Shown here piece by piece: positions 1 to 64,000 of a stretch of DNA of 64,000 nucleotides. Positions within the stretch are counted from its first letter, which is position 1, and each line of letters opens with the position of its first letter. The DNA is taken from NCBI GenBank assembly GCA_964196275.1, contig CAXMSN010000067.1, positions 15,399 to 79,398 of the forward strand, written 5' to 3'. Origin of the DNA: an uncultured Kiloniellales bacterium. GTDB lineage: Bacteria; Actinomycetota; Acidimicrobiia; Spongiisociales; UBA5794. The notes beneath the pieces were generated by a model, which saw only the letters and a program-made list of their open reading frames with translations, was not told where the DNA came from and made no database searches. The position numbers were made by a program, and so were the translations under genes.

Positions 1-17
1 AGGAGACCAGCGCTGAG

Positions 18-320
18 GTGACTGAAGGCAGCCCCCACCCCAGGGTCTGGTCGCGCGAGCACTACGACTGGTCCCATCCGACACGGATCACATGGACCGC
101 CGTCGAGTCGAACTTCTGTCTGCCCGGGAGTCACGTCTCGATGGACCTCGCACCAAGACCGGAGGGTGGTACGACAGTCGCGGTGACCTGGGAGCGCACA
201 CCGAGCAATCTGAAGGGAAGCATGTCCATCGGCGTCGTGAGACTCGGGGGGGACCGCCTCCTCAGATGGGCTACACGTAGGTCACTGATTGAGATCGGCC
301 AGAAGCTGGGATCCGCGTAA
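18..320 (+). CDS. SRPBCC-like (polyketide cyclase/dehydrase-type) protein, probably the C-terminal part of a gene starting outside the window
   Basis: ORF 18..320. The frame has no stop back to base 3, so the N-terminus may lie upstream. Alternatively, AGGAGA at 1-6 could serve GTG-18. The family call is weak and rests on the beta-rich pattern (..GGTTVAVTWERTP..GSMSIGVVRLGGDRLL..) only. Confidence 0.45.
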   Translation: MTEGSPHPRVWSREHYDWSHPTRITWTAVESNFCLPGSHVSMDLAPRPEGGTTVAVTWERTPSNLKGSMSIGVVRLGGDRLLRWATRRSLIEIGQKLGSA

Positions 321-340
321 CCAGCCAGGGGCCCGTGCAG

Positions 341-1045
341 TTATGTCACGCCTGTGACGGCATGGAGGTGCCAGGTGCCTGGTACGCCTTTCAGATCGTG
401 AGCACCCTGATCCGTGAAGTCGATACCTGCTCCGATCACAGACTCCATGACGGTTCGGGTCACAAGGATCTCATCAGCATTGGCGGCCTCGGCAACACGA
501 GCCCCTATGTGCACGGCGATACCGCCGAGGTCGTCGCCCAGAATCTCGACCTCCCCTGAGTGCACGCCGATGCGCACGTGCAGGCCGATGTCGGCCGTCT
601 CCTTGCGGATCGCCGCCGCGCATCGGATGGCACGCGTCGGGCCGTCGAAGCTCGAGAGAAAGCCGTCCCCGGTCTGCTTGATCTCACGCCCTCCGAAGTG
701 GCGGATCTGTGCTCTTGTGATCTCGTTGTGACGCTCGAGCAGTGATCTCCACTCCGTATCGCCTCTCTGCGAGGCCTGGCGGGTCGAATCGACGATGTCG
801 GTGAACATCACGGTCGACAGGATGCGATCCGGTGACGGTATCGCCTTGCCCTTCTCGAGAAGCGCGGAGCGATAGTCCGTGAGGTACTGCTGCGAATTGG
901 CGAGGTAGTCATGGTCAAGTCTGTTGCGGAACATGGAGACACGGAAGACCTCGGCCCAGTCGGACACCGGCATCACATAGTCATCCACTGCCTGGAAGTA
1001 GAGCGGCCAACGTTTCACATGATCTTCCGACCGGAAGAGGTTCAT
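341..1045 (-). CDS. class III adenylate/guanylate cyclase catalytic-domain ORF (conventional ORF call; see extended model 341..1528)
   Basis: Cyclase motifs are present: 'TVMFTDIVDST' (metal Asp), 'IKQTGDGFLSSFDGP' (Lys + second metal Asp), 'GVHSGEVE' and 'GIAVHIGARV'. The first ~70 aa (MNLFRSEDHVKRW..) are not cyclase. They look like the C-terminal part of a MerB fold. No SD sequence precedes ATG-1045. Confidence 0.85.
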   Translation of the reverse strand: MNLFRSEDHVKRWPLYFQAVDDYVMPVSDWAEVFRVSMFRNRLDHDYLANSQQYLTDYRSALLEKGKAIPSPDRILSTVMFTDIVDSTRQASQRGDTEWRSLLERHNEITRAQIRHFGGREIKQTGDGFLSSFDGPTRAIRCAAAIRKETADIGLHVRIGVHSGEVEILGDDLGGIAVHIGARVAEAANADEILVTRTVMESVIGAGIDFTDQGAHDLKGVPGTWHLHAVTGVT

Positions 1046-1528
1046 GCGGCTTCAGTTGAATGCCCCCGAGCCTGCCCTGGACCGGGCGAATGGCGACGGC
1101 ATGTAACCAACTGCCGTCTCCGGACTGATCTCGAGTATCTCGTCGTCGAGCATTCGGATTCGAACCGTGTCGCCACAGTCCACGCATCGGGTCTCGACGA
1201 CTACTTCTTGGCCCGGAAAGAGCCAGCGCACGGCCAGCGATTCCATGCCTCACTGGCCGTACCATCCCGGCACGCCATCAACGCTTATCAGATGGTGGGT
1301 AGGAACGTTGCTGAAGGGTGCCCACGACTCGATGAAGTCGGTGTCCCTCGACAGCCAATACCCAGCGATCGGTGCGGCGTTCGCAGCCTCGGTCTGAAGA
1401 ACACGGGCCTCCTCCATCCCGATCCCGAGTTCGTCAGCCAACTCGGTGTAATGCGGAGCCCGCCCCGACGACACGAAGTGCTCGAGAATGGTCGTGAAGC
1501 CTCGTTGCACCAGATCCTGATCAGCCAT
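341..1528 (-). CDS. proposed 395-aa MerB-like (alkylmercury-lyase fold) / class III cyclase fusion, read through two in-frame UGA (Sec?) codons at 1252..1250 and 1054..1052
   Basis: ORFs 1250..1528, 1052..1246 and 341..1045 share one frame (1528-1246=282 and 1246-1045=201, both multiples of 3). They are separated only by TGA. A strong SD (GGGAGGG, 4 nt spacer) exists only before ATG-1528. The joined sequence reads '..GWYGQ-U-GMESLAV..' against MerB 'LYAW-C96-ALDTLI', and '..GAFN-U-SRMNLFRSEDHVKRW' against MerB 'SFC-C-HVHFFASVPTAEDW'. tRNA-Sec and a Sec-type selD lie in the same window. Confidence 0.55.
1019..1045 (-). promoter_or_regulatory. candidate SECIS hairpin downstream of the second UGA of the MerB-like/cyclase gene
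   Basis: The mRNA reads UGA AGC CGC AUGA-ACC-UCUUCC-GGUC-GGAAGA-UCAU. This gives a 4-bp lower stem, a 3-nt 5' bulge, a perfect 6-bp upper stem and a GGUC apical loop starting 20 nt after the UGA. As I recall it, the loop sequence matches the E. coli fdhF SECIS apical loop. Confidence 0.45.
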
Positions 1529-1604
1529 GTAGCCCTCCCGACACGGTGTCCACCGGAGTCGAGACTACTCGCCGCCAGGCTGTCACGAGGCGTCGGAGGC
1601 TGCG

Positions 1605-1644
1605 ATTCGATCTGGCAGAAGCCGTGGTTGCAGTAGCCGTTCGG
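1605..1644. repeat. 40-bp perfect direct repeat copy A (remnant of an msrA 3' end)
   Basis: 'attcgatctggcagaagccgtggttgcagtagccgttcgg' is identical to 2678..2717. On the minus strand it encodes ..[14 protein letters not shown].., the same as the MsrA C-terminus. Degraded similarity continues to ~1660, with TAG where msrA has Leu. Confidence 0.95.
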
Positions 1645-1767
1645 GTTGTTCGCTAGTACGGATTCCTTCTGCGCACATGTGCCGCGATGCGTGGCGCCGC
1701 GCGATCGGAGCGTGTACGTTTGCGAATAGGCGCCGCTCGGCGCGGTAACTGTTGAGAGAGGATCAAT

Positions 1768-2583
1768 GTGGCCAAGGACATCTGGCAGCAGTTGGAGAGC
1801 GCCGAGGATTCGACGATCGATCGAATCGTTGAGCGGCTTGAGATGCGTGGTCGCGACGATACGTTCATCGCGCTGATTGAGCGCTACCTCGACCTGATCG
1901 ACATTGACTCAATTGGCATCGTGTTGGAGTTGGGCTGCGGGACTGGGGTCGTGTCGCGGGCAATCGCCGCGAGACCAAATTTTGCCGGTTCGGTTGTCGG
2001 CTCCGACTACAGCGCCCAACTCGTTGAGGCTGCCCAGCGACTCGCCCGAGCTGAAGGTGTCGGAGACATCGTCCGGTTCGAGGTAGAAGATGCACAGGCG
2101 ACCCGGCAACCCAACAACACATACGACGCCGTGATACTGCACACGGTGGTCAGTCACCTGCCTGAGCCGGCCTCAGCTGTGGGCGAGGCAGCGCGAGCAG
2201 CCAAGCCGGACGGTGCCGTTGTTGTTTTCGACGGTGATTACGCGTCGCTCACGATTCACACCGGGCATCCCGATGATGAGACCGTGCTTCAGGCGATTCG
2301 GGACGTGTCGTCCGCCAATCATCACGTCATGCGATCCATGCCAGGAATCATGAAGCAGCAGTCGCTTTCGATCAAAAGCATCGATGCCTCGGTGCTCGTC
2401 GCTGCCGGTGAATCGCCTTTCTTCGGAAGCCTTGCAAGGACATACCTGCCCCTCGCTGTGGCGTCAGGGGAACTCGATCGGGACCTAGGGCGGGATTGGA
2501 TGACTTCGTTTGAGGCATCCTCAGCCGCTGGAACTGCCTTTGCCTCCTGCAACTATCTCTCCTACATCGCTCAACACGACTAG
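1768..2583 (+). CDS. class I SAM-dependent methyltransferase
   Basis: 271-aa ORF with a GTG start and GAGAGAGGA upstream. It carries SAM-binding motif I, 'VLELGCGTGVVSRAIA', and a post-I acidic residue ('VVGSDYS'). Confidence 0.85.
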   Translation: MAKDIWQQLESAEDSTIDRIVERLEMRGRDDTFIALIERYLDLIDIDSIGIVLELGCGTGVVSRAIAARPNFAGSVVGSDYSAQLVEAAQRLARAEGVGDIVRFEVEDAQATRQPNNTYDAVILHTVVSHLPEPASAVGEAARAAKPDGAVVVFDGDYASLTIHTGHPDDETVLQAIRDVSSANHHVMRSMPGIMKQQSLSIKSIDASVLVAAGESPFFGSLARTYLPLAVASGELDRDLGRDWMTSFEASSAAGTAFASCNYLSYIAQHD

Positions 2584-2657
2584 CCCGGCGCACACATCGC
2601 AGGCATTCTGAACAGTCCCAGGCATCGACGAACGACAGCGTTGGCCGGCAGACTCAC

Positions 2658-3275
2658 CTAGGCGTTGGTGGTCGCGTATTCGATCTGGCAGAAGCCGTGG
2701 TTGCAGTAGCCGTTCGGATTCTTGGCGAGATACTGCTGGTGATACTCATCGGCGTAGTAGAACGGGCCTGCGGACTCGATCTCCGTTGCGATGGATCCGA
2801 AACCTGCTTCCGAAAGACCCGCGCCGTACATCTCCTTGGAAGCGACAGCTATGTCCCGCTGCTCCTCCTTCGTCCAGTAGATGCCTGAGCGGTATTGCGT
2901 GCCGCGGTCGTTTCCCTGACCGTTCACCTGGGTGGGATCGTGCTGCTCCCAGAAGTGCTTGAGGATCTCATCGAGAGTGACGACCGATGGGTCATAGACA
3001 ACGAGCGCGGCTTCGGTATGACCGGTTCCTCCTGAGCACACCTCCGCATAGGTGGGATTCTCTGTCTGTCCGCCCTGGTACCCGGCAGCGGTCGTGATAA
3101 CCCCTGGCAAGTTCCAGAAGACTCGCTCGGAACCCCAGAAACATCCCATTCCGAATGAGATGACCTCTGAGCCCTCGGGGAACGGCGGCTTCATCGATGA
3201 GCCGTTCACGTAGTGGATTGCGCTGATCTGCTCCTCTTCAGGACGACCGGCGATTGCAGTATCTGCGGTTGGCAT
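2658..3275 (-). CDS. msrA: peptide-methionine (S)-S-oxide reductase MsrA
   Basis: 205-aa ORF with the catalytic motif '[13 protein letters not shown]' and a C-terminal '[11 protein letters not shown]'. The catalytic residue is Cys (TGC), not UGA. Confidence 0.93.
2678..2717. repeat. 40-bp perfect direct repeat copy B (inside the msrA 3' end)
   Basis: Identical to 1605..1644, in the same orientation, 1073 bp apart. Confidence 0.95.
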
Positions 3276-3376
3276 CTTTCGTGTTCTCCTTCGAAACCTG
3301 ATGGTGAAACGCTACCCGGCCGACACGCGTTCCATCTTCTTTGTGGCAACCGCCATGACCTCGGTAGGTTGACTCT

Positions 3377-5386
3377 ATGAAAGACACCTTCGATGGCCTT
3401 CGAACCGCAGTGCGTAAACGCGGCTCCGCAGCATTCCTTCTCGCTGCGGTGGTTCTCGGTGTTCTTGTTGGCTTTGCAACTGCAGTACTCGCATGGATGA
3501 TCGAAGCCGTAGAGGTCTTCACCGTGAACTTCGCCACATGGTCGACTCTGGAGCGAGCGGTGTTCCTGGTGACGATCCCGGCCGCGCTGACCATCTCATG
3601 GGCCCTCAACCGAAAGTGGGGCCCTGGCGTCTCAAGCGGCGGCGTCACCGAGACGATGGTTGGTCTGAGCCTGCACGGAGGCTATCTGCCGACGAGAGTG
3701 GTGCCGGCCAAGCTGCTCGCCACGGCAGTAACTCTCGGCGCCGGAGGCTCCGGTGGCCGTGAGGGCCCGATCGCTCTCATTGGTGCAACGATCGGCTCTT
3801 CGCTTGCCAGGTACACGAACTTCGATCACGACAAGATCAGAAGCCTGGTGGCTGCAGGCGCCGGAGCAGGTATCGGGGCGAGCTTCAACGCACCGATAGC
3901 TGGCATGTTGTTCGCGATGGAGGTGATCCTCGGTTCCTTTGCGATTCGGCACCTCAACGCAGTCGTCATCGCATCGGTGGGAGCCGCCGTCACGAGCCAC
4001 ATCCTCCTCGGAGACGAACAGTTCCTGACGGCGCCAGCGCACGCACTTGGAGCACCGAGTGAGCTCGTCCTCTACGTCGGGCTCGCCGGTATCGCCGTCG
4101 CTTTCGGCCTCCTGTACTTGAGGGCGCTCGATCTCGGTGCGCGTTACCGTCTTCCGGCGGCGTTCCCAGGCTGGATGTTCCCTGTCGTGGCTGGCCTCAT
4201 CGTTGGTGCGATCGGGTTGGTCGCACCAAATTCGCTCGGCACGGGTCACAGGTACCTGTCAGAACTCCTCGCCCTCGAGGACAGTGGCGGATTCGTCTGG
4301 TACGCCCTCGGTGCACTGGCCCTGGCGAAGATCGTCACCTCCGTGTTCACGAGGTCCGGTGGCGGCTCGGCCGGCACGTTCATGCCGAGCCTGTTCATAG
4401 GTGGCGCGGTCGGCGCCGGCTTTGCGATCTTGATCGACCCAATCTGGACTGGAACCACCCTGAAGCCTGGTGCGTTTGCGATCGTCGGGATGGCGGCTGT
4501 GTTCGCAACCATCGCCAGAGCACCCATGACGTCGGTCATCATCATGTTCGAGCTCACAGGCAACTACGAACTCGTCCTGCCACTCATGCTCGCCGCTGCT
4601 CTGGCCACCTACGCCGGCGAGCGAATCCATCCGGCAAACGCATACACGATCCCGCTCAAGCGCAAAGGCATAACCCTGCCGAAGAGCGAGGACATCGACC
4701 TTCTCGACACCGTGTTCGTGAGCACGGTGATGCAGCCGCTCGACGGTGCTCTTCACCCATGGACAACGCTCGCCGAGGCGGCAGAGTTGTTCGACAGTTC
4801 CACTCACCATGGAGCAGCGGTGCTGAGCGACCGCGACCATCTGGTCGGAATACTGACACTTGCCGATATCGCGCGCGCTGGAGGGCCGTCACTTTCAGTG
4901 ACCGTCTCCGAGGCTATGTCCGGTGATGTGATCACGGTGACCCCTGATGTCCCGGTCTCGATCGCGCTGACGCGAATGGCGTCTCTCGGCGTCGGAAGGC
5001 TTCCGGTCGTCTCCGAATCGGACCCGAGGCACGTCGTCGGGATGTTCCGACGCGAATCTGTCGTCAAGGCCTATGAGTCTGCGTTGTCCATGTCCAAGGG
5101 CAGGGAGCTGTACAGGGAACGGAAGCGGATTCGCACCCAGCCGGGAGCCGACTTCTTCGAAGCCACCGTTCGTGAAGGGTCCCCGATCGCGAACGCGTTG
5201 GTATCGGAAATCGCCTGGCCTGAGCACAGCGTGCTTGTGTCCATCCGCAGAGGAACCAACGTGCTCGTGCCTCACGGCAAGACATCGATTCGCGTCGGAG
5301 ACGTGATCACCTCGTTCGGCAGCCCGACGGCGAACCGCGGCTTCTCGAAGCTGACAGAGCCCGGGCCGAGCGGCGATCTGGAGTAG
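3377..5386 (+). CDS. ClC-family voltage-gated chloride channel/antiporter with C-terminal CBS pair and TrkA-C-like domain
   Basis: 669 aa. ClC motifs are 'SGGVTETMVG', 'GSGGREGPIALIG' and 'GTFMPSLFIGG', with multiple TM segments. The C-terminus has CBS-like repeats (..HHGAAVLSDRDHLVGILTLADI.., ..GVGRLPVVSE..HVVGMFRRE..) followed by an RCK-C-like tail. Confidence 0.9.
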   Translation: MKDTFDGLRTAVRKRGSAAFLLAAVVLGVLVGFATAVLAWMIEAVEVFTVNFATWSTLERAVFLVTIPAALTISWALNRKWGPGVSSGGVTETMVGLSLHGGYLPTRVVPAKLLATAVTLGAGGSGGREGPIALIGATIGSSLARYTNFDHDKIRSLVAAGAGAGIGASFNAPIAGMLFAMEVILGSFAIRHLNAVVIASVGAAVTSHILLGDEQFLTAPAHALGAPSELVLYVGLAGIAVAFGLLYLRALDLGARYRLPAAFPGWMFPVVAGLIVGAIGLVAPNSLGTGHRYLSELLALEDSGGFVWYALGALALAKIVTSVFTRSGGGSAGTFMPSLFIGGAVGAGFAILIDPIWTGTTLKPGAFAIVGMAAVFATIARAPMTSVIIMFELTGNYELVLPLMLAAALATYAGERIHPANAYTIPLKRKGITLPKSEDIDLLDTVFVSTVMQPLDGALHPWTTLAEAAELFDSSTHHGAAVLSDRDHLVGILTLADIARAGGPSLSVTVSEAMSGDVITVTPDVPVSIALTRMASLGVGRLPVVSESDPRHVVGMFRRESVVKAYESALSMSKGRELYRERKRIRTQPGADFFEATVREGSPIANALVSEIAWPEHSVLVSIRRGTNVLVPHGKTSIRVGDVITSFGSPTANRGFSKLTEPGPSGDLE

Positions 5387-5431
5387 CCAGATGCTTCGGA
5401 ACCAGCGCAAGAGTCGGTACATTTCTCAGTC

Positions 5432-6868
5432 ATGACCGCATCTCACCGGATCACACCGGTCATCCTCTCTGGCGGAATCGGCGCAAGGCTCTGGCCAGCG
5501 TCACGACGGCTGCAGCCGAAGCAGCTCCTGCCGCTCGTCGACGACCGCACGATGCTGAGAGCGACGATCGACAGGGTTGCCGCGCTCGACTCTGTCACAC
5601 AGCCGATCGTTGTCACGAACGGTCTCCACGCGGCGGCGATTCAGAATGAGCTCGCGAGCGCATCCCAGGCCGAGGCGACGCTGATCCTCGAGCCCATCGG
5701 CCGCAACACGGCGCCCGCGATCGCTGTCGCTGCTCTCGAAGCAATGGGACAAAAGGACGACCCTCTGTTGCTTGTCCTCCCGTCCGATCACACGATCGCG
5801 AACGAGGAAGCCTTCGCCTCCGCGGTCCGATATGCCGCAGAGGCAGCAGAATCAGGATTCCTGGTGACCTTTGGAATCTCCCCTGAGAGGCCCGAGACCG
5901 GATACGGCTACATCAGGCTTGGAGCACCGATCACGGAACACGTAATGCGCATCGATGAGTTCAAAGAGAAGCCAGATGCAGAGACCGCTGCCGCGTACCT
6001 TGGGTCCGGGGACTACCTGTGGAACTCGGGGATGTTCCTGTTCAAGGCGTCGACGTACTTGAACGAACTCGGGGCGCACGATCCGGCCATGGCCGACCTC
6101 GCGAGGCAGGCATGGGAAGGCGCAAAGCGCCAGGGACAGCAGATCCTGCTCGACTCCGACTCGTTCGGTCGGATCAAAGGGTCGTCCATCGACTACGCCG
6201 TGATGGAACGCACCACGATGGCAGCTGTGGTCCCCACTGATCCAGCGTGGAACGATGTCGGTTCTTGGGCATCACTCTGGGACATCGCAGAACGGGATGA
6301 GGATGGGAACGCCATGACCGGAGACGTGCTGGCCGTAGACGTTCACGACTCCTACGTGAGAGCGGGAGACCGCCTCGTGGCGGTCGTCGGAATCGAAGAC
6401 GCCATTGTCGTCGACACCCCCGATGCCGTGCTCGTGACCTCCCGAGACAGGGCTCAGGATGTGAAGCAGATCGTGGATCGCCTCGCGTCTGAACATCGGC
6501 AGGAACTCGAAACCGATGGCACCGAACTGAGGGGCTGGGGTGGCTTTCGAACGCTGACCTCAGGCCCCGGCTACAGAGTCCTACATGTTTGGCTTGACCC
6601 GGGGCAGAAAACGTCGATACAAGTACACGATGAGAGAAGTGAGCACTGGCAGGTGCTTCGCGGTGTCGCTCGGGTGACCGTAGACAGCGCGACCATGGAC
6701 GTTCCGCAGATGGAGTCTGTGTACATTCCGCCAGGGAAGTCTCACATGCTTGAAAACGAAGGAAACGAAGTGTTGGAGGTGATCGAAGTGGACGTTGACG
6801 TGCAGATGAACGAGGGCACCATCGCCCGATTCTTGGAGGACCATGGGATCGGGGGGGACGACCGATGA
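5432..6868 (+). CDS. manC: mannose-1-phosphate guanylyltransferase / mannose-6-phosphate isomerase (type II PMI-GMP)
   Basis: 478 aa. N-terminal 'ITPVILSGGIGARLWPASRRLQPKQLL', 'EPIGRNTAPAIA' and a C-terminal cupin region ('..HVWLDPGQKTSIQVHDERSEHWQVLRG..'). Confidence 0.92.
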   Translation: MTASHRITPVILSGGIGARLWPASRRLQPKQLLPLVDDRTMLRATIDRVAALDSVTQPIVVTNGLHAAAIQNELASASQAEATLILEPIGRNTAPAIAVAALEAMGQKDDPLLLVLPSDHTIANEEAFASAVRYAAEAAESGFLVTFGISPERPETGYGYIRLGAPITEHVMRIDEFKEKPDAETAAAYLGSGDYLWNSGMFLFKASTYLNELGAHDPAMADLARQAWEGAKRQGQQILLDSDSFGRIKGSSIDYAVMERTTMAAVVPTDPAWNDVGSWASLWDIAERDEDGNAMTGDVLAVDVHDSYVRAGDRLVAVVGIEDAIVVDTPDAVLVTSRDRAQDVKQIVDRLASEHRQELETDGTELRGWGGFRTLTSGPGYRVLHVWLDPGQKTSIQVHDERSEHWQVLRGVARVTVDSATMDVPQMESVYIPPGKSHMLENEGNEVLEVIEVDVDVQMNEGTIARFLEDHGIGGDDR

Positions 6869-7311
6869 CCCCGCTGATCATCTTTGTGGCTGTCGTGGCG
6901 TTGATCGTGTGGGGCGTCATCGCGTCGAAACGCACATCCGAGAGCAAGAAGGAAGCGATGGCCGACCTCAAGCTTCAGCAGGAACAGATCGAACCCTTCG
7001 ACATCCACTCTCTTGTCACCGACGAGATCGCGGACCTCGAACTTCGCTCGATACCCGGGGCGACAGGCATCCCAGCGTCTGTTCTGCTCAAGACATGGAA
7101 AGACAACATCGAGACAGCCAACGGTTGCCCCTCGCGTGATCTCCTGAGCTTCGTGGTCACGCCCGGCCTCGATCCGTCGGAGGCACTCGACTCGGATGTA
7201 ACGCTCGTTTGCGACGCCGACACGATCGCCGCTCAAGACGCACCAGCCGAGGACCAGCCAGCCAAGGAAACTGAGACACAGGAAGTCCCCGACGATCACG
7301 ACTCGAAGTAG
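6865..7311 (+). CDS. hypothetical membrane-anchored acidic protein
   Basis: 148-aa ORF with an ATGA overlap with the manC stop. It has one N-terminal TM ('LIIFVAVVALIVWGVIA'). I recognise no family. Confidence 0.6.
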   Translation: MTPLIIFVAVVALIVWGVIASKRTSESKKEAMADLKLQQEQIEPFDIHSLVTDEIADLELRSIPGATGIPASVLLKTWKDNIETANGCPSRDLLSFVVTPGLDPSEALDSDVTLVCDADTIAAQDAPAEDQPAKETETQEVPDDHDSK

Positions 7312-7314
7312 TCG

Positions 7315-7860
7315 ATGACATCGCGGACGATCGCCGTCTTTGGCGCGTCAAAAACTCAGCCAGGTGAGGCGTACTACGAGGAAGCCCGCCTGTGTGGCCG
7401 TCTGCTCGCCGGAAGTGGCTACCGCGTCGCGACCGGCGGATATGCCGGGACCATGGAGGCGGTTTCGATGGGTGCCAGGGAGGCGCAGGGCGAGGTTCTC
7501 GGCGTGACCGCGCCGACCGTATTCCTCGACCGCTCGATTGCAAATCCTTATCTGACCGACGAGCAGCCAGAGACGAGCCTCACGTCACGGATCGGGTCGC
7601 TCGTTGAGCACACGGACGGGGCCATTGCTCTTTGGGGGAGCCTCGGAACCGCTGCTGAGCTTGTCGTTGCGTGGAACGTCTCGTACGTCTCACAGTTCTC
7701 GACCGTGAGACGCAAACCCCTCATCGCCGTTGGGGAGCCATGGGCGAGCCTGATCCCCCACCTCGAGTCGACCCTCGACACAGAAGCTGGCCTTGTGACA
7801 CTCGCTGACGACGTCCAGATCGCCGTCGAACTGCTCAACACAACGCTGACTCAGGGGTAG
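7315..7860 (+). CDS. LOG/TIGR00725-type Rossmann protein (lysine-decarboxylase-like family)
   Basis: 181 aa. 'IAVFGASKT..EARLCGRLLAGSGYRVATGGYAGTMEAVSMGAREAQGEVLGVT' is typical of the LOG family. Confidence 0.75.
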   Translation: MTSRTIAVFGASKTQPGEAYYEEARLCGRLLAGSGYRVATGGYAGTMEAVSMGAREAQGEVLGVTAPTVFLDRSIANPYLTDEQPETSLTSRIGSLVEHTDGAIALWGSLGTAAELVVAWNVSYVSQFSTVRRKPLIAVGEPWASLIPHLESTLDTEAGLVTLADDVQIAVELLNTTLTQG

Positions 7861-7864
7861 CGCT

Positions 7865-8698
7865 CTACTCGGCTAGAGATTCCTCGGAATCTGGCCGTCT
7901 CCCCCATTCGGAGACGACGATTCCAACCATGATGACCGCGATACCGGCGGCAGCCACCAGCCGTGACTGTGACCTCAGGGACACCGCCAAGGCGTCGTAG
8001 AGATTGCCTATCAAGATCTCCACCTGCGGATCATCCGCGATCCCGATGCTCAGATTCCTCCCACCAGGCACGAGCCATGATGTCGAGAGCGCAGCGAGCG
8101 TCACCGCCGACCCGACCATGACGAGCGAGAACCGCCGCGGACGACTCAGGGACACGATCAGGAAGACCAGAGCGAGGGCGACGATGGCCGCCGCGATCGT
8201 GGTGAAGCGGGCAACCGCGACATAGGGAGATGCGTCTGGGAGTTCGTCTGCATCGATGATGGCGACCGAGTCGAAGAAGTCCGTGGGGATCAGCGCATCG
8301 AGTTCCGGGGCGATCACTCGAAGCGGAGCACGCACGAGATCCTCGATCGAGGTCAGATCGCTCTGAATCGCCCCGTCGTCGCCGTCGATGATCGTTGCAT
8401 GAAGAAGCACGCCCACGTTCGTGAGCACGACCTCGAACTCCGGGGTCTCAAGGATCGCTGCGAACAGCTCGATGAGCGGATCCTCAAGCAGCAGAACGAC
8501 AGGCCTATCGACTGCGAGTTCGTCCACGATGATCTCGGCAACCGCGATACGAGATGACTCCGTCCGCAGGGAAGAGACGGTCGTCTCGACGAACGTCTCG
8601 GTGTCGACGATGTTCCGGTTCACCCAGATGCCCATGTTGACCACGTACAGCATCAGCGCCAGCAGCAACGTTGCGAACACGATGGTCAACCGCCGCAT
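7865..8698 (-). CDS. hypothetical membrane protein
   Basis: I trimmed the 417-aa ORF to ATG-8698 (MRRLTIVFATLLLALMLYVV..). The upstream part is Arg/Cys/Gly-rich low complexity and overlaps the opposite-strand lipoprotein gene. TM segments occur at both ends. Confidence 0.6.
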   Translation of the reverse strand: MRRLTIVFATLLLALMLYVVNMGIWVNRNIVDTETFVETTVSSLRTESSRIAVAEIIVDELAVDRPVVLLLEDPLIELFAAILETPEFEVVLTNVGVLLHATIIDGDDGAIQSDLTSIEDLVRAPLRVIAPELDALIPTDFFDSVAIIDADELPDASPYVAVARFTTIAAAIVALALVFLIVSLSRPRRFSLVMVGSAVTLAALSTSWLVPGGRNLSIGIADDPQVEILIGNLYDALAVSLRSQSRLVAAAGIAVIMVGIVVSEWGRRPDSEESLAE

Positions 8699-8830
8699 GA
8701 TGGCCACGGACTCTCCTTGATCGAATCCGAGACTACCGCCCGCTCGACACCGGTCTTCAGACCGAGTTCGGGAAATCATCCCGTACGTTGGGCTTGTACC
8801 TCGTGGCGCGGTCCGTATCTTGAAATCAAG

Positions 8831-9388
8831 ATGCATGGCACCGTGCGCGTCGCTCTCCTCTTGTTCCTGCTGGCAGGAACCGGCTGCACCACGACCGAAA
8901 CCACCCCCGCAACGACACCCACCAGCATCGCTCCGGTGACGACGGCTGTGCCCGGCACGGTCGTCACCACGACAACATCGACCACGGTCACCACGACCAC
9001 TGCCACCACAACAACAGTTGACCGACTCACAGAGATCGCAGCGATCTTCGAGGACCTCGAGAGACGCCGGCTCCAAGCCATCTTCGACCAGGACGAAGAG
9101 GCGTTCCGTGCCGTCCACGCCAACAAGGAATACCTAGAGGAGAGTCTCGTCGTGCTCGATCTGGCTCAAGTGTCCGATCCGAGTGGCAACTTCCGACAAG
9201 TAGCAATCGCGCTTATAGCCGACGAGGAGGACTGTGTCGCCGCGACTTTGCAACGCGACTACGAGGGGGTGCTCGCTACCGGAGCCGAGACCTCAAAGAC
9301 CTATGTCGCATCCCTCGTGAACGGTGTGTGGGGTCTCGCGTGGGTCGGAGAGGGGTGGGCATGCGACGGGCCGCATCCGCTGTCTTAG
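8831..9388 (+). CDS. lipoprotein with Thr-rich linker
   Basis: Start ATG-8831: 'MHGTVRVALLLFLLAGTGC' (signal peptide plus lipobox Cys), followed by Thr/Pro-rich linkers. Confidence 0.7.
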   Translation: MHGTVRVALLLFLLAGTGCTTTETTPATTPTSIAPVTTAVPGTVVTTTTSTTVTTTTATTTTVDRLTEIAAIFEDLERRRLQAIFDQDEEAFRAVHANKEYLEESLVVLDLAQVSDPSGNFRQVAIALIADEEDCVAATLQRDYEGVLATGAETSKTYVASLVNGVWGLAWVGEGWACDGPHPLS

Positions 9389-10200
9389 CAATCGCCGTAG
9401 CGGGCCTCTGGTTGACTTCGGCCGTGGTGCCCGCACTAGGCGGGGATTGCTGGTTCGACGAAATGGATGGCCAACTCCAGTGCGAGGAATCCGGCGGCGG
9501 GGGAACCCCCTCCGAACAGACACCAGCGCCTACGCCGCGCGTTGGCAAGCGGTACGTCCATCTGACCACCCGGGCTGGTGTTGGCGACTGCTACTACTGG
9601 TCGAATACGGCTGGCGGACTCGATGCGTGGGATTCTGCGAACGATCCGGCGATCATCAACATCGTGCTCCGAACACCCGAGTGCCCGGTGAACGCAGCAC
9701 CGCTCGTGGATGCCGAAGAGACGGCGTGGGCGATTTTCAGATCGTGGCCGCTCGCCGCACCCCAGGTCTCGCTACAGCCAGCCGGTGCAGGCATCACGGG
9801 ACTGCCGACGTACCTCGCAACGCCAACTCCCACTTCCATCTCACACACCGAACTTCTACCCGATGGAAGAACACTCAGGGTGCGTGCGCACATCGAGCAT
9901 CTCGACGTCAGCTGGGGAGACAGTTCGCTTGTGCGGTACCAACCGGCCGGTGCCCTCCCGTTCCCAAGTGGCTCGGTGACGCACACATACCTGCTCAAGA
10001 CGTGCAGCAACGAATACAGGAACAACCACCCATCAGGTGGCCTGTGTCACCCAACACACGACCGGTACCAGATCACGGCGACCTTCTCATGGCTCGCAGA
10101 GTTCACAACAAACGGCGCATGGAACGAACTCGGAACACTGACCCGAACCACCTCCACCAACTACCCCGTAGAAGAAGCCCGCGGCGTCTCGGTCCCGTAG
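9361..10200 (+). CDS. secreted hypothetical protein
   Basis: Start ATG-9361: 'MRRAASAVLAIAVAGLWLTSAVVPALG' (signal peptide). Non-repetitive composition, unlike the overlapping 335-aa Arg/Pro-rich frame. Confidence 0.65.
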   Translation: MRRAASAVLAIAVAGLWLTSAVVPALGGDCWFDEMDGQLQCEESGGGGTPSEQTPAPTPRVGKRYVHLTTRAGVGDCYYWSNTAGGLDAWDSANDPAIINIVLRTPECPVNAAPLVDAEETAWAIFRSWPLAAPQVSLQPAGAGITGLPTYLATPTPTSISHTELLPDGRTLRVRAHIEHLDVSWGDSSLVRYQPAGALPFPSGSVTHTYLLKTCSNEYRNNHPSGGLCHPTHDRYQITATFSWLAEFTTNGAWNELGTLTRTTSTNYPVEEARGVSVP

Positions 10201-10229
10201 AGACGTCTCGACAAGTGCGCAAGCCCCGG

Positions 10230-10327
10230 GATTCCTGGTCTGTCAGCGCGCGCAGCGAAGCGGGTCTGTCGTCTGTTGTGTGTCAGCGAGGTCTGCCGAG
10301 CGGGTCTGAAGCGAGCGCAGCGAGCGC
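10230..10327. repeat. intergenic modular repeat (agcgagcgcagcgagc / ggtctg modules)
   Basis: 'gattcctggtctgtcagcgcgcgcagcgaagcgggtctg..' aligns with 54662..54700, 'gattctggtctgatagcgagcgcagtcagcggatcgga'. It ends in 'gcgagcgcagcgagcgc', a string also found at 56973..56988. Confidence 0.7.
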
Positions 10328-11377
10328 TTAGATCAGATCCTGTTCGCGGATTCCGAAGCTTGGGTGGCGGAGTCTGCAGAGTGCGAGCTTCTCGAGTTGG
10401 CGGATGCGCTCGCGGGTCAGATTGAACTCTTCGCCAATCTCTTCGAGCGTCCGCGGGATTCCGTCGTAGAAGCCATAGCGAAGCGCAAGGATCCGCCCCT
10501 CACGGGTCGGGAGCCTGTCGATCGACTTCCGCAGCGAGTTCGCGATGTCGAGTTCCTCTGTCACCTTGACGGGATCGACGGCATCTTCGTCTTCGATGAA
10601 GTCACCGAGTTGAGCACCGTCCTCACCGATGGGTTGTTCGAGTGAGACCGTGTCGGCAACTGCCAGGGCCAATTCGACCTTCGTCACCTCGACGCCGGCT
10701 TCCTCAGCGATCTCTTCTGGCTTCGGGTCACGTCCGAGTTCGGCTTTGAGAGACGCTTGCGCGGCACGGACCGCAGCGAGCGTGTCATGAAGATGTACAG
10801 GTATGCGGACTGTTCTCGACTTGTCAGCGATCGCTCTTGTGATGGCCTGGCGAATCCACCACGTGGCGTACGTCGAGAATTTGAAACCTTTGCGCCAGTC
10901 GAACTTCTCGACTGCACGGATCAGGCCGAGGTTGCCTTCCTGGATGAGGTCGAGGAAGTCGATGCCAGACGTGTTCGCATACCGCCTTGCGTTTGCGACG
11001 ACCAGCCTGAGGTTCGCTGTAAGGAACGCGTCCTTGGCTTCCATCCCCCGCCGGACCTGACGTCTGAGCAGGATCTCCTCTGACCGCGTCTTGAAGTCGC
11101 CGGTCTCGAGGCGTTCACTGGCGGCCTGACCGCCTTCGATCTTCTGGGCGTAATCGACCTCGTTCTCGGCCGTGAGAAGGTCGAATTGGCCGATGGATGT
11201 GAGGTACTGGGAGACGAGATCGGTGGTGAGTCGCCCCCGGTCATCTGTGAGTTTGGAGCGTTCGCGGTCCTTGAGGCTGCGACTGAGCGTGTCGCGGTCC
11301 ATCCGCTCCTTCGCCTCTTCGCGCTCGCGTTGCGCCTTGTTGACGATGGCCTTTCTCGGCTTTGAACCTGTCGTCAT
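10328..11377 (-). CDS. RNA polymerase sigma-70 factor, group 1/2 (RpoD/SigB-like)
   Basis: 349 aa. Region 2 reads '[43 protein letters not shown]'. Region 4.2 reads '[24 protein letters not shown]'. Confidence 0.93.
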
Positions 11378-11720
11378 CCAACACCCTCCACCAACGTCGA
11401 CGGGAATCCCCCGCGGGCAACGAGATCAGAAGTTTCGAAACACTCGGATCCGCCCGACCAAGGCGTGCTACCCAATATCACACAGGCTCTCCCGTTTGTG
11501 AACCCACTATCTCCTCGGCGGAAGGTATCGAACCCAGCGGATTACCGGCACGTGGGGCTGGCAGAAGACGTCAGACCACAGACCACAGAGATCCGAAGCC
11601 CGAAGTCCGACCAGAGGAGGCAGGCGAGCGAACACGGCTTAAGGAACTGTTCACCTCGGAATCGGAACGTTTGGTCACAGGGTGCAGTTTCATCTGTGAG
11701 GACACCTCGACACGGGAAGA

Positions 11721-12404
11721 TTGGGAGTGGAAGTGAACTGGATCAAAACACATGCGCGCATCGCCGCCGGAGTCGCCGCCGCCGGACTCGCAGGGCTTGT
11801 CTTTCTCGTCGTGTGGTTTCAACCTCAGACGGCGTTCATCGACGACGTCGTAAACGACACGATCCCCGTCGTGGCATCTGAACAGCTGGCTTCAAGCGAC
11901 GACGGAGGTCAGACGACGGACGACGGAACAGAGGCAGAGTCGGAAACACCGCAGGCCGATCCTGCCGAGCCGGATGAGCTGGAAGAAGAGATGGGTGACG
12001 AGATGGAGGATGCGGAGGAGGCTGTAACCGAGCCCGCTGCCGGCGAGGTACCGCCGTCCTTCCCGCTCACCCTCGGCGAGGGAGCCTTCATCGACTTGGC
12101 GCACACAGGCACCGGAGCCGTCAAGGTCATCGAACTCGAGGACGGAACTCGCATTCTGAGATTCGAGGACCTCGACGTGCTCAACGGCCCCGACCTGCGG
12201 GTCATCCTGTCACCGTCAGCGCTCGTTGAAGACGACGGCGCATACGACGACGGAGTGTTCTTCGACCTTGGTCCACTGAAGGGGAATAAGGGAAACCAGA
12301 ACTACGAGATCCCGCCAGAGATCGACCTCGACGACTTCGCAACGGTCGCCATCTGGTGCCGCAGGTTCAACGTATCGTTCAACGCGGCTCCGATCGGATC
12401 CTGA
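11721..12404 (+). CDS. DM13-domain protein, membrane-anchored with acidic linker
   Basis: 227 aa with an N-terminal TM. The C-terminal region reads '..GAVKVIELEDGTRILRFEDLDVLNGPDLRVILS..GNKGNQNYEIP..ATVAIWCRRFNVSFNAAPI', the typical DM13 pattern. Confidence 0.75.
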   Translation: MGVEVNWIKTHARIAAGVAAAGLAGLVFLVVWFQPQTAFIDDVVNDTIPVVASEQLASSDDGGQTTDDGTEAESETPQADPAEPDELEEEMGDEMEDAEEAVTEPAAGEVPPSFPLTLGEGAFIDLAHTGTGAVKVIELEDGTRILRFEDLDVLNGPDLRVILSPSALVEDDGAYDDGVFFDLGPLKGNKGNQNYEIPPEIDLDDFATVAIWCRRFNVSFNAAPIGS

Positions 12405-12468
12405 CAGAGGACCACAGGCCTCAAACCTCAGACCATGCGCGTAGGATTGGGGCACCGAGGAGGTAGAT

Positions 12469-13509
12469 GTGGATCGGGAGAAGACGCTTGCATTCATCGA
12501 TCAGTTCACTGCAATGGCTGCTGGTGCTACGACGATCGGCCTCCTCGCCGTAGCAGACCGAACAGGGCTGCTCAGGTCCATGGCACGAAAGCCAGCCCGA
12601 ACCGTTGACGCGATCGCGGTGGATGCAGGACTCGATCGCCGGTACACCCGTGAGATTCTCTCCGGACTCGTCGCGGCCGGCGTGATCGACTACTCACCGG
12701 CCGATGCCACGTTCGAGCTGAGCGACGAGCACGCCACCGTCCTGGCCGACGATTCTTCTCCGTACTCGATGACGGGTTGGCTCGACATGCTTCCTGCCGC
12801 CCTCGACCACACGGATGAGATCGCTGCCGTCGCGACCAGTGGCGGAGGCGTCCCCTTCTCCTCATATGGGGACCGGATGGTGCGAGGCATAGATCGAGCC
12901 AGCACACCGTCGACGACGATCCTGCTCACGCGGAGATGGCTGCCGACCATGCCCGACGTGGTGGAGCGACTGGCCGCCGGAGGGCGGATCGCGGACGTCG
13001 GCTGCGGTTCAGGGTCCGCCGTCAGAGCAATGGCTCTTGCCTATCCCGATGCACTCGTCGTCGGCTTCGACATCGACGGACCGTCAATCGAGCGGGCGAT
13101 CGCTGGCACATCCGAGTCGAACGCATCATTTATCGTTGGCAGCTCAGATGCGATGACAGACCACGGACCGTTCGACCTGGTGACGCTCTTCGACGTTGTC
13201 CATGACCTTGCAGACCCGCTGGGTGTGCTGCACCAGGTCCGCGAATCTCTGTCCGGCGACGGAGTCATGCTCATGATGGAGCCGAGGATCGCCGCCGACC
13301 TTGAGGACAACATCAACGATCGCGCGGCTCTGCTGTACGGGATCTCGACGTTCCACTGCATGACCCAGTCGCTCGCCCACGACGGAGCAGGCCTCGGCGC
13401 AGCCTGGGGACCGGCAGCTGCCGAAGAACTCTGCCGCGCCGCAGGCTTCACGTCGTTCGAGGAGCTACCCATCGAGAACCCGTTCTCAGCGTTCTTTCGC
13501 GTCGAGTAG
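12469..13509 (+). CDS. class I SAM-dependent methyltransferase with N-terminal winged-helix dimerisation domain
   Basis: 346 aa with a GTG start after GAGGAGG. SAM motif 'IADVGCGSGSAVRAMA..VVGFDID'. Confidence 0.85.
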   Translation: MDREKTLAFIDQFTAMAAGATTIGLLAVADRTGLLRSMARKPARTVDAIAVDAGLDRRYTREILSGLVAAGVIDYSPADATFELSDEHATVLADDSSPYSMTGWLDMLPAALDHTDEIAAVATSGGGVPFSSYGDRMVRGIDRASTPSTTILLTRRWLPTMPDVVERLAAGGRIADVGCGSGSAVRAMALAYPDALVVGFDIDGPSIERAIAGTSESNASFIVGSSDAMTDHGPFDLVTLFDVVHDLADPLGVLHQVRESLSGDGVMLMMEPRIAADLEDNINDRAALLYGISTFHCMTQSLAHDGAGLGAAWGPAAAEELCRAAGFTSFEELPIENPFSAFFRVE

Positions 13510-13599
13510 TCCCAGCCAGGATCGGAGTTCGGTTCTCGCCTCCGGGTTGATCTCCCCAAATCCCAGTGGTTATTGGGGTTCGCCGTATCCTTTCGAACC

Positions 13600-14634
13600 A
13601 TGACACAGACCTCGTCGAGCCTCCCTGTTTGCATCCATTGCGGCACTCCCAGACCAGCAGATGAGACCCAATGTCCGTCGTGCGGGAAGCCGTGGATCGA
13701 CGTTCTCGTCGCGGACGTGCCGCCCGTCGTGCCGCCTGTTGTGCCGCCTGCCGAGCCCGCTGCTGCACCGGTCAATGCAGCCGTCGCTGCCGCAGCCACA
13801 GCCGAGCTGGTCACGGGCGATGACGACCCACCCCTGTCGCCACACGACACAGGCGAATTCGGACTCGACGAATGGACGCTGCCACCCGAGCCACCGAAGA
13901 ATCGACCGCTCTGGCTGATTCCCGTTGTTCTCGTCTTTGCCGTCTTGGGATTCTGGGCGTACGTTTACTACGCCGACTCAGGGACATCAACAACGACCGT
14001 CGTCGCTGAACCATCGACGTCAACGTCCACTGCACCATCTGCCACAACCACAGTGGCAGCACTGGCGACCGAATCGACGACTACCACCGCTCCGCCAACG
14101 ACCACGACGACGCTCCCCTATCCATCTGCCGCAGCATGGGAAGAGTCAGGTCAGGGGATCTCGACGGCCCTCCTCAAGATGAAGGCCTCTGGGCTCGGCC
14201 CGATTGACATCGGCAGCTCACTCGCCGACGTGAGCGGCCAGCTCGTAGCGAGTCTCGGCCCGGCGGAGTCAGCGGGCGACGCCGACTTGTGCCAGCCTGA
14301 AGAGGCGTACTGGCTGCAGTGGGGACCGCTGAGAGTGATCTTCGACGGATGGGAGCCCACCTCCACCTTCGTCGGCTACCAATACGCCGAAGCCGATGCA
14401 GGCGAGACGAACGTCCCACTCACGACCCTGTCCGGGCTACGACTCGCAGATACCGTCGCTGAACTACAGGCGACCTACAACTTCTACACGGTGACCTTCG
14501 AGGTCATCGAAGGCCAGGACTATTTCCGCCTGGTCGACGGCGGGGAGCTATTGCTGTGGGGCCCTGTCTCAAGTACCGACCCCACCGGTACAGTTCTCGG
14601 GATCTACTCACCGTCGCCTTGCCCGGCGAGCTGA
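13600..14634 (+). CDS. zinc-ribbon / TM / Thr-rich linker protein with conserved extracytoplasmic C-terminal domain ('domain X')
   Basis: Start ATG-13600: 'MTQTSSSLPVCIHCGTPRPADETQCPSCGKPW' (CxxC..CxxC). It has one TM ('LWLIPVVLVFAVLGFWAYVYY'). The C-terminal domain is paralogous to that of 16668..17594. Confidence 0.75.
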   Translation: MTQTSSSLPVCIHCGTPRPADETQCPSCGKPWIDVLVADVPPVVPPVVPPAEPAAAPVNAAVAAAATAELVTGDDDPPLSPHDTGEFGLDEWTLPPEPPKNRPLWLIPVVLVFAVLGFWAYVYYADSGTSTTTVVAEPSTSTSTAPSATTTVAALATESTTTTAPPTTTTTLPYPSAAAWEESGQGISTALLKMKASGLGPIDIGSSLADVSGQLVASLGPAESAGDADLCQPEEAYWLQWGPLRVIFDGWEPTSTFVGYQYAEADAGETNVPLTTLSGLRLADTVAELQATYNFYTVTFEVIEGQDYFRLVDGGELLLWGPVSSTDPTGTVLGIYSPSPCPAS

Positions 14635-14671
14635 GACCGCTGCCGACACAAACCATGACTGAGACAGAGCG

Positions 14672-16639
14672 ATGACCGACACCGCAGAACCAGTACCAGC
14701 GAAACGGCCAAGGCGTAGATTCCTGACGGCCGCCAACTTCGCATTCGCTGCGACCTCGATCGTGATATTCATCGTCATCGCGTACGCGACCCGATCGAAC
14801 ATCGGAGTTATCGGTGCCGCGATGATCGGCACAACAGCTGGCGCTGTCGTGTGGTGGGTGAGCACATCTATGGCTACACGGAAGCGGAAGAAAGAGTCGC
14901 TTGGCGATGTGCCGCTACTCGGCGCGATCCCGGCGCATGACGCAGCGTCCGCACCGGCCCTTGGCGACTCAGATACCTCCGGGGCATATGCAAAGGTCGC
15001 TGCTGCACTTGAGGGAGAGACCAACGGACGTGTGCTTCTCGTTGGCTCGGCAGAACCACGTCAGGGCGCTACGACCGTTGCGATGAACCTGGCGATCTCG
15101 GCAGCCAAGTCCGGGCGCCGGATCGTTCTCATTGATGGCGATGCCGACCAGTCCGGCGTCTCCCGGTTCATGGCGTCAGGTGTGTCGCCAGGGATCACCG
15201 ACATCGCCACAGGAGAAGCCACCATCTCGGACGCGGCACGCATGTGGGCCGTCGATGACAAGACCATGTTGCCAGTCGTCCCTTCAGGCGAGCCGATCAC
15301 CGACGTCGTGAGTCTTGGCGGCATCCATCTTTCGGACGCCGTCGAAGCGATGGCCGAGCGAGCCGACGTCATCCTCATCGATGTGCCGCCTGCGATGACC
15401 TCTGAAGCCACGAAGCATCTGGCCGCTCACGCGGACGGCACGATCCTCGTCGTTGCCAAGGACGCCGATGCTGGGGTCGTGGCAGAGGCGGAAGCCAAGT
15501 TCTCAGACATCGGCGCGCCGGTTCTCGCCTACGTCGCGATCGGGGCAGACAAACTGCTAACACCGCTTGCGATGCTGTGGAAACCGATTGCGTTGCGGGT
15601 AGCGGTCGGCTCCATCGTGCTCCTTGCCGTCTTCACTGCCATCACGGGGGCCCAACTTCTCGATTCCTGGAACCGCATCGAGCGAGCGGAGTTCGATCTC
15701 TCCGATGCCAGAGCGATCCTCTCCGACGGCGCCATCACGACCACAACTACGACCGTCGACACCAGTCCCTCGACGACAGCCGCTGATCCGACAGGAACGA
15801 CGACGACAACACCGCTCGTTGAACTCCCGGACGAGCCCTATCGCACAATTCTCCTGATCGGGGGAGACGAAGACTCCGGCGCTAGCGATGTGATCCTGTA
15901 CCTCGTCATGCCGACCAACGGAGCAGCCCCGTTCATGATGTCGTTCCCGCGAGATCTCTACGTCGATAACCCGTGTGCCGGTGGAAAGAGCAGGATCAAC
16001 TCCCTGTCACACGGATGTCGGAGGAAGGGCATCAATGGAGGAACGCTCCTCTCGGTTCAGGTTTCCGAGATGACCGGTATCGATGTCGACCATTTCGCAG
16101 AATTCACCTTTGATGGATTCGCAGACATCATCGACACGGTCGGCGGCGTGGAGATCTGCGTCGGTGAGTATGACGTGCGCGACTTCCCCGAGGCGAAACT
16201 CGAGTTGCCTGCAGGGTGCAATATCGCCACGGGCACCGAGGCCCTGTCGTGGGTCCGGTCTCGGCACACGCAGATCTTCAAGGATGGCAGTTGGCGCAGC
16301 ATGCCTGGCGCTGGTGACCTCATGAGAAATGTCCGCCAACAGGACGTCCTGTTCGCGATGGCAACGAAACTCAAAGCCTTCGACTCGCCGCAACAGTTGA
16401 CTCAAACCGTCTCGAGTGTCGCCGATACGTTCATCCTGAGCGACACGCTCGACCTTCCTCGCGCGGTCAGCCTTGCCTGGCTAATACGCAGCCTCGATCT
16501 GGAGGACATCAATCGCCTCGTGATCCCGGTAAGACTCACCAGGTCGCCGAACGACCAGTCGATTCTCAAGGCGAACGTGACGATCAAGGAAGTGATCGCC
16601 GCGGTGTACGGCGACACGCTCCCGCTCGAAGTTCGGTAG
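14672..16639 (+). CDS. membrane protein fusing a BY-kinase/ParA-like P-loop domain (degenerate Walker A) to an extracytoplasmic LytR-CpsA-Psr (LCP) domain
   Basis: 655 aa. After two N-terminal TMs comes 'VLLVGSAEPRQGATTVAMNLAISAAKSGRRIVLIDGDADQ' and 'DVILIDVPP'. A third TM and a Thr-rich linker follow. The LCP motifs are 'ILLIGGDEDSGASDVILYLVM..SFPRDLYV', 'DHFAEFTFDGFADIIDTVGGVEI' and 'ALSWVRSRH'. Confidence 0.85.
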   Translation: MTDTAEPVPAKRPRRRFLTAANFAFAATSIVIFIVIAYATRSNIGVIGAAMIGTTAGAVVWWVSTSMATRKRKKESLGDVPLLGAIPAHDAASAPALGDSDTSGAYAKVAAALEGETNGRVLLVGSAEPRQGATTVAMNLAISAAKSGRRIVLIDGDADQSGVSRFMASGVSPGITDIATGEATISDAARMWAVDDKTMLPVVPSGEPITDVVSLGGIHLSDAVEAMAERADVILIDVPPAMTSEATKHLAAHADGTILVVAKDADAGVVAEAEAKFSDIGAPVLAYVAIGADKLLTPLAMLWKPIALRVAVGSIVLLAVFTAITGAQLLDSWNRIERAEFDLSDARAILSDGAITTTTTTVDTSPSTTAADPTGTTTTTPLVELPDEPYRTILLIGGDEDSGASDVILYLVMPTNGAAPFMMSFPRDLYVDNPCAGGKSRINSLSHGCRRKGINGGTLLSVQVSEMTGIDVDHFAEFTFDGFADIIDTVGGVEICVGEYDVRDFPEAKLELPAGCNIATGTEALSWVRSRHTQIFKDGSWRSMPGAGDLMRNVRQQDVLFAMATKLKAFDSPQQLTQTVSSVADTFILSDTLDLPRAVSLAWLIRSLDLEDINRLVIPVRLTRSPNDQSILKANVTIKEVIAAVYGDTLPLEVR

Positions 16640-16667
16640 AGCCGATGGTCAGCGTGGTCGGGACACA

Positions 16668-17594
16668 GTGTCATACAATGGCACGAACGGCAAGAGGACA
16701 CCAGCGGTGAGCGACCCACGCGACCCAACTCAAAACCCACCTGGGTGGACCGATCCATATTCGGATCTGGTCGACACCGGCGGCGTCCCACCTCTGGTGC
16801 CAGGGCAGCCTCAAACAAGTCCAAACGGCCAGCCTCCAGGCTCACCACTCCTTACCGGCCTGATCATCGGTCTGCTCCTTGTGGCTCTCTCCGTCGCTGT
16901 GTTCCAACTGTTCGGAGCCGAAGACGATGGAACAGCTGCTGGAACGACGACCACCACCACAGAGGGGACCTCAACCACCACCACAGAGGGGACCTCAACC
17001 ACGACGTCGTCAACGACCACGCTGCCAAGCACAGATCCTTACCCACCCGTCGAACCACCGATCCTCGCCGAGGACTTCAAGCTGATGACAGACGGCCTGA
17101 GGATCAACGACAACGACATCAAGGATCTCATCTTCGGAACGGAGGCAGACCTTGCAGTCGGACGCCTCGTGGCGTCGTTCGGACCTGCCACCCAGGACAC
17201 GGGATGGCAGACATCCACGGGGCAGTACGGCGTCTGCGCCGGAGACCTCGAGCGAGTCGTCATATTCGATACATTCGCTGCCATCGTCACGAAGTCCGGT
17301 GGGCAGGAGATCTTCAACGGCTACCGCAACGACCTCACCTCTGGCGGCGGACTCGGCACGGATCCCGCTTCGATTGAGACGCTCAGCGGCCTCGTCATCG
17401 GAGACACGGTCGAAACGATGCAGACCATCTACGAAAGCCAGCGAGTCGTCTTCGGAACCGATCCGAAGCTTGGTCCGATCTACGAAGTGAATAGCGCGGC
17501 ATCCGGTATCCAGCTCCTCTGGGGCCCCGTCGAAGGCGAGGACAATACCGACAGGGTCATCGGGATCTACGCCCCAGATGTCTGCAATCGATAG
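16668..17594 (+). CDS. Pro-rich / TM / Thr-rich linker protein with 'domain X' (paralogue of 13600..14634 C-terminus)
   Basis: 308 aa with a GTG start and one TM ('LLTGLIIGLLLVALSVAVFQLF'). It contains a 'TTTTTEGTSTTTTEGTSTTT' tandem duplication. Its C-terminus shares 'LVASxGPA', 'TLSGLxxxDTVxxxQxxY', 'LLWGPV' and 'GIYxPxxC' with 13600..14634. Confidence 0.75.
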   Translation: MSYNGTNGKRTPAVSDPRDPTQNPPGWTDPYSDLVDTGGVPPLVPGQPQTSPNGQPPGSPLLTGLIIGLLLVALSVAVFQLFGAEDDGTAAGTTTTTTEGTSTTTTEGTSTTTSSTTTLPSTDPYPPVEPPILAEDFKLMTDGLRINDNDIKDLIFGTEADLAVGRLVASFGPATQDTGWQTSTGQYGVCAGDLERVVIFDTFAAIVTKSGGQEIFNGYRNDLTSGGGLGTDPASIETLSGLVIGDTVETMQTIYESQRVVFGTDPKLGPIYEVNSAASGIQLLWGPVEGEDNTDRVIGIYAPDVCNR

Positions 17595-17633
17595 GGAAAC
17601 ATCGATGACCGTGATGCAAGTAGAGTTCCGCCC

Positions 17634-18143
17634 ATGAAGCCGAGCTACACGACGTCGCTGGTCATCGGGTCCGTCCTGGGCCTCGTCATGGGTGTCGTCC
17701 TTGCGACATACATCGCGGCAACCGGTGGCGTTCCGTCCCTGATCGTCGAACTCGAAGGCGCAGACGTTGTACCGACTATCGCTCCTGCCGCATCGGCGAT
17801 GTGGATCACCGTGATCATCGCCGGGCTCATCGGAGGATGGATCCTCGCCGTCGGTACCAAGGCGATCGCCAGCGTCATCGAGCCGGGGGGCGACACAGCG
17901 TCGGTCACCCTGGTCGGAACCATCGGTGCGGTTGTCGGGGCCACCGTTGCTGTCGTCGTCATGCCTCTCGGGATCACGATCTTGGGCTCCGTCACAGACG
18001 GCCTAGCCATCATCGGCGTCGCCGATCTGATCGTTCTCGCTGCGATCACAGGCTTAGTCGCTGGCGGTGCCGTGGTGTGGTTGTCGTACGTTCTGGCCCG
18101 CCAGCCACAACACGTCGAGGACACAGACCTTCTCGCCGCCTAG
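17634..18143 (+). CDS. hypothetical polytopic membrane protein (Gly/Ala/Val/Ile-rich)
   Basis: 169 aa with 4-5 hydrophobic segments. It is the last + strand gene of the 13600..18143 block. Confidence 0.65.
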   Translation: MKPSYTTSLVIGSVLGLVMGVVLATYIAATGGVPSLIVELEGADVVPTIAPAASAMWITVIIAGLIGGWILAVGTKAIASVIEPGGDTASVTLVGTIGAVVGATVAVVVMPLGITILGSVTDGLAIIGVADLIVLAAITGLVAGGAVVWLSYVLARQPQHVEDTDLLAA

Positions 18144-18169
18144 AGATTCAGCGGCCGTCCAGGTTGCGA

Positions 18170-18238
18170 CCTATCCATGCTGCCTTATCCGTGCCGCCTT
18201 ATCCGTGCCGCCCTATCCGTGCCGCCTTACCCACTGTG
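18170..18238. repeat. 14-nt tandem repeat, about 5 units (ccttatccgtgccg)
   Basis: The units are cctatccatgctg / ccttatccgtgccg / ccttatccgtgccg / ccctatccgtgccg / ccttacccactgtg. The last unit overlaps the stop codon and final codons of the minus-strand gene 18227..18583. Confidence 0.9.
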
Positions 18239-18583
18239 TTCGTGCACAGAATCGGCATCTGCGTGCTCGATGAGGACCGCCATCTGCTCGCCGTATGCAC
18301 CCGCTTCGAAGGTCACGACAACGCGCTGACCGGTGACGACGTGATCTCGAAGGTGTGAAAGCGGACCACCGTAGAACAGGAGCCCGGGCGTCGGCTTGAA
18401 GAAGTGGCTCTTGCCTTCTGAGTCCATGATGACAAGGGACACAACAGCCGTCAGATCGCCGGTGACCTCGGTCACGATGCCTTCAACGGCGTTCGGCTCA
18501 ACCGAATCGTCGGATGCGCAACCAGACACGATCAAGAGGGCCGCGATCACGCCGAACAGAAGCGTCACCCTTCGGTAGCTCAC
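18227..18583 (-). CDS. small lipoprotein with His-rich C-terminus
   Basis: I trimmed the ORF to GTG-18583, 1 nt after the upstream gene's TGA. It reads 'VSYRRVTLLFGVIAALLIVSGC' (lipobox) and ends '..EHADADSVHEHSG'. Confidence 0.6.
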   Translation of the reverse strand: MSYRRVTLLFGVIAALLIVSGCASDDSVEPNAVEGIVTEVTGDLTAVVSLVIMDSEGKSHFFKPTPGLLFYGGPLSHLRDHVVTGQRVVVTFEAGAYGEQMAVLIEHADADSVHEHSG

Positions 18584-18584
18584 T

Positions 18585-19436
18585 TCACGAATCGGCAAGG
18601 ATCGCCTCAAGCTCTCCATCACCAAGCACGCCTTCGATCCTGGCGATGACAACACCATCCTCATCCATCACGAAGATCCACGGCTCAGACGGGAGGCCGA
18701 ACTCCACAACGGCGGGAACGAGGTGGTCTACATCGGGGGCGAAGCCCTCTTCGTTGAAACCTTCGTACACCTCGATATGGATGAAATTGACGTCGGAGGT
18801 CGTGGCCAGGATCTCCTTCGCTTGGTTCACGAGAGGGCCACACGTCGCAGACACGCAGTACGCGGGCGTCGCGAACAGCACGACCGTTTTCTGGCCGTTC
18901 TCCAGCAGGTCGTCGAGCGATGACTCGTACAGCACTGGCAGCGGTTCCGCATCTGTCGTGAGGTCCTCGATCGGTCGATCAGCCAGGGTTGGCGTCTTCA
19001 CCCTTGGCGCCGGTTCCCCTATCGCAACGGTCTGCGGCTCAGCTTGGACATCGATCAGGAAGGGCTCGGTGTCTTCCCCCGTCGAGATCGTGAAGTCGAT
19101 CTCCCATAGACCGGCACGATCGAACGGGACGTAGGCGCGATACAGACCGATGGATCCAGGGACGATCCACGTGAAGATCGCATCGGCCTTGATCTTGTTG
19201 TCCGGCGCCTCGAGTGAATGGGCCACGAGCGACACGCTCTCCTCAGGCGATCCACGGCGAGTCCCATTGATCTCGTTGACCCCGAACAGCAGCCGATCGT
19301 CGCCGACGGCGGGATCAGTGGACGCCCGGATACCGATGAGAACGTCTCCACTTTGCGGCTGTGCAGGCTGATCGTCAGACGAACATGAGGCGAGAACGAA
19401 GGCAAATGCAAGACCTGCGGCGACGATGCGTTTCAT
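18585..19436 (-). CDS. thioredoxin-fold (TlpA/redoxin-like) lipoprotein
   Basis: Start ATG-19436: 'MKRIVAAGLAFAFVLASC' (lipobox). The C-terminal domain carries 'TVVLFATPAYCVSATCGP' (CxxxC in a thioredoxin-like context). Confidence 0.75.
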   Translation of the reverse strand: MKRIVAAGLAFAFVLASCSSDDQPAQPQSGDVLIGIRASTDPAVGDDRLLFGVNEINGTRRGSPEESVSLVAHSLEAPDNKIKADAIFTWIVPGSIGLYRAYVPFDRAGLWEIDFTISTGEDTEPFLIDVQAEPQTVAIGEPAPRVKTPTLADRPIEDLTTDAEPLPVLYESSLDDLLENGQKTVVLFATPAYCVSATCGPLVNQAKEILATTSDVNFIHIEVYEGFNEEGFAPDVDHLVPAVVEFGLPSEPWIFVMDEDGVVIARIEGVLGDGELEAILADS

Positions 19437-19499
19437 GGCGAGAACGGTAGGTGCCGGCGCTACATACGACACATCACACCCCTACATGTCGCCCGTCGG

Positions 19500-20075
19500 T
19501 TATGGGGCCGCTGAGCTGTCCGATCCGAACGAATTCCAGACGTCCGATACGGCATCGATGAACTCGCCGCCAGCCCACACCAACAGCAGAAAGAAGAGAA
19601 GGAGAACCAACGCGGTGCCGATACCTCGGACCCACCCGATCCACGACTCCTTCTCGGCAAAGATCGAGTTCCACATCTCGCCGACAAGTCCGATGCGTGG
19701 CTCTCTCTCCGGCTTAACGGCTGGGACGACCGGGGTCTCTTGAGAGGTGGCAACCGGTTGCTCGACGGTGGTGAACTTCTTCTCCTCGACGTCGTCCACC
19801 ACGGATACGTTCGCGTCCGCCAGATCTGGCCTCCGTTCCTCCAACGCAGAAACATCCACATCGAGTGCGGCTGCCAATTGCGGGACCACCGCCGTTGCCG
19901 GGGCTACCTCGTCACGCTCCCATCTCCTCACCGACGACGGTGATCGGCCGATGGTCGCGGCGAGTTGGCCGAGCGACAGTCCCTGCTGGAGTCTCGACTC
20001 GCGGATGAACCGGCCCATGGAGGTTGCTTCGTTCATGAGACGCAGGATATCCGCAATCTCCAGTTCGGCAGGCAC
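19500..20075 (-). CDS. XRE-type helix-turn-helix protein with C-terminal membrane anchor (RodZ-like architecture)
   Basis: 191 aa. 'IRESRLQQGLSLGQLAATIGRSPSSVRRWERDEV' forms the HTH. A C-terminal TM reads 'GTALVLLLFFLLLVWAGG'. GTG start with GGGGAA upstream. Confidence 0.8.
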   Translation of the reverse strand: MPAELEIADILRLMNEATSMGRFIRESRLQQGLSLGQLAATIGRSPSSVRRWERDEVAPATAVVPQLAAALDVDVSALEERRPDLADANVSVVDDVEEKKFTTVEQPVATSQETPVVPAVKPEREPRIGLVGEMWNSIFAEKESWIGWVRGIGTALVLLLFFLLLVWAGGEFIDAVSDVWNSFGSDSSAAP

Positions 20076-20114
20076 CGACTTCCCCTAATGTGATACCAAC
20101 ACGAAAGGATCCCC

Positions 20115-21938
20115 ATGCCAGCTGATGTCTCAACACTCGCGGAGCTGTACTCACAGAGCGTCGCCGCCTTCCCTGATAATCCTCTTTTCGGAAACCGCAC
20201 GCCTGACGGGACATGGGAGTGGATGAGCTATCGCGAGTTCGGCGAAGCGATCGACAAGGCTCGCGGCGGACTCCAATCGCTTGGTGTCACCAATGGTGAC
20301 CGCGTCGCGATCATCTCGGACAACAGGACCGAATGGGCCGTTGGCGCATATGCCGCATACAGCCTCGGCGCCGCCTGGGTGCCGATGTACGAAGCCCAAA
20401 CGCAGAAGGACTGGAAGTTCATCCTCAAGGATTCAGGCGCCAAGGTCCTGTTCGTAGCAACAGACGGTATCCGTGCCCAGATCGAAGAGATCCAGGGCGA
20501 GATCGAGTCGCTTGAGTCGGTCATCGTGATCGACGATCCGGCTGGAGGCAAGGCGATCGATTACACCGAGCTCCTCGCCCGTGGTGCGGCCAACCCTGCT
20601 GGTTCAGCCGTTGTGAAGCCGAACGATCTGGCCGGACTCATCTACACGTCAGGTACCACCGGGAATCCCAAGGGCGTGATGCTGTCCCATGCGAACATCA
20701 CCTCGAACCTCAATGCGCTGTCGGTGATCTTCCCTCTTGAGGAAGAAGACCGCTCCGCATCGTTCCTCCCATGGGCACACTCGTTCGGTCAGACCGTTGA
20801 ACTGCATGCACTCATCTTCTTCGGCTCATCGACCGGGTTGACAAGCGCAAGGACGCTCATCCGTGACATGCCTGAGATTCACCCGACCATCCTCGTGGCC
20901 GTGCCGACGGTCTTCAACAAGGTCTACGACGGCCTGCAGAAGATGATGGAGGAGAAAGGCGGGATCACGAAGAAGCTCTTCGACGCAGCCATCGCCAATG
21001 CGCACAAGCGCAATGAGATGACCCAAAGGGGTGCCAAGAGCAAGCTCGTGGATATGAAGCACAACCTGTTCGACTCGCTGGTCTTCTCGAAGGTCAGAGC
21101 GAGCTTCGGCGGCAAGGTGCGCTACGCGTTCTCTGGTGGCGCAGCCATCTCGACAGAGGTTGCCGAGTTGATCTCAGCCGTGGGAATCACGGTGTATGAG
21201 GGCTACGGGCTTACCGAGACAAGCCCGATCGTGACCTGCAACATCAAGCAAGCACGACGGATCGGCTCTGTCGGCCGTGCGATCCCCGGCGTGACAGTGA
21301 CCATCGATACCGAGGTCACCGGCGACAAGGAGATCGGTGAGATCGTCGTCCACGGGCCAAACGTCATGGTGGGCTACTACCACCTGCCTGAGGCCAACGA
21401 CGAGGTCTTCACCCACGATCGCGGCTTCCGAACGGGCGACCTTGGGCATGTCGATGCGGATGGCTACCTGTACATCCGTGGGCGCATCAAGGAGCAGTAC
21501 AAGCTTGAGAATGGCAAGTACGTCGTGCCGTCACCGATCGAGGAGATCCTGACGCTGTCGGGCTACATCCTCCAGGTCATGGTCTACGGCGAACAGCGAC
21601 CCCACAACGTGGCGGTGATCATCCCCGACTTCGACTACCTCGGGAAATGGGCAGCGGAGAACGGAGTCGATGCATCCGACCCTGAGGCGCTGATCGCAGA
21701 CGACCGGGTGATCGAACTGTTCAAGACCGAGGTCAACCGTGCGCAGAGCGACATCAAACACTATGAGCGGATCAGAGACTTCATCCTTGCCACCGAAGAG
21801 TGGACACCGGAGAACGGCATGCTCACGCCGTCATTGAAGATCAAGCGGCGGACACTCATGGCCCAGTTCGGCGAAGGGATCAACGAGCTGTACGCCGGCG
21901 ACGATCCTCTGCTCGGCAGGGACACACAGACGAAGTAG
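20115..21938 (+). CDS. fadD: long-chain fatty-acid--CoA ligase (AMP-dependent synthetase)
   Basis: 607 aa. AMP-binding motifs 'LIYTSGTTGNPKGVMLSH', 'GYGLTETS' and 'GDLG..DADGYLYIRGRIK'. Confidence 0.92.
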   Translation: MPADVSTLAELYSQSVAAFPDNPLFGNRTPDGTWEWMSYREFGEAIDKARGGLQSLGVTNGDRVAIISDNRTEWAVGAYAAYSLGAAWVPMYEAQTQKDWKFILKDSGAKVLFVATDGIRAQIEEIQGEIESLESVIVIDDPAGGKAIDYTELLARGAANPAGSAVVKPNDLAGLIYTSGTTGNPKGVMLSHANITSNLNALSVIFPLEEEDRSASFLPWAHSFGQTVELHALIFFGSSTGLTSARTLIRDMPEIHPTILVAVPTVFNKVYDGLQKMMEEKGGITKKLFDAAIANAHKRNEMTQRGAKSKLVDMKHNLFDSLVFSKVRASFGGKVRYAFSGGAAISTEVAELISAVGITVYEGYGLTETSPIVTCNIKQARRIGSVGRAIPGVTVTIDTEVTGDKEIGEIVVHGPNVMVGYYHLPEANDEVFTHDRGFRTGDLGHVDADGYLYIRGRIKEQYKLENGKYVVPSPIEEILTLSGYILQVMVYGEQRPHNVAVIIPDFDYLGKWAAENGVDASDPEALIADDRVIELFKTEVNRAQSDIKHYERIRDFILATEEWTPENGMLTPSLKIKRRTLMAQFGEGINELYAGDDPLLGRDTQTK

Positions 21939-21950
21939 AGGCAGAGAACC

Positions 21951-21993
21951 AAAACGACAGCGGGGCCGCATATCGCGGCCCCGCTGTCGTTTT
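21951..21993. terminator. bidirectional intrinsic terminator (19-bp perfect stem)
   Basis: 'aaaacgacagcggggccgc-atatc-gcggccccgctgtcgtttt'. A-run and T-run flanks give a U-tract on both strands. It sits between the fadD stop (21938) and the 3' end of tRNA-Sec. Confidence 0.9.
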
Positions 21994-22087
21994 GGCGGAG
22001 GCGGACGGGAATCGAACCCGCCAGGGAACTTTCGCCCCCTCGTCGGTTTTGAAGACCGCGACGTCCACCAGGCACGCAATCGCCTCC
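21993..22087 (-). tRNA. selC: tRNA-Sec (anticodon UCA), 95 nt with encoded CCA
   Basis: The minus strand reads GGAGGCGATTGCGTGCCTGGTGGACGTCGCGGTCTTCAAAACCGACGAGGGGGCGAAAGTTCCCTGGCGGGTTCGATTCCCGTCCGCCTCCGCCA. Its features:
- Anticodon loop CUUCAAA (UCA).
- 8-position acceptor stem (7 bp plus A.C), discriminator G and CCA.
- 5-bp T stem with loop TTCGATT.
- ~7-bp variable arm closed by a GAAA tetraloop.
- D-arm with a 4-nt loop (UGGU). Confidence 0.9.
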
Positions 22088-22119
22088 ACGAGCAAGGGTA
22101 CTTCGCATAGGATTGATGC

Positions 22120-22551
22120 ATGACTCGCACCTTCCAAGTGACGTTCGATGCGCACGACCCGGCCGCACTCGCGGCCTTTTGGGCCAAGGCGCTGGGATAC
22201 GACGTTGAGCCTCCTCCGGACGGATTCGAGACATGGGCGGACTATGCCGACGAGATCGGGCTGCCCATGGAGGATCGCAACAGCCTCGCCGCCGCCATCG
22301 ACCCAAGTGGCGATGGCCCGAGGCTCCTGTTCCAGATGGTCCCTGAGTCGAAGGTCTCCAAGAACCGTGTCCATCTCGATATTGATGTCGCAGATCCCAC
22401 TGCCGCGGCTGAACATCGTGAGGCAGCAATCGATGCCGAAGTCACGCGGCTCGTGGCCCTCGGAGCAACCAAGATCGCTGTCCACGGGAGCGAGCATCAG
22501 ACGTGGACGGTGATGCAGGACCCCGAGGGCAATGAGTTCTGCGTCCAGTAA
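22120..22551 (+). CDS. VOC/glyoxalase-like domain protein
   Basis: 143 aa. 'FQVTFDAHDPAALAAFWAKALGY..NRVHLDIDV..VMQDPEGNEFCV' is the typical glyoxalase-like pattern. Confidence 0.75.
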   Translation: MTRTFQVTFDAHDPAALAAFWAKALGYDVEPPPDGFETWADYADEIGLPMEDRNSLAAAIDPSGDGPRLLFQMVPESKVSKNRVHLDIDVADPTAAAEHREAAIDAEVTRLVALGATKIAVHGSEHQTWTVMQDPEGNEFCVQ

Positions 22552-22622
22552 CAAGGGTTGTATGGAGTGGCGTCTCACTCTCACTATGCTCCATCGGACT
22601 ACTCGCGAACGCAGGGAAGAGC

Positions 22623-22931
22623 ATGGCTGACGCAACGTTGATGGTGTGGATCGATCAGGATCTGTGCACCGGTGATGGAATCTGTGAAGAGATCGCACCC
22701 GACGTATTCCAAGCACGCGACGACGGCCTGTGGGTCGTCAAGGAAGCCGCTTCTGTGTGGGGCGCCGACATCGTCTTCGATGGCGAGCAAGCGCCAGACG
22801 GAAGCCGCGGCGTTGCCCGGGTTCCCGATGACCAGCTCGACATCGTTGTCGAAGCGGCCGAGGAATGCCCCGGCGAGTGCATCATGATCGAGCCGTTCGA
22901 CCAGGACACGTTCGCCAAGCGCGGCGGCTGA
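22623..22931 (+). CDS. ferredoxin ([3Fe-4S]-type CxxDxxC...CP)
   Basis: 102 aa. 'DQDLCTGDGICEEIAPDVF' plus a distal 'ECPGECI'. Confidence 0.85.
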   Translation: MADATLMVWIDQDLCTGDGICEEIAPDVFQARDDGLWVVKEAASVWGADIVFDGEQAPDGSRGVARVPDDQLDIVVEAAEECPGECIMIEPFDQDTFAKRGG

Positions 22932-22937
22932 GAACGA

Positions 22938-24017
22938 TCAGGTCTCGGGTGGCGGCGCTCTCCGCTGCGACTCGTCTGCCTTATGGATCGCCCCATGGAT
23001 GGCCCTGTGGTGACTTCTACAGAGCAGACGCGTGTTGTCAAGTGACGTCGACCCACCGTTCGCCCAGTGGATGATGTGGTGGGCATCACACCACGACGCC
23101 GGTGCCGTGCACCCGGTCCATGTGCACCCACCATCCCGCATCTCGAGAGCCCGTCTGAGTGACGGCGGGATCGTCCGCACCCGCCTGCCGACGTCGATCG
23201 GCTGAGATTCGGAGTCGATGAGCATGCGGACGACGCCAGCATCGCACAGCATGCGTTTGATGGCTTCCAGGTCAACCGGGGATCCGTCGATCTCGGAAAG
23301 TCGTTGTCTGTCACCCACGAGCGTTGCGTAATCGATGGTGATCGTTGCATGCGGCTTCTCGCCACCCGATGTCCTCACCGACTGATTGTGGTCCAGCCAG
23401 AACCGGCAGATATCCACCAGAGCGTCAGCCCGACGCTGTCTCGGCGAGCGTGACTCAGCTGCATCGATGTTGGATGCGTGAACGAGGGAGTTCAGCGCTG
23501 TATCAATGAAGTGGCCACCTTCAGGTGCAAACGTGCCCTTGGTCGCCCATAGGCCCTCGAACGTCTGATCGTGGTGGAACCCGCGGAGCGCCTCGAGCTT
23601 CTTGGCGTCAGCGAGTGCATCGTCATAGTTGACCTGCTGTTCCCAGTGACCGATGGCCCGTCTCAGATCCTTGAGAGAGAGATATGTGGCGGTGTCTGCG
23701 AACACCTGCTCATGGATGGCGAATTCATCTGGGTAGCGATCCCTCGCTTGGCTGAGAAGTTGCACAGATCGCGACGGAACCTTTCCGTTGAGTGCGTTCC
23801 TCGTCACCGTTGGCATGTGGGAGAGGGCTCGTGCCACCTTGAGGGTTCCCGACGCCTCGCCCGACGACATGTAGCAGCGCTGCATCAACCAATTCGTCGT
23901 GGAGATCCGATGGTCCAGCACGGGTAACGCCCGGTCGTCGAGTTCCTTGACATGGATGGCAAGGAGAGCCGACACGGCATCGATGTGCTGCTTGAGACCG
24001 ACGACCGCCTGCTTCAA
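22938..24017 (-). CDS. DUF222 / HNH endonuclease (13E12-repeat-type). The N-terminus is apparently frameshifted, with the ancestral ATG at 24139.
   Basis: 359-aa ORF from TTG-24017. The HNH region reads 'CTWTGCTAPASWCDAHHIIHWANGGSTSLDNTRLLCRSHHRAIH'. Removing one copy of the 14-bp duplication at 24039..24066 joins it in-frame to ATG-24139 (MTNQNLAPCRAMVSIEDGEPLATQIQEHVDRLPNEALKQAVV..). Confidence 0.85.
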   Translation of the reverse strand: MKQAVVGLKQHIDAVSALLAIHVKELDDRALPVLDHRISTTNWLMQRCYMSSGEASGTLKVARALSHMPTVTRNALNGKVPSRSVQLLSQARDRYPDEFAIHEQVFADTATYLSLKDLRRAIGHWEQQVNYDDALADAKKLEALRGFHHDQTFEGLWATKGTFAPEGGHFIDTALNSLVHASNIDAAESRSPRQRRADALVDICRFWLDHNQSVRTSGGEKPHATITIDYATLVGDRQRLSEIDGSPVDLEAIKRMLCDAGVVRMLIDSESQPIDVGRRVRTIPPSLRRALEMRDGGCTWTGCTAPASWCDAHHIIHWANGGSTSLDNTRLLCRSHHRAIHGAIHKADESQRRAPPPET

Positions 24018-24038
24018 CGCCTCATTGGGCAGACGATC

Positions 24039-24066
24039 GACGTGCTCTTGTAGACGTGCTCTTGTA
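24039..24066. repeat. perfect 14-bp tandem duplication (gacgtgctcttgta x2)
   Basis: Read directly from the sequence. It lies in the 5' region of the DUF222/HNH gene. The length is not a multiple of 3. Confidence 0.95.
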
Positions 24067-24151
24067 TCTGTGTGGCGAGTGGCTCGCCGTCCTCAATCGA
24101 GACCATCGCCCGGCATGGAGCCAAGTTCTGGTTTGTCATCTCACTATGGTA

Positions 24152-24167
24152 TCGAACATATGTTCGA
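24152..24167. promoter_or_regulatory. LexA SOS box (TCGAACATATGTTCGA)
   Basis: A perfect palindrome matching the mycobacterial/actinobacterial consensus TCGAAC-N4-GTTCGA. It lies 12 nt upstream of ATG-24139 of the HNH gene (minus strand). TACCAT at -12..-7 is a possible leaderless -10 element. The box is 124 nt upstream of TTG-24292 on the plus strand. Confidence 0.7.
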
Positions 24168-24291
24168 TTGTCAAGGCGGTACTTGCACCAGCTCCCTGTA
24201 CGCCATCGGCCTCGATAGATCGCACGCCCGCCATGTCCCTCGCGTATGCTTGAGCCGCCGCGGTGACGCGGGATGGGAAGGAAGACGCCTC

Positions 24292-25131
24292 TTGGAACCA
24301 GTCATAGCTGAACCACAGGCCCGAGAGCGCTCCTTCGTGCCACGACTGCCGTTCGACTCGTTCAGTGGCTTGGTACGGCACATCACGGCCGCTGGTCTCT
24401 CGGGATTGATCGCGGGCGTAATCGTTGGAGGAGTCGGCGGCCGCCTGTTCATGCGGATCGCAGGAGCGATCGCCAGTGACATCGCTCAGGGCAGATCTAC
24501 CGAAGCGGGCTTCACGGTCGGCGAGGTTACCGCTGGCGGAACCATCGGGTTGATCATCTTCCTTGGGATCTTCAGTGGTCTTTTCGGTGCCGTGTTCTAC
24601 GTGGCTCTCTTCCCATGGCTCACATGGTCAGGACGGTGGCGCGGCCTCGCCTTTGGAGTGACGATGTTCGCCGCGGTCAGCGCCACATCAGACCTGATGA
24701 ACCCCGACAACATCGACTTCTTCATCCTCAAGAACGAGCCGGTCTTGGTCGGCTTGATAGTCGCCCTGATCGTCGCATTCGGTCTGGTACTCGATGCGTC
24801 CTACCGCGTCATCGACCGGCGGCTGCCACCGCCTGACGTCAACGTGAACATCGTCTATTACGTTCTTTCAGCGGTCGGGTTGACATTCGTCGGTTTTGCC
24901 TTGCTCGCCCTCTTCACCGATCCCTGCGACTGCGAGCCACCAAGAGGCGTCGCATGGTCGATGGTCGTTGTCCTGGCTGGCACAGCGGCGTTGTGGCTCT
25001 CCGTCCTGCTCACGTCGCCACCCAAATGGCTCGGTTGGGCATCCACAGTCATCGGCTATCTCGGCGCCGCTGGCGTGCTGGTATTCGGGCTGATCCGCGC
25101 CGTCTCTGATGCAGTGGATATCATCCGCTAG
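24292..25131 (+). CDS. hypothetical polytopic membrane protein, tandem paralogue A
   Basis: I trimmed the 410-aa ORF to TTG-24292 (GGGAAGGAAGA SD, 6 nt spacer), by analogy with the paralogue's N-terminus. Shared blocks are 'RHITxAGxxGLxAGxxVxGxGxRLFMRxA', 'DIAQGRxTEAGFTVGEVTxGGTI', 'FYVALFPWL', 'DLMNPDNIDFxILKNEP' and 'CxCxPPxGVAWSM'. Confidence 0.65.
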   Translation: MEPVIAEPQARERSFVPRLPFDSFSGLVRHITAAGLSGLIAGVIVGGVGGRLFMRIAGAIASDIAQGRSTEAGFTVGEVTAGGTIGLIIFLGIFSGLFGAVFYVALFPWLTWSGRWRGLAFGVTMFAAVSATSDLMNPDNIDFFILKNEPVLVGLIVALIVAFGLVLDASYRVIDRRLPPPDVNVNIVYYVLSAVGLTFVGFALLALFTDPCDCEPPRGVAWSMVVVLAGTAALWLSVLLTSPPKWLGWASTVIGYLGAAGVLVFGLIRAVSDAVDIIR

Positions 25132-25197
25132 CCGGGACCGCACTACCCCTTCCATCGCAGATCTCACGATGTACGGTTGACAATGGAGAGGGAAGGC

Positions 25198-26043
25198 TTC
25201 GTGGAATCCGCACGCACCGAAACGGAGACGCCGAACGACCCGCGTGCGCCCAAAGCTCCGTTCACGACGTTTGCCGGCCTTACCCGCCACATCACGATCG
25301 CTGGGTTTGCTGGGCTGGTGGCCGGCATCACGGTTGCAGGACTCGGGAGCAGGCTGTTCATGCGGATGGCGAGTTTCATCGCTGACGACATCGCACAGGG
25401 CCGAACCACCGAGGCAGGCTTCACCGTCGGCGAGGTGACCTTCGGAGGAACGATCGAACTCATCATCTTCATCGGGCTGTTCTCCGGATTGCTCGCGGCT
25501 GTGTTCTACGTCGCTCTCTTTCCATGGCTGGCATGGGCTGGCCCAGCGCGCGGCGTCGCCTTCGGAATGCTGGGTTTCGCGGCCACGAGCGCCACGACCG
25601 ACCTCATGAACCCGGACAACATCGACTTTGTAATCCTCAAGAACGAGCCGATCGTCGTCGCGATGATTTTCGTTCTGTTCGTCGTCTTTGGTTCCGTCTT
25701 CGACGCTGCGTACCGCGTCATCGATCGATACACGCCGGAGCCGGACCGCAACGTGAACGCCGTCTTCTACACGTTCGCCCTCATGGGCACCATGTTCGTA
25801 CTCCTCGCCGCAGTCACACTCTTCACACGCGAAAGCTGCAACTGTGATCCGCCAATGGGCGTGGCATGGTCGATGCTCGTAGCCGCCATCGCCACGATCG
25901 CGTTGTGGGTCTCTGTGCTCATCGCAAGCTCGCCGAGACGGCTCGGGCGGGCATCCACAGTCGTCGGCTATCTCGGAACAGCCGGTGTGCTGATCTTCGG
26001 CCTGATCCGCGCACTCTCGGATGCCGCTGAGATCATCGGCTGA
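25198..26043 (+). CDS. hypothetical polytopic membrane protein, tandem paralogue B
   Basis: The ORF is open from 25177. GTG-25198 is preferred (GAGGGAAGG SD, same context as paralogue A). Roughly two-thirds identical to 24292..25131 by eye. Confidence 0.7.
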   Translation, partial: FVESARTETETPNDPRAPKAPFTTFAGLTRHITIAGFAGLVAGITVAGLGSRLFMRMASFIADDIAQGRTTEAGFTVGEVTFGGTIELIIFIGLFSGLLAAVFYVALFPWLAWAGPARGVAFGMLGFAATSATTDLMNPDNIDFVILKNEPIVVAMIFVLFVVFGSVFDAAYRVIDRYTPEPDRNVNAVFYTFALMGTMFVLLAAVTLFTRESCNCDPPMGVAWSMLVAAIATIALWVSVLIASSPRRLGRASTVVGYLGTAGVLIFGLIRALSDAAEIIG

Positions 26044-26058
26044 CAGCGTGTTCCCGAC

Positions 26059-26490
26059 TCAGCCTGTGATGTAGCTCTCCAGCTGCTCGATGAGGAACTC
26101 TTGCTCCTCGATCACCGCACGCACGACATCGCCGATCGAGATCACACCCAGAAGCTTCCCTTCGTCCACGACGGGGAGGTGACGAAATCGGTTGTCCGTC
26201 ATGAGCGCCATACACGCGCCAACCGTGTCTGAGGGAGTGACGGTGACAGGGTCGGGTGTCATGATCTCGGCCACATGTGTCTCTCGAGAACTCTTGTTCT
26301 GCAACACGACCTTGCGGGCGTAGTCACGCTCAGACACGATTCCAACGAGATCCCCGTCGGTCACCACGACGAGCGCACCGATGTTCTTGTCCGCAAGCAT
26401 GGAGAGGGCATCGAACACCGACATGTCGCCAGGAACACTCCAGATGTCCTGACCCTTGAAGGCGAGAATGTTGCCAACCGTCTTCTGCAT
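26059..26490 (-). CDS. CBS-pair domain protein
   Basis: 143 aa with two CBS repeats ('..ALSMLADKNIGALVVVTDGDLVGIVSERD..', '..ALMTDNRFRHLPVVDEGKLLGVISIGD..'). Confidence 0.88.
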   Translation of the reverse strand: MQKTVGNILAFKGQDIWSVPGDMSVFDALSMLADKNIGALVVVTDGDLVGIVSERDYARKVVLQNKSSRETHVAEIMTPDPVTVTPSDTVGACMALMTDNRFRHLPVVDEGKLLGVISIGDVVRAVIEEQEFLIEQLESYITG

Positions 26491-26593
26491 GTCTCCTCCT
26501 CACATGAATGTACCAACTCCGACGGCCGCCTGCCCAACGCTCACTCTCTGACCCAGATGTACGATGAACGTATGCGCCACAGAAGGACTGACA

Positions 26594-27367
26594 ATGGAAT
26601 CTGAGAACCTCCAGTACACAGTGGACGGGAACGTCGGCTACCTCGAACTTGACCGACCCGATCGTCTCAACGCCATGTCGTTTGAAACGCTGCACGATCT
26701 TGTGACGGTCGCAGCGGAGATCGCTGCCTCAGACGTCAGGTGCCTCGTCATCTCTGGAAGCGGGACCTCGTTCTCTGCCGGTTTCGACGTCGAGTCGTTC
26801 CAGAGCGGGACCCTGTACGAGACGGAGACGGTCACCAGATACGAAGCAGCCGAACTAGGCAGCAGGATGGCCAACGCGATAGAGAACCTCCCGCAGGTGA
26901 CAGTTGCAGCGATGCATGGACATGTCGTGGGCGGGGCCGTGGTACTTGCGGCAGCATGCGACCTGAGGGTCGCTGATTCTGACACGGTGTTCTCGATCCC
27001 CGAGATCGACCTTGGCATCCCACTCGGATGGGGCGGGATCAGAAGGCTCGTTCGTGACATCGGGCCCGCACTCACCAAGGAGCTCCTCCTGACGGGTAGG
27101 CCATTCACCGCGCAGGAAGCGCGTAACGCAGGATTCCTCAACTCTGTCACTGATTCTGGCGGTGCCATGGCGACCGCACGAGAACTCGCGGAGCACATCG
27201 CGATGAAGTCGAAGTACGTGGTGGTAACGACGAAGCGACACATTGCTGAGGTGGTGGGCGGCGACACATCACGTGACGATGCGCTGAGTCTGATCGCGGG
27301 CCTTGACGACCCCGAATCTGCTCGCTTCCGTGAGGCGTACCTCGCTCGATTCGGAGACACTCCGTAG
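26594..27367 (+). CDS. enoyl-CoA hydratase/isomerase (crotonase family)
   Basis: Start ATG-26594: 'MESENLQYTVDGNVGYLELDRPDRLNAM'. Oxyanion region 'ISGSGTSFSAGFDV' and 'AAMHGHVVGGAVVLAAACDLRVA'. Confidence 0.88.
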   Translation: MESENLQYTVDGNVGYLELDRPDRLNAMSFETLHDLVTVAAEIAASDVRCLVISGSGTSFSAGFDVESFQSGTLYETETVTRYEAAELGSRMANAIENLPQVTVAAMHGHVVGGAVVLAAACDLRVADSDTVFSIPEIDLGIPLGWGGIRRLVRDIGPALTKELLLTGRPFTAQEARNAGFLNSVTDSGGAMATARELAEHIAMKSKYVVVTTKRHIAEVVGGDTSRDDALSLIAGLDDPESARFREAYLARFGDTP

Positions 27368-27382
27368 CCGGACGGGGCCGGA

Positions 27383-28624
27383 TCAGGCCAGCACGTTGTG
27401 CTCGGCAACATCGATCGGATCTCTGTCGACGGAGAAGAACTCCATCGGCACATCAGTATCGAAGTCGGCACGCTCCCCGGTGATCCACTGGGCCATCATC
27501 GAGCCGATGATCTGCGACTCCTTAAACCCATGGCCTGAGAAGCCGTTCACAACGGCGAAGCCGTCAACAGCGGTAGGTCCGACGATCGGCAGCACATCCT
27601 GCCGGTTGACGGTGTACAGACTTGCCATGCCTCCAGGGATGCCGCGATATGGGAGCGAGGGGATGCGGTGATGGAGTGCATGGATCTTCGAGTCAACAAA
27701 CGACCGGTCTGCTCGCTCAACGTAGTCGTCGGGGTCGACCTGTTCCATCTCATCCTCCTCAAGCAGTGACCCGATAATCACCTGGTCTCCGCTGGCCTCT
27801 GGCCTGAAGTAGACACCTCCCGCTGCGTCCACGGTCACAGGGATCGGGCGTGCGACGTTGGCCGGCAGGTCCCGATAGATGATCTGAACGCGGGTCGGAA
27901 CGAGATCCCACGGCACCTCCAGCCCGACCATCGCGTTGATGAGATTGCACCACGGGCCTGCCGCGTTGATCACAAGGCCAGCACTGATCTCGGAACCGTC
28001 GTCCAGTTGGACACCTGATGCTCGGCCACCGGACATGGTGACGTTCGTCACAGAGGTCCCCAGCCGAACATCGACACCTGCCTTCTTGGAGGCGATCGCA
28101 ACATCGAGAAGGGCACCGGTCGCATCGAAGAACCCGGTGTCGCGCTCGAGAAGGAATCGACCGCCGGGCGCACACTCGTGCTCGATCTCTCCGGTGAGGT
28201 CGAACGGAACCGTGCATGTCGACAATGCAGGGAAGAGCTCCGTCACCTGATCGGCATCGATGTCGACGACGTCAATGCCCTCCGCAGCGAGCCGAGTCTG
28301 ATCGGCTGCTACCGACCGTGCGTCGTCACCCATCATCCAGAGAACGCCGATGTCATGGAGCCGTCCGTTGGGTTCTGGCGCTCGCAGATACTCCGACCAA
28401 TTGCGCCAGATCACATTGCCATCTCGGGCGACCCGGATGCTCTCTGTCTTCGAGTATCGCTGACGCGTGATGGCGGACGATCCGCCGGTCGATCCCTCCC
28501 CCAAGCCGATGCCTTTCTCAAGCACAGCAACAGAGAGTTCTGACCTTCGCGCAATCTGATAGGCGATCGACATCCCCATGATGCCTCCGCCGATGATCGC
28601 CACATCGACGCTCTCGAGTCGCAC
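27383..28624 (-). CDS. FAD-dependent oxidoreductase (DAO / sarcosine-oxidase-beta-like)
   Basis: I trimmed to GTG-28624 (AGAGAGG SD): 'MRLESVDVAIIGGGIMGMSIAYQIARR' (dinucleotide fold). The longer ORF would overlap the divergent livH start. Confidence 0.8.
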   Translation of the reverse strand: MRLESVDVAIIGGGIMGMSIAYQIARRSELSVAVLEKGIGLGEGSTGGSSAITRQRYSKTESIRVARDGNVIWRNWSEYLRAPEPNGRLHDIGVLWMMGDDARSVAADQTRLAAEGIDVVDIDADQVTELFPALSTCTVPFDLTGEIEHECAPGGRFLLERDTGFFDATGALLDVAIASKKAGVDVRLGTSVTNVTMSGGRASGVQLDDGSEISAGLVINAAGPWCNLINAMVGLEVPWDLVPTRVQIIYRDLPANVARPIPVTVDAAGGVYFRPEASGDQVIIGSLLEEDEMEQVDPDDYVERADRSFVDSKIHALHHRIPSLPYRGIPGGMASLYTVNRQDVLPIVGPTAVDGFAVVNGFSGHGFKESQIIGSMMAQWITGERADFDTDVPMEFFSVDRDPIDVAEHNVLA

Positions 28625-28719
28625 ACGCACCTCTCTTGTGAACGGGCAAACCCTAGACCGACGAATGACACGCCACTTCAATCGGTCAGGTGTGTGGCTG
28701 GCGCCTACACTCTCAACCC

Positions 28720-30003
28720 GTGCCGACAAGACTCGTACGCCTCACGTTGATCGCCCTGCTGCTGTTGCTCGTGGTTGGCGGCGCCGCTCCTGCATTCGGA
28801 GCCGGCGAGGCCATCAAAGGCAGGCTGAGAGCGACATTCGAAGAGGACCGGACACCCGTCGAAGGTGTCACCATCGACGTGTCCCAGGATGGGCAGCCGA
28901 TCGGTTCAGCGGTTTCGGCGGAGGACGGGACCTGGCTCGTACCTGTCCCCGGCGCTGGCACGTATCAGGTCGAACTTGATGTATCCACACTTCCCGACGG
29001 AGTCGGCCTCACTGACCCTGAGAGGGTCATTCTCCCTGCGGTTGAGGTCGGTGAAGGCCAAGAGAAGACGGTGATATTCCGGTTGGGACCGGGAGCCTCT
29101 TCGCCAGTGTCGACGTACCAGCGAGTTGGCTCGCTCACCGTGCTCGGCCTCAAGCTAGGTGCTGTCATCGCGTTGAGCGCGATAGGGCTCTCGCTTGTCT
29201 TCCAGGTGACGGGACTCGTCAACTTCGCCCATGCGGAAATGGTCACGCTCGGTGCGATATCCGCATACCTTTTCCACGGCAGCCCCGTAGGCCCGAAATG
29301 GCCACTGGCCGTTGCCGCGATTTTCGCTGTAGCGATCGGGGCAGCGTTCGGGTTCGTCCAAGAGAAGGCTCTGTGGAAACCCTTGCGCATGAGACAAACA
29401 AGTCTCATAGCGATGATGGTCGTCTCGATCGGCTTGTCGTTTGCGATGAGGAACCTCTTCCTGATCATCTTCAACGGTGAACCCCGAGCCTTCCCCGACT
29501 TCTCGGGTCAATCACCGATCGTGGTTCTCGGCATCCCGATGGTCCCAAAGCACCTGTTCACGATCTTCGCCGCAGCCGTCATACTCGGAGGACTGGGACT
29601 CTTCCTCTCGAAGAGCCGATCAGGCACGGCGCTGCGCGCGGTTTCAGACAACAAGGATCTCGCTGAGTCCTCCGGGATCGACGTGAACAAGATCATCGCT
29701 CTCACATGGGTGCTCGCCGGCGGACTTGCGGCTACCGGAGGCGTCTTCTTCGGCCTCACCGAGACCGTCCAGTGGGACATGGGATTCCGTCTGCTGCTGC
29801 TCATCTTTGCCGCCGTCGTCCTCGGCGGCCTTGGTACGACGTACGGCGTCATCGCCGGTGCGATGGTCGTTGGGTTAGCGGTTGAGCTGAGCACGCTCTT
29901 CATCCCCAACGAGCTGAAGACAGCAGTTGGACTCATCGTTCTCATCATCATGCTCCTCGTGCGGCCTCAAGGACTTCTCGGCACCAAAGATCGGATCGGC
30001 TGA
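28720..30003 (+). CDS. livH: branched-chain amino-acid ABC transporter permease (LivH family) with N-terminal secreted beta-sandwich-like extension
   Basis: GTG-28720: 'VPTRLVRLTLIALLLLLVVGGAAPAFG' (signal). A ~110-aa extra domain follows ('..VEGVTIDVSQDGQPIGSAVSAEDGTWLVPVPGAGTYQVELD..'). The rest is the LivH core ('GLVNFAHAEMVTLGA', 'GLGTTYGVIAGAMVVG'). Confidence 0.85.
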   Translation: MPTRLVRLTLIALLLLLVVGGAAPAFGAGEAIKGRLRATFEEDRTPVEGVTIDVSQDGQPIGSAVSAEDGTWLVPVPGAGTYQVELDVSTLPDGVGLTDPERVILPAVEVGEGQEKTVIFRLGPGASSPVSTYQRVGSLTVLGLKLGAVIALSAIGLSLVFQVTGLVNFAHAEMVTLGAISAYLFHGSPVGPKWPLAVAAIFAVAIGAAFGFVQEKALWKPLRMRQTSLIAMMVVSIGLSFAMRNLFLIIFNGEPRAFPDFSGQSPIVVLGIPMVPKHLFTIFAAAVILGGLGLFLSKSRSGTALRAVSDNKDLAESSGIDVNKIIALTWVLAGGLAATGGVFFGLTETVQWDMGFRLLLLIFAAVVLGGLGTTYGVIAGAMVVGLAVELSTLFIPNELKTAVGLIVLIIMLLVRPQGLLGTKDRIG

Positions 30004-30995
30004 TGGACTGGATAGGCATCCTCACCGACGGCGCCCTCGCCACTGTTGGCCCGCTCACCGCCGCCTATGCCCTTTCCGCGGTCGGCCTCAACCTTCAGTT
30101 CGGATACGGCGGACTACTCAACTTCGGCCACGTTGCGTTCATGATGGTCGGGGCATACGGCACGGCGATAACAGTGGACCTAGGGGGTTCACTCTGGCTC
30201 GGGATCGTGGTCGGAATCCTCGCTGCCGTGCTGCTCGGGTTCCTCCTGGGACTCCCCACACTCCGCCTCAGGGCGGACTACCTCGCGATCGCCACGATCG
30301 CGGTTGCCGAGGCGCTCCGCCTCATCATTCGCTCAACCTGGGCGGCGCCGTTCACCAATGGTGTGTTCGGAATCCAAGGTTTCGCTGACGAGTTCTTTGC
30401 TCTCAATCCGTTCCCAACAGCCAAGCTGTACGGGTTCGGTTCGTTCATCGTCACCGGCAGGAAGCTGTGGGTCATGATCGTCAGCTGGATCGTCGTTCTG
30501 CTCGTGACTCTGCTCGTCAGACGCATCATTTCCAGCCCGTGGGGCCGTGCACTCAAAGCGATCCGAGAGGACGAGGACGCGGCGAGCGCCCTCGGGAAGA
30601 ACCCGTTCATGTTCAAACTTCAGGTGCTGATGCTCGGCGGTGCGATGGCAGGACTTGCAGGCATCCTGATCGGCATCGAGCAGCAGAACGTGACACCCGA
30701 TGGCTATCTACCGAAGGTGACATTCATCCTCTACGTGATCGTGATCCTCGGTGGCGCCGGCACGATCTGGGGCCCGATTCTCGGTGCGGTCGTCTTCCAG
30801 TTCCTCTTCTTCACCATCGACTCCTTCATGGTGGATTCCCAGGCCCACGTCGGATGGGTCAACGACCTGCTCTCCCCATCCGATGCCGGACAGCTCAAGC
30901 TCGTATTCGTCGGCATCGGGTTGATGCTGCTCATGATCTTCAGACCGCAGGGTCTCCTCGGAGACCGAGAGGAGACGTTGATCGATGAGCGCTGA
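30003..30995 (+). CDS. livM: branched-chain amino-acid ABC transporter permease (LivM family)
   Basis: 330 aa. 'GLNLQFGYGGLLNFGHVAFMMVGAY' and 'LRADYLAIATIAVAE'. TGATG overlap with livH. Confidence 0.88.
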   Translation: MDWIGILTDGALATVGPLTAAYALSAVGLNLQFGYGGLLNFGHVAFMMVGAYGTAITVDLGGSLWLGIVVGILAAVLLGFLLGLPTLRLRADYLAIATIAVAEALRLIIRSTWAAPFTNGVFGIQGFADEFFALNPFPTAKLYGFGSFIVTGRKLWVMIVSWIVVLLVTLLVRRIISSPWGRALKAIREDEDAASALGKNPFMFKLQVLMLGGAMAGLAGILIGIEQQNVTPDGYLPKVTFILYVIVILGGAGTIWGPILGAVVFQFLFFTIDSFMVDSQAHVGWVNDLLSPSDAGQLKLVFVGIGLMLLMIFRPQGLLGDREETLIDER

Positions 30996-31812
30996 GATCC
31001 ACGACCGATTCGCAGAGGCAACCCCGGGCTCCACCAAGCCAGACGCTGTCCTCGTCGCGGACAAAGTGAGTCGTTCCTTTGGGGGCGTTCATGCCGTGGA
31101 CGTAGACCACCTCGAAGTACAGCGACATACGGTGACATCGCTCATCGGACCCAACGGTGCCGGAAAGACGACTCTCTTCAACCTGCTCACAGGCTTCGAC
31201 AAACCGGACACAGGTAGCTGGAGCCTCGACGGCGTCGACCTGAGTAGTCAGTCGCCCCACGAGATCGCACGTGCCGGCATGGTGCGGACGTTCCAATTGA
31301 CGAGGACGCTCTCACGGCTGTCGGTGCTCGACAACATGCTTGTCGGAGCCAAGGGGAATCCTGGAGAGCGACTCAAGGGAGCATTCCTCGGTGGCTGGCG
31401 ATCAACGGAGGATCAGAACATCGAGCGGGCACACGACCTCCTCGATCGTTTCTCTCTCGCCCAGGTGACGAATGACTTCGCAGGCTCGTTGTCGGGTGGT
31501 CAGCGGAAGTTGCTGGAGATGGCGCGTGCCCTCATGGTCGAGCCGACGATCGTGATGCTCGATGAGCCCATGGCCGGCGTCAATCCCGCGCTGACGCAAT
31601 CGCTCCTTGGCCACATCACTTCGCTGAGGGACGAGGGACTGACCGTCGTGTTCGTGGAGCACGACATGGATGTCATCCAGGAGATTTCAGACTGGGTCGT
31701 GGTCCTTGCGGAGGGCAAGATCATCTCCGAGGGCACACCGGACGACATATCGCACGATCCCGAGGTCATCGATGCATACCTCGGCAAGCATCATGGGGAG
31801 GCGGCATCGTGA
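30985..31812 (+). CDS. livG: ABC transporter ATP-binding protein (LivG family)
   Basis: 275 aa. Walker A 'GPNGAGKTT', signature 'LSGGQRKLLEMA' and Walker B 'IVMLDEP'. Confidence 0.9.
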   Translation: MSAEIHDRFAEATPGSTKPDAVLVADKVSRSFGGVHAVDVDHLEVQRHTVTSLIGPNGAGKTTLFNLLTGFDKPDTGSWSLDGVDLSSQSPHEIARAGMVRTFQLTRTLSRLSVLDNMLVGAKGNPGERLKGAFLGGWRSTEDQNIERAHDLLDRFSLAQVTNDFAGSLSGGQRKLLEMARALMVEPTIVMLDEPMAGVNPALTQSLLGHITSLRDEGLTVVFVEHDMDVIQEISDWVVVLAEGKIISEGTPDDISHDPEVIDAYLGKHHGEAAS

Positions 31813-32540
31813 GCGAGAACAGGATTCTCACCGCGACAGATGTCGTCGCCGGATACCTGCCAGGTGTCGACATCCTCCAAGGCATGAGCTTGTACCTTGA
31901 CCAGGGGGAACTCGTCGGGATCATCGGACCGAACGGCGCTGGAAAGTCGACGTTCGTCAAGGCGGTGTTCGGACTTGTGGATGTTCGCTCAGGGTCTGTC
32001 ACGTTGAGGGGAGAATCGATCACGGACCTTCCTGCACACGAACTCGTCGAACGAGGAGTCGGATATGTGCCACAGCGAGGCAACGTGTTCGGGACACTCA
32101 CCGTTGAGGAGAATCTCAAGATGGGCGTCTTCCTCCGGCCGCACACGTGGGAGGAGCGGTTCGAGATCGTTGCCGATCTGTTCCCATTGCTCAACGATCG
32201 CAGGGGCCAGCGTGCAGGTCTCCTATCAGGCGGTGAGAGGCAGATGGTGGCGATGGGAAGAGCCCTGATGATGGACCCCTCGGTGCTTCTGCTTGACGAG
32301 CCATCGGCAGGGCTGTCCCCCTCGAACCAAGACATCGTCTTCGAGCGCGTACGGCGAATCGTCAACGCTGGCGTATCAGTGCTCATGGTCGAACAGAACG
32401 CACGGCGCTGTCTCCAGATCGCAGACCGCGCCTACGTCCTCGACCAGGGGCAAACTGCCCACACCGGGGCGGGAAAGGATCTGCTCCACGATCCCAAGGT
32501 CATCGAGCTGTACCTCGGAACCCTCGGCAAGGTCGATTAG
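31809..32540 (+). CDS. livF: ABC transporter ATP-binding protein (LivF family)
   Basis: 243 aa. 'GPNGAGKST', 'LSGGERQMVAMGRAL' and 'LLLLDEPS'. Confidence 0.9.
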   Translation: MSENRILTATDVVAGYLPGVDILQGMSLYLDQGELVGIIGPNGAGKSTFVKAVFGLVDVRSGSVTLRGESITDLPAHELVERGVGYVPQRGNVFGTLTVEENLKMGVFLRPHTWEERFEIVADLFPLLNDRRGQRAGLLSGGERQMVAMGRALMMDPSVLLLDEPSAGLSPSNQDIVFERVRRIVNAGVSVLMVEQNARRCLQIADRAYVLDQGQTAHTGAGKDLLHDPKVIELYLGTLGKVD

Positions 32541-32654
32541 TAGGGCAGCAGGTAGTACGTATCGGAGGTCTCCGATGCTGGGTCGTACTACGTGCTGGAT
32601 ACCTCATACGTGCTTCCAATACGTACTACGTACTGCCTGTCTTCTCCCACAAAC

Positions 32655-32688
32655 GGAAATGGGGCCCGCCGAAGCGGACCCCATTTCC
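32655..32688. terminator. bidirectional terminator hairpin between the convergent livF and SBP genes
   Basis: 'ggaaatggggcccgc-cgaa-gcggaccccatttcc': a 15-position stem with one C/A mismatch. Confidence 0.7.
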
Positions 32689-32707
32689 ATCGATTTCTGT
32701 CTTCGCG

Positions 32708-34063
32708 CTAGGCGCCCGGAGGAGCCACAGCTTGACCGTCGGTCTGTGCCGCACCGTCAGCGTCATACGTAAAGATGTCGTATGTGCCGATACCAGGCTC
32801 ACCGTCCGCACCGAAGTCCAGTGGGCCGGAAGCGCCGTCGTAGTCGATGTCTTCACCTGCGACGAGAAGGTCGTAACAGTCGCCGAAGCTCGTGCACTTC
32901 GTGCCGTCCTTCGTCACGCTGATCAGATTATTCACGTAGACCGCTGGGTCCGAGCTCTGTGCCTCTTGGGCAGCGAGCACCTCGACCAACAGGCAGTCAA
33001 AGAAGTGGGACGAGAAGATCAACGGCGTACCTGGGTACGCGGCCTCGAGGCGATCAGAGAACCCTGGGGTTCCATTCGCCGGCGAGGATGAAGGTGCCGT
33101 GCCACGAATACCGAAGAGCAGCGTTGCATCGCCACCGAGCTGATCAGCGCCGACCGAGTCCTTGAACCCGTCAGCGACGTAGATCGCGCCCTCGTATTTG
33201 CCCTGCAAGTCGAGGATCATCTGGCCACCCTCTGAGAAGGTGATCATGACGAGTGCGTCTGCACCCGATGCTGCAACCTCATCAGCGACGTCAGTGAAGG
33301 ACACTGAGTCTGGTGGGTATGCGATCTTCGAGACCTCAGCACCGTTGTCGGTCAGGAATCCCTCAAGCAGGTCGGCGAAGCCAACGCCATACGTGTCGTT
33401 CCGGTAGGCGATAACCACTGTCTCGTGGCCATCGTCCTGGACGACACTGCCAAGCAAGGGAGCTTGAAGCACGTCAGAAGGAGCAGTACGGATGTAGTAC
33501 GGATTGAACTCAGGAGCCGACAACGACGCGCCCGTGTTCGAACCCGAACACATCACGACGTTGCTGTCCTGGACCTTGTCGACGACCGCTGTCGTAACGC
33601 CGGACGCCGCCGCCCCAAGGATGCCGTTGAACGTGCCGTCGAGATACTTGTCGACGGTCACCGAACCAACCGCAGGATCCGTTCCAGAGTCGCCGTACTC
33701 AACGGTGACAAGTCCCGGAATCACAGCGTTGATCTCATCAACACCCATGCGAATTGGATTCTCAAGCGCATCGATGATGACCGCGAGGCCACCGGTCTGT
33801 GGCAGCAGGGTGCCAAGCTTGACCGGAATTGCTTCGAACTCCGGGAGCGCTTCAGTAGTCGTCGGCGCGACTGTGGTAGTGGGAGCCGCCGTTGTCGTCG
33901 GCGCCTCCGTTGTGGTCGGCGCGGCCGTGGTCGTAGGAGCAGCTTCCTCTTCGCCTTCATCACCAGAACTGGCGATGACGATGATCACGATGATGGCAAC
34001 AGCAGCCACCGCGATCCAAGGGAGCCACTTTTTAAGGTTTTCATTCACGTTGAATGCCTCCAT
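32708..34063 (-). CDS. ABC transporter substrate-binding protein (Leu/Ile/Val-binding, type I PBP fold), membrane-anchored with Thr/Pro linker
   Basis: Start ATG-34063: 'MEAFNVNENLKKWLPWIAVAAVAIIVIIVIAS', then 'APTTTAAPTTTEAPTTT..'. The body is typical of LivJ/K-type binding proteins. It is adjacent to livHMGF. Confidence 0.82.
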   Translation of the reverse strand: MEAFNVNENLKKWLPWIAVAAVAIIVIIVIASSGDEGEEEAAPTTTAAPTTTEAPTTTAAPTTTVAPTTTEALPEFEAIPVKLGTLLPQTGGLAVIIDALENPIRMGVDEINAVIPGLVTVEYGDSGTDPAVGSVTVDKYLDGTFNGILGAAASGVTTAVVDKVQDSNVVMCSGSNTGASLSAPEFNPYYIRTAPSDVLQAPLLGSVVQDDGHETVVIAYRNDTYGVGFADLLEGFLTDNGAEVSKIAYPPDSVSFTDVADEVAASGADALVMITFSEGGQMILDLQGKYEGAIYVADGFKDSVGADQLGGDATLLFGIRGTAPSSSPANGTPGFSDRLEAAYPGTPLIFSSHFFDCLLVEVLAAQEAQSSDPAVYVNNLISVTKDGTKCTSFGDCYDLLVAGEDIDYDGASGPLDFGADGEPGIGTYDIFTYDADGAAQTDGQAVAPPGA

Positions 34064-34176
34064 GTAGTTCTTGACGCACGGGACGGAGCCGCGTGCGTCA
34101 TGGGAGCGTAGCCACCACAAGGCTCGACCGACAACATGTTTCCCGATGCACACCGCTCTTGCGTTACCGTTCGACG

Positions 34177-35502
34177 ATGGCTGATTCCTCAGAATCGCAC
34201 GTACAAAGGCAGCGCCAACGCCTTACGGCGACCGTTACCGACCTCGATGTCGACAGGCAGCGAGCCCTGCTGGTAGGGCTCGTCAGGTCGCGAAACGACC
34301 GCGCTCGTGGTTTGGCGAGTATCGAGGAGCTTGCACGCCTGACCGAGACGGCGGGCTCGGATCCCGTGGAATCGGTGCTGGTACGCCGCGAACGCCCCGT
34401 AGCGGCAACGTTCATCGGCAAAGGCAAACTCCAGGAACTCGTGGGCGTGTCAAAGGTCGAGGACATCGACGTCGTTGTGTTCGACAACGAACTCACGCCA
34501 GCCCAACAGCGAAACCTCCAGCAGGCTTTCCAGTGCGACGTCGTCGACCGCGTTGCCCTGATCCTCGACATCTTCGCCCAGCACGCCCACACGAAGGAGG
34601 GCATGCTCCAGGTTGAGCTCGCGCAGTCCAGATACCGGCTCCCCCGCCTCAGGGGCAAGGGCATCGAATTGAGCCGCCTCGGTGCAGGGATCGGCACACG
34701 AGGACCCGGTGAGACGAAGCTCGAGACCGACCGCAGGCGGATCCTCGACCGTATCCGCAAGATCGAGGGTGAACTCAAGGATGCCAGCCGATCACGTGCG
34801 ACAAGAAGCAAGCGGCGGAGGGGATCTGGCGAGTCGGTTGTGGCGATCGTCGGATACACGAACGCGGGCAAGTCGACGCTGTTCAACCAGATGACGGACG
34901 CTGGTGTCCTCGTGGAGGACAGCCTCTTCGCAACGCTCGACTCGACGGTGCGCAAGCTCCAACTTCCTCAGGGCCATACGGCGTTGGTGACGGACACGGT
35001 CGGCTTCGTGCGAGAACTGCCCCACGAGCTTGTCGAAGCGTTCCGCTCCACGCTGGAAGAGGTCGCCGACGCAGACCTTCTCATCCACCTCGTTGACGCA
35101 TCCGATGCTGACCCCGACCTACAACTCGCCTCCGTTCGGGCCGTGCTCAACGAGATCGGTGCCGAGAATGTCGAGGAGTACGTCGTCTTCAACAAGATCG
35201 ACGCCGCGGGTCCGACCACCACCGGGCGGCTCCAGGCCTTGCACCCGGATGCGGGTTTCATCTCAGCCAAAACGGGCGAGGGCGTCGACGGACTCCTCAA
35301 TGACATCGTCGCTGAGCTACACGCCCACACGGTCGAACTTTCCCTTTTGATCCCATACGCACGAGGCGATGTCGTCACGGAAGCCCACAACGCTGGCGAT
35401 GTCCTGAAGGTCGACCACACCGACGCCGGGACCGAGGTGACCGTTCGGATACCGCACGACGACGCCCACCGATTCAGAGAGTTCGTGATCCCTGCGGAAT
35501 AG
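34177..35502 (+). CDS. hflX: GTPase HflX
   Basis: Start ATG-34177. It has the HflX N-domain ('FIGKGKLQEL..', 'ELTPAQQRNLQ', 'VALILDIFAQHA') and a G-domain ('VAIVGYTNAGKSTLFN', 'DTVGF', 'NKID'). Confidence 0.92.
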   Translation: MADSSESHVQRQRQRLTATVTDLDVDRQRALLVGLVRSRNDRARGLASIEELARLTETAGSDPVESVLVRRERPVAATFIGKGKLQELVGVSKVEDIDVVVFDNELTPAQQRNLQQAFQCDVVDRVALILDIFAQHAHTKEGMLQVELAQSRYRLPRLRGKGIELSRLGAGIGTRGPGETKLETDRRRILDRIRKIEGELKDASRSRATRSKRRRGSGESVVAIVGYTNAGKSTLFNQMTDAGVLVEDSLFATLDSTVRKLQLPQGHTALVTDTVGFVRELPHELVEAFRSTLEEVADADLLIHLVDASDADPDLQLASVRAVLNEIGAENVEEYVVFNKIDAAGPTTTGRLQALHPDAGFISAKTGEGVDGLLNDIVAELHAHTVELSLLIPYARGDVVTEAHNAGDVLKVDHTDAGTEVTVRIPHDDAHRFREFVIPAE

Positions 35503-35506
35503 CGAG

Positions 35507-36835
35507 CTATATCAGGTCGAGGACCCCTGGCCTGAGACGCTCCGGGTCACCTCGCACAGGGGCGGTTGCGGACTGACGGACGTCGATGACCAACGGCGGC
35601 TCGCGACGGTCCGGAAGCAGAACGAGCGATACGTAGGCCACCTGGATGATGAGTGCCACGACGCCAGCAGACGAGAGACCGAGTTCCGTTGGCCAGAATG
35701 GGAGCACCGGGATCAGGGCACCGACCACCCACGCGATCTGAAACATCGTCTCGGATGTCGTGAACGCCCGCGCTCGATCCTCTTCGGGAACGGTTCTGTG
35801 CATCATCCCGTCGAAAGCGAACTTTGCGGTACCCCAGGCGAAACCGGCTGCGCCAACGACAACAGACGCGGCAGCCAACGACAGCACCTGTGCCCCGACG
35901 AACGCTGCGATCGCCATGACCGCGAGGGCACCGACCACCATCGGCTCCTCACGTACGTGCCTTCCGATCGTCGGGGCTGCCCACGCTGACAGGAAGAATC
36001 CGAGCCCTGCAGCTGCGAGAAGCATGGCAAGGCTCGCCACACTGGCATCTCCGTCTCTGAGCGAGAAAGCGATCAGGAGCACGAGATAGCCGTTCAGGAA
36101 CCGCACACCAGCGGTCGCAAACCGCGCAAGACGGATGTCCCGTGGAAGCTTGTAGCGCCGCCGCGTACCAGCGGGGGTGTGTGCAACGCCTGTGACGGGG
36201 GGAAGTTGTGTTGCAGAGACTGTCGCCACCACGTACAAGGCGATGGCACCGATCAGCACGGGGACAGCGCCGACAAGTGCGTCAACGCCTGCGGCGACCG
36301 GTACGACGATCGCTGCAGCGATGACTCCAGCACGGGCAAGCCGAGCGTTGGCGTCGATCAGCTCATCCGTGTTCCGTACGACGACAGGGAGAACGCTTGA
36401 GCGAGATATCCCATGGAAACGGGACAGCACGAGCATCAGAAAGGCAAGCGGGAACAGCCACAGGGAGTCGATCGCAACGACGAATCCTGCCGCAACGCCG
36501 GCTCGGCCGATCGAGGAGAGCGCAAGCCCGGTGCGGTACGCCCCCGGTGACCGATCGAACAATTTCGCAAGCAGTGGACCGAGCAGGGCGAACGGTGCAA
36601 GCGTGAGCAGCAAGTAGAGCGCCACGTTCGATCGGGCCTCGGTACTCGGCACGGAGAAGAAGAGCGTGCCGGCGAGAGCGACTGCAACGAGCGCATCCCC
36701 GGCAACGGACGCGGCATGCGACTCGGCGAGGCGACCGTAGCCGTGCCCCCATCCACGGAAGACCGATGTGAAGGCCCGACCGAGGGAGAGCAGCATCACA
36801 TTCATCTTCGAACGCGGAACAATGTCAGGCTGCAT
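35507..36835 (-). CDS. MFS-type transporter
   Basis: 442 aa with ~12 hydrophobic segments. No finer assignment is possible. Confidence 0.7.
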   Translation of the reverse strand: MQPDIVPRSKMNVMLLSLGRAFTSVFRGWGHGYGRLAESHAASVAGDALVAVALAGTLFFSVPSTEARSNVALYLLLTLAPFALLGPLLAKLFDRSPGAYRTGLALSSIGRAGVAAGFVVAIDSLWLFPLAFLMLVLSRFHGISRSSVLPVVVRNTDELIDANARLARAGVIAAAIVVPVAAGVDALVGAVPVLIGAIALYVVATVSATQLPPVTGVAHTPAGTRRRYKLPRDIRLARFATAGVRFLNGYLVLLIAFSLRDGDASVASLAMLLAAAGLGFFLSAWAAPTIGRHVREEPMVVGALAVMAIAAFVGAQVLSLAAASVVVGAAGFAWGTAKFAFDGMMHRTVPEEDRARAFTTSETMFQIAWVVGALIPVLPFWPTELGLSSAGVVALIIQVAYVSLVLLPDRREPPLVIDVRQSATAPVRGDPERLRPGVLDLI

Positions 36836-36875
36836 GCGGCGACCCTATCGCACGAATCGAATATCTCGACGCTTC

Positions 36876-38213
36876 TCAGAGCAGTTGCGTAGCGAGCTCG
36901 GCAAGCGGGCTCCGCACCGTTCGCTCCATCGTCACGTGTCCGAACATCGGGTTTCCCTTGAACTTCTCGATGAGCGCTGCGAGGCCACCGAACGGCGACA
37001 CATACGGGTTATCGACCTGGGACAGATCTCCGCAGAACACGACTTTCGAGTTTGCACCCATCCGCGTCAGGATCACCTTGAGGGTCGGCAGTTCGAGGTT
37101 CTGCGCCTCGTCGACGATCACGAGCTCGCCTGTGATCGAACGCCCCCTGAGATACGTGACGGCCGCCAGCTCGAGAACGTCGCGGTCGAACAGCTCCTCA
37201 ACGGCGTCTCTCGGGTTCGACCCCTCTCCACCGAAAAGGGCGTACAGATTGTCATGGACCGCAGCCATCCAAGGCTCGAGCTTGTCGTTCAGGTCACCAG
37301 GAAGGAAACCGACTTCCTGGCGGCCGAGCGCTACGAGTGGCCGGTACACGGACACCTTGCGATACCTACCCATCTCGATCACTTGCTCAAGACCAGCTGC
37401 GAGAGAAAGGTACGTCTTGCCGGTTCCAGCCATACCCATGATGCTGACGGCCGAGATGTCAGGGTCGAGGAGCAGATCAGCCGCAAACGCCTGCCTGGTG
37501 TTCTTCGTCTCCGTCCCGAACAGCTGCCGAGAGCCGGCGACACGCACCGCAACAGGGTTCATCCCGTGTTCAGCGACCCTCGCAAGTGCCGATGCCGAGC
37601 TGGGTCCCTTGAGTATGAGGTACTGGTTCACGATCCCGTCGAGCTCGGGTATGACCGCCTTTCCGGAGTCATAGATCTCATCAATGACATCAGTGTCCAC
37701 CTCGACCTCTGCCACACCGCTGTAGGACTCGTCCACCTGGACGGTGTCACCGCGGTAATCCTCGACCGCGACTCCGAGCTGTGCGCTCTTGATTCGGAGG
37801 GCAGCGTCCTTCGTTACGAGTACGGTCTCTCGGCCTGAGTCGTGAAGGTTCAGGCACGTCGCGAGAATGCGGTGGTCTGGCGTCGAGGGATCCAGAACCT
37901 CGGGGAGCCGATCCGAGTGGATGCCATTGAGTTCGATCCTGACGGTTCCGCCGGACGGCATCTCGAACGGCTCGGAGAGGCCGCCGTTTCGGGAAGCACC
38001 CATCTCTTCAAGGAGGCGGATCGCCCTCCTGGCGTTCGCACCGACCTCATCCATCCGGGTCTTCTGGCGGTCGAGTTCCTCGATGACAACAAGAGGGAGA
38101 ACAACCTCATGCTCATCGAAGTGGACAAGCGACTGGGGGTCAGCGAGAAGAACACACGTGTCAAGAACGTACGACTTGCTCCCAGAGGGCCGATTCAACG
38201 GACGTTCAAGCAC
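36876..38213 (-). CDS. PhoH2: PIN-domain RNase fused to PhoH-like ATPase
   Basis: 445 aa. N-terminal PIN ('YVLDTCVLLADPQSL..VVLPLVVIEELD') and C-terminal PhoH ('GMAGTGKTYLSLAAGL', 'LVIVDEAQN'). Confidence 0.9.
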   Translation of the reverse strand: MLERPLNRPSGSKSYVLDTCVLLADPQSLVHFDEHEVVLPLVVIEELDRQKTRMDEVGANARRAIRLLEEMGASRNGGLSEPFEMPSGGTVRIELNGIHSDRLPEVLDPSTPDHRILATCLNLHDSGRETVLVTKDAALRIKSAQLGVAVEDYRGDTVQVDESYSGVAEVEVDTDVIDEIYDSGKAVIPELDGIVNQYLILKGPSSASALARVAEHGMNPVAVRVAGSRQLFGTETKNTRQAFAADLLLDPDISAVSIMGMAGTGKTYLSLAAGLEQVIEMGRYRKVSVYRPLVALGRQEVGFLPGDLNDKLEPWMAAVHDNLYALFGGEGSNPRDAVEELFDRDVLELAAVTYLRGRSITGELVIVDEAQNLELPTLKVILTRMGANSKVVFCGDLSQVDNPYVSPFGGLAALIEKFKGNPMFGHVTMERTVRSPLAELATQLL

Positions 38214-38298
38214 CTGGCGAAATTACCGCTTGGGGCACTGCATTGCAATGACCTTGCGAAAGCCCACGGACCAGGGACTACGGACCACAGACCCAGAG

Positions 38299-38348
38299 AT
38301 CCCCCTGGCTCGCTTTGCTCGCCCGTCCCCCTTGAAAGGGGGACGAAG
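38299..38348 (+). repeat. 'C-element' intergenic repeat copy 1 (contains an 8-bp/4-nt-loop hairpin gtccccct-tgaa-agggggac)
   Basis: 'atccccctggctcgctttgctcgcccgtcccccttgaaagggggacgaag' is near-identical to 58348..58398 (3 substitutions plus a 1-nt indel in the central spacer). The inverted copy lies at 56948..56997. Confidence 0.9.
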
Positions 38349-38384
38349 CGTGGGCGGTCGCCTAGGGTCTGCCAGAATCTCTTC

Positions 38385-39389
38385 ATGACGAAATATGCGG
38401 TTATTGGGGCGGGGTCTTGGGGGACGACGGTTGCTGCGATGGTTGCGCCCGTTGTGGAGACCGTCATGTGGGCACGGAACGATGCGGTGTCTCAAGACAT
38501 CGAGCATCGGAACCGCAATTCTGCGTATCTCGACGGCTTCGATCTTCCGGTGTCCTTGCATGCGACGACTGACATCGCTGAAGCGCTGACCGGAGCCGAT
38601 GTCGTGGTCATGGGCGTCCCGTCCCACGGCTACCGGACTGTGCTCGAAGACTGTGCACCGTTCATCGACAGCAGCACACCCATCGTCTCCCTGTCGAAGG
38701 GGATCGAGGCAGGGACACTGATGCGGATGACGGAGGTCACCCTTGACGTCCTGCCTGACCACGACCCATCGGTCGTTGGGGTTCTCACCGGCCCGAACCT
38801 CGCACGCGAGATCATGCAGGGCCAACCTGCAGCCACCGTGATCGCCCTGCCGGACGCAGGGACAGCATCGGAACTCCAGCAGGTGTTCATCAACCCTCGA
38901 TTCCGTGTCTACACGAACACAGACGTGGTTGGCGCTGAGTCTGCAGGTGCGGTGAAGAACGTTATGGCGATCGCTGCCGGCATGGCATCCGGCAAGGGAT
39001 ATGGAGACAACACACTTGCGACGCTCGTGACGAGGGCACTCGTCGAGATGACACGCCTCGGCGTCGCGATGGGCGGTGACCATCGAACCTTCCCCGGCCT
39101 CGCTGGCCTCGGTGACCTGATAGCGACGTGCAACAGCTCTCAAAGCCGTAACCACAAGGTCGGCTTCGCTCTCGGCCAGGGCCGCACGCTCGAAGAGGTC
39201 ACATCGGAGATGAACATGGTGGCTGAAGGTGTCAAGTCCACAAGCGGCGTGCTCGAACTCGCACAGCGCCACGACGTCGAGATGCCCATCGCCGTACAGG
39301 TTGGTCGGGTTATCTACGACGGCGTCGAACCGGGCGTCGCTCTTCACGAACTCATGACGAGGGCCGCAGGGAGTGAGTACTCGGACTAG
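38385..39389 (+). CDS. gpsA: NAD(P)H-dependent glycerol-3-phosphate dehydrogenase
   Basis: Start ATG-38385: 'MTKYAVIGAGSWGTTVAAMVA'. Also 'SLSKGIE', 'GPNLAREI' and 'AGAVKNVMAIAAG'. Confidence 0.93.
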   Translation: MTKYAVIGAGSWGTTVAAMVAPVVETVMWARNDAVSQDIEHRNRNSAYLDGFDLPVSLHATTDIAEALTGADVVVMGVPSHGYRTVLEDCAPFIDSSTPIVSLSKGIEAGTLMRMTEVTLDVLPDHDPSVVGVLTGPNLAREIMQGQPAATVIALPDAGTASELQQVFINPRFRVYTNTDVVGAESAGAVKNVMAIAAGMASGKGYGDNTLATLVTRALVEMTRLGVAMGGDHRTFPGLAGLGDLIATCNSSQSRNHKVGFALGQGRTLEEVTSEMNMVAEGVKSTSGVLELAQRHDVEMPIAVQVGRVIYDGVEPGVALHELMTRAAGSEYSD

Positions 39390-40027
39390 ACGGTGGTGCT
39401 GAGGGCCGGCGGGCTGAAGGTGCTCCTCGCAGCTTCGACCTCGTCTCTGATCACACAGCCGCCGAGATGATCGTTGACCAGTCCCATCGCCTGCATGAAC
39501 GCATACATCGTCGTCGGCCCCACGAACCGCCAGCCCCGCTTCTTCAGATCCTTCGACAGCGCCGTCGACAGCTCGGTCGTCGGCTGGATGTCCAAGGGAG
39601 CAGGGCCCCGAGCGGGCTCGTGAGACCAGAGAAACGCACCGACCGATCCGAACTCGTCAGCCATTTCGAGCGCCCTGCCTGCGTTGTTGATCGTGGCCTC
39701 GATCTTGCCTCGGTGTCGCACGATCCCTGCATCCTGTAGCAACTCCAACACGTTCGCCTCTGTGTACTCCGAGACGACCACAGGGTCGAAGTCGGCGAAC
39801 GCTGCTCTGAAGTTCTCCCGCTTGCGAAGGATCGTCAGCCAACTCAGCCCCGACTGGAAGCCCTCAAGGCAGATCTTCTCGAACAGCCGGCGTTCATTCC
39901 CCTGAGGGAAGCCCCACTCGGTGTCGTGATACGCCTCGTAATCGGGATCGGACAGCCCCCACCAGCAGCGGAGACGTCCATCGGCACCTGGTTCGGTATG
40001 CATGAGGGCAGAATAGACAACAGACAA
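39386..40027 (-). CDS. tag: DNA-3-methyladenine glycosylase I
   Basis: 'RLRCWWGLSDPDYEAYHDTEWGFP..LFEKICLEGFQSGLSWLTILRKRENFRAAF'. The start may be ATG-40027 or ATG-40003. Confidence 0.9.
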   Translation of the reverse strand: MSVVYSALMHTEPGADGRLRCWWGLSDPDYEAYHDTEWGFPQGNERRLFEKICLEGFQSGLSWLTILRKRENFRAAFADFDPVVVSEYTEANVLELLQDAGIVRHRGKIEATINNAGRALEMADEFGSVGAFLWSHEPARGPAPLDIQPTTELSTALSKDLKKRGWRFVGPTTMYAFMQAMGLVNDHLGGCVIRDEVEAARSTFSPPALSTTV

Positions 40028-40029
40028 CA

Positions 40030-40063
40030 GGCTTCTGACTTCGGACCACAGAAGTCAGAAGCC
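40030..40063 (-). terminator. 13-bp perfect hairpin directly after the DAHPS-like/CM gene
   Basis: 'ggcttctgacttc-ggaccaca-gaagtcagaagcc', 5 nt after stop 40069 on the minus strand, followed by a moderately T-rich tract. Confidence 0.6.
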
Positions 40064-40068
40064 AGAAG

Positions 40069-41142
40069 TCAGGTTGCGTCGTCGTCTGCGGCTCTCTGCT
40101 GCGCTGCCTTGGAGTACCGCAGCACCACGCTCATCACGTCTTCTATGTAGTCGGGGTCCAGGCCGACCGCCGCCGCGTCGGCTCGGGCCTCAGCTATGAG
40201 CTCGGCTTCGCGGTTTGGCGACTCCATTGCCAGCCCACGCGATGCCTTGAGTTGGCCGATTTCGATGGAGCTTCTCAGCCGTCTTGCGATCAGCTTCAGC
40301 AATTCTCTGTCCATCCTGTCGATCTCATCCCGAAGCGAGGGAATGCCGAGACTGTCCATCAGCGTTGCGAACGCGTCGAAGTTGAGGTGCCCACCCGTAC
40401 GGAATCCAGCGGACTCGGGATCCGGGTGCACGGCCACCATGAGGCCATCGGCACCGGCGACCCTGACCGCCAATGCAAGTGTCCCGATGAGGTCGAGCGA
40501 GCCAGTGGTTGGTGCAGGGTTCACGACGACGGGCAGCTGGGACATCTGCTGCACGACCGCCACAGCCGAGATGTCAACCGTCCCTGAGGTTCGTGGGTCG
40601 AAGCCCTCCGATCCACGCTCGCAAAGGATCACCCGGGTACCGCCCGATAACACGTGATCGGCAGCAACGAGCCACTGGTCGACGGTCGCCTCAGCGCCGC
40701 GGTGGACGATGACCGGGAGCCCAGATTCGCCAGCCGCCACGAGCAGTTCGCTCTCCAGCATGCGCGACGGTCCGATCTCGAGGATGTCGACGTGCTCGAC
40801 CGCCTTGGCGACCTCGTTGGGTTCGAAGACGAACGTCGATGTGGCCAGCCCTGTTGCTCGACTTGCGTGCTCAAGCAACCACAGGCCATCCTCAGCGAGC
40901 GGCGAGAAGCCAGCCGCAACGTCATCCGGTAGGAATGTTGCCGATCGCAGCACAAGCCCTCCAGCTTCGCTGACCGCCGATGCCGTCGCCATGATCTGTT
41001 CCTCGGACTCGACGGCAGCGGGACCGGCCAGCACAGGGAACGCCCCATCGCCGAAGCGCACGTCAGCAGCCGCGACCACGGTCGTTTCTAGGTCGGGTTT
41101 CCTCTGGCTCTTCAGTTGTGGTTCGTCGTCAGCCACGGTCAT
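40069..41142 (-). CDS. degenerate type I-beta DAHP-synthase-like domain fused to a C-terminal AroQ chorismate mutase
   Basis: Start ATG-41142, a 14-nt overlap with the upstream gene. The DAHPS fold aligns throughout ('LAGPAAVESEEQI', 'VILCERG', 'GADGLMVAVHPDP'), but the catalytic motifs are substituted. The CM domain 'LRDEIDRMDRELLKLIARRLR..IGQLK..NREAELI..VLRYSKAAQ' looks intact. Confidence 0.8.
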   Translation of the reverse strand: MTVADDEPQLKSQRKPDLETTVVAAADVRFGDGAFPVLAGPAAVESEEQIMATASAVSEAGGLVLRSATFLPDDVAAGFSPLAEDGLWLLEHASRATGLATSTFVFEPNEVAKAVEHVDILEIGPSRMLESELLVAAGESGLPVIVHRGAEATVDQWLVAADHVLSGGTRVILCERGSEGFDPRTSGTVDISAVAVVQQMSQLPVVVNPAPTTGSLDLIGTLALAVRVAGADGLMVAVHPDPESAGFRTGGHLNFDAFATLMDSLGIPSLRDEIDRMDRELLKLIARRLRSSIEIGQLKASRGLAMESPNREAELIAEARADAAAVGLDPDYIEDVMSVVLRYSKAAQQRAADDDAT

Positions 41143-42190
41143 CACCCCCCAGGAGGTCCTTGCACGCCTTTGCGAGGCTCGGTGCAATCGGTTCAAACGC
41201 TGCGAACCGATCGTCCGTCGTCTGACCTGCGACGTACCTCGCGTAGATCTGCTCGATGATGACAGCGATTCGAAAGAGCGCAAGCGCCTCGTAGAACGCA
41301 ACGCCAGAAACATCGAACCCTGTTCGCTCGGCGTAGCGTGCTCGCACCTCGCTCTTGGGCATCACATCGCCGATCGCGACGGCACGATCACCGAACACGG
41401 GATACGTCGGGTCGCCGGGCTGTGCCCAGTACGCGAGCAAGGTTCCAGCGTCGACCAGCGGGTCCCCCCTTGTGGACATGTCCCAATCGAATACCGCCAC
41501 AAGGGATCCGTCATCCCCGATCATCGTGTTATCGAGTTTGTAGTCGTTGTGCAGGATCGCCACCCGTTGGGGTTCGGGGAGCGAGCCCATCAGCAGGTCG
41601 CTTGAAATCTCCATGTCCTCGACCGGCCTCGTCGTCGCTGCCTGCCAGCGCCTCGTCCATCCTTCGATCTGGCGGGAGACGAAACCATCCGGATGCCCAA
41701 GATCGTCGAGGCCGACATCAGCCGGATCCACGCTGTGCAGATCCGCGAGGCCGTCGACAAGCGATTCGGCAACCGTGCGCTGTGCGGATGGTTCCGAAAG
41801 GGACTCGGGCCAGGTTCTGCGAACCACGGTCCCTGACCTCCGCTCCATGACGAAGAACGGCTTTCCCATCACATCAGGGTCGTCGCAGTAGTGATACGCC
41901 TGTGGGGCAAGGGGATATGCACGCCACAGCCGAGAAAGCACGCGGTGCTCCCTGCTCATGTCGTGTCCGCCCTTGGCAACTGACCCGAGGGGCGCCCGCC
42001 TCAGAACGAATTCGCCGCCATCAGCGGCCACGGCTCGATAGGTGAGGTTGGCGGCTCCACCTGGGAACTGATCGAACGAGATCGTCCCATCGCCGAAGAG
42101 TTCAGGGAGGCGGGCGCGCAGGTAGCCCGCAACGGTCGATTCGTCGAATCGCTCTTCATCCCTGATCGGTGCCGTGTCAGCCATCGACAT
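41129..42190 (-). CDS. phosphotransferase-family (APH-like) kinase
   Basis: Start ATG-42190. 'FPGGAANLTYR', the catalytic loop 'ILHNDYKLDNTMI' and 'VAVFDWDMSTRGDPLVD'. Confidence 0.82.
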   Translation of the reverse strand: MSMADTAPIRDEERFDESTVAGYLRARLPELFGDGTISFDQFPGGAANLTYRAVAADGGEFVLRRAPLGSVAKGGHDMSREHRVLSRLWRAYPLAPQAYHYCDDPDVMGKPFFVMERRSGTVVRRTWPESLSEPSAQRTVAESLVDGLADLHSVDPADVGLDDLGHPDGFVSRQIEGWTRRWQAATTRPVEDMEISSDLLMGSLPEPQRVAILHNDYKLDNTMIGDDGSLVAVFDWDMSTRGDPLVDAGTLLAYWAQPGDPTYPVFGDRAVAIGDVMPKSEVRARYAERTGFDVSGVAFYEALALFRIAVIIEQIYARYVAGQTTDDRFAAFEPIAPSLAKACKDLLGGDDRG

Positions 42191-42206
42191 CAGACTAGAA
42201 GAAGGG

Positions 42207-43292
42207 TCAGCCGACGACCATCTGCCAGCAGAGCGCCACGATCGCGACGGCGAAAACGACCGTAAGACCGACCTCGAGGGCGTGCCGCATGACCGAGACC
42301 CCCTCAGCGCGCATCGTTGGACCGCGCTCGACAGCCACGACGCCGACGATCCCAACACCGATCAATGCCGATGCGGCTGCCATCCACATCCACGCGTCAC
42401 CGACAGACGCTGCGTGGGCGAGTCTGTCCACCATCATCGCAAGAAAGACTCCCGCGAGGTACAAGTTGGTGAACACGAAGAACCGCATTGCGCGGCCCCT
42501 CTGACCTCGGAGCTTGCTTGCCAAGCCCACCAACGCTGCACCAAGCGTCACCGCAGTCGCCGAATAGATCCAACCAAGGTCTGAGACCGCCGGAAGCATC
42601 AACGCCGTCCCGGCTGCTACCACCGAGTACCAGAAGATGTTGGCGAAGGTTGGCGACTCGCCGACCACGACTGGCAGCATCGGCACAGAAGCCGCTCGAT
42701 AGTCATCTTCGTACTTGAGCGACAGTGCCCAGAAGTGAGGGGGGGTCCAGAAGAAGATGACCGCAAACATCACCCAGGCGGCAAGAGACAATGAGTCCGC
42801 ATACGCCGCCCACCCGATCAACGCCGGGATGGCACCGGCGGCTCCCCCGATCACGATGTTCTGCGTGCTCGACCGCTTCAGCAGCATCGTGTACACCACG
42901 ATGTAGTACATGAAGGCCGTTGCGGCGAGCAGGCCAGCCAACAGGTTCGCACCGAACGTAAGCACGAGGAAGCCTGCAACTCCGAGGAGCCCACCGAACC
43001 ACGTCGCTGCCGAGGAACTCACCCTGTCCGTTGGCAGAGGACGAGAGGCTGTGCGGCGCATGAGCTTGTCGATGTCGGCGTCGTACACCTGGTTGATCAC
43101 GTTGGCGCCGCCAGCCGCAAGGGTCCCTCCGAGCAACGTGACGAGGATCAGCCCGAGTCCGGGCCACCCGTCCGCCGCAACCACCATCGCCGGGATCGTC
43201 GTCACAAGGAGCAATTCGATGATTCGGGGCTTCGTCATCTCGACGTATGCACGCACAACCGAGTCCTTGCTCTCCGACGTTGCCTCACTCAT
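42207..43292 (-). CDS. ctaB: protoheme IX farnesyltransferase (heme O synthase) with ~60-aa extra C-terminal TM region
   Basis: 361 aa. 'YVEMTKPRIIELLLVTTIPAMVV', 'NQVYDADIDKLMRRTASRPLP' and 'FFWTPPHFWALS'. Confidence 0.92.
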   Translation of the reverse strand: MSEATSESKDSVVRAYVEMTKPRIIELLLVTTIPAMVVAADGWPGLGLILVTLLGGTLAAGGANVINQVYDADIDKLMRRTASRPLPTDRVSSSAATWFGGLLGVAGFLVLTFGANLLAGLLAATAFMYYIVVYTMLLKRSSTQNIVIGGAAGAIPALIGWAAYADSLSLAAWVMFAVIFFWTPPHFWALSLKYEDDYRAASVPMLPVVVGESPTFANIFWYSVVAAGTALMLPAVSDLGWIYSATAVTLGAALVGLASKLRGQRGRAMRFFVFTNLYLAGVFLAMMVDRLAHAASVGDAWMWMAAASALIGVGIVGVVAVERGPTMRAEGVSVMRHALEVGLTVVFAVAIVALCWQMVVG

Positions 43293-44242
43293 CGCGCAAG
43301 CACAGGATCGTCAGCTGTCACGCCCTCGCTCAGAACCATCGCACTCAGCAGCACGAAGAGGATCCACAGTGCGTCCGCAACCATCAGATGGATGACTTGC
43401 ACTCCGAGCGGCGTGAGCAGGAAGACGTTTCCGATTCCAATGAACACCTGAGACAACACAACCAGCATCACCGCGGCGGCTACTCGCCTCGTTGCGGAAC
43501 TCTTGGACATCGCGAACTTGGTCGCAATCCATGCAACGAACATGCCCCCTGCCACGGCAACAATCGGATGGATGATCCGCAGCCGTAGGAGAGCCGGAGC
43601 GGTCGGACCGAATTCAGCTGAGATACCGCTCACCACAGAGTCGGCAGGGAACACGGCGTCAGCGATCGCGTTCAGCGCACCAGTGCTCCCAACGATGAGA
43701 AGCGTCACCACACCGAGGAGTAACCACTTGGCAGAATCCCGCGATCGGTGCATCGCTGGTTCAGGATTCCCAGAACCCCACCACGCCGTGAGCGCAAGGG
43801 ATGCAAGGAGGAAGAACGTGTTCGTCAGGTGAAGCGGAACGGCGATCATGCGGCCGACCGAGATGTCCGCGTCGACCCAGCTGAACAGGACGAGAGAAGC
43901 GCCGAGAAGCGCCTCGATGATGAGGAGCACGGCCGCGGCCGTAGCGGCTTTGCGGACGATGCTGCCCTTGGAGAACGCCCACAAGGCAAGGAAGAACAGG
44001 CCCGCGATGCCGACACCAGCGAGGAAAGAGGAAGCCCGATGAGAGAACTCGATCAGTGTCTCGACCGTGGCGTTCGGGGGGATGAACTGGTCGCCGCATT
44101 TCGGCCACGTCTCGCCGCAACCGGCGCCCGAGCCCGTGGCACGGACGATCGTTCCCCCGGCGATCACGGCGAGGTTGAACGCAAGCGTCGCCCAAGCAAC
44201 GATCGAGAACAGCCGTCGACGAACTGGTACTGCTACGGGCAT
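43289..44242 (-). CDS. ctaA: heme A synthase (COX15/CtaA)
   Basis: 317 aa. 'VRATGSGAGCGETWPKCGDQFIP', 'EFSHR' and multiple TMs with conserved His. 4-nt overlap with ctaB. Confidence 0.9.
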   Translation of the reverse strand: MPVAVPVRRRLFSIVAWATLAFNLAVIAGGTIVRATGSGAGCGETWPKCGDQFIPPNATVETLIEFSHRASSFLAGVGIAGLFFLALWAFSKGSIVRKAATAAAVLLIIEALLGASLVLFSWVDADISVGRMIAVPLHLTNTFFLLASLALTAWWGSGNPEPAMHRSRDSAKWLLLGVVTLLIVGSTGALNAIADAVFPADSVVSGISAEFGPTAPALLRLRIIHPIVAVAGGMFVAWIATKFAMSKSSATRRVAAAVMLVVLSQVFIGIGNVFLLTPLGVQVIHLMVADALWILFVLLSAMVLSEGVTADDPVLAR

Positions 44243-44423
44243 GTCGCAAGGCTACCGGAGGCGGTGGTCGATGATCCGCCAGCAACACCGAATCCACAGA
44301 CGTTCGACGAGGCTACGCTTCGATTCATGAAGTCGCTCATCGCCATCGCTGCACTCGCCGTCGTAGGCGCCGTCGTGTACAAGATCCTCACCACCGAAGT
44401 TCCCATCGACGAGTCCTGATCTG

Positions 44424-45182
44424 GTGCTGACGTCCAGACGCTTCGGCTCGGGAACGCCCCTTGTCGCCCTCCACGGATTCACCCACACCGGTGAGCAATA
44501 CCGAGCGCTCGCGGAGGCGACCGACCGAGAGATCCACGCGCCAGACCTCCCCGGCCACGGCTCCTCCGCGGACAAGTCCACGATGATCGACGACGTTCTC
44601 GCTTCCCTCTCCGAGACGATCGCTGCAGAAGGCGCCGATGCGCCGATTCTTGGCTACTCCCAGGGAGCACGATTGGCACTCCTCCTCGCCACGCAAACGT
44701 CCAGCGTCAAGGGTCGCCTGATCCTCGTGTCCGGGACCGCAGGTATCGAGGATGAGTCAGATCGCCGCGACCGAAGGGCATGGGATCGATCCACAGGAGA
44801 CGAGATCATCGAAATGGGGATCGAGCAGTTCATCGACGAGTGGACGTCGAACGGGATGACATCTACAGAGGGCCTCCCGGCAGCCCTCCGGAAGTCCGAT
44901 AGGGAAGAGCGGCTCGCCAACACCGCACACGGGCTCGCATCGGCGCTGACCGGCTACGGAACGGGGACGATGCCCAGCGTATGGCACGTTCTCAACACCA
45001 TCACCGTGCCGACCCTCATCCTCACCGGATCACGCGACACGACATATACCGCACACGGGGAGCGCCTGGCTTCGGGGATCGGGCCCAACGCGTCACACAG
45101 GATCATCGATGGTGCAGGGCACGATCTGCTTCTGTCGGGCCTGACAGCTACCGCGGCACACATCAGCGAGTTCCTCGCTTAG
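44424..45182 (+). CDS. alpha/beta-fold hydrolase (MenH-like)
   Basis: 252 aa with a GTG start. 'PLVALHGFTHTGEQY', nucleophile elbow 'GYSQGARLAL' and a C-terminal 'GAGHDLLL'. Confidence 0.75.
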   Translation: MLTSRRFGSGTPLVALHGFTHTGEQYRALAEATDREIHAPDLPGHGSSADKSTMIDDVLASLSETIAAEGADAPILGYSQGARLALLLATQTSSVKGRLILVSGTAGIEDESDRRDRRAWDRSTGDEIIEMGIEQFIDEWTSNGMTSTEGLPAALRKSDREERLANTAHGLASALTGYGTGTMPSVWHVLNTITVPTLILTGSRDTTYTAHGERLASGIGPNASHRIIDGAGHDLLLSGLTATAAHISEFLA

Positions 45183-45192
45183 TGCCGCGTAC

Positions 45193-46053
45193 TCAATCGG
45201 TCTCTATCGGGACCGCGGAACCCGACGTCCAGTCGTAGAACCCGATTCCGGTCTTCTTGCCGAGCTTTCCTTCCGCCACCATCGAGCGCAGAAGGTCCGG
45301 CGGCTCGAAGCGCTCGCCGTAGACGGAGGCGAGGTGTGTGGCGATACCAAGCCGAACATCGTGGCCGACGAGGTCGCCGAGCATCAACGGCCCCATGGGA
45401 TGGCCGTATCCCAGAGACATCGCCCGATCGATGTCCGCAGGTGACGCAACGCCCTGCTCCACCATCCGAACAGCTTCGATTCCGGCGAGAACGCCGAGTC
45501 TGCTCGTCGCAAACCCCGGCGCGTCGTTGATGAGCGCCTGTTCCATTCCAAGAAATTCGACCATCGATGAGATGGCAGACAGCGTTCCCTCATCGGTACG
45601 CGATCCCTTGATCACCTCAACGAGGTTCATGGCCCACACGGGGTTGAAGAAGTGCATGCCTGCGAACCGCTCCGGACGCTCAAGTTCCGCAGCAAGCTCA
45701 TCGATCGAAATGCTCGACGTGTTCGATGCAAGAACGACCGGCTGTCTCGCTTCCGCAGCACCGAGCAGGGAACGCTTGAGCTTCACACTCTCGATCACCG
45801 CCTCGATGATCGCATCGAGCCCCACGGGAAGATCGTCGATCGATGCGACGGCCTCAAGCCGTGCCTTCGCCCTTTCCGGATCATCAAGCTTGCCGCGCTG
45901 AGCAGCAACATCGAGGGTGGCCCTGACACGGTCAACGGCTGCAATCGCCGTCGCAAGATCGATGTCAACGATCACAACGTCGGATCCGTTCGCTGCGAAC
46001 CGATGCGCGATGCCGATGCCCATCGTCCCGCCACCTACCACTGCGATCCGCAT
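45193..46053 (-). CDS. 3-hydroxyacyl/3-hydroxybutyryl-CoA dehydrogenase
   Basis: I trimmed to ATG-46053 (AAGGAGAG SD): 'MRIAVVGGGTMGIGIAHRFAANGSDVVIVD'. Also 'SNTSSISI' and 'HFFNPV'. Confidence 0.9.
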   Translation of the reverse strand: MRIAVVGGGTMGIGIAHRFAANGSDVVIVDIDLATAIAAVDRVRATLDVAAQRGKLDDPERAKARLEAVASIDDLPVGLDAIIEAVIESVKLKRSLLGAAEARQPVVLASNTSSISIDELAAELERPERFAGMHFFNPVWAMNLVEVIKGSRTDEGTLSAISSMVEFLGMEQALINDAPGFATSRLGVLAGIEAVRMVEQGVASPADIDRAMSLGYGHPMGPLMLGDLVGHDVRLGIATHLASVYGERFEPPDLLRSMVAEGKLGKKTGIGFYDWTSGSAVPIETD

Positions 46054-46135
46054 CTCTCTCCTTGTCGCTTCCACCAGAGTAGATGGCGTCGGCGGACCGC
46101 ACGCAATGGCCGGCTCATCGACTACTTTCCTTGTA

Positions 46136-47194
46136 ATGGAAAGCCCTCGACTCACCGCATACAGCCACGGCGCCGGTTGAGCATGCAAGCTCGGTCCTGA
46201 CGAGTTGGCGCAGGTTCTGCGCCCCATGCACAACACAGCTGCGACGACGCACCCGGACCTGATCGTGGGTATCGCCGGCTCAGATGACGCCGGGGTCTAT
46301 CGCATTGATGACGATCGAGCGATGGTCCAGACTGTCGACTTCTTCACACCGATCGTCGATGACGCATACGACTGGGGAAGGATCGCAGCGGCGAACGCGC
46401 TGAGCGACGTTTATGCAATGGGTGGAGATCCCATCACGGCCCTCCAGCTTGTCGGGTGGCCAAGGGATGACCTTCCCTTCGACCTTCTCTCGCGGGTGAT
46501 CGAAGGTGGTGTTTCGGTGATGGTCGAAGCCGGATGCACGGTGATCGGCGGCCATTCCATCGACGACCGGGAACCGAAGTACGGATTCGCCGTGACCGGC
46601 TACGTTCCGACCGACGAGATCATGACGAACGCGGCAGGCGAACCAGGACAGGTTCTCATCCTCACGAAGCCGATCGGAACCGGAATCATCGCGACGGCGA
46701 TCAAGAACCAGAAAGCGAGCAGCGAGATCACAGCGACAGCGGTCGACATCATGGCGACGCTCAACCGGGATGCCGCTGACGCAGCGAGGCGCGTCGGTGT
46801 CAAGACCGCGACCGATGTCACCGGGTTCGGGTTGCTCGGCCATCTCTCGGAGATCGTTCGAGCGTCGGGAGTCAGCGCGGAGATCGAGTTCGACGCGGTG
46901 CCGCTCATCGACGACGTGACACAGATGGTCGAGGACGGCATGATCCCCGGAGGTACCAGGCGGAACCTGAAGTCAGTCCGGTCGATGTGCGACTTCGGTG
47001 AGCTTGACAAGAACGCACAGCTGCTCCTTGCCGATGCGCAGACAAGCGGGGGGCTCCTGTTGAGCGTTGACGCCCCGTTGGAGCAGGCCCTCCATGTGGC
47101 GCTCGCTGACAACGGGGTTTCCTCATGGACGATCGGCAGCCTCACTGAGCGTCCCTTCGAACACGGACCGTCAGGCAGGATCACCGTCCGCTGA
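46136..47194 (+). CDS. selD: selenide, water dikinase (selenophosphate synthetase) SelD with in-frame UGA (Sec-15) at 46178..46180
   Basis: ATG-46136 gives 'MESPRLTAYSHGAG-U-ACKLGPDELAQVLRPM..', against E. coli SelD '[21 protein letters not shown]'. The rest matches SelD: 'DDAGVYRI', 'TVDFFTPIVDD..DWGRIAAANALSDVYAMGG', 'TDVTGFGLLGHL' and 'AQTSGGLL'. The ORF track splits it into 45917..46180 and 46205..47194. Confidence 0.9.
46185..46209 (+). promoter_or_regulatory. candidate SECIS hairpin of selD
   Basis: It starts 4 nt after the UGA: GCAAGCUCG-GUCCUGA-CGAGUUGGC. The stem has 8 pairs (one G.U) plus one A.G mismatch, with a 7-nt loop at +14..+20. Confidence 0.5.
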
Positions 47195-47304
47195 AGGACC
47201 GCTTGATAGATGGATTGCATCGGATAGGCTGAAAGTGCTGGGTCGCTTGTCGACCCTCTGCGGACCCCCTCGTCCCCCCTGGGGGGTCCGCAAATCAAGC
47301 AGTG

Positions 47305-47325
47305 AGCCCCCGCTAGCCGGGGGCT
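47305..47325 (+). terminator. hairpin downstream of selD (second of two)
   Basis: 'agcccccg-ctagc-cgggggct' has an 8-bp stem and is followed by ttactgcattctg. It is preceded by a G/C hairpin at 47260..47291 (gcggaccccc..gggggtccgc). Confidence 0.5.
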
Positions 47326-47421
47326 TACTGCATTCTGACGTAGTACGTATTACTGCCCTCACTGCCTGCCGAAGTGACCCCAACTCACGACCGATTGGCT
47401 GAGCGATAGGCTGCTGTTGCG

Positions 47422-48837
47422 ATGAAGATACGAATACCTCGCCCGCGCCAGTTCGGCTCATCCCTGCGGGATCTCGCTCGCCAACGGCCAGAGGAGGCCG
47501 AGGAGTACCTCGATGCTCACCACGACGCGTGGGAAGAGCTGGCGGAGCACGACCCTCACGACGCAGCAGACATCCTCGAGGCGCTCGATGAAGAGGGAGC
47601 GGTTGACCTTCTCCAGGACCTGCCACCTGACCATGCGGGTGAGGTTCTCGATGAGATGCACCCAGAAGCTGCAGCGGATCTGCTTGAGGAACTCGAAGCG
47701 ATCGAAGCCGCTGCGATGCTCGAGACCATGGAGTCGGACCAAGCGGCTGATGTCGTCGGAGCGCTTGAGCCGATCGATCGCACGGCCGTACTCGCTGCCC
47801 TCGGCCCCGAGGCCGCCGCTGAGATAGAGGCGCTACTCCTCCACGCCGCCGACTCCGCTGGTGGCATGATGACCACTGACGTCGCTGCCCTTCCCGTCGA
47901 CATGACGGCGGGGATGGCGATCGAAACGCTTCGAACCCTGCACGGCGAACTCGGATCCAACCTTCTCTACGTGTACGCCGTCGACTCGGACAACCGCCTT
48001 GTCGGGGTCGTCTCCTTCAGGGATCTGGTGTTCGCACACCCGGAGACAACGATTCGAGACGTCATCGAGCCAACGCTTGTCAGCGTGAGGCCAGACACCG
48101 ACCGTGAGCAGGTCGCTGAACTCATCCACCGGTACAGGCTCATCGCCATACCGGTGGTGGAAGCTGACGGCACCCTCGTGGGCATGGTCAAGTTCTCTGA
48201 GGCGATCGAGGCCATCCAGGCCGAGGTCGGTGAGGACATGGCCGTCATGGTCGGTGCGGGTGAAGAGGAGACAGTGTTCACGCCGGTGAGCCTGTCGGTG
48301 CGGAGACGGCTTCCGTGGATCATCTTCAATCTTGTGGTTGGCGTCTTCATCGCTGGCATCATCGCCCAATTCGAATCGACGCTCGCGACGTATGCCATTC
48401 TTGCTGCCTACATGCCGATCGTTGCTCTCCTGGCTGGCAACTCCGGCGCTCAGAGCCTCGCTGTCATCATCCGCTCGATGGCCGTCGGCGACTTGCCGCA
48501 GGGAAGGGCACCGAGAGCCATTCGTCGGGAGGTGGCCGTGGGTCTCATCGACGGAACGATCATCGCCACGCTGTCGGCACTCTTGGCGGCCCTCACCGTC
48601 GGCTTCTTCACGGGCGACTCCGTGGCGGCCATCGCCCCTGCCGAGATCGCCATCATCATCTTCATTTCGGTCTGGGTTGCGTTCCTCGTGGCGGGTCTCG
48701 TCGGTGCTGGAATCCCCGTCCTCTTCAGCAGTCTCGGACAGGATCCGGCGCTTGCGTCGAATATCTTCCTCACGCTGATCACTGACATCGTTGGGTTTGC
48801 GGGCTTCCTACTAACCGCCGCTCTCCTGCTGAGCTGA
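47422..48837 (+). CDS. mgtE: magnesium transporter MgtE
   Basis: 471 aa. It has an acidic N-domain, a CBS pair ('..LLYVYAVDSDNRLVGVVSFRDL..', '..RYRLIAIPVVEADGTLVGMV..') and a C-terminal 5-TM domain ('GNSGAQS', 'TDIVGF'). Confidence 0.92.
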   Translation: MKIRIPRPRQFGSSLRDLARQRPEEAEEYLDAHHDAWEELAEHDPHDAADILEALDEEGAVDLLQDLPPDHAGEVLDEMHPEAAADLLEELEAIEAAAMLETMESDQAADVVGALEPIDRTAVLAALGPEAAAEIEALLLHAADSAGGMMTTDVAALPVDMTAGMAIETLRTLHGELGSNLLYVYAVDSDNRLVGVVSFRDLVFAHPETTIRDVIEPTLVSVRPDTDREQVAELIHRYRLIAIPVVEADGTLVGMVKFSEAIEAIQAEVGEDMAVMVGAGEEETVFTPVSLSVRRRLPWIIFNLVVGVFIAGIIAQFESTLATYAILAAYMPIVALLAGNSGAQSLAVIIRSMAVGDLPQGRAPRAIRREVAVGLIDGTIIATLSALLAALTVGFFTGDSVAAIAPAEIAIIIFISVWVAFLVAGLVGAGIPVLFSSLGQDPALASNIFLTLITDIVGFAGFLLTAALLLS

Positions 48838-48847
48838 CAACTCCGCG

Positions 48848-49354
48848 TCAGGACCCCAACACCGTCGCACCTGCAGGCGCGAACGGCCCCAGGAATGTGA
48901 TCGTGAACCCATCATCGAGTCTCGCAAAGTAGTGGTCCTCGATGGACGCGATCTGCTCCTCTGTGGCATCGGGGTTTCCAACGATGTTCGCAGCGGCCGG
49001 GTCGTCGATGACATGCACCGTAGAGATCGGAGGGAACCGCCGGACAACGTCAGCGATGACGTCCTCAAGGTCGATGTCGGTCAACGTCTCGTAGCTCGAT
49101 ACATCAAGCAGGACAACAACGGTGTCGCCTGTGCCGTCGCCGACCGAGCGCTGAACGATCTGGTACTCGGGGGACGACAGTTGCTCAACGGGAGCCATCG
49201 TGGTCGAGGTGCTTGACGTCGGCGGTGTCGTCGGCGGGGGAAGGGTCAGGAGGGGGGACTCGGTGGTGGTTGTCGTGTTCTCCGTCGAACTCTGACATGC
49301 GGCCGCAACGACGGCAACGGCAGCCACCACCACGATGAGTCTCAACCTTGGCAT
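48848..49354 (-). CDS. lipoprotein, hypothetical
   Basis: Start ATG-49354: 'MPRLRLIVVVAAVAVVAAAC' (lipobox), followed by a Thr/Pro-rich linker. Confidence 0.65.
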   Translation of the reverse strand: MPRLRLIVVVAAVAVVAAACQSSTENTTTTTESPLLTLPPPTTPPTSSTSTTMAPVEQLSSPEYQIVQRSVGDGTGDTVVVLLDVSSYETLTDIDLEDVIADVVRRFPPISTVHVIDDPAAANIVGNPDATEEQIASIEDHYFARLDDGFTITFLGPFAPAGATVLGS

Positions 49355-49377
49355 ATGGTCAATGCTACTTCGGATGC

Positions 49378-49797
49378 TCAGATGCGTTTCGACTCTTCCA
49401 GCCATGCCTCATATGAGATCCCATCAAGCCAGACCTCGCCGTTGACGATCCTGAACAACTCGACGACTGATTCGAATGTCTCCTCGTCCGGCTGCTGCTC
49501 AAGGAGGTACTGACTCAGGTCGAGTACCGGTCTCCACGCACGTGGTCCCATGGCGATATCAACGCGGGTTCTCCAGTCCAGGCTGGCGTCGCCAACTCTC
49601 GCATCGTTCGCCCAGAACGCGCCAAGTTTCTGTGCCGTCCGTACGAGGCGTCTGAGCAGTTTCGCCGACTGCTTGTCCAGGTCCGCTGTGGCGGTGACAC
49701 CATCGAACCAATCGGCGATCGACTGCTCGGTCACGTCCTCCGGCGACATGACGGCGGTTTCGAACAAGGCCTCGACATCAGCGAGCACGCCGCTCAC
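49378..49797 (-). CDS. hypothetical protein
   Basis: 139-aa ORF with balanced composition and a 4-nt overlap with the upstream aminotransferase gene. I recognise no family. Confidence 0.6.
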   Translation of the reverse strand: MSGVLADVEALFETAVMSPEDVTEQSIADWFDGVTATADLDKQSAKLLRRLVRTAQKLGAFWANDARVGDASLDWRTRVDIAMGPRAWRPVLDLSQYLLEQQPDEETFESVVELFRIVNGEVWLDGISYEAWLEESKRI

Positions 49798-50627
49798 GTC
49801 GTTTCTCTCTCCACAAGGTCACGGAATCCACCGAAAAGAGCAGCGGTCACGGGACCCGAAGGGAACTCGGCATCGCCGACACGAGCCACCGGGGCGACCT
49901 CGCGGACGGTCGATAGAGAGAACGCCTCATCGGCATCGAGAAGCTCCTCGATGTTGAACGACCCAACCGTTACCTGCAGGCCGAGTCCGTTCGCTACCTC
50001 CAGAACGGCGTTGCGGGTAACCGATGCGAGGATGTGACGGTCCAGGCTCGGTGTGAACACAGCGCGGTCCTTCACCCAACCCAGAGAGAATGTGGGCCCC
50101 TCGAGCACGATCCCACCTTCGCCGACAAGAGCGGCATCGTCGAAACCCCGCGATCTCGCGGTCATGGTCGCAGCAAGGTTCGGACCGTACGAGAGTGTCT
50201 TGGCCCCGGCGAGTTCACTCGTTCGGCCGTCAGAATGCCAAGGGGCCTCGATGATGTCGAGGGCGTATGCGTCAGGGATGTCAGGGACCTCTTCAAGGAA
50301 GACCACGATCGAGTTGTCAGTTCCCGGGTGCTTCGCATCCAGCCCACCCGTCACATAGACCCGTAGGACGCCTTCACCGGCAGCCGCAACCGCCAGACAC
50401 CAGTCCCTGAGGGTGTCTATGGATCCGAGATCGATCCTCAACACCTCAGCACCTCTGGCAAGCCTGGCGAGATGCTCATCGATCCTGAACGGCACCCCGC
50501 TGTATGACCGCATCGCCTCGAAACAGCCGTAGCCGCGCTGGAAACCGATATCAAAGACCGAGATCGAGGCAACCTCCGGATCGAACGGAAGCCCGTTGAT
50601 CAGAACTGGGCCGATCGCTCTGCTCAC
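49794..50627 (-). CDS. class IV aminotransferase (branched-chain aminotransferase / aminodeoxychorismate-lyase family)
   Basis: 277 aa. 'FDIGFQRGYGCFEAMR', 'HLARL' and 'GAKTLSYGPNLAA'. Confidence 0.82.
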   Translation of the reverse strand: MSRAIGPVLINGLPFDPEVASISVFDIGFQRGYGCFEAMRSYSGVPFRIDEHLARLARGAEVLRIDLGSIDTLRDWCLAVAAAGEGVLRVYVTGGLDAKHPGTDNSIVVFLEEVPDIPDAYALDIIEAPWHSDGRTSELAGAKTLSYGPNLAATMTARSRGFDDAALVGEGGIVLEGPTFSLGWVKDRAVFTPSLDRHILASVTRNAVLEVANGLGLQVTVGSFNIEELLDADEAFSLSTVREVAPVARVGDAEFPSGPVTAALFGGFRDLVERETT

Positions 50628-52330
50628 GGAACGAACCAGTTGGTGATCGGCAAGCGTCTGTCCCTGCCGAATGCTTTGCGGCTGATCCTCACGCCCGGAG
50701 CGGCCTGGCGTCTCTTGTATTCGTTTCGATCAACCATGCTGGCGATCCTGCGTACAAGGATTTCGTCTTCACCCGAAGCAATTATCTGGGACGACGTCAT
50801 GTCCTCCTCGATGTACATCCTGAGGATCGCATCGAGTACGGGGTAGGGGGGCAGCGAGTCCGAGTCGAATTGGTCAGGGCGGAGCTCCGCCGACGGCTCC
50901 TTGTCGATGATCGCAACGGGGATGACCTCCGCCGTGCTGTTCCTCCAACGGGCGAGCTCGTACACGGTCGTCTTGTATACATCCTTGAGGACGGAGTAGC
51001 CGCCAGCCATGTCTCCATAGAGGGTCGCATAGCCGACCGCCATCTCCGACTTGTTGCCCGTTGCTACGACCATCCCTCCGAACTTGTTCGAGACCGCCAT
51101 CAGGATCGTGCCTCGGATGCGCGCTTGGAGGTTCTCCTCTGCGACGTTCTCGGGAGCGTCCGCGAACACGGGTGAGAGAGCATCCTGGAAGCCTGTGAAC
51201 ATCTCCTCGATGGGGATCGTGTCGACACGTATGCCGAGACGCTCGGCGAGGTCGATTGAGTCCTCCACGCTCCCCGCCGACGAGTACCTCGTCGGCATCG
51301 TGATCCCATGGACCGCATCGGGACCCAATGCGTCCACGGCTATCGCCGCGGTCAGCGCCGAGTCGATGCCGCCCGAAAGGCCGATCACGACCTCGGAGAA
51401 GCCGTTCTTCCTCACGTAATCCCTCAGCCCCGTCGTGATCGCTCGGTAGGTCTCCTCGAGCTCGCCGAGTTCGGCAGCGACCGAAGGCGACATCGGAACG
51501 CGATCCTTGTCCGCGGGCGAGGTCACATCGATCACAGGAAGTGTTGGATCCTCCTTCTCCGCCACCACGATGTCAACGGAGAAGCGATCCTCAACGAACG
51601 CCGGAGAGCGATGAACGAGCTCGCCGCTTGGCCCGATGACCATGGAGGACCCATCGAAGACGAGTTCGTCCTGACCGCCGACACAGTTGACGTACATAAC
51701 GAAGGCAGCGCCATCGACGGCCCTCTCCGTCAGCATCTCGAGGCGCTCAGCGCTCTTGCCGACGTTATAGGGCGAGCCGTTGATGTTGAGCAGCACACTG
51801 GCGCCACCCTCCGCCTGAACGGATGGTCGTCCCTGCGCCTCCCAGATGTCCTCGCAGATCGACACGCCGCACAGAACCCCTCCAATGCGATGCAGCTGAG
51901 GGGGCGTACGGCCCTCGGCAAAATACCTCGCCTCGTCGAACACCCCGTAGTTCGGAAGCAGCGTCTTGTGATAGATGGAGATGATCTCGCCGTTCGCAAT
52001 AACCGCCGCCGCGTTCGCAACCTCGCGAGGCACCGAGTCATCGTCGAAACGCTGCTCGGGGAGCCTGTCGACGAACCCGACCACGACCGCTGTTGTGCCA
52101 GAACGGGCAGCGATCGTGTCCAACGCAGAGAGGTTCTGGTCGACGAACCCATCACGCAGAACGAGGTCCTCAGGGGGATAACCGCAGATCGCGAGCTCCG
52201 GGAGCATGAGCAGGTCCGCATCCACAGACTCGGCCCACGCCATCGCATCGAGGATCTGAGCAGTGTTCCCTTTCATGTCGCCTACAACGAGATCGAGCTG
52301 CGCACCCGCAACCCTGAGGGTTCGGCTCAC
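50624..52330 (-). CDS. nadE: glutamine-dependent NAD+ synthetase
   Basis: 568 aa. N-terminal CN-hydrolase domain ('RVAGAQLDLVVGD', 'LPELAICGYPPED', 'GVSICEDIW') and C-terminal NAD synthetase domain ('VIGLSGGIDSAL'). Confidence 0.93.
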   Translation of the reverse strand: MSRTLRVAGAQLDLVVGDMKGNTAQILDAMAWAESVDADLLMLPELAICGYPPEDLVLRDGFVDQNLSALDTIAARSGTTAVVVGFVDRLPEQRFDDDSVPREVANAAAVIANGEIISIYHKTLLPNYGVFDEARYFAEGRTPPQLHRIGGVLCGVSICEDIWEAQGRPSVQAEGGASVLLNINGSPYNVGKSAERLEMLTERAVDGAAFVMYVNCVGGQDELVFDGSSMVIGPSGELVHRSPAFVEDRFSVDIVVAEKEDPTLPVIDVTSPADKDRVPMSPSVAAELGELEETYRAITTGLRDYVRKNGFSEVVIGLSGGIDSALTAAIAVDALGPDAVHGITMPTRYSSAGSVEDSIDLAERLGIRVDTIPIEEMFTGFQDALSPVFADAPENVAEENLQARIRGTILMAVSNKFGGMVVATGNKSEMAVGYATLYGDMAGGYSVLKDVYKTTVYELARWRNSTAEVIPVAIIDKEPSAELRPDQFDSDSLPPYPVLDAILRMYIEEDMTSSQIIASGEDEILVRRIASMVDRNEYKRRQAAPGVRISRKAFGRDRRLPITNWFVP

Positions 52331-53463
52331 ACACCCTCCACGGTTTCTTCGATCAGGTGGTCGACAACCGTGTTGAGCGCATCGGCAGGGTCAGCGCCCT
52401 CAGTGAGCGCGCTCTCATAGACGGCCCGCTGGCGATCCGAGCTGGTACCGCCGGCCACGATCGTCCTGATGTGTTCGACGTGTTCGAGCGCCCCGATCTC
52501 CGCGGCCTGCTCTCGCACCATCCCGATGAGTTCCTCGACAAGGTCCGGCACCGGAACGAGCTTGCCGGTACCGAAGTCGATAAGGGACTCGTCGACGCCA
52601 TACCGTTGTGCACGCCAGTTGTTCTCCTGGATGAGCATGCGCGAGTACTGACGGAACTTCCTGTTCTCCTTGCGAAGCTGATACAGCATCGCAAGCAATG
52701 ACTGATAGGTCGCGGCGATCGCCAGAGCATCGGCATATCGCGTGCAGATGTCGGTCGACCGCATCTCGAGCGTGGGATACCGCGAAGAGGGCCGGATGTC
52801 CCACCACAGCTTGGAGGCATCCTCGATGACCCCGGTGCCGACGAGTACCTCGATGTGTCGCTGGTACTCCGCCCAACTTGAGAACGCGTCCGGGATGCCG
52901 GTTCGGGGCATCGACCGGAACACCGACGTCCGGTAGCTCTTGAGACCGGTGTCCTCTCCGTGCCAGAACGGCGATGACCCCGAGACCGCAAGCAGGTGTG
53001 GCAAAAAGTACGTGACCTGGTTCATCAGTTCGATCCGAAGGTCCTCGTCCCCGACGCCGACGTGGACGTGCATCCCGCAGATCAACAGACGCCTCACCAC
53101 GCCCTGGAGTGCCTGTTCCAGTTCGTTGTATCTCGACTTGTCTGTGTGTCTCTGACGACTCCAGTCTGCAAATGGATGCGTGGACGCCGAGATGATCGCC
53201 ATGCCGTGGTCGCTTACCGAGTCCGAGACGAAACGCCGCATCAAGGCCAGATACTCGGCCACTTCGGTCAGGTCCTTCGCAACCGGCGTCCCGATCTCAA
53301 CTTGCGAACGGATGAATTCCGGGCTCGTGGCTCCGACAGGTGGATGCTCGAGAGCGTCCAGAAGCTCGTTTGGCAGTTCCGGCACAAGATCGCGCGTCTC
53401 ACGGTCCACGACGAAGTACTCCTCTTCGATCCCGATCGTGAAGAGAGGCCTCTCTGGCGTCAT
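52327..53463 (-). CDS. carboxylate-amine ligase (YbdK / glutamate-cysteine ligase family 2)
   Basis: 378 aa. 'FTIGIEEEYFVVD', 'GMHVHVGV', 'SSPFWHGEDTG' and 'WWDIRP'. Confidence 0.88.
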   Translation of the reverse strand: MTPERPLFTIGIEEEYFVVDRETRDLVPELPNELLDALEHPPVGATSPEFIRSQVEIGTPVAKDLTEVAEYLALMRRFVSDSVSDHGMAIISASTHPFADWSRQRHTDKSRYNELEQALQGVVRRLLICGMHVHVGVGDEDLRIELMNQVTYFLPHLLAVSGSSPFWHGEDTGLKSYRTSVFRSMPRTGIPDAFSSWAEYQRHIEVLVGTGVIEDASKLWWDIRPSSRYPTLEMRSTDICTRYADALAIAATYQSLLAMLYQLRKENRKFRQYSRMLIQENNWRAQRYGVDESLIDFGTGKLVPVPDLVEELIGMVREQAAEIGALEHVEHIRTIVAGGTSSDRQRAVYESALTEGADPADALNTVVDHLIEETVEGV

Positions 53464-53506
53464 GTTTCCTCCGACGTGTGTGCAGACCTACGGTACTTGC
53501 TTGCTC

Positions 53507-54538
53507 TCAGGGTACGAGCAAAAGGCCCTCGTCTTCAAGGGCATGGGACAGGGCGCCCTCCTCTCCGGGACGTACGGAGATCGTGAGGACACCTCCTCCA
53601 CCATGAGGAGCGTGACGCATCTGGATGTCCCTCACATCGACCTCGGATGCTTCGAGTGCGTGTCCGACTTTCGCAATCTCTCCTGGTTGGTCAGCGAGCG
53701 CCACCCTGACAGCGGCTACCGGCGCTCCCAGGGACCGCCGTGTCTGTCGCGCCTCAGAGAGGAGTGCAAGCAACGTGTCGTCATCCGACACGATCGCAGC
53801 TTCAAGAAGCGCCAGGCGCTCCCTGAGAACGCCGATGGAGGCGAGAACCGCCGGTGCGTTCGTCTGCAGTATCTCGACCCAGGGGATCGGAAGTGATGCC
53901 CCGACCCTCGTGAGGTCTCTGAAGCTTCCTGCTGCGAGTTCAAGCGCACCATCTTCGTCTACAGCGGTCGCAAGAAGGGCACCGGCAACGAGTTGTGGCA
54001 GGTGGCTGATCCTGGCTACGGCAGCGTCGTGATCTGACGCACTCATCCTGACGACACGTCCGCCGAGCGTCTCGATGACCGACACGACCGACCGATCCGC
54101 GTCAGGGCTCGCTCCATCGATCACGACCCACGAGGCACCTCTGAAGAGGGCGGCGCTCGCCGCCGTAGGTCCCGATGTCTCCCTGCCGGCCATCGGGTGC
54201 GTTCCGACGAACCCAGCCAGATGGTCTGTTACAGCCAGTACGGGAGCCTTCACACCGGCAACGTCCATCACAGCGGTGTCAACGGCCATATCTGAGAGAA
54301 CTTCGATCGTCGCCTTCGGTGGGACAGCAACGATCACAACGTCGGGTGCCGGTTCGAGGACGGCATCCAAGGAGTCGGCGTATGTCGATGCGAGTCCCCG
54401 ATCCTTCGCGATAGCGAGTACGTCAGGGTCAGCGTCGTATCCGATGACGGTCCATCCCGACTTCGAAAGGCCGACTGAGATCGATCCTCCGATCAACCCA
54501 AGACCGATAACCGCAGCTCGTTTCATGTCGTACATCAC
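53507..54538 (-). CDS. tyrA: prephenate dehydrogenase with C-terminal ACT-like domain
   Basis: 343 aa. 'AAVIGLGLIGGSISVGL', 'DVAGVK' and 'HPMAG'. The start could be 54538 or ATG-54526. Confidence 0.88.
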   Translation of the reverse strand: MMYDMKRAAVIGLGLIGGSISVGLSKSGWTVIGYDADPDVLAIAKDRGLASTYADSLDAVLEPAPDVVIVAVPPKATIEVLSDMAVDTAVMDVAGVKAPVLAVTDHLAGFVGTHPMAGRETSGPTAASAALFRGASWVVIDGASPDADRSVVSVIETLGGRVVRMSASDHDAAVARISHLPQLVAGALLATAVDEDGALELAAGSFRDLTRVGASLPIPWVEILQTNAPAVLASIGVLRERLALLEAAIVSDDDTLLALLSEARQTRRSLGAPVAAVRVALADQPGEIAKVGHALEASEVDVRDIQMRHAPHGGGGVLTISVRPGEEGALSHALEDEGLLLVP

Positions 54539-54574
54539 CGTTGATCAACCATCCAATGAGGCTAGGGGTGTCCA

Positions 54575-54750
54575 GGCAGCGACGGAAGTCGGACGACGGA
54601 ACCAGACTCGAAGTCCGAACTCCGAAATCCGACCAAGACCAGAGCCCGGAGCCAGATCGGAAGATTCTGGTCTGATAGCGAGCGCAGTCAGCGGATCGGA
54701 CTTCGGGCAGCGAGCAAATCGGATTTCGGCGAGCGAGGCGAAACCAAGCG
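54575..54750. repeat. cluster of short inverted/direct repeat modules filling the tyrA / epimerase divergent intergenic region
   Basis: Paired modules are 'cgaagtccga' (54609) with 'tcggacttcg' (54697), 'ccgaaatccga' with 'tcggatttcgg', and 'gaccaga' with 'tctggtc'. They are interleaved with 'agcgagcgcag', 'gcagcgagc' and 'cgagcgagg' modules that also occur at 10230..10327 and 56973..56988. Confidence 0.75.
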
Positions 54751-54766
54751 ATCCTACCCTCGGCTC

Positions 54767-55708
54767 ATGCGACGGGTATTCGTAACAGGAGCAGCCACGT
54801 GGACCGGTGGTCAACTGGTCAAGCAACTTGAGGCACGCGACGACCTTGAGGTCTTCGCCGTGGACGATGAGGATCCGCGCATCTCGTTCTCGTCACCTTT
54901 CGAGAGGCTGTCACTCGAGCGCCTTGCGCTCGCTCGCTACATGCTTGAGGTCAAGCCGGAGATCGTCGTTCATCTTCAGTCGGTTCACCGAACCGCTGAG
55001 GAGGGTCGCAATACCGATGGCGAGGAGAGAATCGTCGGAGCGCTTGCCCTATTCGGAGCGATCGAGCGCCTCGACAGCGTGAGCACCGTGATCGTCAAAT
55101 CGGACACTGCCTTCTACGGAGCAAGCCCCAGGAACCCATCGGTTCTGAAGGAGTCGACCCGCCCTCAGGGGACGCCGAGCAAGTATCAGCGCGACCTCAC
55201 AGAGATGGAGCGTTTCGTCTCGGAGACGTCACAGCGCCACACGGACATCAACTACACGGTTCTCCGCTTCGCCCCGATCTTCGGCCCAGAGGTCGGAAAC
55301 CCGTTCAGCCGCTATCTCGGCCTGCGTGTTGTCCCAACGTTGCTCGGTTTCGATCCCCGCCTCCAGGTGACACATGAGCGAGATGCGGTCGCGGCTCTCG
55401 AACACGCCCTCGATGTCCAGGTCCCCGGCACGTTCAACGTTGCAGCGGACGGACAGATGTACCTGTCCCGTGTCCTGCGGCTTGGTCGGAGGATTCCGCA
55501 GCCGCTACCAAGCAAGATGTACGAATCTGCGATGAGGGGCCTGACACGGGTGAACATCACCGTTCCTGCCCATGTCCAGGGGATCCTCAAGTACGGCAGG
55601 GTCGTCGACACTTCGTTGATGAGGTCTGAGTTCGGATTCACACCGGAGCACACCTGCAGGCAGACGGTCCTCAATGCCTACGGGATCACCGGGAAGGTGG
55701 CACCGTGA
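54767..55708 (+). CDS. NAD-dependent epimerase/dehydratase family protein
   Basis: 313 aa. 'MRRVFVTGAATWTGGQLVKQLE' (Rossmann fold). Confidence 0.8.
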   Translation: MRRVFVTGAATWTGGQLVKQLEARDDLEVFAVDDEDPRISFSSPFERLSLERLALARYMLEVKPEIVVHLQSVHRTAEEGRNTDGEERIVGALALFGAIERLDSVSTVIVKSDTAFYGASPRNPSVLKESTRPQGTPSKYQRDLTEMERFVSETSQRHTDINYTVLRFAPIFGPEVGNPFSRYLGLRVVPTLLGFDPRLQVTHERDAVAALEHALDVQVPGTFNVAADGQMYLSRVLRLGRRIPQPLPSKMYESAMRGLTRVNITVPAHVQGILKYGRVVDTSLMRSEFGFTPEHTCRQTVLNAYGITGKVAP

Positions 55709-56934
55709 AGCGGTACGACCTCGAAGCGTTGACCAAGAAGGAGCTGTCTCTACTCGCCAGGGAAGCCGACATCGCCGGCCGTTCCACGATGACCAAGGCC
55801 CAGATCGTCGAAGCGCTTGCAGAACCCGACACGACGGACGCCGATGCCGTTCCACCCGACAGCGTCGAAGCCGAGGTCGTGAGCGAGGGGCTCGGGATCT
55901 CCATCCCAGGGATCTCGCACGAGGACAGGGCGGAAGCCAAGGCACGCCGCGAAGCTCTCGCAGCGAGGCTCGCCGCGTTCGTCGATACCGGGACGCATTG
56001 CTCATGGACCAGCACCGAGGGACATCCGTGCGGGCTACCCGTTGTCGTTGGTACCGAGGCGTGCGGCCTCCATGGGGATGGATCGATCGCTGACAGGGCC
56101 ATCCCCCTCACGGGAAGCCTCGGCTTTGGCTCTTGGCCGACGCTGTGGAGACACCTCAGCCTTGCGACGTACGACATCGACTCGTTCGGGTTGGACCCGG
56201 TCGTGGCAGAGATGGCGTGGCACGTCATGAACGGCCTCTACTACGACTATTTCCGGGTTGAGGTTGAAGGGATCGAGAACGTGCCGATGGACGGTGGTGC
56301 GGTACTCGTGGCGAACCATGGCGGCGCGGCCCTGCCGTACGACGGGGCGATGCTGACACTCTCGGTGCTGAACGAAGCCGAGATCCCGCGCAGGGTCCGC
56401 GTGATCGGTACCGAGATCTTCAACATGCTGCCCACCGTGTCGCACCTCTACCGCAAGGTCGGTGCGGCGTATGCGGCGCGCGATGATGCACGAGAACTTC
56501 TCCGGAGAGGGCATCTGCTAGGCGTATTCCCCGAGGGCGAGCGAGGCTTCATGAAGCCCGTCTGGGAGGCGTATCGAGTCGGGAGGCTCGGTAGAGGTGG
56601 TTTCGCTGAGATCGCCGCCGAGGCTGGCGTTCCGATCGTGCCTGTGGCGATCATCGGCTCTGAGGAAGTCCACCCTGCCGTGATGGTCTCGAAGCGACTG
56701 GCCAGACTCGTCAAGCTGTTCTTCCCCGATCAGCGCGTCGACGAGATCGCCATTGCCCTGAACCCCATCCCTCTCCCCATCAAGTGGAGGATCCGATTCC
56801 TGCCACCGGTCATGCCACCCGGTGATGACGAGCAACTCGATGGCCTCGAACTCCTCGAGCGCTCGGAGGACATCCGCGACTCCATCCAGCACGCCCTCGA
56901 CGACATCCTGGCGCACCGCCGAACGGCTTTCTAG
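55705..56934 (+). CDS. Rho-N/SAP-like domain fused to a lysophospholipid (PlsC-type) acyltransferase
   Basis: 409 aa. N-terminal 'LTKKELSLLAREADIAGRSTMTKAQIVEALAE'. Acyltransferase blocks 'VLVANHGG' and 'GVFPEGERG'. 4-nt overlap with the epimerase gene. Confidence 0.8.
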   Translation: MKRYDLEALTKKELSLLAREADIAGRSTMTKAQIVEALAEPDTTDADAVPPDSVEAEVVSEGLGISIPGISHEDRAEAKARREALAARLAAFVDTGTHCSWTSTEGHPCGLPVVVGTEACGLHGDGSIADRAIPLTGSLGFGSWPTLWRHLSLATYDIDSFGLDPVVAEMAWHVMNGLYYDYFRVEVEGIENVPMDGGAVLVANHGGAALPYDGAMLTLSVLNEAEIPRRVRVIGTEIFNMLPTVSHLYRKVGAAYAARDDARELLRRGHLLGVFPEGERGFMKPVWEAYRVGRLGRGGFAEIAAEAGVPIVPVAIIGSEEVHPAVMVSKRLARLVKLFFPDQRVDEIAIALNPIPLPIKWRIRFLPPVMPPGDDEQLDGLELLERSEDIRDSIQHALDDILAHRRTAF

Positions 56935-56947
56935 CGTTCAACTCACA

Positions 56948-57178
56948 CCTCCGTCCCCCTTTCAAGGGGAACAAGCGAGCGCAGCGAGCTAGGGGGATGT
57001 GCAGGGTTCGGTCTCGGACGTCGCTGCATCCAGCCACTACGGGCTCGCAGACCCCCCTGCATCGTCGCTGCGCTCCTCTGCCGTCCCGACATCCAGCCAC
57101 TCCGGGCTCGCAGGCTCGCAGACCCCCCTGCATCGTCGCTGCGCTCCTCTGCCGTCCCCCCTGAAGGGAGGACGAAGG
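56948..57178. repeat. composite repeat: inverted C-element copy (56948..56997), two tandem ~61/70-bp units (57026..57086, 57089..57158) and a partial direct C-element (57152..57178)
   Basis: The reverse complement of 56948..56997 is 'atccccctagctcgctgcgctcgcttgttccccttgaaagggggacggag'. The tandem unit is 'catccagccactNcgggctcgcag(gctcgcag)acccccctgcatcgtcgctgcgctcctctgccgtccc'. Confidence 0.85.
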
Positions 57179-57226
57179 CGCGGGGACTGCTAACAATTGC
57201 AAGCACTTTGCTATATACTGCAAACA

Positions 57227-57574
57227 ATGAGGAAGCCACAACTGCCGGATGTTGGTTCGTTCATCAAGGAACAGCGCGAGCGCAGTTCCCTTTCGATCCG
57301 GAAACTGGCAGACATGACCGGGGTTTCGAACCCCTACCTCAGCCAGATCGAGCGGGGTATCCGCACGCCATCGGCTGAGATCCTCAGATCGATCGCAGGC
57401 GCCTTGTCGATCCGTACAGAGACCCTGTACGAGAAGGCAGGGCTCCTCGACAGCGATGGCGCACAAGACGTCGTCGATGCGATCGAGTCAGACAGCAAAC
57501 TTTCGAGTAACCAAAAACAGGCGCTGAGGGAGATCTACATGAGCTTCGTCAGCACAGACCAGGAGGAATCATGA
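57227..57574 (+). CDS. XRE-family helix-turn-helix transcriptional regulator
   Basis: Start ATG-57227: 'MRKPQLPDVGSFIKEQRERSSLSIRKLADMTGVSNPYLSQIERGIRTPSAEIL'. Confidence 0.88.
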   Translation: MRKPQLPDVGSFIKEQRERSSLSIRKLADMTGVSNPYLSQIERGIRTPSAEILRSIAGALSIRTETLYEKAGLLDSDGAQDVVDAIESDSKLSSNQKQALREIYMSFVSTDQEES

Positions 57575-58251
57575 TGGATTTCGACAAACAGAAAGAGAAC
57601 TTGACCAAGGCCTACAAGGCGATGAGTGACACCACCGTGTCCGCCGGCACCAAGGTCAAGGACGTCACCACAGATGCCGCAAAGAACGTTGCCGACACAA
57701 CCGTCAGCGCAGGCACCAAGGTCAAGGACGTCAGCACGGACGCAGCAAAGAGCGTTGGTGACACGACCGTCAGCGCAGGCACCAAGGCGAAGGACATCGG
57801 AGGCGATACCGCCACCACCGCTGCCGAGAAGGCCAAGGAGCTTCTTGTAGCCCTGCAGGAGTTCGCTGGATCGAGCATGGACAAGATCACGGCCGTCAAG
57901 CTCGGCGACAAGAACGTCGGCGAGCACGTTGAGGCAACCGTTGACACCGTCCAGTCCAAGGTTGACGTGGATCAGCTCACCGAACAGGTTGCAAAGCTCA
58001 GGCACCAGATCGAGGACGTCCTCGGATCGTGGAAAGAGACCTTCAGCCCGACTGAGGAGACCACGAAGGCCGCTGACAAGCCAGCCGCAAAGCCGGCCGC
58101 CAAGAAGCCATCGGCGAAGAAGACAACTGCCAAGCCAAAAGCGAAGGCAACGACGACCAAGGCTGCTCCGAAGTCCAAGACCACAGCGAAGCCTGCGGCC
58201 AAGAAGACAACCGCCGCAAAGAAGACGACAACCAAGTCAACTTCCAAGTAG
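57571..58251 (+). CDS. repeat-containing protein with Lys/Ala/Thr-rich C-terminal tail (HbhA-like architecture)
   Basis: 226 aa with an ATGA overlap with the XRE gene. It has 3 x 22-aa repeats ('DTTVSAGTKVKDVTTDAAKNVA') and a helical middle. The tail reads 'KPAAKPAAKKPSAKKTTAKPKAKATTTKAAPKSKTTAKPAAKKTTAAKKTTTKSTSK'. Confidence 0.7.
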   Translation: MMDFDKQKENLTKAYKAMSDTTVSAGTKVKDVTTDAAKNVADTTVSAGTKVKDVSTDAAKSVGDTTVSAGTKAKDIGGDTATTAAEKAKELLVALQEFAGSSMDKITAVKLGDKNVGEHVEATVDTVQSKVDVDQLTEQVAKLRHQIEDVLGSWKETFSPTEETTKAADKPAAKPAAKKPSAKKTTAKPKAKATTTKAAPKSKTTAKPAAKKTTAAKKTTTKSTSK

Positions 58252-58347
58252 CACAGCACCAACCAAGAAGGGGAGGGTCTCAACCGAGACCCTCCCCTTC
58301 TTGCTGTGTTCTGGTATCCGTGGTCCGTGGTCGCTGCGCTCCCGTTC

Positions 58348-58398
58348 ATCCCCCTGGCTCGCTAACGCTCGCCCGTCCCCCTTGAAAGGGGGACGAAG
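58348..58398 (+). repeat. 'C-element' intergenic repeat copy 2
   Basis: 'atccccctggctcgctaacgctcgcccgtcccccttgaaagggggacgaag', lying between convergent genes. Confidence 0.9.
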
Positions 58399-58406
58399 AA
58401 AGGGAA

Positions 58407-58811
58407 TCAGCTGGTGACGCTTGGTTCCATTGCATTGGCTGCGTCGATCCAGCCTTGGACCATCTCGACCGTTGGAAGCCTCTGCACTCGCCGACGCTTG
58501 CCATTGATCTGGGTGAGGGCCGTCATGAGGTTCTGGGCGTTCCTGCGACGCAGTGCCTTGATGGTGTCGACACCCGACGCAGCAAGAAGATCTGCGTACT
58601 CAGCGCCGACTCCCTTGACCTTCATCAGTTCGGCCTGCTGGGCCCACTTGAGCAAGTCCGTCGTGGCTATCCCGGTCCTCGACGAAACCTCGGCCCTCCC
58701 CTTGCGAGTCGATGCTTGGTCGAGGAGTGACTCCGTCGTGCGCACACCGCCCTTGCGAAGCTTGGTTGCATCTCGCTGGCGGATCGCACGTATCGCCGAA
58801 ATCGAAGCCAT
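58407..58811 (-). CDS. DUF4332-like helix-hairpin-helix protein
   Basis: 134 aa. '..ELMKVKGVGAEYADLLAASGVDTIKALRRRNAQNLMTAL..' is the typical DUF4332 pattern. Confidence 0.65.
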   Translation of the reverse strand: MASISAIRAIRQRDATKLRKGGVRTTESLLDQASTRKGRAEVSSRTGIATTDLLKWAQQAELMKVKGVGAEYADLLAASGVDTIKALRRRNAQNLMTALTQINGKRRRVQRLPTVEMVQGWIDAANAMEPSVTS

Positions 58812-58886
58812 CGACCGTCACTCCCGTTCATCTTGCCAGCGGCCTGCGTCGAGACTACTCACTCACGGGGGTCTCTCGCTTGGCGA

Positions 58887-59510
58887 CTAGTGGGCTTCTT
58901 TTTCGACTTCCTCGGCGGTATGGAGATTCACGGGTGCGATTCGGTCGAACCACACCTCGTCGACGCTGTTCGCATGGAGCGAGATCGAGTCGAGGAGATC
59001 GACATCGCCCTCCTGCCCAAGAAGATGCGCCCACATTTCGGGGCCAATGACAACGGGGAGGCCTCGGGCATACCGATACTTGGGCACGACGACATCCGCA
59101 TCGGATGCGAGCGCCGCAGCGATCAGCTCGTTGACAATCTCCGGGTGTACGTCGAGCTGATCGGCTCTACCGAGTACACAGCGTTCAACCGAACGGTTCC
59201 GCGTCACAAGGTCGAGCGCGGCACGGATCGGAGATGAATTCCCCTCGCCCCACTCCGGATCGATCACGAGAGTGACCCCGACTTCCTCGATCGTGTCAGC
59301 GATGAGGTCAGCGTCCGAGCCGAGCACAACGACACGCTCATCGACGTTCCAGGCGAGGCAGCCTTCGATCGCTTGGGCCACCATCGAGCGCCCATGAACG
59401 GCAGCGAGGTACTTGGTCTCTGCGAAGTCTTGTCCCGCGTCGGCGGCGAGGATGATGGCGACGGTTGACACGATGGCTCCCTTTGCTGCGGAACGGTACC
59501 TCGGCGTCAC
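58887..59510 (-). CDS. MobA-like NTP-transferase family protein
   Basis: 207 aa. 'VAIILAADAGQDF..KYLAAVHGRSMV' is the N-terminal nucleotide-binding loop pattern. The true start is uncertain (several GTG candidates). Confidence 0.65.
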   Translation of the reverse strand: MTPRYRSAAKGAIVSTVAIILAADAGQDFAETKYLAAVHGRSMVAQAIEGCLAWNVDERVVVLGSDADLIADTIEEVGVTLVIDPEWGEGNSSPIRAALDLVTRNRSVERCVLGRADQLDVHPEIVNELIAAALASDADVVVPKYRYARGLPVVIGPEMWAHLLGQEGDVDLLDSISLHANSVDEVWFDRIAPVNLHTAEEVEKEAH

Positions 59511-59513
59511 CGC

Positions 59514-60008
59514 CTACCAGTTGGCGCCCTGCGAATCGGTGAGAGCCGAGAGCAAGTCCGACTGGAGATACCCCAGCCATGCGAGCGCCGCAAGACCGGG
59601 GTCGTCGGAGATGCGGGCCTCCCAACCCTCACCTGACTCGAACACTCCAGCGCGTGCGGCGAGCGCAAGCCTTGCCCTGTTGATCACGCGAAGGACGGAC
59701 TCCGCCTCGTCCAGCGACATCGAGGACTCTCCGCGCAAGAGAACGTCGAGGGCTGCGATATCGGCTGCACGGTCACCCGTGCGCTGCGTGCCTATGAGTT
59801 CATCGAATTCGTCAGACGCGGCAGCGTCATCTGCATACGCCGGTCGATTCATCACGGCTACAGCCGGATCTGTGTCGTGTGTTCCGACCGATGCGAGGAG
59901 ATCGGGAATCTGAACCAGAAGCGCCTTGTCATCAACAGTGAGCGAAGTGACGATGCGGTCGTCTGATCGCGAGAACAGGGCCGTCACGATCGCCCCATCG
60001 TCGCCCAC
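59514..60008 (-). CDS. conserved hypothetical protein (DUF2017-like clpS neighbour)
   Basis: 164-aa acidic ORF overlapping the clpS 3' end by 25 nt. The family call rests mainly on the conserved position next to clpS in Actinobacteria. Confidence 0.55.
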
Positions 60009-60268
60009 AGCCCATAGTTCTGGAGTCGGTAGACGGCGAGTTCCGCTGGCTCCAACATCCCTGTGAACACCACCGCCTTGCCCTCGTTGTGGACCGAAAG
60101 CATCAACGATGTTGCCTTGTCAAGATCGAACGCAAAGACCTGCTGGAACACATACACAACGAAGTCCATCAGATTGACAGGGTCGTCCCAGACGATCACA
60201 ACCCAGGGAACGTCGGGGTCTGCCCGCTCGGTGACCTCGGGTTCCACAACCGGAACGGTCGTTGTCAT
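59984..60268 (-). CDS. clpS: ATP-dependent Clp protease adaptor ClpS
   Basis: I trimmed to ATG-60268: '[59 protein letters not shown]'. Confidence 0.9.
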
Positions 60269-60534
60269 TGTCTCGCGGGCTGCTCTTCGACAGCGGCGTC
60301 GACGTCGGCTGAGCGTTGGGCATTGATCCAGTCCTCGAAATCGACCTTTGCGACTCTCCACTCCCTGCCGAACTTGACCGCACGAAGCTCTCCCGTCCGA
60401 AGGACCGACGTCACGACGAATGTCGACACGTCCATGTACTCACAGATATCAGCAACAGTGAGCCATGGCTTGTCGATGTCGACGGAAATTCGGTCCATGC
60501 GTTCAGCGTAGGGCAGTCGACTCATTGATTCCAT
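60265..60534 (-). CDS. excisionase-family (MerR-like) helix-turn-helix DNA-binding protein
   Basis: '[47 protein letters not shown]'. ATGA overlap with the clpS start. The start may be ATG-60534 or 60558. Confidence 0.8.
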
Positions 60535-60638
60535 AGTGTTCAGAAACCGCTTGCGCACAATGCAGGACGAACGTATCGTCAGCGGGCTTCAACTCGCCGA
60601 CCCAAACTGTGGCCGACGGGAGCGGGCGGAGAGATATG

Positions 60639-60663
60639 CACCGGTGGGTCCTTCCCACCGGTG
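60639..60663 (+). terminator. orphan intrinsic-terminator-like hairpin (10-bp perfect stem + T-tract) with no upstream + strand gene
   Basis: 'caccggtggg-tcctt-cccaccggtg' is followed by tttgtcgtt. It lies in the divergent region between the HTH gene (minus) and arsR (plus). Confidence 0.5.
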
Positions 60664-60710
60664 TTTGTCGTTCAGATACCGAACGCCGAGAGCGTACGAC
60701 TTGACATTGT

Positions 60711-60730
60711 ATGTAACGATATGGTTACAT
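60711..60730. promoter_or_regulatory. 7-6-7 perfect inverted repeat ATGTAAC-N6-GTTACAT, likely the ArsR/SmtB operator
   Basis: It sits 7 nt upstream of the arsR ATG-60737 and just downstream of a TTGACA hexamer at 60701..60706. Confidence 0.45.
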
Positions 60731-60736
60731 ACGCTG

Positions 60737-61045
60737 ATGCAAGCACTTGGCGTACTCGCTGACCCGATCAGACGAGAGATAATCGAGACACTTCTCGAAC
60801 ACGAGGAAGATGCAGGATCGTTGGCGGCCCGGTTCACCGTCAGCCGCCCAGCCGTTTCCCGCCATCTCCGCGTACTCAGGGAGGCAGGTCTCGTACGCGT
60901 GGAGGTCGATGCTCAACGACGCGTCTATCACGCGGAACTCGCACCGCTTGCCGAAGTCGACGATTGGATCGGCCGCTATCGGCAGTTCTGGTCAACCAAA
61001 CTCGACGCACTTGACACCTATCTCGAAGAGGAGACACGACAATGA
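60737..61045 (+). CDS. ArsR/SmtB-family transcriptional regulator
   Basis: Start ATG-60737: 'MQALGVLADPIRREIIETLLEHEEDAGSLAARFTVSRPAVSRHLRVLREAGLV'. Confidence 0.88.
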   Translation: MQALGVLADPIRREIIETLLEHEEDAGSLAARFTVSRPAVSRHLRVLREAGLVRVEVDAQRRVYHAELAPLAEVDDWIGRYRQFWSTKLDALDTYLEEETRQ

Positions 61046-61521
61046 CAATTCAACTCGGAACCCTGGCGTTCGAGGGCTCGGACACCGTCATCACGTTCAC
61101 GCGTTCCTACACGGCAGCACCCGCGAAGGTGTGGGATGCGATCGCAACTCAGGAAGGACTGGCCGGTTGGCTGGCTACAGGGACCTTCGAAAGCCACCTC
61201 GGTGGGGACGTCAACTTCGTCTTCGACGAGGAGAACTACGTCACGGGCGAAGTGACCGTCTGGAATCCGTATTCCGAACTCACCCACACGTGGGTCATCA
61301 ACGGCGAAGTGCCATCGAGCCTGTCCTATCTGCTCCAACCAGAGGGCTCAGGCACGAAGATGACGCTGATCCACACGAAGCTGCCGGAACAGATGGCTGG
61401 TGGCTACACACCCGGCTGGCACGCCTATCTGGACCGCCTCGACCAGCTGATCGCCGGCACGGACCCGAGTTCGTGGGATGAACTGTTCAACGCAATCGCT
61501 CCTCAGTACATGCCTCAGTAG
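61042..61521 (+). CDS. SRPBCC/AHSA1-like (Aha1 domain) protein
   Basis: 159 aa with a 4-nt overlap with arsR, which is the classic ArsR+AHSA1 pair. 'VWDAIATQEGLAGWL', '..HTWVINGE..' and 'GWHAYLDRL'. Confidence 0.75.
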   Translation: MTIQLGTLAFEGSDTVITFTRSYTAAPAKVWDAIATQEGLAGWLATGTFESHLGGDVNFVFDEENYVTGEVTVWNPYSELTHTWVINGEVPSSLSYLLQPEGSGTKMTLIHTKLPEQMAGGYTPGWHAYLDRLDQLIAGTDPSSWDELFNAIAPQYMPQ

Positions 61522-61683
61522 GCCCGGCCACAGACGAGACAGAAATCACAAAGATTGGGGTTGATACGACCCGACTCAGGTTATAGTCTGTCATTCGACT
61601 AAGAACTGGGTGCGTTTCAGACGTGCCCGATCGAAAGACACACGTCGACGGACCACGCGTCCATCGACAAAAGGAGTATCACC

Positions 61684-63564
61684 ATGGGAAGAGCTGTCGG
61701 AATCGACCTCGGAACCACAAACTCTGTCATCTCCGTCCTTGAGGGCGGGGAGCCACAGGTCATCGCAAATGCAGAAGGCGCCCGTACCACCCCATCGGTG
61801 GTGGCGTTCGCCAAGAACGGCGAGGTACTGGTCGGAGACCAGGCCAAGCGCCAGGCCATCACGAACCCCGATCGCACGATTCGCTCGGTCAAGCGCCACA
61901 TGGGCACCGACTGGTCGATCGAGATCGACGACAAGAGCTACACGGCTCAGGAGATCTCTGCGCGCATCCTTCAGAAGATGAAGGCTGACGCTGAGGCGTA
62001 CCTGGGAGAGCCGGTAACGAATGCCGTCATCACGGTTCCTGCCTACTTCGGGGACGCACAACGACAGGCGACCAAGGAAGCCGGCCAGATCGCCGGGCTC
62101 GAAGTCGAACGCATCGTCAATGAGCCGACAGCTGCCTCACTTGCGTACGGCCTCGACAAGGTCGATACGGACGAGCTCATCCTCGTCTACGACCTCGGCG
62201 GCGGCACGTTCGACGTGTCCGTCCTCGAGATTGGCGAAGGCGTCTTTGAGGTCAAGTCCACGGCCGGCGACACGAACCTCGGTGGTGATGACTGGGATCA
62301 GATCGTCATCGACTGGCTCGTCGACGGGTTCAAGGCGAAGAACGGCATCGACCTTTCGTCAGATGCCATGGCGCTGACACGGCTCAGGGAAGCTGCAGAG
62401 AAGGCCAAGATCGATCTCTCCTCCGTACAGGAGACAGAGGTGAATCTTCCGTTCATCACTGCGAACGCTGACGGCCCGATCCACCTGCTCGAGAACCTGA
62501 CCAGAGCTGAGTTCGAGCGCATGACCGCTGCTCTTGTCGAACGCACCAGAGCACCGTTCGATCGTGCAGTGAAGGACGCAGGTGTTTCGGTCTCCGAGAT
62601 CGACCACGTGATCCTCGTTGGAGGCACGACCCGTATCCCCGCTGTACAGACGCTCGTGAATGAACTCGCAGGCAAGGAAGCCAACAGGAGCGTGAACCCC
62701 GACGAGGTTGTCGGTCTTGGTGCTGCCATCCAGGCTGGCGTGCTCTCGGGAGATGTCTCAGGCATCCTCCTGTTGGACGTGACACCGCTGACGCTCGGCA
62801 TCGAGACCGAGGGTGGCGTATCGACGAAGATGATCGAGCGCAACACAACGATCCCAACCAAGCGGACGGAGATCTTCACGACGGCGTCGAACAGTCAGCC
62901 AGAGGTTGACATCCATGTCATCCAGGGCGAGCGTGCAATGGCCCGTGACAACAACAGTCTCGGCCAGTTCAAGCTCGACGGGATCGCACCGGCCCCGCGC
63001 GGTATCCCCCAGATCGAGGTCACATTCGATATCGACACGAATGGCATCGTCTCGGTATCGGCCAAGGACCTTGGTACGGGCAAGACGCAGCACGTGACCA
63101 TCACGGGCGGTACGGCTCTCGAACAGGACGACATCGACAGGATGGTCAACGACGCTGAGACCTACGCCGCAGAGGACGCTGACCGCAAGGAGGCTGCCGA
63201 GGCCCGCAACGCTGCGGACCACGCTGCCCACACGGTTGGAACCCAGCTGGCGGATCACGGTGACAAGTTGACCGAGGACGAGAAGGCGCCGATACAGGCA
63301 AATCTCGACTCGATGAAGGAATTGCTCTCTACCGATGCGACGTCGACCGAGGCGTTGAAGACGGCGACAGACGAACTTCTCAAGAGCGCTCAGGCGATCG
63401 GCGAGAAGATCTACGCCGCTGCCCAAGCTGAGGCCGAGGCGGCTGCAGCAGAGGGTGACGAAGGTTCGTCAAACGACGATGTCGCCGAGGCCGAGGTTGT
63501 GGATGCCGACGTTGTAGATGCCGACGTCGTAGATGCCGAGGTTGTGGAGGATGAGGAGGCGTAG
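61684..63564 (+). CDS. dnaK: molecular chaperone DnaK (Hsp70)
   Basis: 626 aa. '[12 protein letters not shown]', '[20 protein letters not shown]' and '[10 protein letters not shown]'. AAAGGAG SD. The acidic tail contains VVDA repeats. Confidence 0.98.
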
Positions 63565-63607
63565 GCCTTCTCATCTCCCTCACCTCGCTACAAGAACGGA
63601 CGTCACC

Positions 63608-64000
63608 ATGAACGACCACAGCCAGCCATCCGACGAGCAGCCACCTCGGGACGCCGTAGGCGAACCGACGGTCGCCGAGCTCGTTGAGATGTTCGATGCC
63701 GGACACTCGGCAGAGAGTCTCGGAATAGCCTTGCCCGACGACCCGGAAGAGGCGCAGACACTGCTGATCCGCGAGCTCGGTGAAGCGCGCCAGGAATCGG
63801 GTGAGCTTCTTGCGAACCTGCAGCGTGTCGCCGCCGAGTTCGACAACTTTCGCAAGAGGACCGAACGCGATCAACTCGAGAACGTGCAACGCGCAGGCCA
63901 ACGCGTCATCGAGTCCTTGCTCCCAGCCCTCGACGGCTTGGATGCCGCTCTCATGCTCGAGGGGACAACCGAGGGTGAAGAGAAGATGCTCGAAGGGATG
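63608..64000 (+). CDS. grpE: nucleotide exchange factor GrpE (5' part; runs off the window)
   Basis: ATG-63608. The frame stays open to the window end, so it is absent from the ORF track. '..LLANLQRVAAEFDNFRKRTERD..' is the GrpE signature. Confidence 0.9.
   Translation, partial: MNDHSQPSDEQPPRDAVGEPTVAELVEMFDAGHSAESLGIALPDDPEEAQTLLIRELGEARQESGELLANLQRVAAEFDNFRKRTERDQLENVQRAGQRVIESLLPALDGLDAALMLEGTTEGEEKMLEGM

Follow-up and report, generated by a model that had tools for sequence, protein, structure and literature searches.

A MerB-like module in which two UGA codons are predicted to be read as selenocysteine, joined to a class III adenylate cyclase, in a large and mostly stand-alone bacterial family

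Introduction

The organomercurial lyases (R831b MerB, PDB 3F0O/3F0P/1S6L; MerB2, PDB 5C17) carry a nucleophile, an acid and a second nucleophile in their active site (Cys96, Asp99 and Cys159) together with a buried Cys117, and the canonical enzymes are recognised by this triad and by their location in a mer operon. A MerB-like organometallic lyase that is also a selenoprotein, SaoL (NCBIfam NF040728), has been described (Haft & Gwadz, bioRxiv 10.1101/2022.07.06.499078 / J Bacteriol 2023). Its single selenocysteine (Sec) corresponds to MerB Cys159 and forms a CU (Cys-Sec) dipeptide with the residue before it, MerB Cys96 and Asp99 are matched by Cys and Asp, and the gene belongs to a conserved nine-gene locus (SAO) found in strict anaerobes. 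Other bacterial selenoproteins contain two UGA-encoded Sec residues per polypeptide, for example MbdU (NF045648), MduS and TsoB (PMC13188914), and a metal-binding role has been proposed for some of these. For the cyclase part of the protein described here, the closest relative is Rv1900c/LipJ of Mycobacterium tuberculosis (PDB 1YBT/1YBU, NF058673), a bifunctional protein in which an N-terminal alpha/beta-hydrolase, the lipase, is followed by a C-terminal cyclase.

We analysed a gene at one end of a 64-kb stretch of DNA (the window) that resembles each of these systems in part. Like SaoL, its product belongs to the MerB superfamily (PF03243), has a predicted Sec at the Cys159 position, is cut at UGA in the databases and is encoded outside a classical mer operon. 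In contrast to SaoL, the family to which it belongs has two predicted Sec residues, a Glu as the acid, no CU dipeptide (N-U, A-U and similar pairs instead), an extra CxDC motif, a C-terminal extension, fusions to cyclase and AAA domains, and no conserved neighbourhood. With MerB it shares the predicted fold, the nucleophile/acid/nucleophile positions and the equivalent of the buried Cys117, but the triad would be Sec/Glu/Sec and not Cys/Asp/Cys, the identity is only ~14-17%, a helical region is added at the C-terminal side, fusions occur, and merA, merR, merT and merP are not nearby. The cyclase has the same FTD and GDGF motifs as Rv1900c/LipJ and the same unusual VHIGAR signature (His in place of Asn), and both proteins consist of an N-terminal non-cyclase enzyme-fold domain and a C-terminal cyclase; however, the N-terminal partner here is a MerB-like selenoprotein module, and the adenine-specifying position is the canonical Lys where Rv1900c has Asn. 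MbdU, MduS and TsoB are alike in the number of Sec residues; their folds and motifs (CU, CxxU, UxxxxU) are unrelated to those of the window protein, whose two Sec residues would lie 66 residues apart with one SECIS each.

Results

One reading frame interrupted by two UGA codons

The original prediction joined three minus-strand ORFs (1250..1528, 1052..1246 and 341..1045) into one frame with nothing but TGA between them, and re-reading of the frame bore this out. The minus strand from 1528 to 341 is a single frame of 395 codons that is broken only by TGA at 1252..1250 (codon 93, UGA-1) and TGA at 1054..1052 (codon 159, UGA-2), and it terminates with TAA at 343..341. Direct reading of the sequence also located the strong Shine-Dalgarno-like motif GGGAGGG that had been reported for the first ATG, at 1533..1539 on the minus strand, where 4 nt separate it from the ATG at 1528. 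A start at this ATG matches the N-termini of homologues, and the same continuous frame is present at homologous loci. On this reading of the frame, 341..1528 (minus strand) is one gene for a protein of ~43 kDa. Public gene calls cut it into pieces of 92 aa, 64 aa and 234 aa, which is the failure that had been anticipated of standard gene callers.

A MerB-like module with the UGA codons at the catalytic positions

The first 230 residues (839..1528, minus strand) were assigned by Pfam and fold matches to a module made up of an N-terminal winged-helix-like domain, a MerB core and, on its C-terminal side, a helical extension that is specific to the family. When the joined translation was compared with the MerB family, Pfam MerB (PF03243) matched aa 72-190 with E=4e-18 and 66 bits, above its gathering threshold of 27, and the catalytic Cys columns coincided with the UGA codons. 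Profile alignments to MerB2 (5c17) and R831b MerB (1s6l/3f0o) placed codon 93 at Cys96, Glu96 at Asp99, C115 at Cys117 and codon 159 at Cys159, in agreement with what had been proposed for the two TGAs and for the replacement of Asp99 by Glu. For the fold we used an AlphaFold model of a natural homologue with Cys at both positions (P0014), which is not the window cyclase fusion. This model had a pLDDT of 94, and a Foldseek search against the PDB returned MerB or MerB2 as all of its top 11 matches, with E about 2e-9 and TM scores of up to 0.67. The N-terminal 230 residues are thus predicted to adopt the organomercurial-lyase fold, and with both the Pfam threshold passed and the fold matched, the module falls within the MerB superfamily.

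The Glu96 codon (1241..1243, minus strand), which corresponds to the Asp99 proton donor of MerB, encodes Glu in every locus that covers the column. An invariant C-x-D-C motif at 1175..1186 (minus strand) contains Cys115 and Cys118, encoded by TGC and TGT, so that the cysteines of RCVDCGD do use ordinary codons as had been claimed; Cys118 is specific to the double-Sec family. Sec159 is preceded by Asn in the window protein (GAFN-U) and by Ala, Trp, Arg or another residue elsewhere, but never by Cys in the alignments that were read. From these alignments, a Sec93-Glu96-Sec159 site is predicted to replace the Cys96-Asp99-Cys159 site of MerB, being analogous to it in chemistry and not identical.

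Conservation of the UGA columns and natural Cys/Sec pairs

We examined the two columns in 80 loci from species-representative genomes of several phyla. UGA-1 (1250..1252, minus strand; Sec93) was TGA in 76 of the 80 loci and a Cys codon (TGC/TGT) in the other four, and UGA-2 (1052..1054, minus strand; Sec159) was TGA in all 79 loci that cover the column. The loci span Actinomycetota, Chloroflexota, Desulfobacterota-type 'delta' lineages, Nitrospirota, Myxococcota, Gammaproteobacteria and Spirochaetales. No other internal in-frame TGA occurred before the natural stop in any homologous locus and no frameshifts were seen, although one homologue (L023) has one extra TAA. Conservation at the protein level was strong over all three ORF pieces, with the frame continuing past both TGA columns in these diverged homologues.

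Orthologues had been expected to show either Cys or TGA at exactly these positions, and this is what was found. TGC or TGT stands at column 93 in L002, L012, L013, L015, L022, L089, L091 and L093 and at column 159 in L089 and L090, and P0014 and P0009, two natural homologues, have Cys at column 159 as well. Both Cys/Cys and Cys/Sec forms occur in nature, and each of the UGA columns has the Cys/Sec pairs that are expected of a bacterial selenoprotein.

A hairpin downstream of each UGA

A conserved hairpin whose loop contains G-U was found 11-12 nt downstream of each UGA. SECIS-1 (1217..1243, minus strand) has a lower stem of GAA/UU(U)C, an upper 6-bp stem of GCUGGC/GCUGGC that begins 11 nt after UGA-1, and the loop CGUGC. 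SECIS-2 (1016..1048, minus strand), downstream of UGA-2, has a lower stem of CGCAUGA/UCAUGUG, an upper stem of UCUUCC/GGAAGA and the loop GGUC. The original prediction accepted a convincing SECIS-like hairpin at the second UGA only; folding of the sequence after each UGA gave a hairpin at both, and the one at UGA-1 is conserved and has the canonical 11-nt spacing.

SECIS-1 is the minimum-free-energy fold of its window segment. Its positions were paired in 98.7% of cells in 77 sequences, compared with 27-57% in slid controls, and synonymous codon entropy was lowered within it (P=6e-4). The stem was intact in 74 of 77 Sec forms and in only three of eight Cys forms (P=9e-5). In the window its stability was no greater than that of shuffled sequence (z=+0.38), while SECIS-2 had a folding energy of -15.9 kcal/mol (z=-3.75). 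SECIS-1 is not thermodynamically outstanding within GC-rich sequence, and the selD SECIS of the same genome is likewise no stabler than shuffled sequence.

The six upper pairs of SECIS-2 were paired in 100% of 81 sequences, and the codons L164 CTC, F165 TTC, R166 CGG and S167 TCG were 100% fixed, whereas the Cys/Cys homologue L089 reads TTT CGT TCT there and has lost the stem. For the two hairpins pooled, the mean normalised synonymous entropy was 0.37 in hairpin codons and 0.88 elsewhere (P=6e-6), and both hairpins decay in Cys forms. Formal covariation did not exceed shuffle controls in either hairpin because the stems are nearly invariant, and the synonymous-site test and the comparison of Sec with Cys forms were used in its place. 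A permissive Rfam scan of the gene detected no SECIS family, and a scan at the Rfam gathering thresholds matched tRNA-Sec only. Each UGA is thus followed immediately by a candidate bacterial SECIS.

Selenocysteine machinery and the use of TGA in the window

Both Sec-related genes that had been reported in the window were found. The tRNA-Sec gene (selC, anticodon TCA) lies at 21993..22087 on the minus strand (ARAGORN; Rfam RF01852, 70.4 bits), and selD lies at 46106..47194 on the plus strand, with an approximate start (tblastn E=5e-86). From its translation, selD is itself a selenoprotein gene with the motif GAG-U-ACK (SHGAG-TGA-ACKLGP in the window; UGA at 46178..46180) and has its own hairpin after the UGA. 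Neither selA nor selB adjoins selC or selD within the 64-kb window, and no further selenoprotein genes were found there. A candidate selenoprotein adjoining tRNA-Sec was rejected, as it is a DUF222/HNH gene whose terminal TGA is a genuine stop. Among 12 verified genes of the window, seven end in TGA and none contains an internal TGA.

Together, the Cys/Sec pairs, the conservation of TGA across phyla, the SECIS at both sites and the Sec machinery in the window give strong support, at the level of sequence comparison, to the reading that selenocysteine is inserted at both in-frame UGAs, with a separate SECIS directing each.

The cyclase domain

The C-terminal part of the protein (aa 239-386; 371..814, minus strand) matched Pfam Guanylate_cyc with E=1e-11 (45 bits, threshold 21.9) and the cyclase region of the NCBIfam LipJ model with E=3.5e-56. 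Alignment to 1ybt (E=2.9e-44) identified the metal Asp residues in FTD and GDGF, the Lys of EIKQTGDGF, the sequence GDDL and a VHIGAR signature that is the same in both proteins, which supply the two metal Asp, the adenine-specifying Lys/Asp pair and the transition-state Arg with Asn or His that are required of a class III cyclase. The arrangement that had been claimed, a MerB-like core followed by a class III cyclase with intact metal Asp and Lys, agrees with both the Pfam and the 1ybt results. The last 160 residues are accordingly predicted to form a class III adenylate cyclase domain of the Rv1900c type, with the full set of catalytic residues.

Family size, architectures and neighbourhood

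The MerB-like module was found in at least 558 species-level genomes and in three architectures: stand-alone (~236 aa), fused to a cyclase (~394 aa, Acidimicrobiia) and fused to an AAA-type P-loop domain (~520 aa, Anaerolineales/Actinomycetota). Stand-alone proteins make up the majority of the family, which is much larger than its set of cyclase fusions.

No curated cutoff of any described family was reached. The SaoL model NF040728 gave 31.1, 38.5, 38.1 and 40.2 bits against a cutoff of 140, and the canonical MerB models (NF033555 / PRK13239) gave 24-42 bits against cutoffs of 193-200; the canonical Cys96-Asp99-Cys159 triad and a mer-operon location are both absent. The full LipJ model NF058673 gave 190.8 bits against a cutoff of 800, with only its cyclase part (model positions 290-448) matching, and NCBIfam models of the MbdU, MduS and TsoB type gave no match at E<=1. 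Membership of all of these groups was therefore rejected, and the double-Sec family is distinct from both canonical MerB and SaoL.

In the literature, MerB is not mentioned in the GOS 2008 paper and its supplements or in Peng 2016, and none of the NCBIfam models of Haft & Tolstoy 2025 matched. No nucleotide cyclase or other second-messenger enzyme is among the 119 selenoprotein families of the 2026 catalogue, and neither that catalogue nor NCBIfam contains the double-Sec family or the cyclase fusion. The earlier suggestion that such a protein was undescribed thus holds for these two, but not for MerB-like selenoproteins that carry Sec in place of Cys159, since SaoL has been published.

No mer genes (merA, merR, merT, merP) were present among the neighbours of ~80 loci, and in three analyses of the neighbourhood no partner recurred at more than 11 of ~80 loci. 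With neither a mer operon nor a conserved neighbourhood, nothing in the genomic context is specific to mercury. Small cNMP-binding genes are adjacent in three species of the cyclase clade. A role in a defence system was rejected, as PADLOC gave insignificant matches only. The family is common in lineages of anoxic sediments (Syntrophales, Desulfobacterales, Anaerolineales, Dehalococcoidia, Thermodesulfovibrionales and Geomonas). These lineages overlap the mercury-methylating guilds, and the family is therefore a candidate for mer-independent transformation of organometals.

Discussion

The explanation that best accounts for the results as a whole, and which we hold to be probable, is a gene for a double-Sec MerB-fold/cyclase protein in which the module would clamp a ligand, by analogy with MerB, and would control the output domain. 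Two selenolates may clamp a soft metal, organometallic or electrophilic ligand, and Glu96 may supply a proton, both as in MerB. In the fusions, the liganded or modified module would control the output domain; here the target would be cyclase dimerisation or activity, and through it cAMP. Because two UGAs must be recoded, production of the full-length enzyme would also depend on the supply of selenium. The sensor role and the organomercurial or soft-metal ligand are putative, and a family of mostly stand-alone proteins is at least as compatible with an enzyme as with a sensor. As a general statement about the family, that the Sec-Glu-Sec MerB-fold module is a widespread and hitherto unrecognised selenium-based input domain which captures a soft metal, organometal or oxidant with its two selenolates and signals to a cAMP or AAA output, the idea is tentative and may well not hold.

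Sec93 and Sec159 could instead form a diselenide/selenol redox switch, or a switch for peroxides or electrophiles, that gates the cyclase or AAA domain, with the stand-alone forms acting as redox proteins. The equivalent positions of MerB bind a single Hg atom, so the two Sec residues would be close enough to bond, and the invariant CxxC-like C115-x-x-C118 could serve as a resolving pair. Redox functions predominate among the known selenoproteins (review table), and the absence of mer genes nearby also fits a switch of this kind. However, a simple switch has no need of an invariant acid at the Asp99 position, which is the hallmark of protonolysis, and the entire MerB fold has been kept. We regard a redox switch as rather unlikely.

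An alternative that keeps the MerB chemistry is a true catalytic lyase for carbon-metal or carbon-metalloid bonds, with the cyclase as a second, independent activity as in LipJ and no sensing link between the two. The full conservation of the nucleophile-acid-nucleophile triad, the enzyme-like size of the stand-alone majority and the fusion of the nearest cyclase relative, Rv1900c/LipJ, to an enzyme domain all point this way. Yet the module is fused to two unrelated output/ATPase domains, which is typical of input modules, and Hg-Se chemistry suggests that a pair of selenolates would release Hg(II) very inefficiently, favouring binding over turnover. A lyase without a sensing link is in our judgement improbable.

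The fragments given by gene callers and the NCBI annotation, along with the additional TAA in L023, would fit a pseudogene hit twice by nonsense mutations, or three separate small genes that end at the TGAs, but this reading is effectively refuted by conservation across phyla of the TGAs and the frame, with the same two TGAs in ~76-79 of 80 diverged genomes and no frameshifts, so that two chance nonsense hits are as unlikely as had been argued; strong protein conservation in all three pieces, Cys codons at both columns in some homologues, synonymous-site conservation in the hairpins after both TGAs and downstream 'genes' that would begin mid-domain leave it with hardly any probability. Read-through without Sec, by genome-wide recoding of TGA as Trp/Gly or by near-cognate insertion of Cys/Trp, might explain the 'W' at both columns in JGI gene calls of homologues, but these W are TGA codons called under code 4, an artefact, and with TGA an ordinary stop in the window, genome-wide recoding was rejected; the tRNA-Sec, the Sec-type selD and the position-specific SECIS after each UGA make any read-through of this type extremely improbable.

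The double-Sec MerB-fold reading adds a large family to the prokaryotic selenoproteome, one that gene callers, including that of NCBI, systematically split into two or three 'hypothetical' fragments, an error that can be fixed. It also provides a natural example of a MerB-type active site whose two catalytic nucleophiles would both be selenium, and the natural Cys/Sec and Cys/Cys relatives make the roles of selenium and sulfur in carbon-metal bond chemistry directly testable. Given that the 2026 catalogue holds no second-messenger enzyme, the fusion would link selenium biochemistry to cAMP signalling. If the module is indeed an input domain, cyclic-nucleotide signalling would have its first known selenoprotein in this protein, and cAMP production would also be coupled to the availability of selenium.

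Gene frame and catalytic columns

Direct reading of the minus strand showed that the open reading frames 1250..1528, 1052..1246 and 341..1045 lie in one frame, as the original prediction had claimed, and that TGA is the sole interruption at each junction (1252..1250, codon 93; 1054..1052, codon 159). The joined frame has 395 sense positions and terminates at TAA. The strong SD was seen as a GGGAGGG box 4 nt 5' of the first ATG, and the cysteines of RCVDCGD are ordinary TGC and TGT codons. With U replaced by C, Pfam placed the MerB-like core (PF03243, residues 72-190, E = 4e-18) ahead of the cyclase (Guanylate_cyc, PF00211, residues 239-386, E = 1e-11). Immediately upstream is a divergently transcribed SAM-dependent methyltransferase gene (1768..2583, plus strand), and a Cys-type methionine sulfoxide reductase A gene (2658..3275, minus strand) is also upstream; this arrangement was kept in contigs of the same species but not family-wide.

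The family profile matched the solved structures of MerB2 (5c17, E = 9e-9) and R831b MerB (1s6l/3f0o, E = 0.02). In the profile alignment both TGAs fell on the catalytic cysteine columns, as predicted: codon 93 on Cys96, and codon 159 on Cys159, which in R831b MerB is the first Cys of FCCHVHFF. The proposed change of Asp99 to Glu was found in the alignment to the same structures (Glu96), and Cys115 of the family corresponded to MerB Cys117. An AlphaFold model of P0014, a natural homologue with Cys at both columns (pLDDT 94, pTM 0.89), returned MerB or MerB2 as its top eleven PDB fold matches (E about 2e-9, TM up to 0.67), followed after a gap by weak winged-helix matches covering the N-terminal domain only.

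UGA and Cys across bacteria

Protein searches returned homologues of four classes: ~130-aa fragments ending ...WYGQ, 155-158-aa fragments with Cys at column 93 that end at column 159, 232-234-aa cyclase-bearing fragments starting at Met162, and stand-alone proteins of ~236 aa in which the two columns are C, S or W. These lengths make sense only if gene callers stop at columns 93 and 159. Standard callers were expected to miss the gene, and the public calls for the window's species are indeed separate 92-aa and 234-aa proteins. The segment after Sec159 was matched by a further 647 clusters, mostly 74-79-aa 'hypothetical proteins' and including one NCBI/UniRef Geomonas entry. The underlying DNA showed that W at the Sec columns represents TGA codons under code 4. 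JGI calls with both Sec codons as Trp were P0010, P0015, P0029, P0030, P0035 and P0040; on these short contigs the caller had adopted genetic code 4, hence the Trp. A systematic search for the same artefact could reveal multi-UGA selenoproteins.

We scanned one genome per GTDB species, and at least 558 genomes held a relative. Columns were counted in the best 80 of these, which are closer relatives only (identity ≥ 43%). Orthologues carried Cys or TGA where predicted: column 93 was TGA in 76 and Cys in 4, and column 159 was TGA in all 79 loci covering it. No other in-frame TGA occurred before the natural stop, and the Asp99 equivalent was Glu in all cases. The selection was not biased toward Sec forms, because tblastn penalises TGA. 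The loci came from Acidimicrobiia, Anaerolineales, Dehalococcoidia, Chloroflexia, Nitrospirota, Myxococcota, Gammaproteobacteria, Spirochaetales and many 'delta-proteobacterial' orders.

A second genome has Cys93 (TGT) and TGA159 with an in-frame continuation into the cyclase. The cyclase-fused locus of an Ilumatobacter sp. MAG (L023:4001-5200) has TGA at both Sec columns and also a TAA in place of Tyr90, two codons ahead of Sec93; this locus is probably a fresh pseudogene or a sequencing or assembly error. MAG GCA_023336815.1 carries two paralogues (L009 and L093), one cyclase-fused with Sec at both columns and the other stand-alone, Cys/Sec, with a decayed site-1 hairpin.

Pseudogenisation cannot account for 'nonsense' codons at the same positions in about 80 diverged genomes whose frames are otherwise intact, and this recurrence bears out the earlier argument that two chance hits on the catalytic residues are unlikely. 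Genome-wide recoding was ruled out, since 7 of the 12 verified window genes use TGA as their normal stop and none contains it internally.

SECIS hairpins

We used UGA-anchored gapless alignments of 77 (A3) and 81 (A4) sequences. Site 1, after UGA-1, has an upper stem GCUGGC/GCUGGC exactly 11 nt after the UGA, a short lower stem and the loop CGUGC. Site 2, after UGA-2, has the stem CUCUUCC/GGAAGAG 12 nt after the UGA and the loop GGUC. Pairing at site 1 was 98.7% of cells, compared with 27-57% in slid controls, and the six upper pairs of site 2 formed in 100% of sequences. Variation in both alignments was too low for formal covariation at either hairpin; the rare stem changes keep pairing (G.U to A-U or G-C; U.G to U-A). 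No Rfam SECIS family matched.

The decisive test was normalised codon entropy at amino-acid-conserved codons. Mean entropy was 0.37 at 13 hairpin codons and 0.88 at 65 others (Mann-Whitney P = 6e-6; P about 6e-4 for each hairpin singly). Leu164 CTC, Phe165 TTC, Arg166 CGG and Ser167 TCG were 100% fixed, while the remaining Arg codons of the gene were near saturation. The Cys/Cys control L089 writes F-R-S-E as TTT CGT TCT GAA, and both its stems are broken. The site-1 stem was intact in 74/77 Sec forms versus 3/8 Cys forms (Fisher P = 9e-5). In the gene of the stand-alone protein P0009 (L090:563-1273), column 93 is TCA (Ser) and column 159 is TGT (Cys), yet both hairpins are intact, which indicates very recent loss of Sec coding.

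The claim that only the second UGA has a convincing SECIS was therefore overturned by the conserved, synonymously constrained site-1 hairpin. In the window, SECIS-2 stands out for its stability (-15.9 kcal/mol, z = -3.75), whereas SECIS-1, although the minimum-free-energy fold, does not exceed shuffled sequence in stability (z = +0.38), which explains the earlier caveat. The genuine selD SECIS of this genome stands out no more than SECIS-1 does (z = -0.29).

Selenocysteine machinery

ARAGORN and Rfam located the expected tRNA-Sec at 21993..22087 (minus strand), and tblastn and translation confirmed a Sec-type selD at about 46106..47194 (plus strand; SHGAG-UGA-ACKLGP). With a UGA at 46178..46180 (GAG-U-ACK), selD is itself a selenoprotein; its post-UGA hairpin starts ~10 nt downstream, and the hairpin loop contains GGUCC, similar to the GGUC loop of SECIS-2. 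In the window, selA and selB were not found beside selD (neighbours 3-hydroxyacyl-CoA dehydrogenase and MgtE) or beside tRNA-Sec, which is unusual for selC. The tRNA gene sits between a DUF222/HNH endonuclease gene (22941..24017, minus strand; Pfam E = 5e-26 and 5e-6) and a gene for a FadD-like acyl-CoA ligase.

Cyclase domain, architectures and known families

The C-terminal domain resembles M. tuberculosis Rv1900c/LipJ (1ybt, E = 2.9e-44), and alignment to 1ybt upheld the predicted intact metal Asp and Lys motifs (FTD, GDGF and the Lys of EIKQTGDGF). Both cyclases share the VHIGAR His/Arg signature, and the Asp in GDDL is present in the window cyclase. The adenine-specifying Lys (EIKQTGDGF) is canonical there but Asn in Rv1900c. 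With this full catalytic residue set, the domain is probably active.

Most proteins with the double-Sec module are stand-alone (~236 aa). Two fusion architectures also occur, one with a class III cyclase (~394 aa; Acidimicrobiia, including the window) and one with an AAA-type P-loop domain (~520 aa; Anaerolineales and Actinomycetota). The AAA fusions (L020, L021 and L024-L030; for example L020:4001-5560) add ~280 aa with Walker A AAPGSGKT and Walker B LVDEIDA (Pfam AAA, E = 1.6e-5), with no closer family assignment.

The sole MerB-type selenoprotein in the literature is SaoL (Haft & Gwadz; 10.1101/2022.07.06.499078), which has a CU dipeptide with its Sec aligned to MerB Cys159 and is encoded in a nine-gene SAO locus found in anaerobes. 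A 2026 catalogue of 119 prokaryotic selenoprotein families (PMC13188914) lists only SaoL under MerB and no cyclase, and BSepDB contributed no other entry. The module wired to cAMP synthesis had been called undescribed; this stands for the double-Sec family and its cyclase fusion as far as the 2026 catalogue and NCBIfam go, but a MerB-type selenoprotein was already published. All three architectures scored 31-40 bits against SaoL (curated cutoff 140) and 24-42 bits against MerB (cutoffs 193-200), and matched no other NCBIfam model. This large family is absent from the 2026 catalogue, BSepDB and NCBIfam.

Gene neighbourhoods

Three neighbourhood analyses of about 80 loci found no conserved neighbour (maximum 11 loci) and no mer genes. 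Three Cys93/Sec159-subclade species (L002:3424-3762, L012:5364-5660, L022:2259-2570) have, next to the cyclase fusion, a small cNMP-binding gene (~110 aa) that may encode a cognate cAMP receptor; the window lacks this gene. The window's species has a sulfur-trafficking cluster (L006:7387-13650) beyond the window's left edge, a few kb downstream of the selenoprotein gene, made up of DsrE-like, DsrC-like, pyridine-nucleotide disulfide oxidoreductase, DUF302, three rhodanese and CsoR-type metal-sensing repressor genes. The neighbours of one stand-alone Cys/Sec member, in Logan assemblies L091/L092 (genes around 276-4085), include a luciferase-like monooxygenase, a HAD hydrolase, a divergent HxlR-type regulator and an ORF that weakly matches GRDB (glycine reductase selenoprotein B).

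Proposed function

We consider it nearly certain that the locus is a single selenoprotein gene whose two Sec residues, each SECIS-directed, occupy the nucleophile positions of MerB. From the alignments, the acid position of the MerB-like site reads as Glu, and the fused adenylate cyclase is apparently competent. The Sec-Glu-Sec site would bind, and perhaps protonolyse, a soft-metal or organometal ligand; alternatively, it may cycle between selenol and diselenide. In the fusions, the state of the Sec-Glu-Sec site would control the output domain, and we only tentatively propose that the cyclase fusion couples such a sensor to cAMP.

What the first reader, a model, noticed from the sequence alone, without database searches (positions are those of the whole stretch)
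21993..22087. tRNA-Sec (selC) at a fadD / VOC-gene junction, away from any other sel gene
- A 95-nt minus-strand tRNA has the anticodon loop CUUCAAA (anticodon UCA, which reads UGA).
- It has G at the discriminator position and an encoded CCA.
- The acceptor arm has 8 positions and the T stem is 5 bp (the bacterial 8/5 Sec architecture).
- The D loop is 4 nt, and a ~7-bp variable arm is capped by a GAAA tetraloop.
- This is direct evidence that the organism recodes UGA as Sec. It underpins the reinterpretation of the three in-frame TGAs in this window.
- The acceptor pair A8.C84 and a bulge in the D stem are slightly unusual.
Basis: partly seen in the sequence, partly recalled or inferred. Interest (0 to 1): 0.6.

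Follow-up and report, generated by a model that had tools for sequence, protein, structure and literature searches.

The report
Genuine selenocysteine tRNA gene (selC)
This is a real but ordinary selenocysteine tRNA gene in an uncultured Acidimicrobiia bacterium whose genome also holds the other genes needed to read UGA as selenocysteine; its small structural oddities are shared by its whole lineage and match an actinobacterial tRNA-Sec variant already described.

Summary
ARAGORN calls tRNA-SeC(tca) at exactly 21993..22087 (-), and Rfam tRNA-Sec scores 70.4 bits against a cut-off of 47. It is the only hit above cut-off in the genome, a 2.09-Mb Acidimicrobiia MAG.

- **Machinery:** selA and selB sit side by side on another contig. 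selD lies in this same window (46136..47194) and has UGA at the catalytic Cys position (SHGAGUACK). "Away from any other sel gene" is therefore only partly right.
- **Conservation:** the gene is in 37 of 41 relatives of the order and 174 of 251 sampled genomes of the phylum. Twelve base pairs show compensatory changes.
  - G15 is an invariant D-stem bulge.
  - Position 8 is A or U and never pairs with the invariant C84 (0 of 126 distinct sequences).
  - C84 can always pair with G66. The likely fold is 7-bp acceptor plus 6-bp T stem (13 bp), as published in 2026 for mycobacteria. An 8/5 fold with a mismatch is not excluded.
- **Extras:**
  - A TAnnnT -10 box sits at -13..-8 in 136 of 142 upstream sequences.
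  - The VOC gene is an insertion specific to this genome.
  - The locus is a small hotspot for rearrangement within the genus.

Verdict: confirmed, supported, ordinary.

The parts
21993..22087 (-). tRNA-Sec gene (selC), 95 nt including the encoded CCA; anticodon UCA, discriminator G
   Evidence: ARAGORN. Rfam RF01852 at 70.4 bits against a cut-off of 47. It is the only hit above cut-off in the genome. Covariation in 24 relatives supports the fold.
22095..22100 (-). TACCCT, a -10-like hexamer (TAnnnT) at -13..-8 from tRNA G1; inferred selC promoter
   Evidence: TAnnnT starts at -18..-11 in 136 of 142 distinct upstream sequences of this tRNA-Sec type, and at exactly -13 in 103 of them. Position -1 is a pyrimidine in 135 of 142. 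Promoter function is inferred, not shown.
21949..21995 (.). Perfect 21-bp inverted repeat with a 5-nt loop, A-tract on one side and T-tract on the other; likely a bidirectional terminator for fadD (+) and selC (-). Its last 3 bp include the tRNA's CCA.
   Evidence: the repeat finder I1. The terminator scan hits the inner part. Sequence read.
20115..21938 (+). FadD-like acyl-CoA ligase, convergent with selC; the conserved neighbour on the 3' side in the genus
   Evidence: Pfam AMP-binding, 281.8 bits. Best NCBIfam hit is FadD11-like, below cut-off. Synteny in G001, G003, G004, G005, G010 and G015.
22120..22551 (+). Glyoxalase_6/VOC gene, divergent from selC with its start codon 32 nt from tRNA G1; an insertion specific to this genome. 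TAGGAT at 22108..22113 lies 6 nt before the ATG, a leaderless-type arrangement (inferred).
   Evidence: Pfam PF18029, 105.4 bits. No tblastn hit at the selC locus of any relative, where 110-140 nt separate selC from the ferredoxin gene.
22623..22931 (+). Small 4Fe-4S ferredoxin gene; the conserved neighbour on the 5' side of selC across the genus and part of the family
   Evidence: Pfam Fer4_15, 55.4 bits. tblastn gives 70-90% identity next to selC in 10 relatives.
46136..47194 (+). selD (selenophosphate synthetase) with in-frame TGA at 46178..46180 (residue 15, SHGAGUACK); a client of this tRNA and also part of the Sec machinery
   Evidence: TIGR00476 at 402.7 bits with 1 TGA inside. The TGA=U translation scores 408.9 bits from residue 5. 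Translation shown.

Best explanation
The 95-nt minus-strand gene at 21993..22087 is the single functional selC gene (tRNA-Sec, anticodon UCA) of an uncultured Acidimicrobiia bacterium.

Mechanism, from established knowledge of the bacterial Sec pathway:
- SerRS charges the tRNA with serine, using G73 and the long variable arm as identity elements.
- SelA converts Ser to Sec, using selenophosphate made by SelD.
- SelB delivers Sec-tRNA-Sec to in-frame UGA codons that are followed by a SECIS hairpin.
- All three protein genes are in the genome, and selD is itself a UGA-containing client.

Structure. The tRNA keeps the Sec hallmarks: a 13-layer acceptor/T helix, a 6-bp D stem with a 4-nt loop, a 6-bp anticodon stem and a 7-bp variable arm. 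It has three lineage-fixed variations:
- G15 is bulged in the D stem.
- One nucleotide (45 or 46) is bulged in the 3' strand of the anticodon stem.
- Position 8 never pairs with C84.

The most likely fold (about 60%) is a 7-bp acceptor plus a 6-bp T stem, with G66-C84 as the extra T-stem pair and A8 in a 3-nt linker. This is the actinobacterial variant described for mycobacteria. The alternative is an 8/5 fold with a non-Watson-Crick 8:84 layer.

Transcription (inferred). It probably starts at or within 1-2 nt of the mature 5' end, from a TAnnnT -10 box at -13..-8, and stops at the adjacent 21-bp hairpin.
For: **Identity**
- ARAGORN calls tRNA-SeC.
- Rfam gives 70.4 bits against a cut-off of 47, over the full model length.
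- It is the only hit above cut-off in the genome.

**Machinery**
- selA and selB are adjacent at C112:931-4021, both above curated cut-offs and without internal stops.
- selD is in the window, with U at the catalytic Cys position.
- selA is in 38 of 41 relatives and tRNA-Sec in 37 of 41.
- tRNA-Sec is in 174 of 251 sampled genomes of the phylum.

**Structure**
- On 24 sequences, 95.7% of cells form pairs.
- 12 pairs change on both sides; 0 of 500 shuffles reach this, and slid controls give 0-3.
- G15, C28, G47, G66 and C84 are invariant.

**7/6 fold**
- Among 126 distinct sequences with C84, position 8 is U (69) or A (57) and never G.
- G66-C84 is always possible.
- One relative has U84, which keeps G66.U84 but not U8.U84 (L225).
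- Other Actinomycetota lineages with G84 have C8 or U8, the canonical 8/5.
- The ViennaRNA minimum-free-energy fold draws a 6-bp T stem with G66-C84.
- PMC13449736 reports a 7-bp acceptor plus 6-bp T stem for mycobacterial tRNA-Sec, with the same 5' GGAGGCG.

**Promoter**
- TAnnnT lies at the conserved distance in 136 of 142 upstream sequences.

**Terminator**
- A perfect 21-bp inverted repeat abuts the 3' end.
Against: - There is no expression, charging or Se-incorporation evidence.
- G66 and C84 are invariant within the lineage, so the 66:84 pair has no true compensatory change. The only variant is one G.U.
- G66 is also conserved in lineages where it cannot pair with 84 (G84 or A84 states). 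Its conservation therefore does not by itself prove pairing.
- Several Actinomycetota lineages have G8/A84 or G8/G84, where neither 8:84 nor 66:84 is a standard pair. A non-Watson-Crick 8:84 layer in an 8/5 fold is thus also tolerated in the phylum.
- The single-sequence fold is only modestly better than shuffles (z -2.16), as is usual for tRNAs in G+C-rich DNA.
- The genome is an 83%-complete MAG. Linkage of the selAB contig to this contig rests on binning (contamination 0.41%) and on co-occurrence in relatives.
Confidence: 0.96

Rival explanations
1. It is a genuine tRNA-Sec with the classical bacterial 8/5 fold. A8 and C84 form a non-Watson-Crick layer (for example a protonated A+.C wobble) at the base of an 8-layer acceptor stem. 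G66 is an unpaired linker, as in E. coli.
For: - Eight nucleotides lie between the 5-bp T stem and G73, the same spacing as in canonical 8/5 tRNA-Sec.
- Sister Actinomycetota lineages have C8-G84 or U8.G84 at the homologous positions, with G66 present but unable to pair.
- Other lineages carry G8/A84 or G8/G84, which shows that a non-standard 8:84 layer is tolerated.
- Rfam aligns the tRNA with a 9/4-style model at 70.4 bits, pairing A8 with U83 and leaving C84 unmatched.
Against: - 0 of 126 distinct C84 sequences has G8, the one change that would restore a pair. Position 8 switches freely between A and U, and U.C cannot form a wobble.
- G66-C84 is available in every such sequence and is used in the minimum-free-energy fold.
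- The U84 variant keeps 66:84 but not 8:84.
- The 7/6 reading is published for mycobacteria.
Confidence: 0.35
2. It is not a Sec tRNA but a tRNA-Sec look-alike: a selC*-type tRNA-Cys(UCA) opal suppressor or an allo-tRNA, as described by Mukai et al. (PMC5389517).
For: It has a UCA anticodon, a long variable arm and a long D stem, features it shares with those look-alikes.
Against: - The discriminator is G, whereas selC* tRNA-Cys has U73.
- The acceptor/T domain has 13 layers, whereas allo-tRNAs have 12 (8/4 or 9/3).
- It is the only tRNA-Sec candidate in a genome that has selA, selB and a Sec-dependent selD.
- It scores 23 bits above the tRNA-Sec cut-off.
Confidence: 0.02
3. It is a decaying or silent relic (a pseudo-tRNA), no longer used.
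For: There is a non-paired 8:84 position, a bulge in the D stem and another in the anticodon stem. The gene sits among genome-specific insertions.
Against: - The same 'defects' are invariant across more than 120 genomes, and stems keep pairing through compensatory changes.
- selD in the same window would be truncated after 14 codons without this tRNA.
- The promoter-like -10 box is retained at the conserved distance.
Confidence: 0.02

Closest known systems
Mycobacterial tRNA-Sec, the 7-bp acceptor / 6-bp T-stem variant (RNA Biol 2026, PMC13449736)
   Same: Same phylum and the same 5' strand GGAGGCG. The tRNA is about 95 nt, with a 13-bp acceptor/T domain split 7 + 6, G73, a long variable arm, and variation at the acceptor/D junction and in the D stem.
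   Different: - That paper covers the genus Mycobacterium and places selC in a model with selA/selB expression. Here selC is unlinked from selAB. They are 170-405 kb apart on the same contig in two near-complete genus members, and selC sits between fadD and a ferredoxin gene.
- Whether mycobacteria share the invariant G15 bulge was not checked.
E. coli selC / Aquifex aeolicus tRNA-Sec, the canonical bacterial 8/5 tRNA-Sec (Rfam RF01852; structure PMC3711452)
   Same: UCA anticodon, G73, 13-bp acceptor/T helix, 6-bp D stem with a 4-nt loop, 6-bp anticodon stem, long variable arm, and a T stem that opens with G.U. As in E. coli, selC is separate from selAB and selD.
   Different: - The 8th acceptor pair (C-G in E. 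coli, recalled from the known sequence) is replaced by A/U facing C.
- One nucleotide is bulged in the D stem.
- One nucleotide is bulged in the 3' strand of the anticodon stem.
Non-canonical bacterial tRNA-Sec variants catalogued by Secmarker (PMC5330540) and Mukai et al. (PMC5389517)
   Same: Those surveys already list bulges in the D stem (13a), in the anticodon stem (43a) and in the acceptor stem, plus an extra linker nucleotide (7a) in bacterial tRNA-Sec. They include actinobacterial cases such as Rubrobacter and the 8/4 types of Actinobacteria and Chloroflexi.
   Different: Those variants mostly have a 12-bp acceptor/T domain, with 7 nt between the T stem and G73. This one keeps 8 nt there and 13 layers.

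Membership tests
Bacterial tRNA-Sec (selC; Rfam RF01852) | Scores above the curated threshold of a dedicated tRNA-Sec model | tested here: met
   RF01852 gives 70.4 bits against a gathering score of 47, covering model positions 1-91 of 91. ARAGORN calls tRNA-SeC. tRNAscan-SE and Secmarker were not available.
Bacterial tRNA-Sec (selC; Rfam RF01852) | Anticodon UCA in a 7-nt loop | tested here: met
   The loop is CUUCAAA at tRNA positions 34-40. It is invariant in 24 relatives.
Bacterial tRNA-Sec (selC; Rfam RF01852) | 13-bp acceptor + T-stem domain (8/5 in bacteria) | tested here: inconclusive
   Thirteen layers are present: 7 Watson-Crick acceptor pairs, the position 8/84 layer, and 5 T-stem pairs. 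However, 8:84 is never a standard pair (0 of 24; 0 of 126). A 7 + 6 split through G66-C84 also gives 13 true pairs. The length criterion is met. The 8/5 split is probably not.
Bacterial tRNA-Sec (selC; Rfam RF01852) | Long D stem (6 bp) with a 4-nt D loop, the SelA recognition element | tested here: met
   There are 6 pairs (11-14 with 24-27, and 16-17 with 22-23) around UGGU, with an invariant bulged G15. Three of the pairs show compensatory changes and 100% of cells are paired.
Bacterial tRNA-Sec (selC; Rfam RF01852) | Long variable arm and G73 discriminator, the SerRS identity elements | tested here: met
   The variable stem has 7 bp plus a GAAA loop, and 5 of its pairs show compensatory changes. 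G92 (= G73) is invariant.
Bacterial tRNA-Sec (selC; Rfam RF01852) | Co-occurrence with selA, selB and selD in the genome | tested here: met
   selA scores 394.1 bits, selB 317.2 bits and selD 402.7 bits, all above curated cut-offs.
Bacterial tRNA-Sec (selC; Rfam RF01852) | Genome contains genes with in-frame UGA at a known Sec/Cys position | tested here: met
   selD reads SHGAGUACK, with U at the catalytic Cys position. The MerB-like cyclase with two TGAs (341..1564, minus strand) was only partly checked: its MerB/SaoL hits are weak (E 2e-7 to 3e-6), well below the curated cut-offs.
Bacterial tRNA-Sec (selC; Rfam RF01852) | Serylation by SerRS, Ser-to-Sec conversion by SelA, binding by SelB, and expression of the tRNA | not testable with these tools
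   These are biochemical properties.
selC* tRNA-Cys / allo-tRNA (tRNA-Sec look-alikes, PMC5389517) | U73 discriminator (selC*) or a 12-bp 8/4 or 9/3 acceptor/T domain (allo-tRNA) | tested here: not met
   The discriminator is G. [quoted passage not shown]

The most novel reading that the evidence does not exclude
The Acidimicrobiia-type tRNA-Sec, together with the same type in many other Actinomycetota families, has two linked properties. It folds 7/6 rather than 8/5. It is also transcribed from a -10 box fixed at -13..-8, so that the primary transcript begins at the mature G1. That would make it a 'leaderless' tRNA whose 5' end needs little or no RNase P processing. This would sidestep the unusual RNase P cleavage that creates the 8-bp acceptor stem in E. 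coli.
Probability: 0.25. Interest if true: 0.4.

Novelty: already known. Interest (0 to 1): 0.15.

Why it matters
**What it settles for this genome**
- The organism decodes UGA as selenocysteine. In-frame TGAs at Cys-equivalent positions, in selD here and in other candidates elsewhere in the genome, should be read as Sec. ORF callers truncate or split such genes.

**Beyond this genome**
- tRNA-Sec genes are routinely found by standard annotation tools, so the gene itself matters little.
- The trait is widespread in this lineage: 37 of 41 relatives of the order and 174 of 251 sampled genomes of the phylum.

**Small added value**
- The 7/6-type acceptor/T arrangement, recently reported for mycobacteria, appears to be the commonest state across Acidimicrobiia. 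It also occurs in many other Actinomycetota families.
- A promoter box at a fixed distance from the tRNA's 5' end is conserved across the lineage.

Tried and rejected
1. **Heuristic scans for more selenoprotein genes in the window.**
   - I looked for TGA-spanning frames with high GC3 on both sides. In this 61% G+C DNA the scans were too noisy.
   - Eight candidates went to Pfam. One gave only the GpsA domains downstream of its TGA. One (46000-47300) was in the wrong frame for selD. The other six gave nothing.
   - No new selenoprotein is claimed from these scans.
2. **Classical island integration at selC in this genome.** I looked for an integrase or a direct repeat of the tRNA 3' end. No repeat of the tRNA end lies within 21800..26200, and the neighbours include no integrase. 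I rejected this for the window. The DUF222-HNH gene nearby is a separate small insertion.
3. **SECIS after the selD UGA.** A fold of 46172..46235 gives two short hairpins with z = -2.0. This is compatible with a SECIS but not decisive, and I did not pursue it.
4. **Sigma-70 consensus promoter scan.** It found nothing. The actinobacterial TAnnnT pattern was then found by comparing sequences.
6. **ARAGORN boundaries.** ARAGORN mis-registered 12 relatives' tRNAs by 2 nt at the 5' end. I re-registered these by hand to the A8/G66/C84 class.
7. **Parser limits.** Five phylum sequences (L206-208, L238-239) have only 7 nt between the T stem and G73 (12-bp types). My parser mis-registered them, so they were left out of the 8/66/84 tally.

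Full report
**1. Observation**

The minus strand of 21993..22087 reads GGAGGCGAUUGCGUGCCUGGUGGACGUCGCGGUCUUCAAAACCGACGAGGGGGCGAAAGUUCCCUGGCGGGUUCGAUUCCCGUCCGCCUCCGCCA.
- ARAGORN finds exactly one tRNA in the 64-kb window: tRNA-SeC, anticodon tca, at these coordinates.
- The Rfam tRNA-Sec covariance model (RF01852) matches 21997..22087 over its full length. The score is 70.4 bits against a gathering score of 47, with E 2.3e-12. It is the only Rfam family above threshold in the window.
  - the CUUCAAA anticodon loop
  - a G discriminator and an encoded CCA
  - a 4-nt D loop
  - a 5-bp T stem
  - a 7-bp variable arm capped by GAAA
  - A8 facing C84
  - a bulge (G15) in the D stem

**2. The genome and the rest of the machinery**

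The window is C67:15399-79398 of a 2.09-Mb, 139-contig assembly estimated 82.75% complete and 0.41% contaminated. All but a few of the roughly 80 titles listed are Acidimicrobiia, Actinomycetota or Actinomycetes MAGs, so the organism is an uncultured Acidimicrobiia bacterium.

Within the genome:
- This is the only tRNA-Sec hit above cut-off.
- selA (394.1 bits, cut-off 267.9) and selB (317.2 bits, cut-off 242.25) lie side by side at C112:931-4021, without internal stops.
- selD (402.7 bits, cut-off 125) lies inside the window and contains one in-frame TGA.
- Translated with TGA=U from the ATG at 46136, selD reads MESPRLTAYSHGAGUACKLGP... and matches TIGR00476 from residue 5 at 408.9 bits.
- From established knowledge of SelD, the U sits at the catalytic Cys of the SHGAGC(G/A)CK loop.

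The title's "away from any other sel gene" needs correcting, because selD is about 24 kb away in the same window.

In two near-complete genomes of the genus, selC and selA lie 170 kb (G004) and 405 kb (G006) apart on one contig. Separation of selC from selAB is thus the genus norm, as it is in E. coli.

**3. Conservation and structure**

tRNA-Sec is above cut-off in 37 of 41 relatives of the same order and in 174 of 251 evenly drawn genomes of the phylum. selA is in 38 of 41 relatives.

I aligned 24 tRNA-Sec sequences from the genus, family and order and counted pairs for an explicit cloverleaf.
- 95.7% of cells form standard pairs, against 87.8% in shuffles.
- 12 pairs show changes on both sides. 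None of 500 shuffles reaches this, and slid controls give 0-3.
- Compensatory changes occur in the acceptor stem (C6-G86 to U6-A86), the D stem (3 pairs), the anticodon stem (3 pairs) and the variable arm (5 pairs).

This is a tRNA under purifying selection for its fold, not a relic.

**4. The "slightly unusual" features**

They are not peculiar to this gene.

*D stem.* G15 is invariant. It always interrupts a D stem whose outer four pairs covary.

*Anticodon stem.* C28 and G47 are invariant and can close a 6-bp anticodon stem, with one nucleotide (45 or 46) bulged on the 3' side. In this genus, either G29-C46 forms with A45 bulged (the minimum-free-energy fold), or G29.A45 is a mismatch.

*Position 8.* It is A or U in all 24 sequences and never pairs with the invariant C84.

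I extended this to 133 distinct tRNA-Sec sequences extracted with ARAGORN.
- 126 have C84. Of these, 69 have U8 and 57 have A8, after re-registering 12 mis-bounded calls.
- None has G8, the single change that would restore an 8th acceptor pair.
- In all of them G66 can pair with C84, which extends the T stem to 6 bp.

Forty further sequences from other Actinomycetota families show several states:

| State | Position 8 | Position 66 | Position 84 | Sequences | Reading |
|---|---|---|---|---|---|
| Same as here | A or U | G | C | 15 | 66:84 can pair, 8:84 cannot |
| U84 variant (L225) | U | G | U | 1 | G66.U84 possible, U8.U84 not |
| Canonical | C | G | G | 7 | 8/5; 66:84 impossible |
| G/A | G | G | A | 8 parsed, plus one read by eye | neither is a standard pair |
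| G/G | G | G | G | 2 | neither is a standard pair |

The remaining sequences are one C8/A84 case and five 12-bp types that my parser mis-registered.

The simplest reading is that the 13-bp acceptor/T helix is kept in two registers. One is 8/5 with C8-G84. The other is 7/6 with G66-C84 and position 8 released into a 3-nt linker.

A 2026 paper reaches the same 7-bp acceptor / 6-bp T-stem conclusion for mycobacterial tRNA-Sec, which begins with the same GGAGGCG (PMC13449736). Earlier surveys already list D-stem (13a), anticodon-stem (43a) and acceptor-stem bulges and extra linker nucleotides among bacterial tRNA-Sec (PMC5330540; PMC5389517).

Caveats:
- G66 and C84 do not covary within the lineage.
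- G66 is conserved even where it cannot pair with 84.
- The G8/A84 lineages show that a non-standard 8:84 layer is tolerated.

I therefore put 7/6 at about 0.6 and 8/5-with-mismatch at about 0.35.

**5. Look-alikes excluded**

selC*-type tRNA-Cys opal suppressors have U73, and allo-tRNAs have 12-bp 8/4 or 9/3 domains. This tRNA has G73 and 13 layers. It is also the only candidate in a genome that has SelA, SelB and a Sec-dependent selD.

**6. Transcription signals (inferred)**

- Upstream of G1, a TAnnnT hexamer starts at -18..-11 in 136 of 142 distinct upstream sequences of this tRNA type, and at exactly -13 in 103 of them.
- Position -1 is C or T in 135 of 142.
- In the window the hexamer is TACCCT at 22100..22095.
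- TAnnnT is the actinobacterial -10 consensus (established knowledge). With its last T at -8, transcription would start at or within 1-2 nt of the mature 5' end.
- At the 3' end, a perfect 21-bp inverted repeat (21949-21969 / 21975-21995) is flanked by A and T tracts. It abuts the tRNA and includes its CCA in the stem. It can serve as a terminator for both selC and the convergent fadD.
- The encoded CCA is present in only 2 of 7 genus members, so it is not a conserved trait.

**7. Context**

The genus-wide gene order is LytR-like, three ORFs, HTH, fadD (+), selC (-), ferredoxin (+), CBS (-), enoyl-CoA hydratase, then DAO oxidoreductase.

This genome has two insertions that are absent from the six genus relatives compared over a wide region.
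- The Glyoxalase_6/VOC gene (22120..22551) sits between selC and the ferredoxin gene, where five of the six relatives have only 110-140 nt (G003 has its own, different insert there).
- A block of about 3.1 kb (22938..26043) sits between the ferredoxin and CBS genes. It holds a DUF222-HNH gene and two paralogous unknown ORFs.

The "fadD / VOC junction" in the finding's title is therefore specific to this genome. The conserved junction is fadD / ferredoxin.

The VOC start codon lies 32 nt from tRNA G1 on the other strand and is preceded by TAGGAT (22108..22113) 6 nt upstream. This is the arrangement expected for a leaderless mRNA (inference).

Other genus members show further changes at the locus.
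- G003 has a different insert of about 0.8 kb at the same place.
- G006 has a 6.0-kb block of glycosyl- and methyltransferase genes bounded by perfect 117-nt direct repeats, starting right after the selC 3' end.
- G010 has an inverted selC.
- No integrase was found at any of these.

**8. Limits**

tRNAscan-SE and Secmarker were not available. The SECIS of selD was only glanced at. Notes from earlier agents of this scan mention further selenoprotein genes in the genome. Apart from selD, and partly the MerB-like cyclase, I did not re-test them and do not lean on them.

**9. Verdict**

It is an ordinary selC gene of the actinobacterial type. Standard tools detect it, and the machinery in the genome is complete. 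Its minor structural deviations are lineage-wide and already covered by published descriptions. Interest is low. The small extras are the breadth of the 7/6-type junction across Acidimicrobiia and the fixed-distance -10 box.

Noticed in passing
window 22120..22551 (VOC) and 22938..26043 (DUF222-HNH, o410, o288): Both blocks are insertions specific to this genome within an otherwise conserved genus-wide gene order (fadD-selC-ferredoxin-CBS-ECH-DAO). A 7-nt repeat, CAAGGGT, flanks the VOC gene, at 22093..22099 and just after its stop codon. This could be a target duplication or chance.
   Followed up: partly
window 23899..25131 and 25177..26043: Two adjacent ORFs (410 and 288 aa, no Pfam hit) are diverged tandem paralogues. 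Direct repeats of 300, 142 and 45 nt occur at a spacing of 909-912 nt with 70-82% identity.
   Followed up: no
L049 (G006:C1) 8097..14235: In a genus relative, a 6.0-kb block lies immediately 3' of selC, between it and fadD. It carries a GT4 glycosyltransferase and three methyltransferase-like genes and is bounded by perfect 117-nt direct repeats. It contains no integrase.
   Followed up: partly
L050 (G010:C83) 3208..3298: In one genus relative the selC gene is inverted relative to fadD and the ferredoxin gene, so it lies on the same strand as both. It has its own TAGGCT box upstream. This could be a small local inversion or an assembly artefact.
   Followed up: no
upstream of tRNA-Sec in L018-L172 and window 22095..22100: A TAnnnT hexamer sits at -13..-8 and a pyrimidine at -1 in about 96% of 142 distinct upstream sequences. 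This implies that tRNA-Sec primary transcripts in Acidimicrobiia start at or next to the mature 5' end.
   Followed up: partly
window 22108..22122: The VOC gene has TAGGAT 6 nt before its ATG and no room for a Shine-Dalgarno leader. The spacer to the tRNA is only 32 nt, so this looks like a leaderless mRNA promoter placed back to back with the selC promoter.
   Followed up: no
window 341..1564 (-): An ORF with two in-frame TGAs (1252, 1054) joins a MerB/SaoL-like N-terminal region to an adenylate-cyclase domain. The MerB/SaoL hits are weak (E 2e-7 to 3e-6, below cut-offs), while the cyclase domain scores 190.7 bits to the LipJ C-terminus. An earlier agent has already followed this up.
   Followed up: partly
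L047 (G004:C3) about 7925..7970, between fadD and selC: A tandem heptamer array, (GGACGAC)n, followed by a GTCTGAC/T-rich repeat, fills the fadD-selC spacer in a genus relative. In the window this place is occupied by the 21-bp terminator hairpin.
   Followed up: no
L206-L208 and L238-L239 (other Actinomycetota families): These tRNA-Sec genes have only 7 nt between the T stem and G73. They are 12-bp acceptor/T types like those reported by Secmarker, and they coexist in the phylum with the 13-layer types.
   Followed up: no

Follow-up and report, generated by a model that had tools for sequence, protein, structure and literature searches.

Why would a bacterium keep a full-length DAHP synthase (DAHPS) barrel that carries none of the catalytic residues of its family, and keep it fused to a chorismate mutase (CM)? 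The question is raised by a gene on the minus strand of the window, by which we mean the whole 64,000-nucleotide stretch of DNA that was analysed. The barrel and a C-terminal AroQ domain form one polypeptide, as in the C-terminal CM-linked DAH7PS enzymes. The gene and its parts are as follows:

40069..41142, minus strand: fusion of a dead DAHPS barrel and a chorismate mutase, complete gene of 357 aa plus stop (ORF, translation, Pfam, homologue starts)
40357..41073, minus strand: type I-beta DAHP-synthase-like TIM barrel, about residues 24-262, without catalytic residues (alignments to 1vs1, 1zco, 3nvt and 5j6f)
40336..40359, minus strand: conserved junction M262-x-x-L-G-I-P-S (alignment of 121 sequences, alignment with CM-only genes)
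40093..40335, minus strand: AroQ chorismate mutase domain, about residues 270-350, with the full catalytic set (Pfam CM_2, 1ecm alignment)

The longest open frame extends as far as position 41313, and the homologues begin at or near position 41142. With the start set at 41142 according to these homologues, the gene overlaps the end of the upstream APH-family gene at 41129 by 14 nt. Pfam places DAHP_synth_1 (PF00793) at residues 24-261 with 118 bits, covering model positions 6-257 of 270, and CM_2 (PF01817) at residues 270-349 with 68 bits. Homology to the DAHPS/KDO8PS TIM barrel is full-length according to both Pfam DAHP_synth_1 and Foldseek.

The metal ligands of type I-beta DAHPS are Cys31, His201, Glu227 and Asp238 (P. 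furiosus numbering), and PEP and E4P are bound by KPRTS, GARN, the lysine of LKRG and the arginine of ERGIRTF. The motifs were compared in phmmer alignments to the solved DAHPS structures 1vs1, 5j6f, 3nvt and 1zco, with an agreeing result from a MAFFT alignment that uses the numbering of P. furiosus 1zco. In 1zco numbering, GPCSVES has become GPAAVES (Cys31 to Ala), VDPSH has become VNPAP (His201 to Pro), VEVHP has become VAVHP (Glu227 to Ala) and ALSD has become AGFR (Asp238 to Arg). The substrate-binding motifs have changed likewise, with FLPDDVA for FKPRTSP (Lys60 to Leu, Arg62 to Asp), EIGPSR for QIGARN (Arg115 to Ser), VHRG for LKRG (Lys136 to His) and ERGSEGF for ERGIRTF (Arg169 to Glu), which makes nine exchanges in all, at each of the four metal ligands and at five residues for substrate binding. 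All NCBIfam DAHPS models score the fusion under their curated cut-offs, including TIGR01361 (202.9 against 267.75); with PRK08673 it reaches 221 against 335. The intact fusion of G130, a genome of the same order, passes the NCBIfam cut-offs with 381 (TIGR01361) and 410 (PRK08673). The initial annotation had described the DAHPS domain as dead on the basis of six substituted motifs. All six substitutions were reproduced, phmmer and MAFFT restored neither a ligand nor KPRTS, and the description is borne out by the alignment to solved structures together with the family-wide conservation of the losses; the exchange of Arg169 for Glu is an extra loss that was absent from its list. Since metal, PEP and E4P binding have been lost, the barrel makes no DAHP, and the alignments mark it as a former type I-beta DAHP synthase without a single catalytic residue left.

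A search of a 5.8-billion-protein collection returned more than 120 two-domain proteins with 53-95% identity, 121 of which were aligned. Named homologues come mostly from Acidimicrobiia MAGs and are called DAHP synthase, bifunctional enzyme or chorismate mutase in the databases. Cys31, Lys60, Arg62, Arg115, Lys136, His201, Glu227 and Asp238 are retained in 0/121 members, while Arg169 is still arginine in 84/121, though never in the subfamily of the window. Several of the substituted residues are themselves fixed (E122 in 121/121, H147 in 116/121, P125 in 115/121 and P211 in 111/121), and M262, L265, G266, I267 and P268 of the junction are invariant across the 121 sequences. Because the losses are common to 121/121 members over this range of identity, they are more than chance.

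The CM domain presents the opposite picture. A gapless alignment to the E. coli enzyme (1ecm) pairs R271, R288, K299, R311, E312, S344 and Q348 of the fusion, in this order, with EcCM R11, R28, K39, R51, E52, S84 and Q88, which we take to be the catalytic residues in 1ECM. All seven are kept in 120/121 family members, in agreement with the earlier description of this domain as intact. TIGR01808, the model for the high-GC mycobacterial-type CM, matches residues 267-318 only, with 37.6 bits against a cut-off of 52.15.

The source genome, a 2.09-Mb MAG that is 83% complete, contains one PF00793 match and one PF01817 match, both in the fusion gene. Among 21 genomes (the source MAG and 20 relatives from its genus, family and order) no AroH-type CM was found, nor was there a second CM in the same-genus genomes that are 95-99% complete. 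With no other CM found, the fusion looks like the sole CM; at 83% completeness, the source MAG taken by itself could still encode a second one. A prephenate dehydratase gene is located on contig C37 and a prephenate dehydrogenase gene within the window. Since both are encoded, the organism needs prephenate, for which the fusion is the only visible source. We infer CM activity of the fusion from this context, namely the sole CM_2 match, the lack of an AroH-type gene and the presence of prephenate consumers. The separate DAHPS that the initial annotation had suggested looking for was found as a full-length type II DAHP synthase at G000:C125 (692 bits). The features of the window that bear on the pathway and on the locus are:

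53507..54538, minus strand: prephenate dehydrogenase (tyrA), consumer of the CM product (Pfam PDH_N and PDH_C)
54539..54766, no strand: empty site, flanked by tyrA and an epimerase gene (tblastn search of the window with the G018 locus, flank Pfam)
41129..42358, minus strand: APH-family phosphotransferase, upstream of the fusion, conserved neighbour outside the pathway (PF01636, synteny across the family)
39386..40027, minus strand: 3-methyladenine DNA glycosylase I (Tag), downstream of the fusion, conserved neighbour and locus marker (PF03352, synteny)

No aromatic-pathway operon was seen around the fusion, whose neighbours are CtaA, CtaB, the APH-family kinase, Tag, GpsA and PhoH. These are unrelated housekeeping genes, and their synteny is useful only for marking the locus. 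At the site matching the empty one beside tyrA, genome G018 carries an intact I-beta DAHPS with a ferredoxin-like regulatory domain (PF18152), upstream of tyrA.

An AlphaFold2 model computed with the family alignment as input has a mean pLDDT of 90.3 and predicts a barrel with all eight strands and, after it, three long helices. Foldseek superimposes the barrel on 1zco and 1vs1 with target-normalised TM scores of 0.89-0.90 and an rmsd of 2.3-4.1 Å. Most between-species pairs of the genus are saturated (dS >1.3 or undefined), and selection was therefore read from the four close within-genus pairs that are informative: the window against the P0002 contig, the window against the P0003 contig, P0002 against P0003, and G038 against G153. 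In these pairs dN/dS is 0.046-0.082 for the barrel (Nei-Gojobori, 246 codons) and 0.04-0.14 for the CM domain. Seven genomes of the genus have a full-length copy, each with an unbroken open frame; in an eighth genome, G155, the fusion is split across two contigs. Neutral decay of the barrel in this genus was considered and rejected on account of its dN/dS.

Within subfamilies, the mean pairwise identity is 70.5% for the barrel and 72.4% for the CM domain, and the mean conservation is 0.83 in the loops of the former catalytic face and 0.71-0.76 in the helices and back-face loops. Between the subfamilies, the barrels are 53% and the CM domains 62% identical. The barrel has changed faster than the CM domain on the branch leading to the window's genus, which could reflect a partial relaxation of selection. 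At thirteen positions, 10 of them in former active-site loops, each of the two subfamilies has fixed a residue of its own; the differences include (window's subfamily against the other) L63S, A68G, P72A, A76P, P81G, F104E, S126D, R127N, N208D, F247A and R248G. These changes coincide with a switch in the type of DAHPS that the genomes encode.

This switch, and the history of the barrel as a whole, can be followed in a class-level survey of 151 genomes and a family-level (f1) survey of 101 genomes from 30 genera. The C-terminal-CM fusions fetched across the order form one clade on the barrel tree (SH-aLRT 99), in which the intact members branch outside a group of partly degraded and dead ones, and the dead fusions are monophyletic (SH-aLRT 99). 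Fully intact fusions are found in G130, G078 and G126. Ten genomes, G098 and G086 among them, hold partly degraded fusions. In all of these the Cys, His, Glu and Arg169 are kept, and position Lys136 is still basic, with Lys or Arg; KPRTS and the GARN arginine are both lost in 9/10, and the tenth, G138, keeps KPRRS and has lost the GARN arginine. The locus order CtaB-APH-[fusion]-Tag-GpsA-PhoH is conserved in the family. Most family genera combine a dead fusion with a second, intact I-beta DAHPS and lack a type II enzyme. A gain of type II DAHPS was considered as the first cause of barrel death and rejected, since most dead-barrel genera are without this enzyme. The redundancy that first permitted barrel death was most likely provided by the second I-beta DAHPS paralogue rather than by the current type II enzyme.

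The genus of the window forms one clade with genera g3, g90 and g99 (SH-aLRT 100), in which the type II DAHPS is present and the I-beta paralogue absent. Only the window's genus keeps the barrel there. In g3, g90 and g99, a CM-only gene of ~95 aa lies between APH and Tag, and the barrel has been excised at the same locus. A five-gene tree leaves g1, g3 and (g90+g99) unresolved, and the barrel losses accordingly amount to one to three events; the common start of the CM-only genes, at the codon equivalent to Met262, favours few deletions. The clean removal means that the CM can evolve to work without the barrel, which is not indispensable for it in this lineage.

According to our analysis, the fusion is probably a working CM, and probably the only one of the organism, with the barrel serving as a folded, selected and non-catalytic accessory domain that supports it. 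The AroQ domain would turn chorismate into prephenate, to be used by the prephenate dehydratase and the prephenate dehydrogenase, whose genes lie apart from the fusion, and DAHP would be produced by the separate type II enzyme. We posit that a paralogue made the DAHPS activity redundant, whereupon the barrel may have lost catalysis and kept its supporting role. By analogy with the enzymes of Prevotella and Porphyromonas, the barrel most likely lies against the CM dimer and helps it to stay stable and to bind chorismate; an effector may also bind to the face that once held the active site and has since been remodelled.

The closest known counterparts are PniDAH7PS of Prevotella nigrescens and PgiDAH7PS-CM of Porphyromonas gingivalis, in which a short linker likewise joins an I-beta barrel to a C-terminal AroQ domain within ~360 aa, a likeness of architecture taken from published descriptions. 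As is probably true of the window's genome, a fusion of this type is typically the only CM of its genome, and intact members of the architecture occur in the same order and clade as the fusion of the window. CM performance in these enzymes depends on contact with the barrel (PMC8408635, PMC12202928): separation of the domains attenuates both activities of PniDAH7PS (PMC8408635) and raises the Km of PgiDAH7PS-CM for chorismate from 19 to 207 µM (PMC12202928). The scaffolding or regulatory role proposed for the barrel in the initial annotation gains support from this dependence, as well as from the low barrel dN/dS and the intact predicted fold, and we infer such a role on these grounds; any ligand binding is putative. 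The characterised enzymes further suggest that dependence of a CM of this architecture on its barrel may be the reason for the retention of the latter. Unlike the fusion of the window, which is without the DAHPS residues, the Prevotella and Porphyromonas enzymes are truly bifunctional, and their DAHPS is inhibited by prephenate. With every DAHPS catalytic residue gone, only one direction of such a reciprocal allostery could survive in the fusion, which is a degenerate derivative and not a functional member of the C-terminal-CM-linked DAH7PS enzymes.

The N-terminal CM-linked DAH7PS of Bacillus, Listeria and Geobacillus (3nvt, 5j6f) also join an I-beta barrel to an AroQ domain, and the barrel of the fusion aligns with them at E ~1e-41 to 1e-48, but their domain order is reversed. 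In the Bacillus type, a weak CM regulates the working DAHPS, and the main CM activity comes from a separate AroH enzyme (PMC8408635). The notion that these roles are inverted in the fusion, with a pseudo-DAHPS probably serving the CM, is supported by our analysis. The accompanying remark that a C-terminal CM is the less common arrangement stands for characterised enzymes, among which it is rare, and fails for this class, where it is usual for CM fusions. A pairing of type II DAHPS and AroQ CM is also known from Mycobacterium and Corynebacterium, there as a non-covalent complex, and the CM-only sister genera g3, g90 and g99 have exactly the same gene content. The window's CM differs from the mycobacterial one in its descent from a fusion lineage, with the TIGR01808 match partial and below cut-off, and in carrying a dead barrel of 260 residues; here the pairing is one of gene content. 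The barrel also resembles pseudoenzyme domains that partner active enzymes, which retain a catalytic fold without catalytic residues under purifying selection. In a search of the open-access literature, we found no account of a CM joined to a dead DAHPS barrel, nor a published example of a DAHPS-derived pseudoenzyme domain.

The second remodelling of the former active site leaves an effector-binding role open, and we consider it possible, if rather less probable than not, that the dead site now serves as an effector pocket through which the fused CM is controlled. The pocket of the window's genus would then have been rebuilt a second time exactly at the exchange of I-beta for type II DAHPS. 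It has lost acidic residues (E104F, D126S, D208N) and gained two arginines and two phenylalanines (R127, R248, F104, F247), and such a pocket would suit an aromatic carboxylate like prephenate, phenylpyruvate, Phe or Tyr. The same remodelling can be read as the mark of a protein partner: the barrel could be mainly a docking or regulatory module for the real DAHP synthase, co-regulating the first and the branch-point steps through hetero-oligomers with the I-beta paralogue in most genera and through tethering of the CM to the type II enzyme in the genus of the window. Among the f1 genera checked, the dead-barrel fusion is retained in all those with an I-beta paralogue, barrel deletions are confined to the one clade that lacks this paralogue and has a type II DAHPS of 690-700 bits, and the 10/13 subfamily-fixed residues in former active-site loops coincide with the DAHPS type switch; complexes of type II DAHPS and CM are moreover established in Mycobacterium and Corynebacterium (PMC8408635). 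A partner-directed role stays open on account of where the barrel was lost, but we regard it as unlikely to be the main one. Behind the correlation stand a single switch and between one and three deletions, so that it lacks statistical independence, the I-beta paralogue has an allosteric domain of its own (the ferredoxin-like domain, seen in G018, the sole paralogue examined in detail), and the window's genus keeps its barrel at a dN/dS of ~0.05 without any I-beta partner.

Deletion of the barrel in sister genera might instead mean that in the window's genus it is a vestige without a function of its own, whose deletion is still to come. This genus indeed has the lowest Pfam scores of all fusions (101-119 bits) and sits on a long branch (0.63). 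We nevertheless find this account very improbable in view of the low dN/dS in all four close pairs, the almost equal within-subfamily identities of barrel and CM, the intact frame in 7/7 full-length copies and the confidently predicted fold. The strong conservation of the former catalytic face, which is the best-conserved loop surface of the barrel, and the fixation of its substituted residues could also hint at a new catalytic activity gained through E122, H147, R148, R176 and H239, along with R127 and R248 in the genus of the window. This appears just as improbable, because the metal ligands and the PEP-binding lysine and arginine set are all gone, the subfamilies differ at ten pocket positions in a manner unlike a fixed catalytic site, no operon partner points to a new pathway, and the sister genera deleted the barrel with no replacement seen at that locus. 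That the fusion could still be a DAHP synthase working through unconventional residues is scarcely credible: only database names speak for it, and against it stand the loss of all four metal ligands and of five residues for substrate binding, with Pro, Ala or Asp now in several of these places, as well as the full type II DAHPS in the genome. The reading of the barrel as an accessory domain that supports the CM is therefore the one that we prefer.

For the annotation of these bacteria, it follows that the names '3-deoxy-7-phosphoheptulonate synthase' and 'bifunctional DAHPS/CM', carried by hundreds of Acidimicrobiia proteins, are misleading. As these proteins cannot make DAHP, it is an error for metabolic reconstructions to count them as the step that opens the shikimate pathway; in the window's genus, the true entry enzyme is the type II DAHPS. 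A few recombinant proteins would test both the retention of a pseudoenzyme domain and the change of an active site into an allosteric site. If the effector pocket is real, the order would hold a natural series for the latter, from intact over partly degraded and dead to remodelled or deleted. Within one order and at one conserved locus, the barrel is found intact, without its substrate motifs, without its metal site, as a pseudoenzyme and finally excised, which makes this series an unusually complete natural record of a catalytic domain becoming an accessory domain.

The gene adjoining tyrA in the window is missing, and the site of its loss can be seen directly:

53507-54538, minus strand, tyrA
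54539-54766, gap of 228 nt between tyrA and the NAD-epimerase gene
54767-55708, plus strand, NAD-epimerase gene

At the position matching this gap, genome G018 carries an intact FXD-I-beta DAHP synthase (DAHPS); the gap is a clean loss of that gene. The dead DAHPS-chorismate mutase (CM) fusion itself begins within its upstream neighbor, its start codon lying 14 nt inside the 3' end of an APH-family phosphotransferase gene (window 41129-41142). The pairing of these two genes is conserved family-wide, and a functional link between their products is not obvious.

Degradation of the fusion is only partial in ten genomes (G028, G074, G066, G023, G086, G114, G098, G106, G094 and G138; loci L036-L044 and L049). 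The metal-ligand residues Cys/His/Glu are retained by these proteins, as is Arg169, and position Lys136 is still basic (P. furiosus 1zco numbering), while the GARN arginine is gone and KPRTS is replaced by PTGAS, KQGNS, KSTSS, VAGAS or APQGS, except in G138, where KPRRS is still present. Their NCBIfam score is close to the cut-off (276 vs 267.75), and they might bind metal or use another substrate.

An intact DAHPS-CM fusion is found in G078, where the prephenate dehydratase gene directly follows it in the same orientation:

G078:C92:32192-34783, site of the intact DAHPS-CM fusion (L047)

Since the dead and partly degraded fusions that were checked all sit at the CtaB locus (CtaB-APH-[fusion]-Tag-GpsA-PhoH), the intact one may be located elsewhere in the genome.

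In genera g3, g90 and g99, the locus of the fusion holds CM-only genes (L064-L069 and L093-L096) of ~95 aa each, and in every one the initiating Met corresponds to the fusion's invariant Met262. They are accompanied by a type II DAHPS, a combination that re-establishes the gene set known from the mycobacterial DAHPS-CM system. Dead fusion, I-beta paralogue and type II DAHPS co-occur in G172 (g95), G183 (g106) and G185 (g108), which may represent transitional states or separate acquisitions; the type II enzymes of G183 and G185 score lower, at 612-616 bits versus about 690-700 bits.

In many genomes of the same order, a protein of ~680-750 aa combines CM_2 with prephenate dehydratase, ACT and, in the same frame, an I-beta DAHP synthase that is intact:

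G007:C1, about 1022300-1024340, P-protein-DAHPS fusion (L019)
Further loci of this fusion: L008, L012, L014-L018, L020, L024

This protein is a P-protein fused to DAHPS, of which we know no described example, and it unites the first, the branch-point and the Phe-committed steps in one protein.
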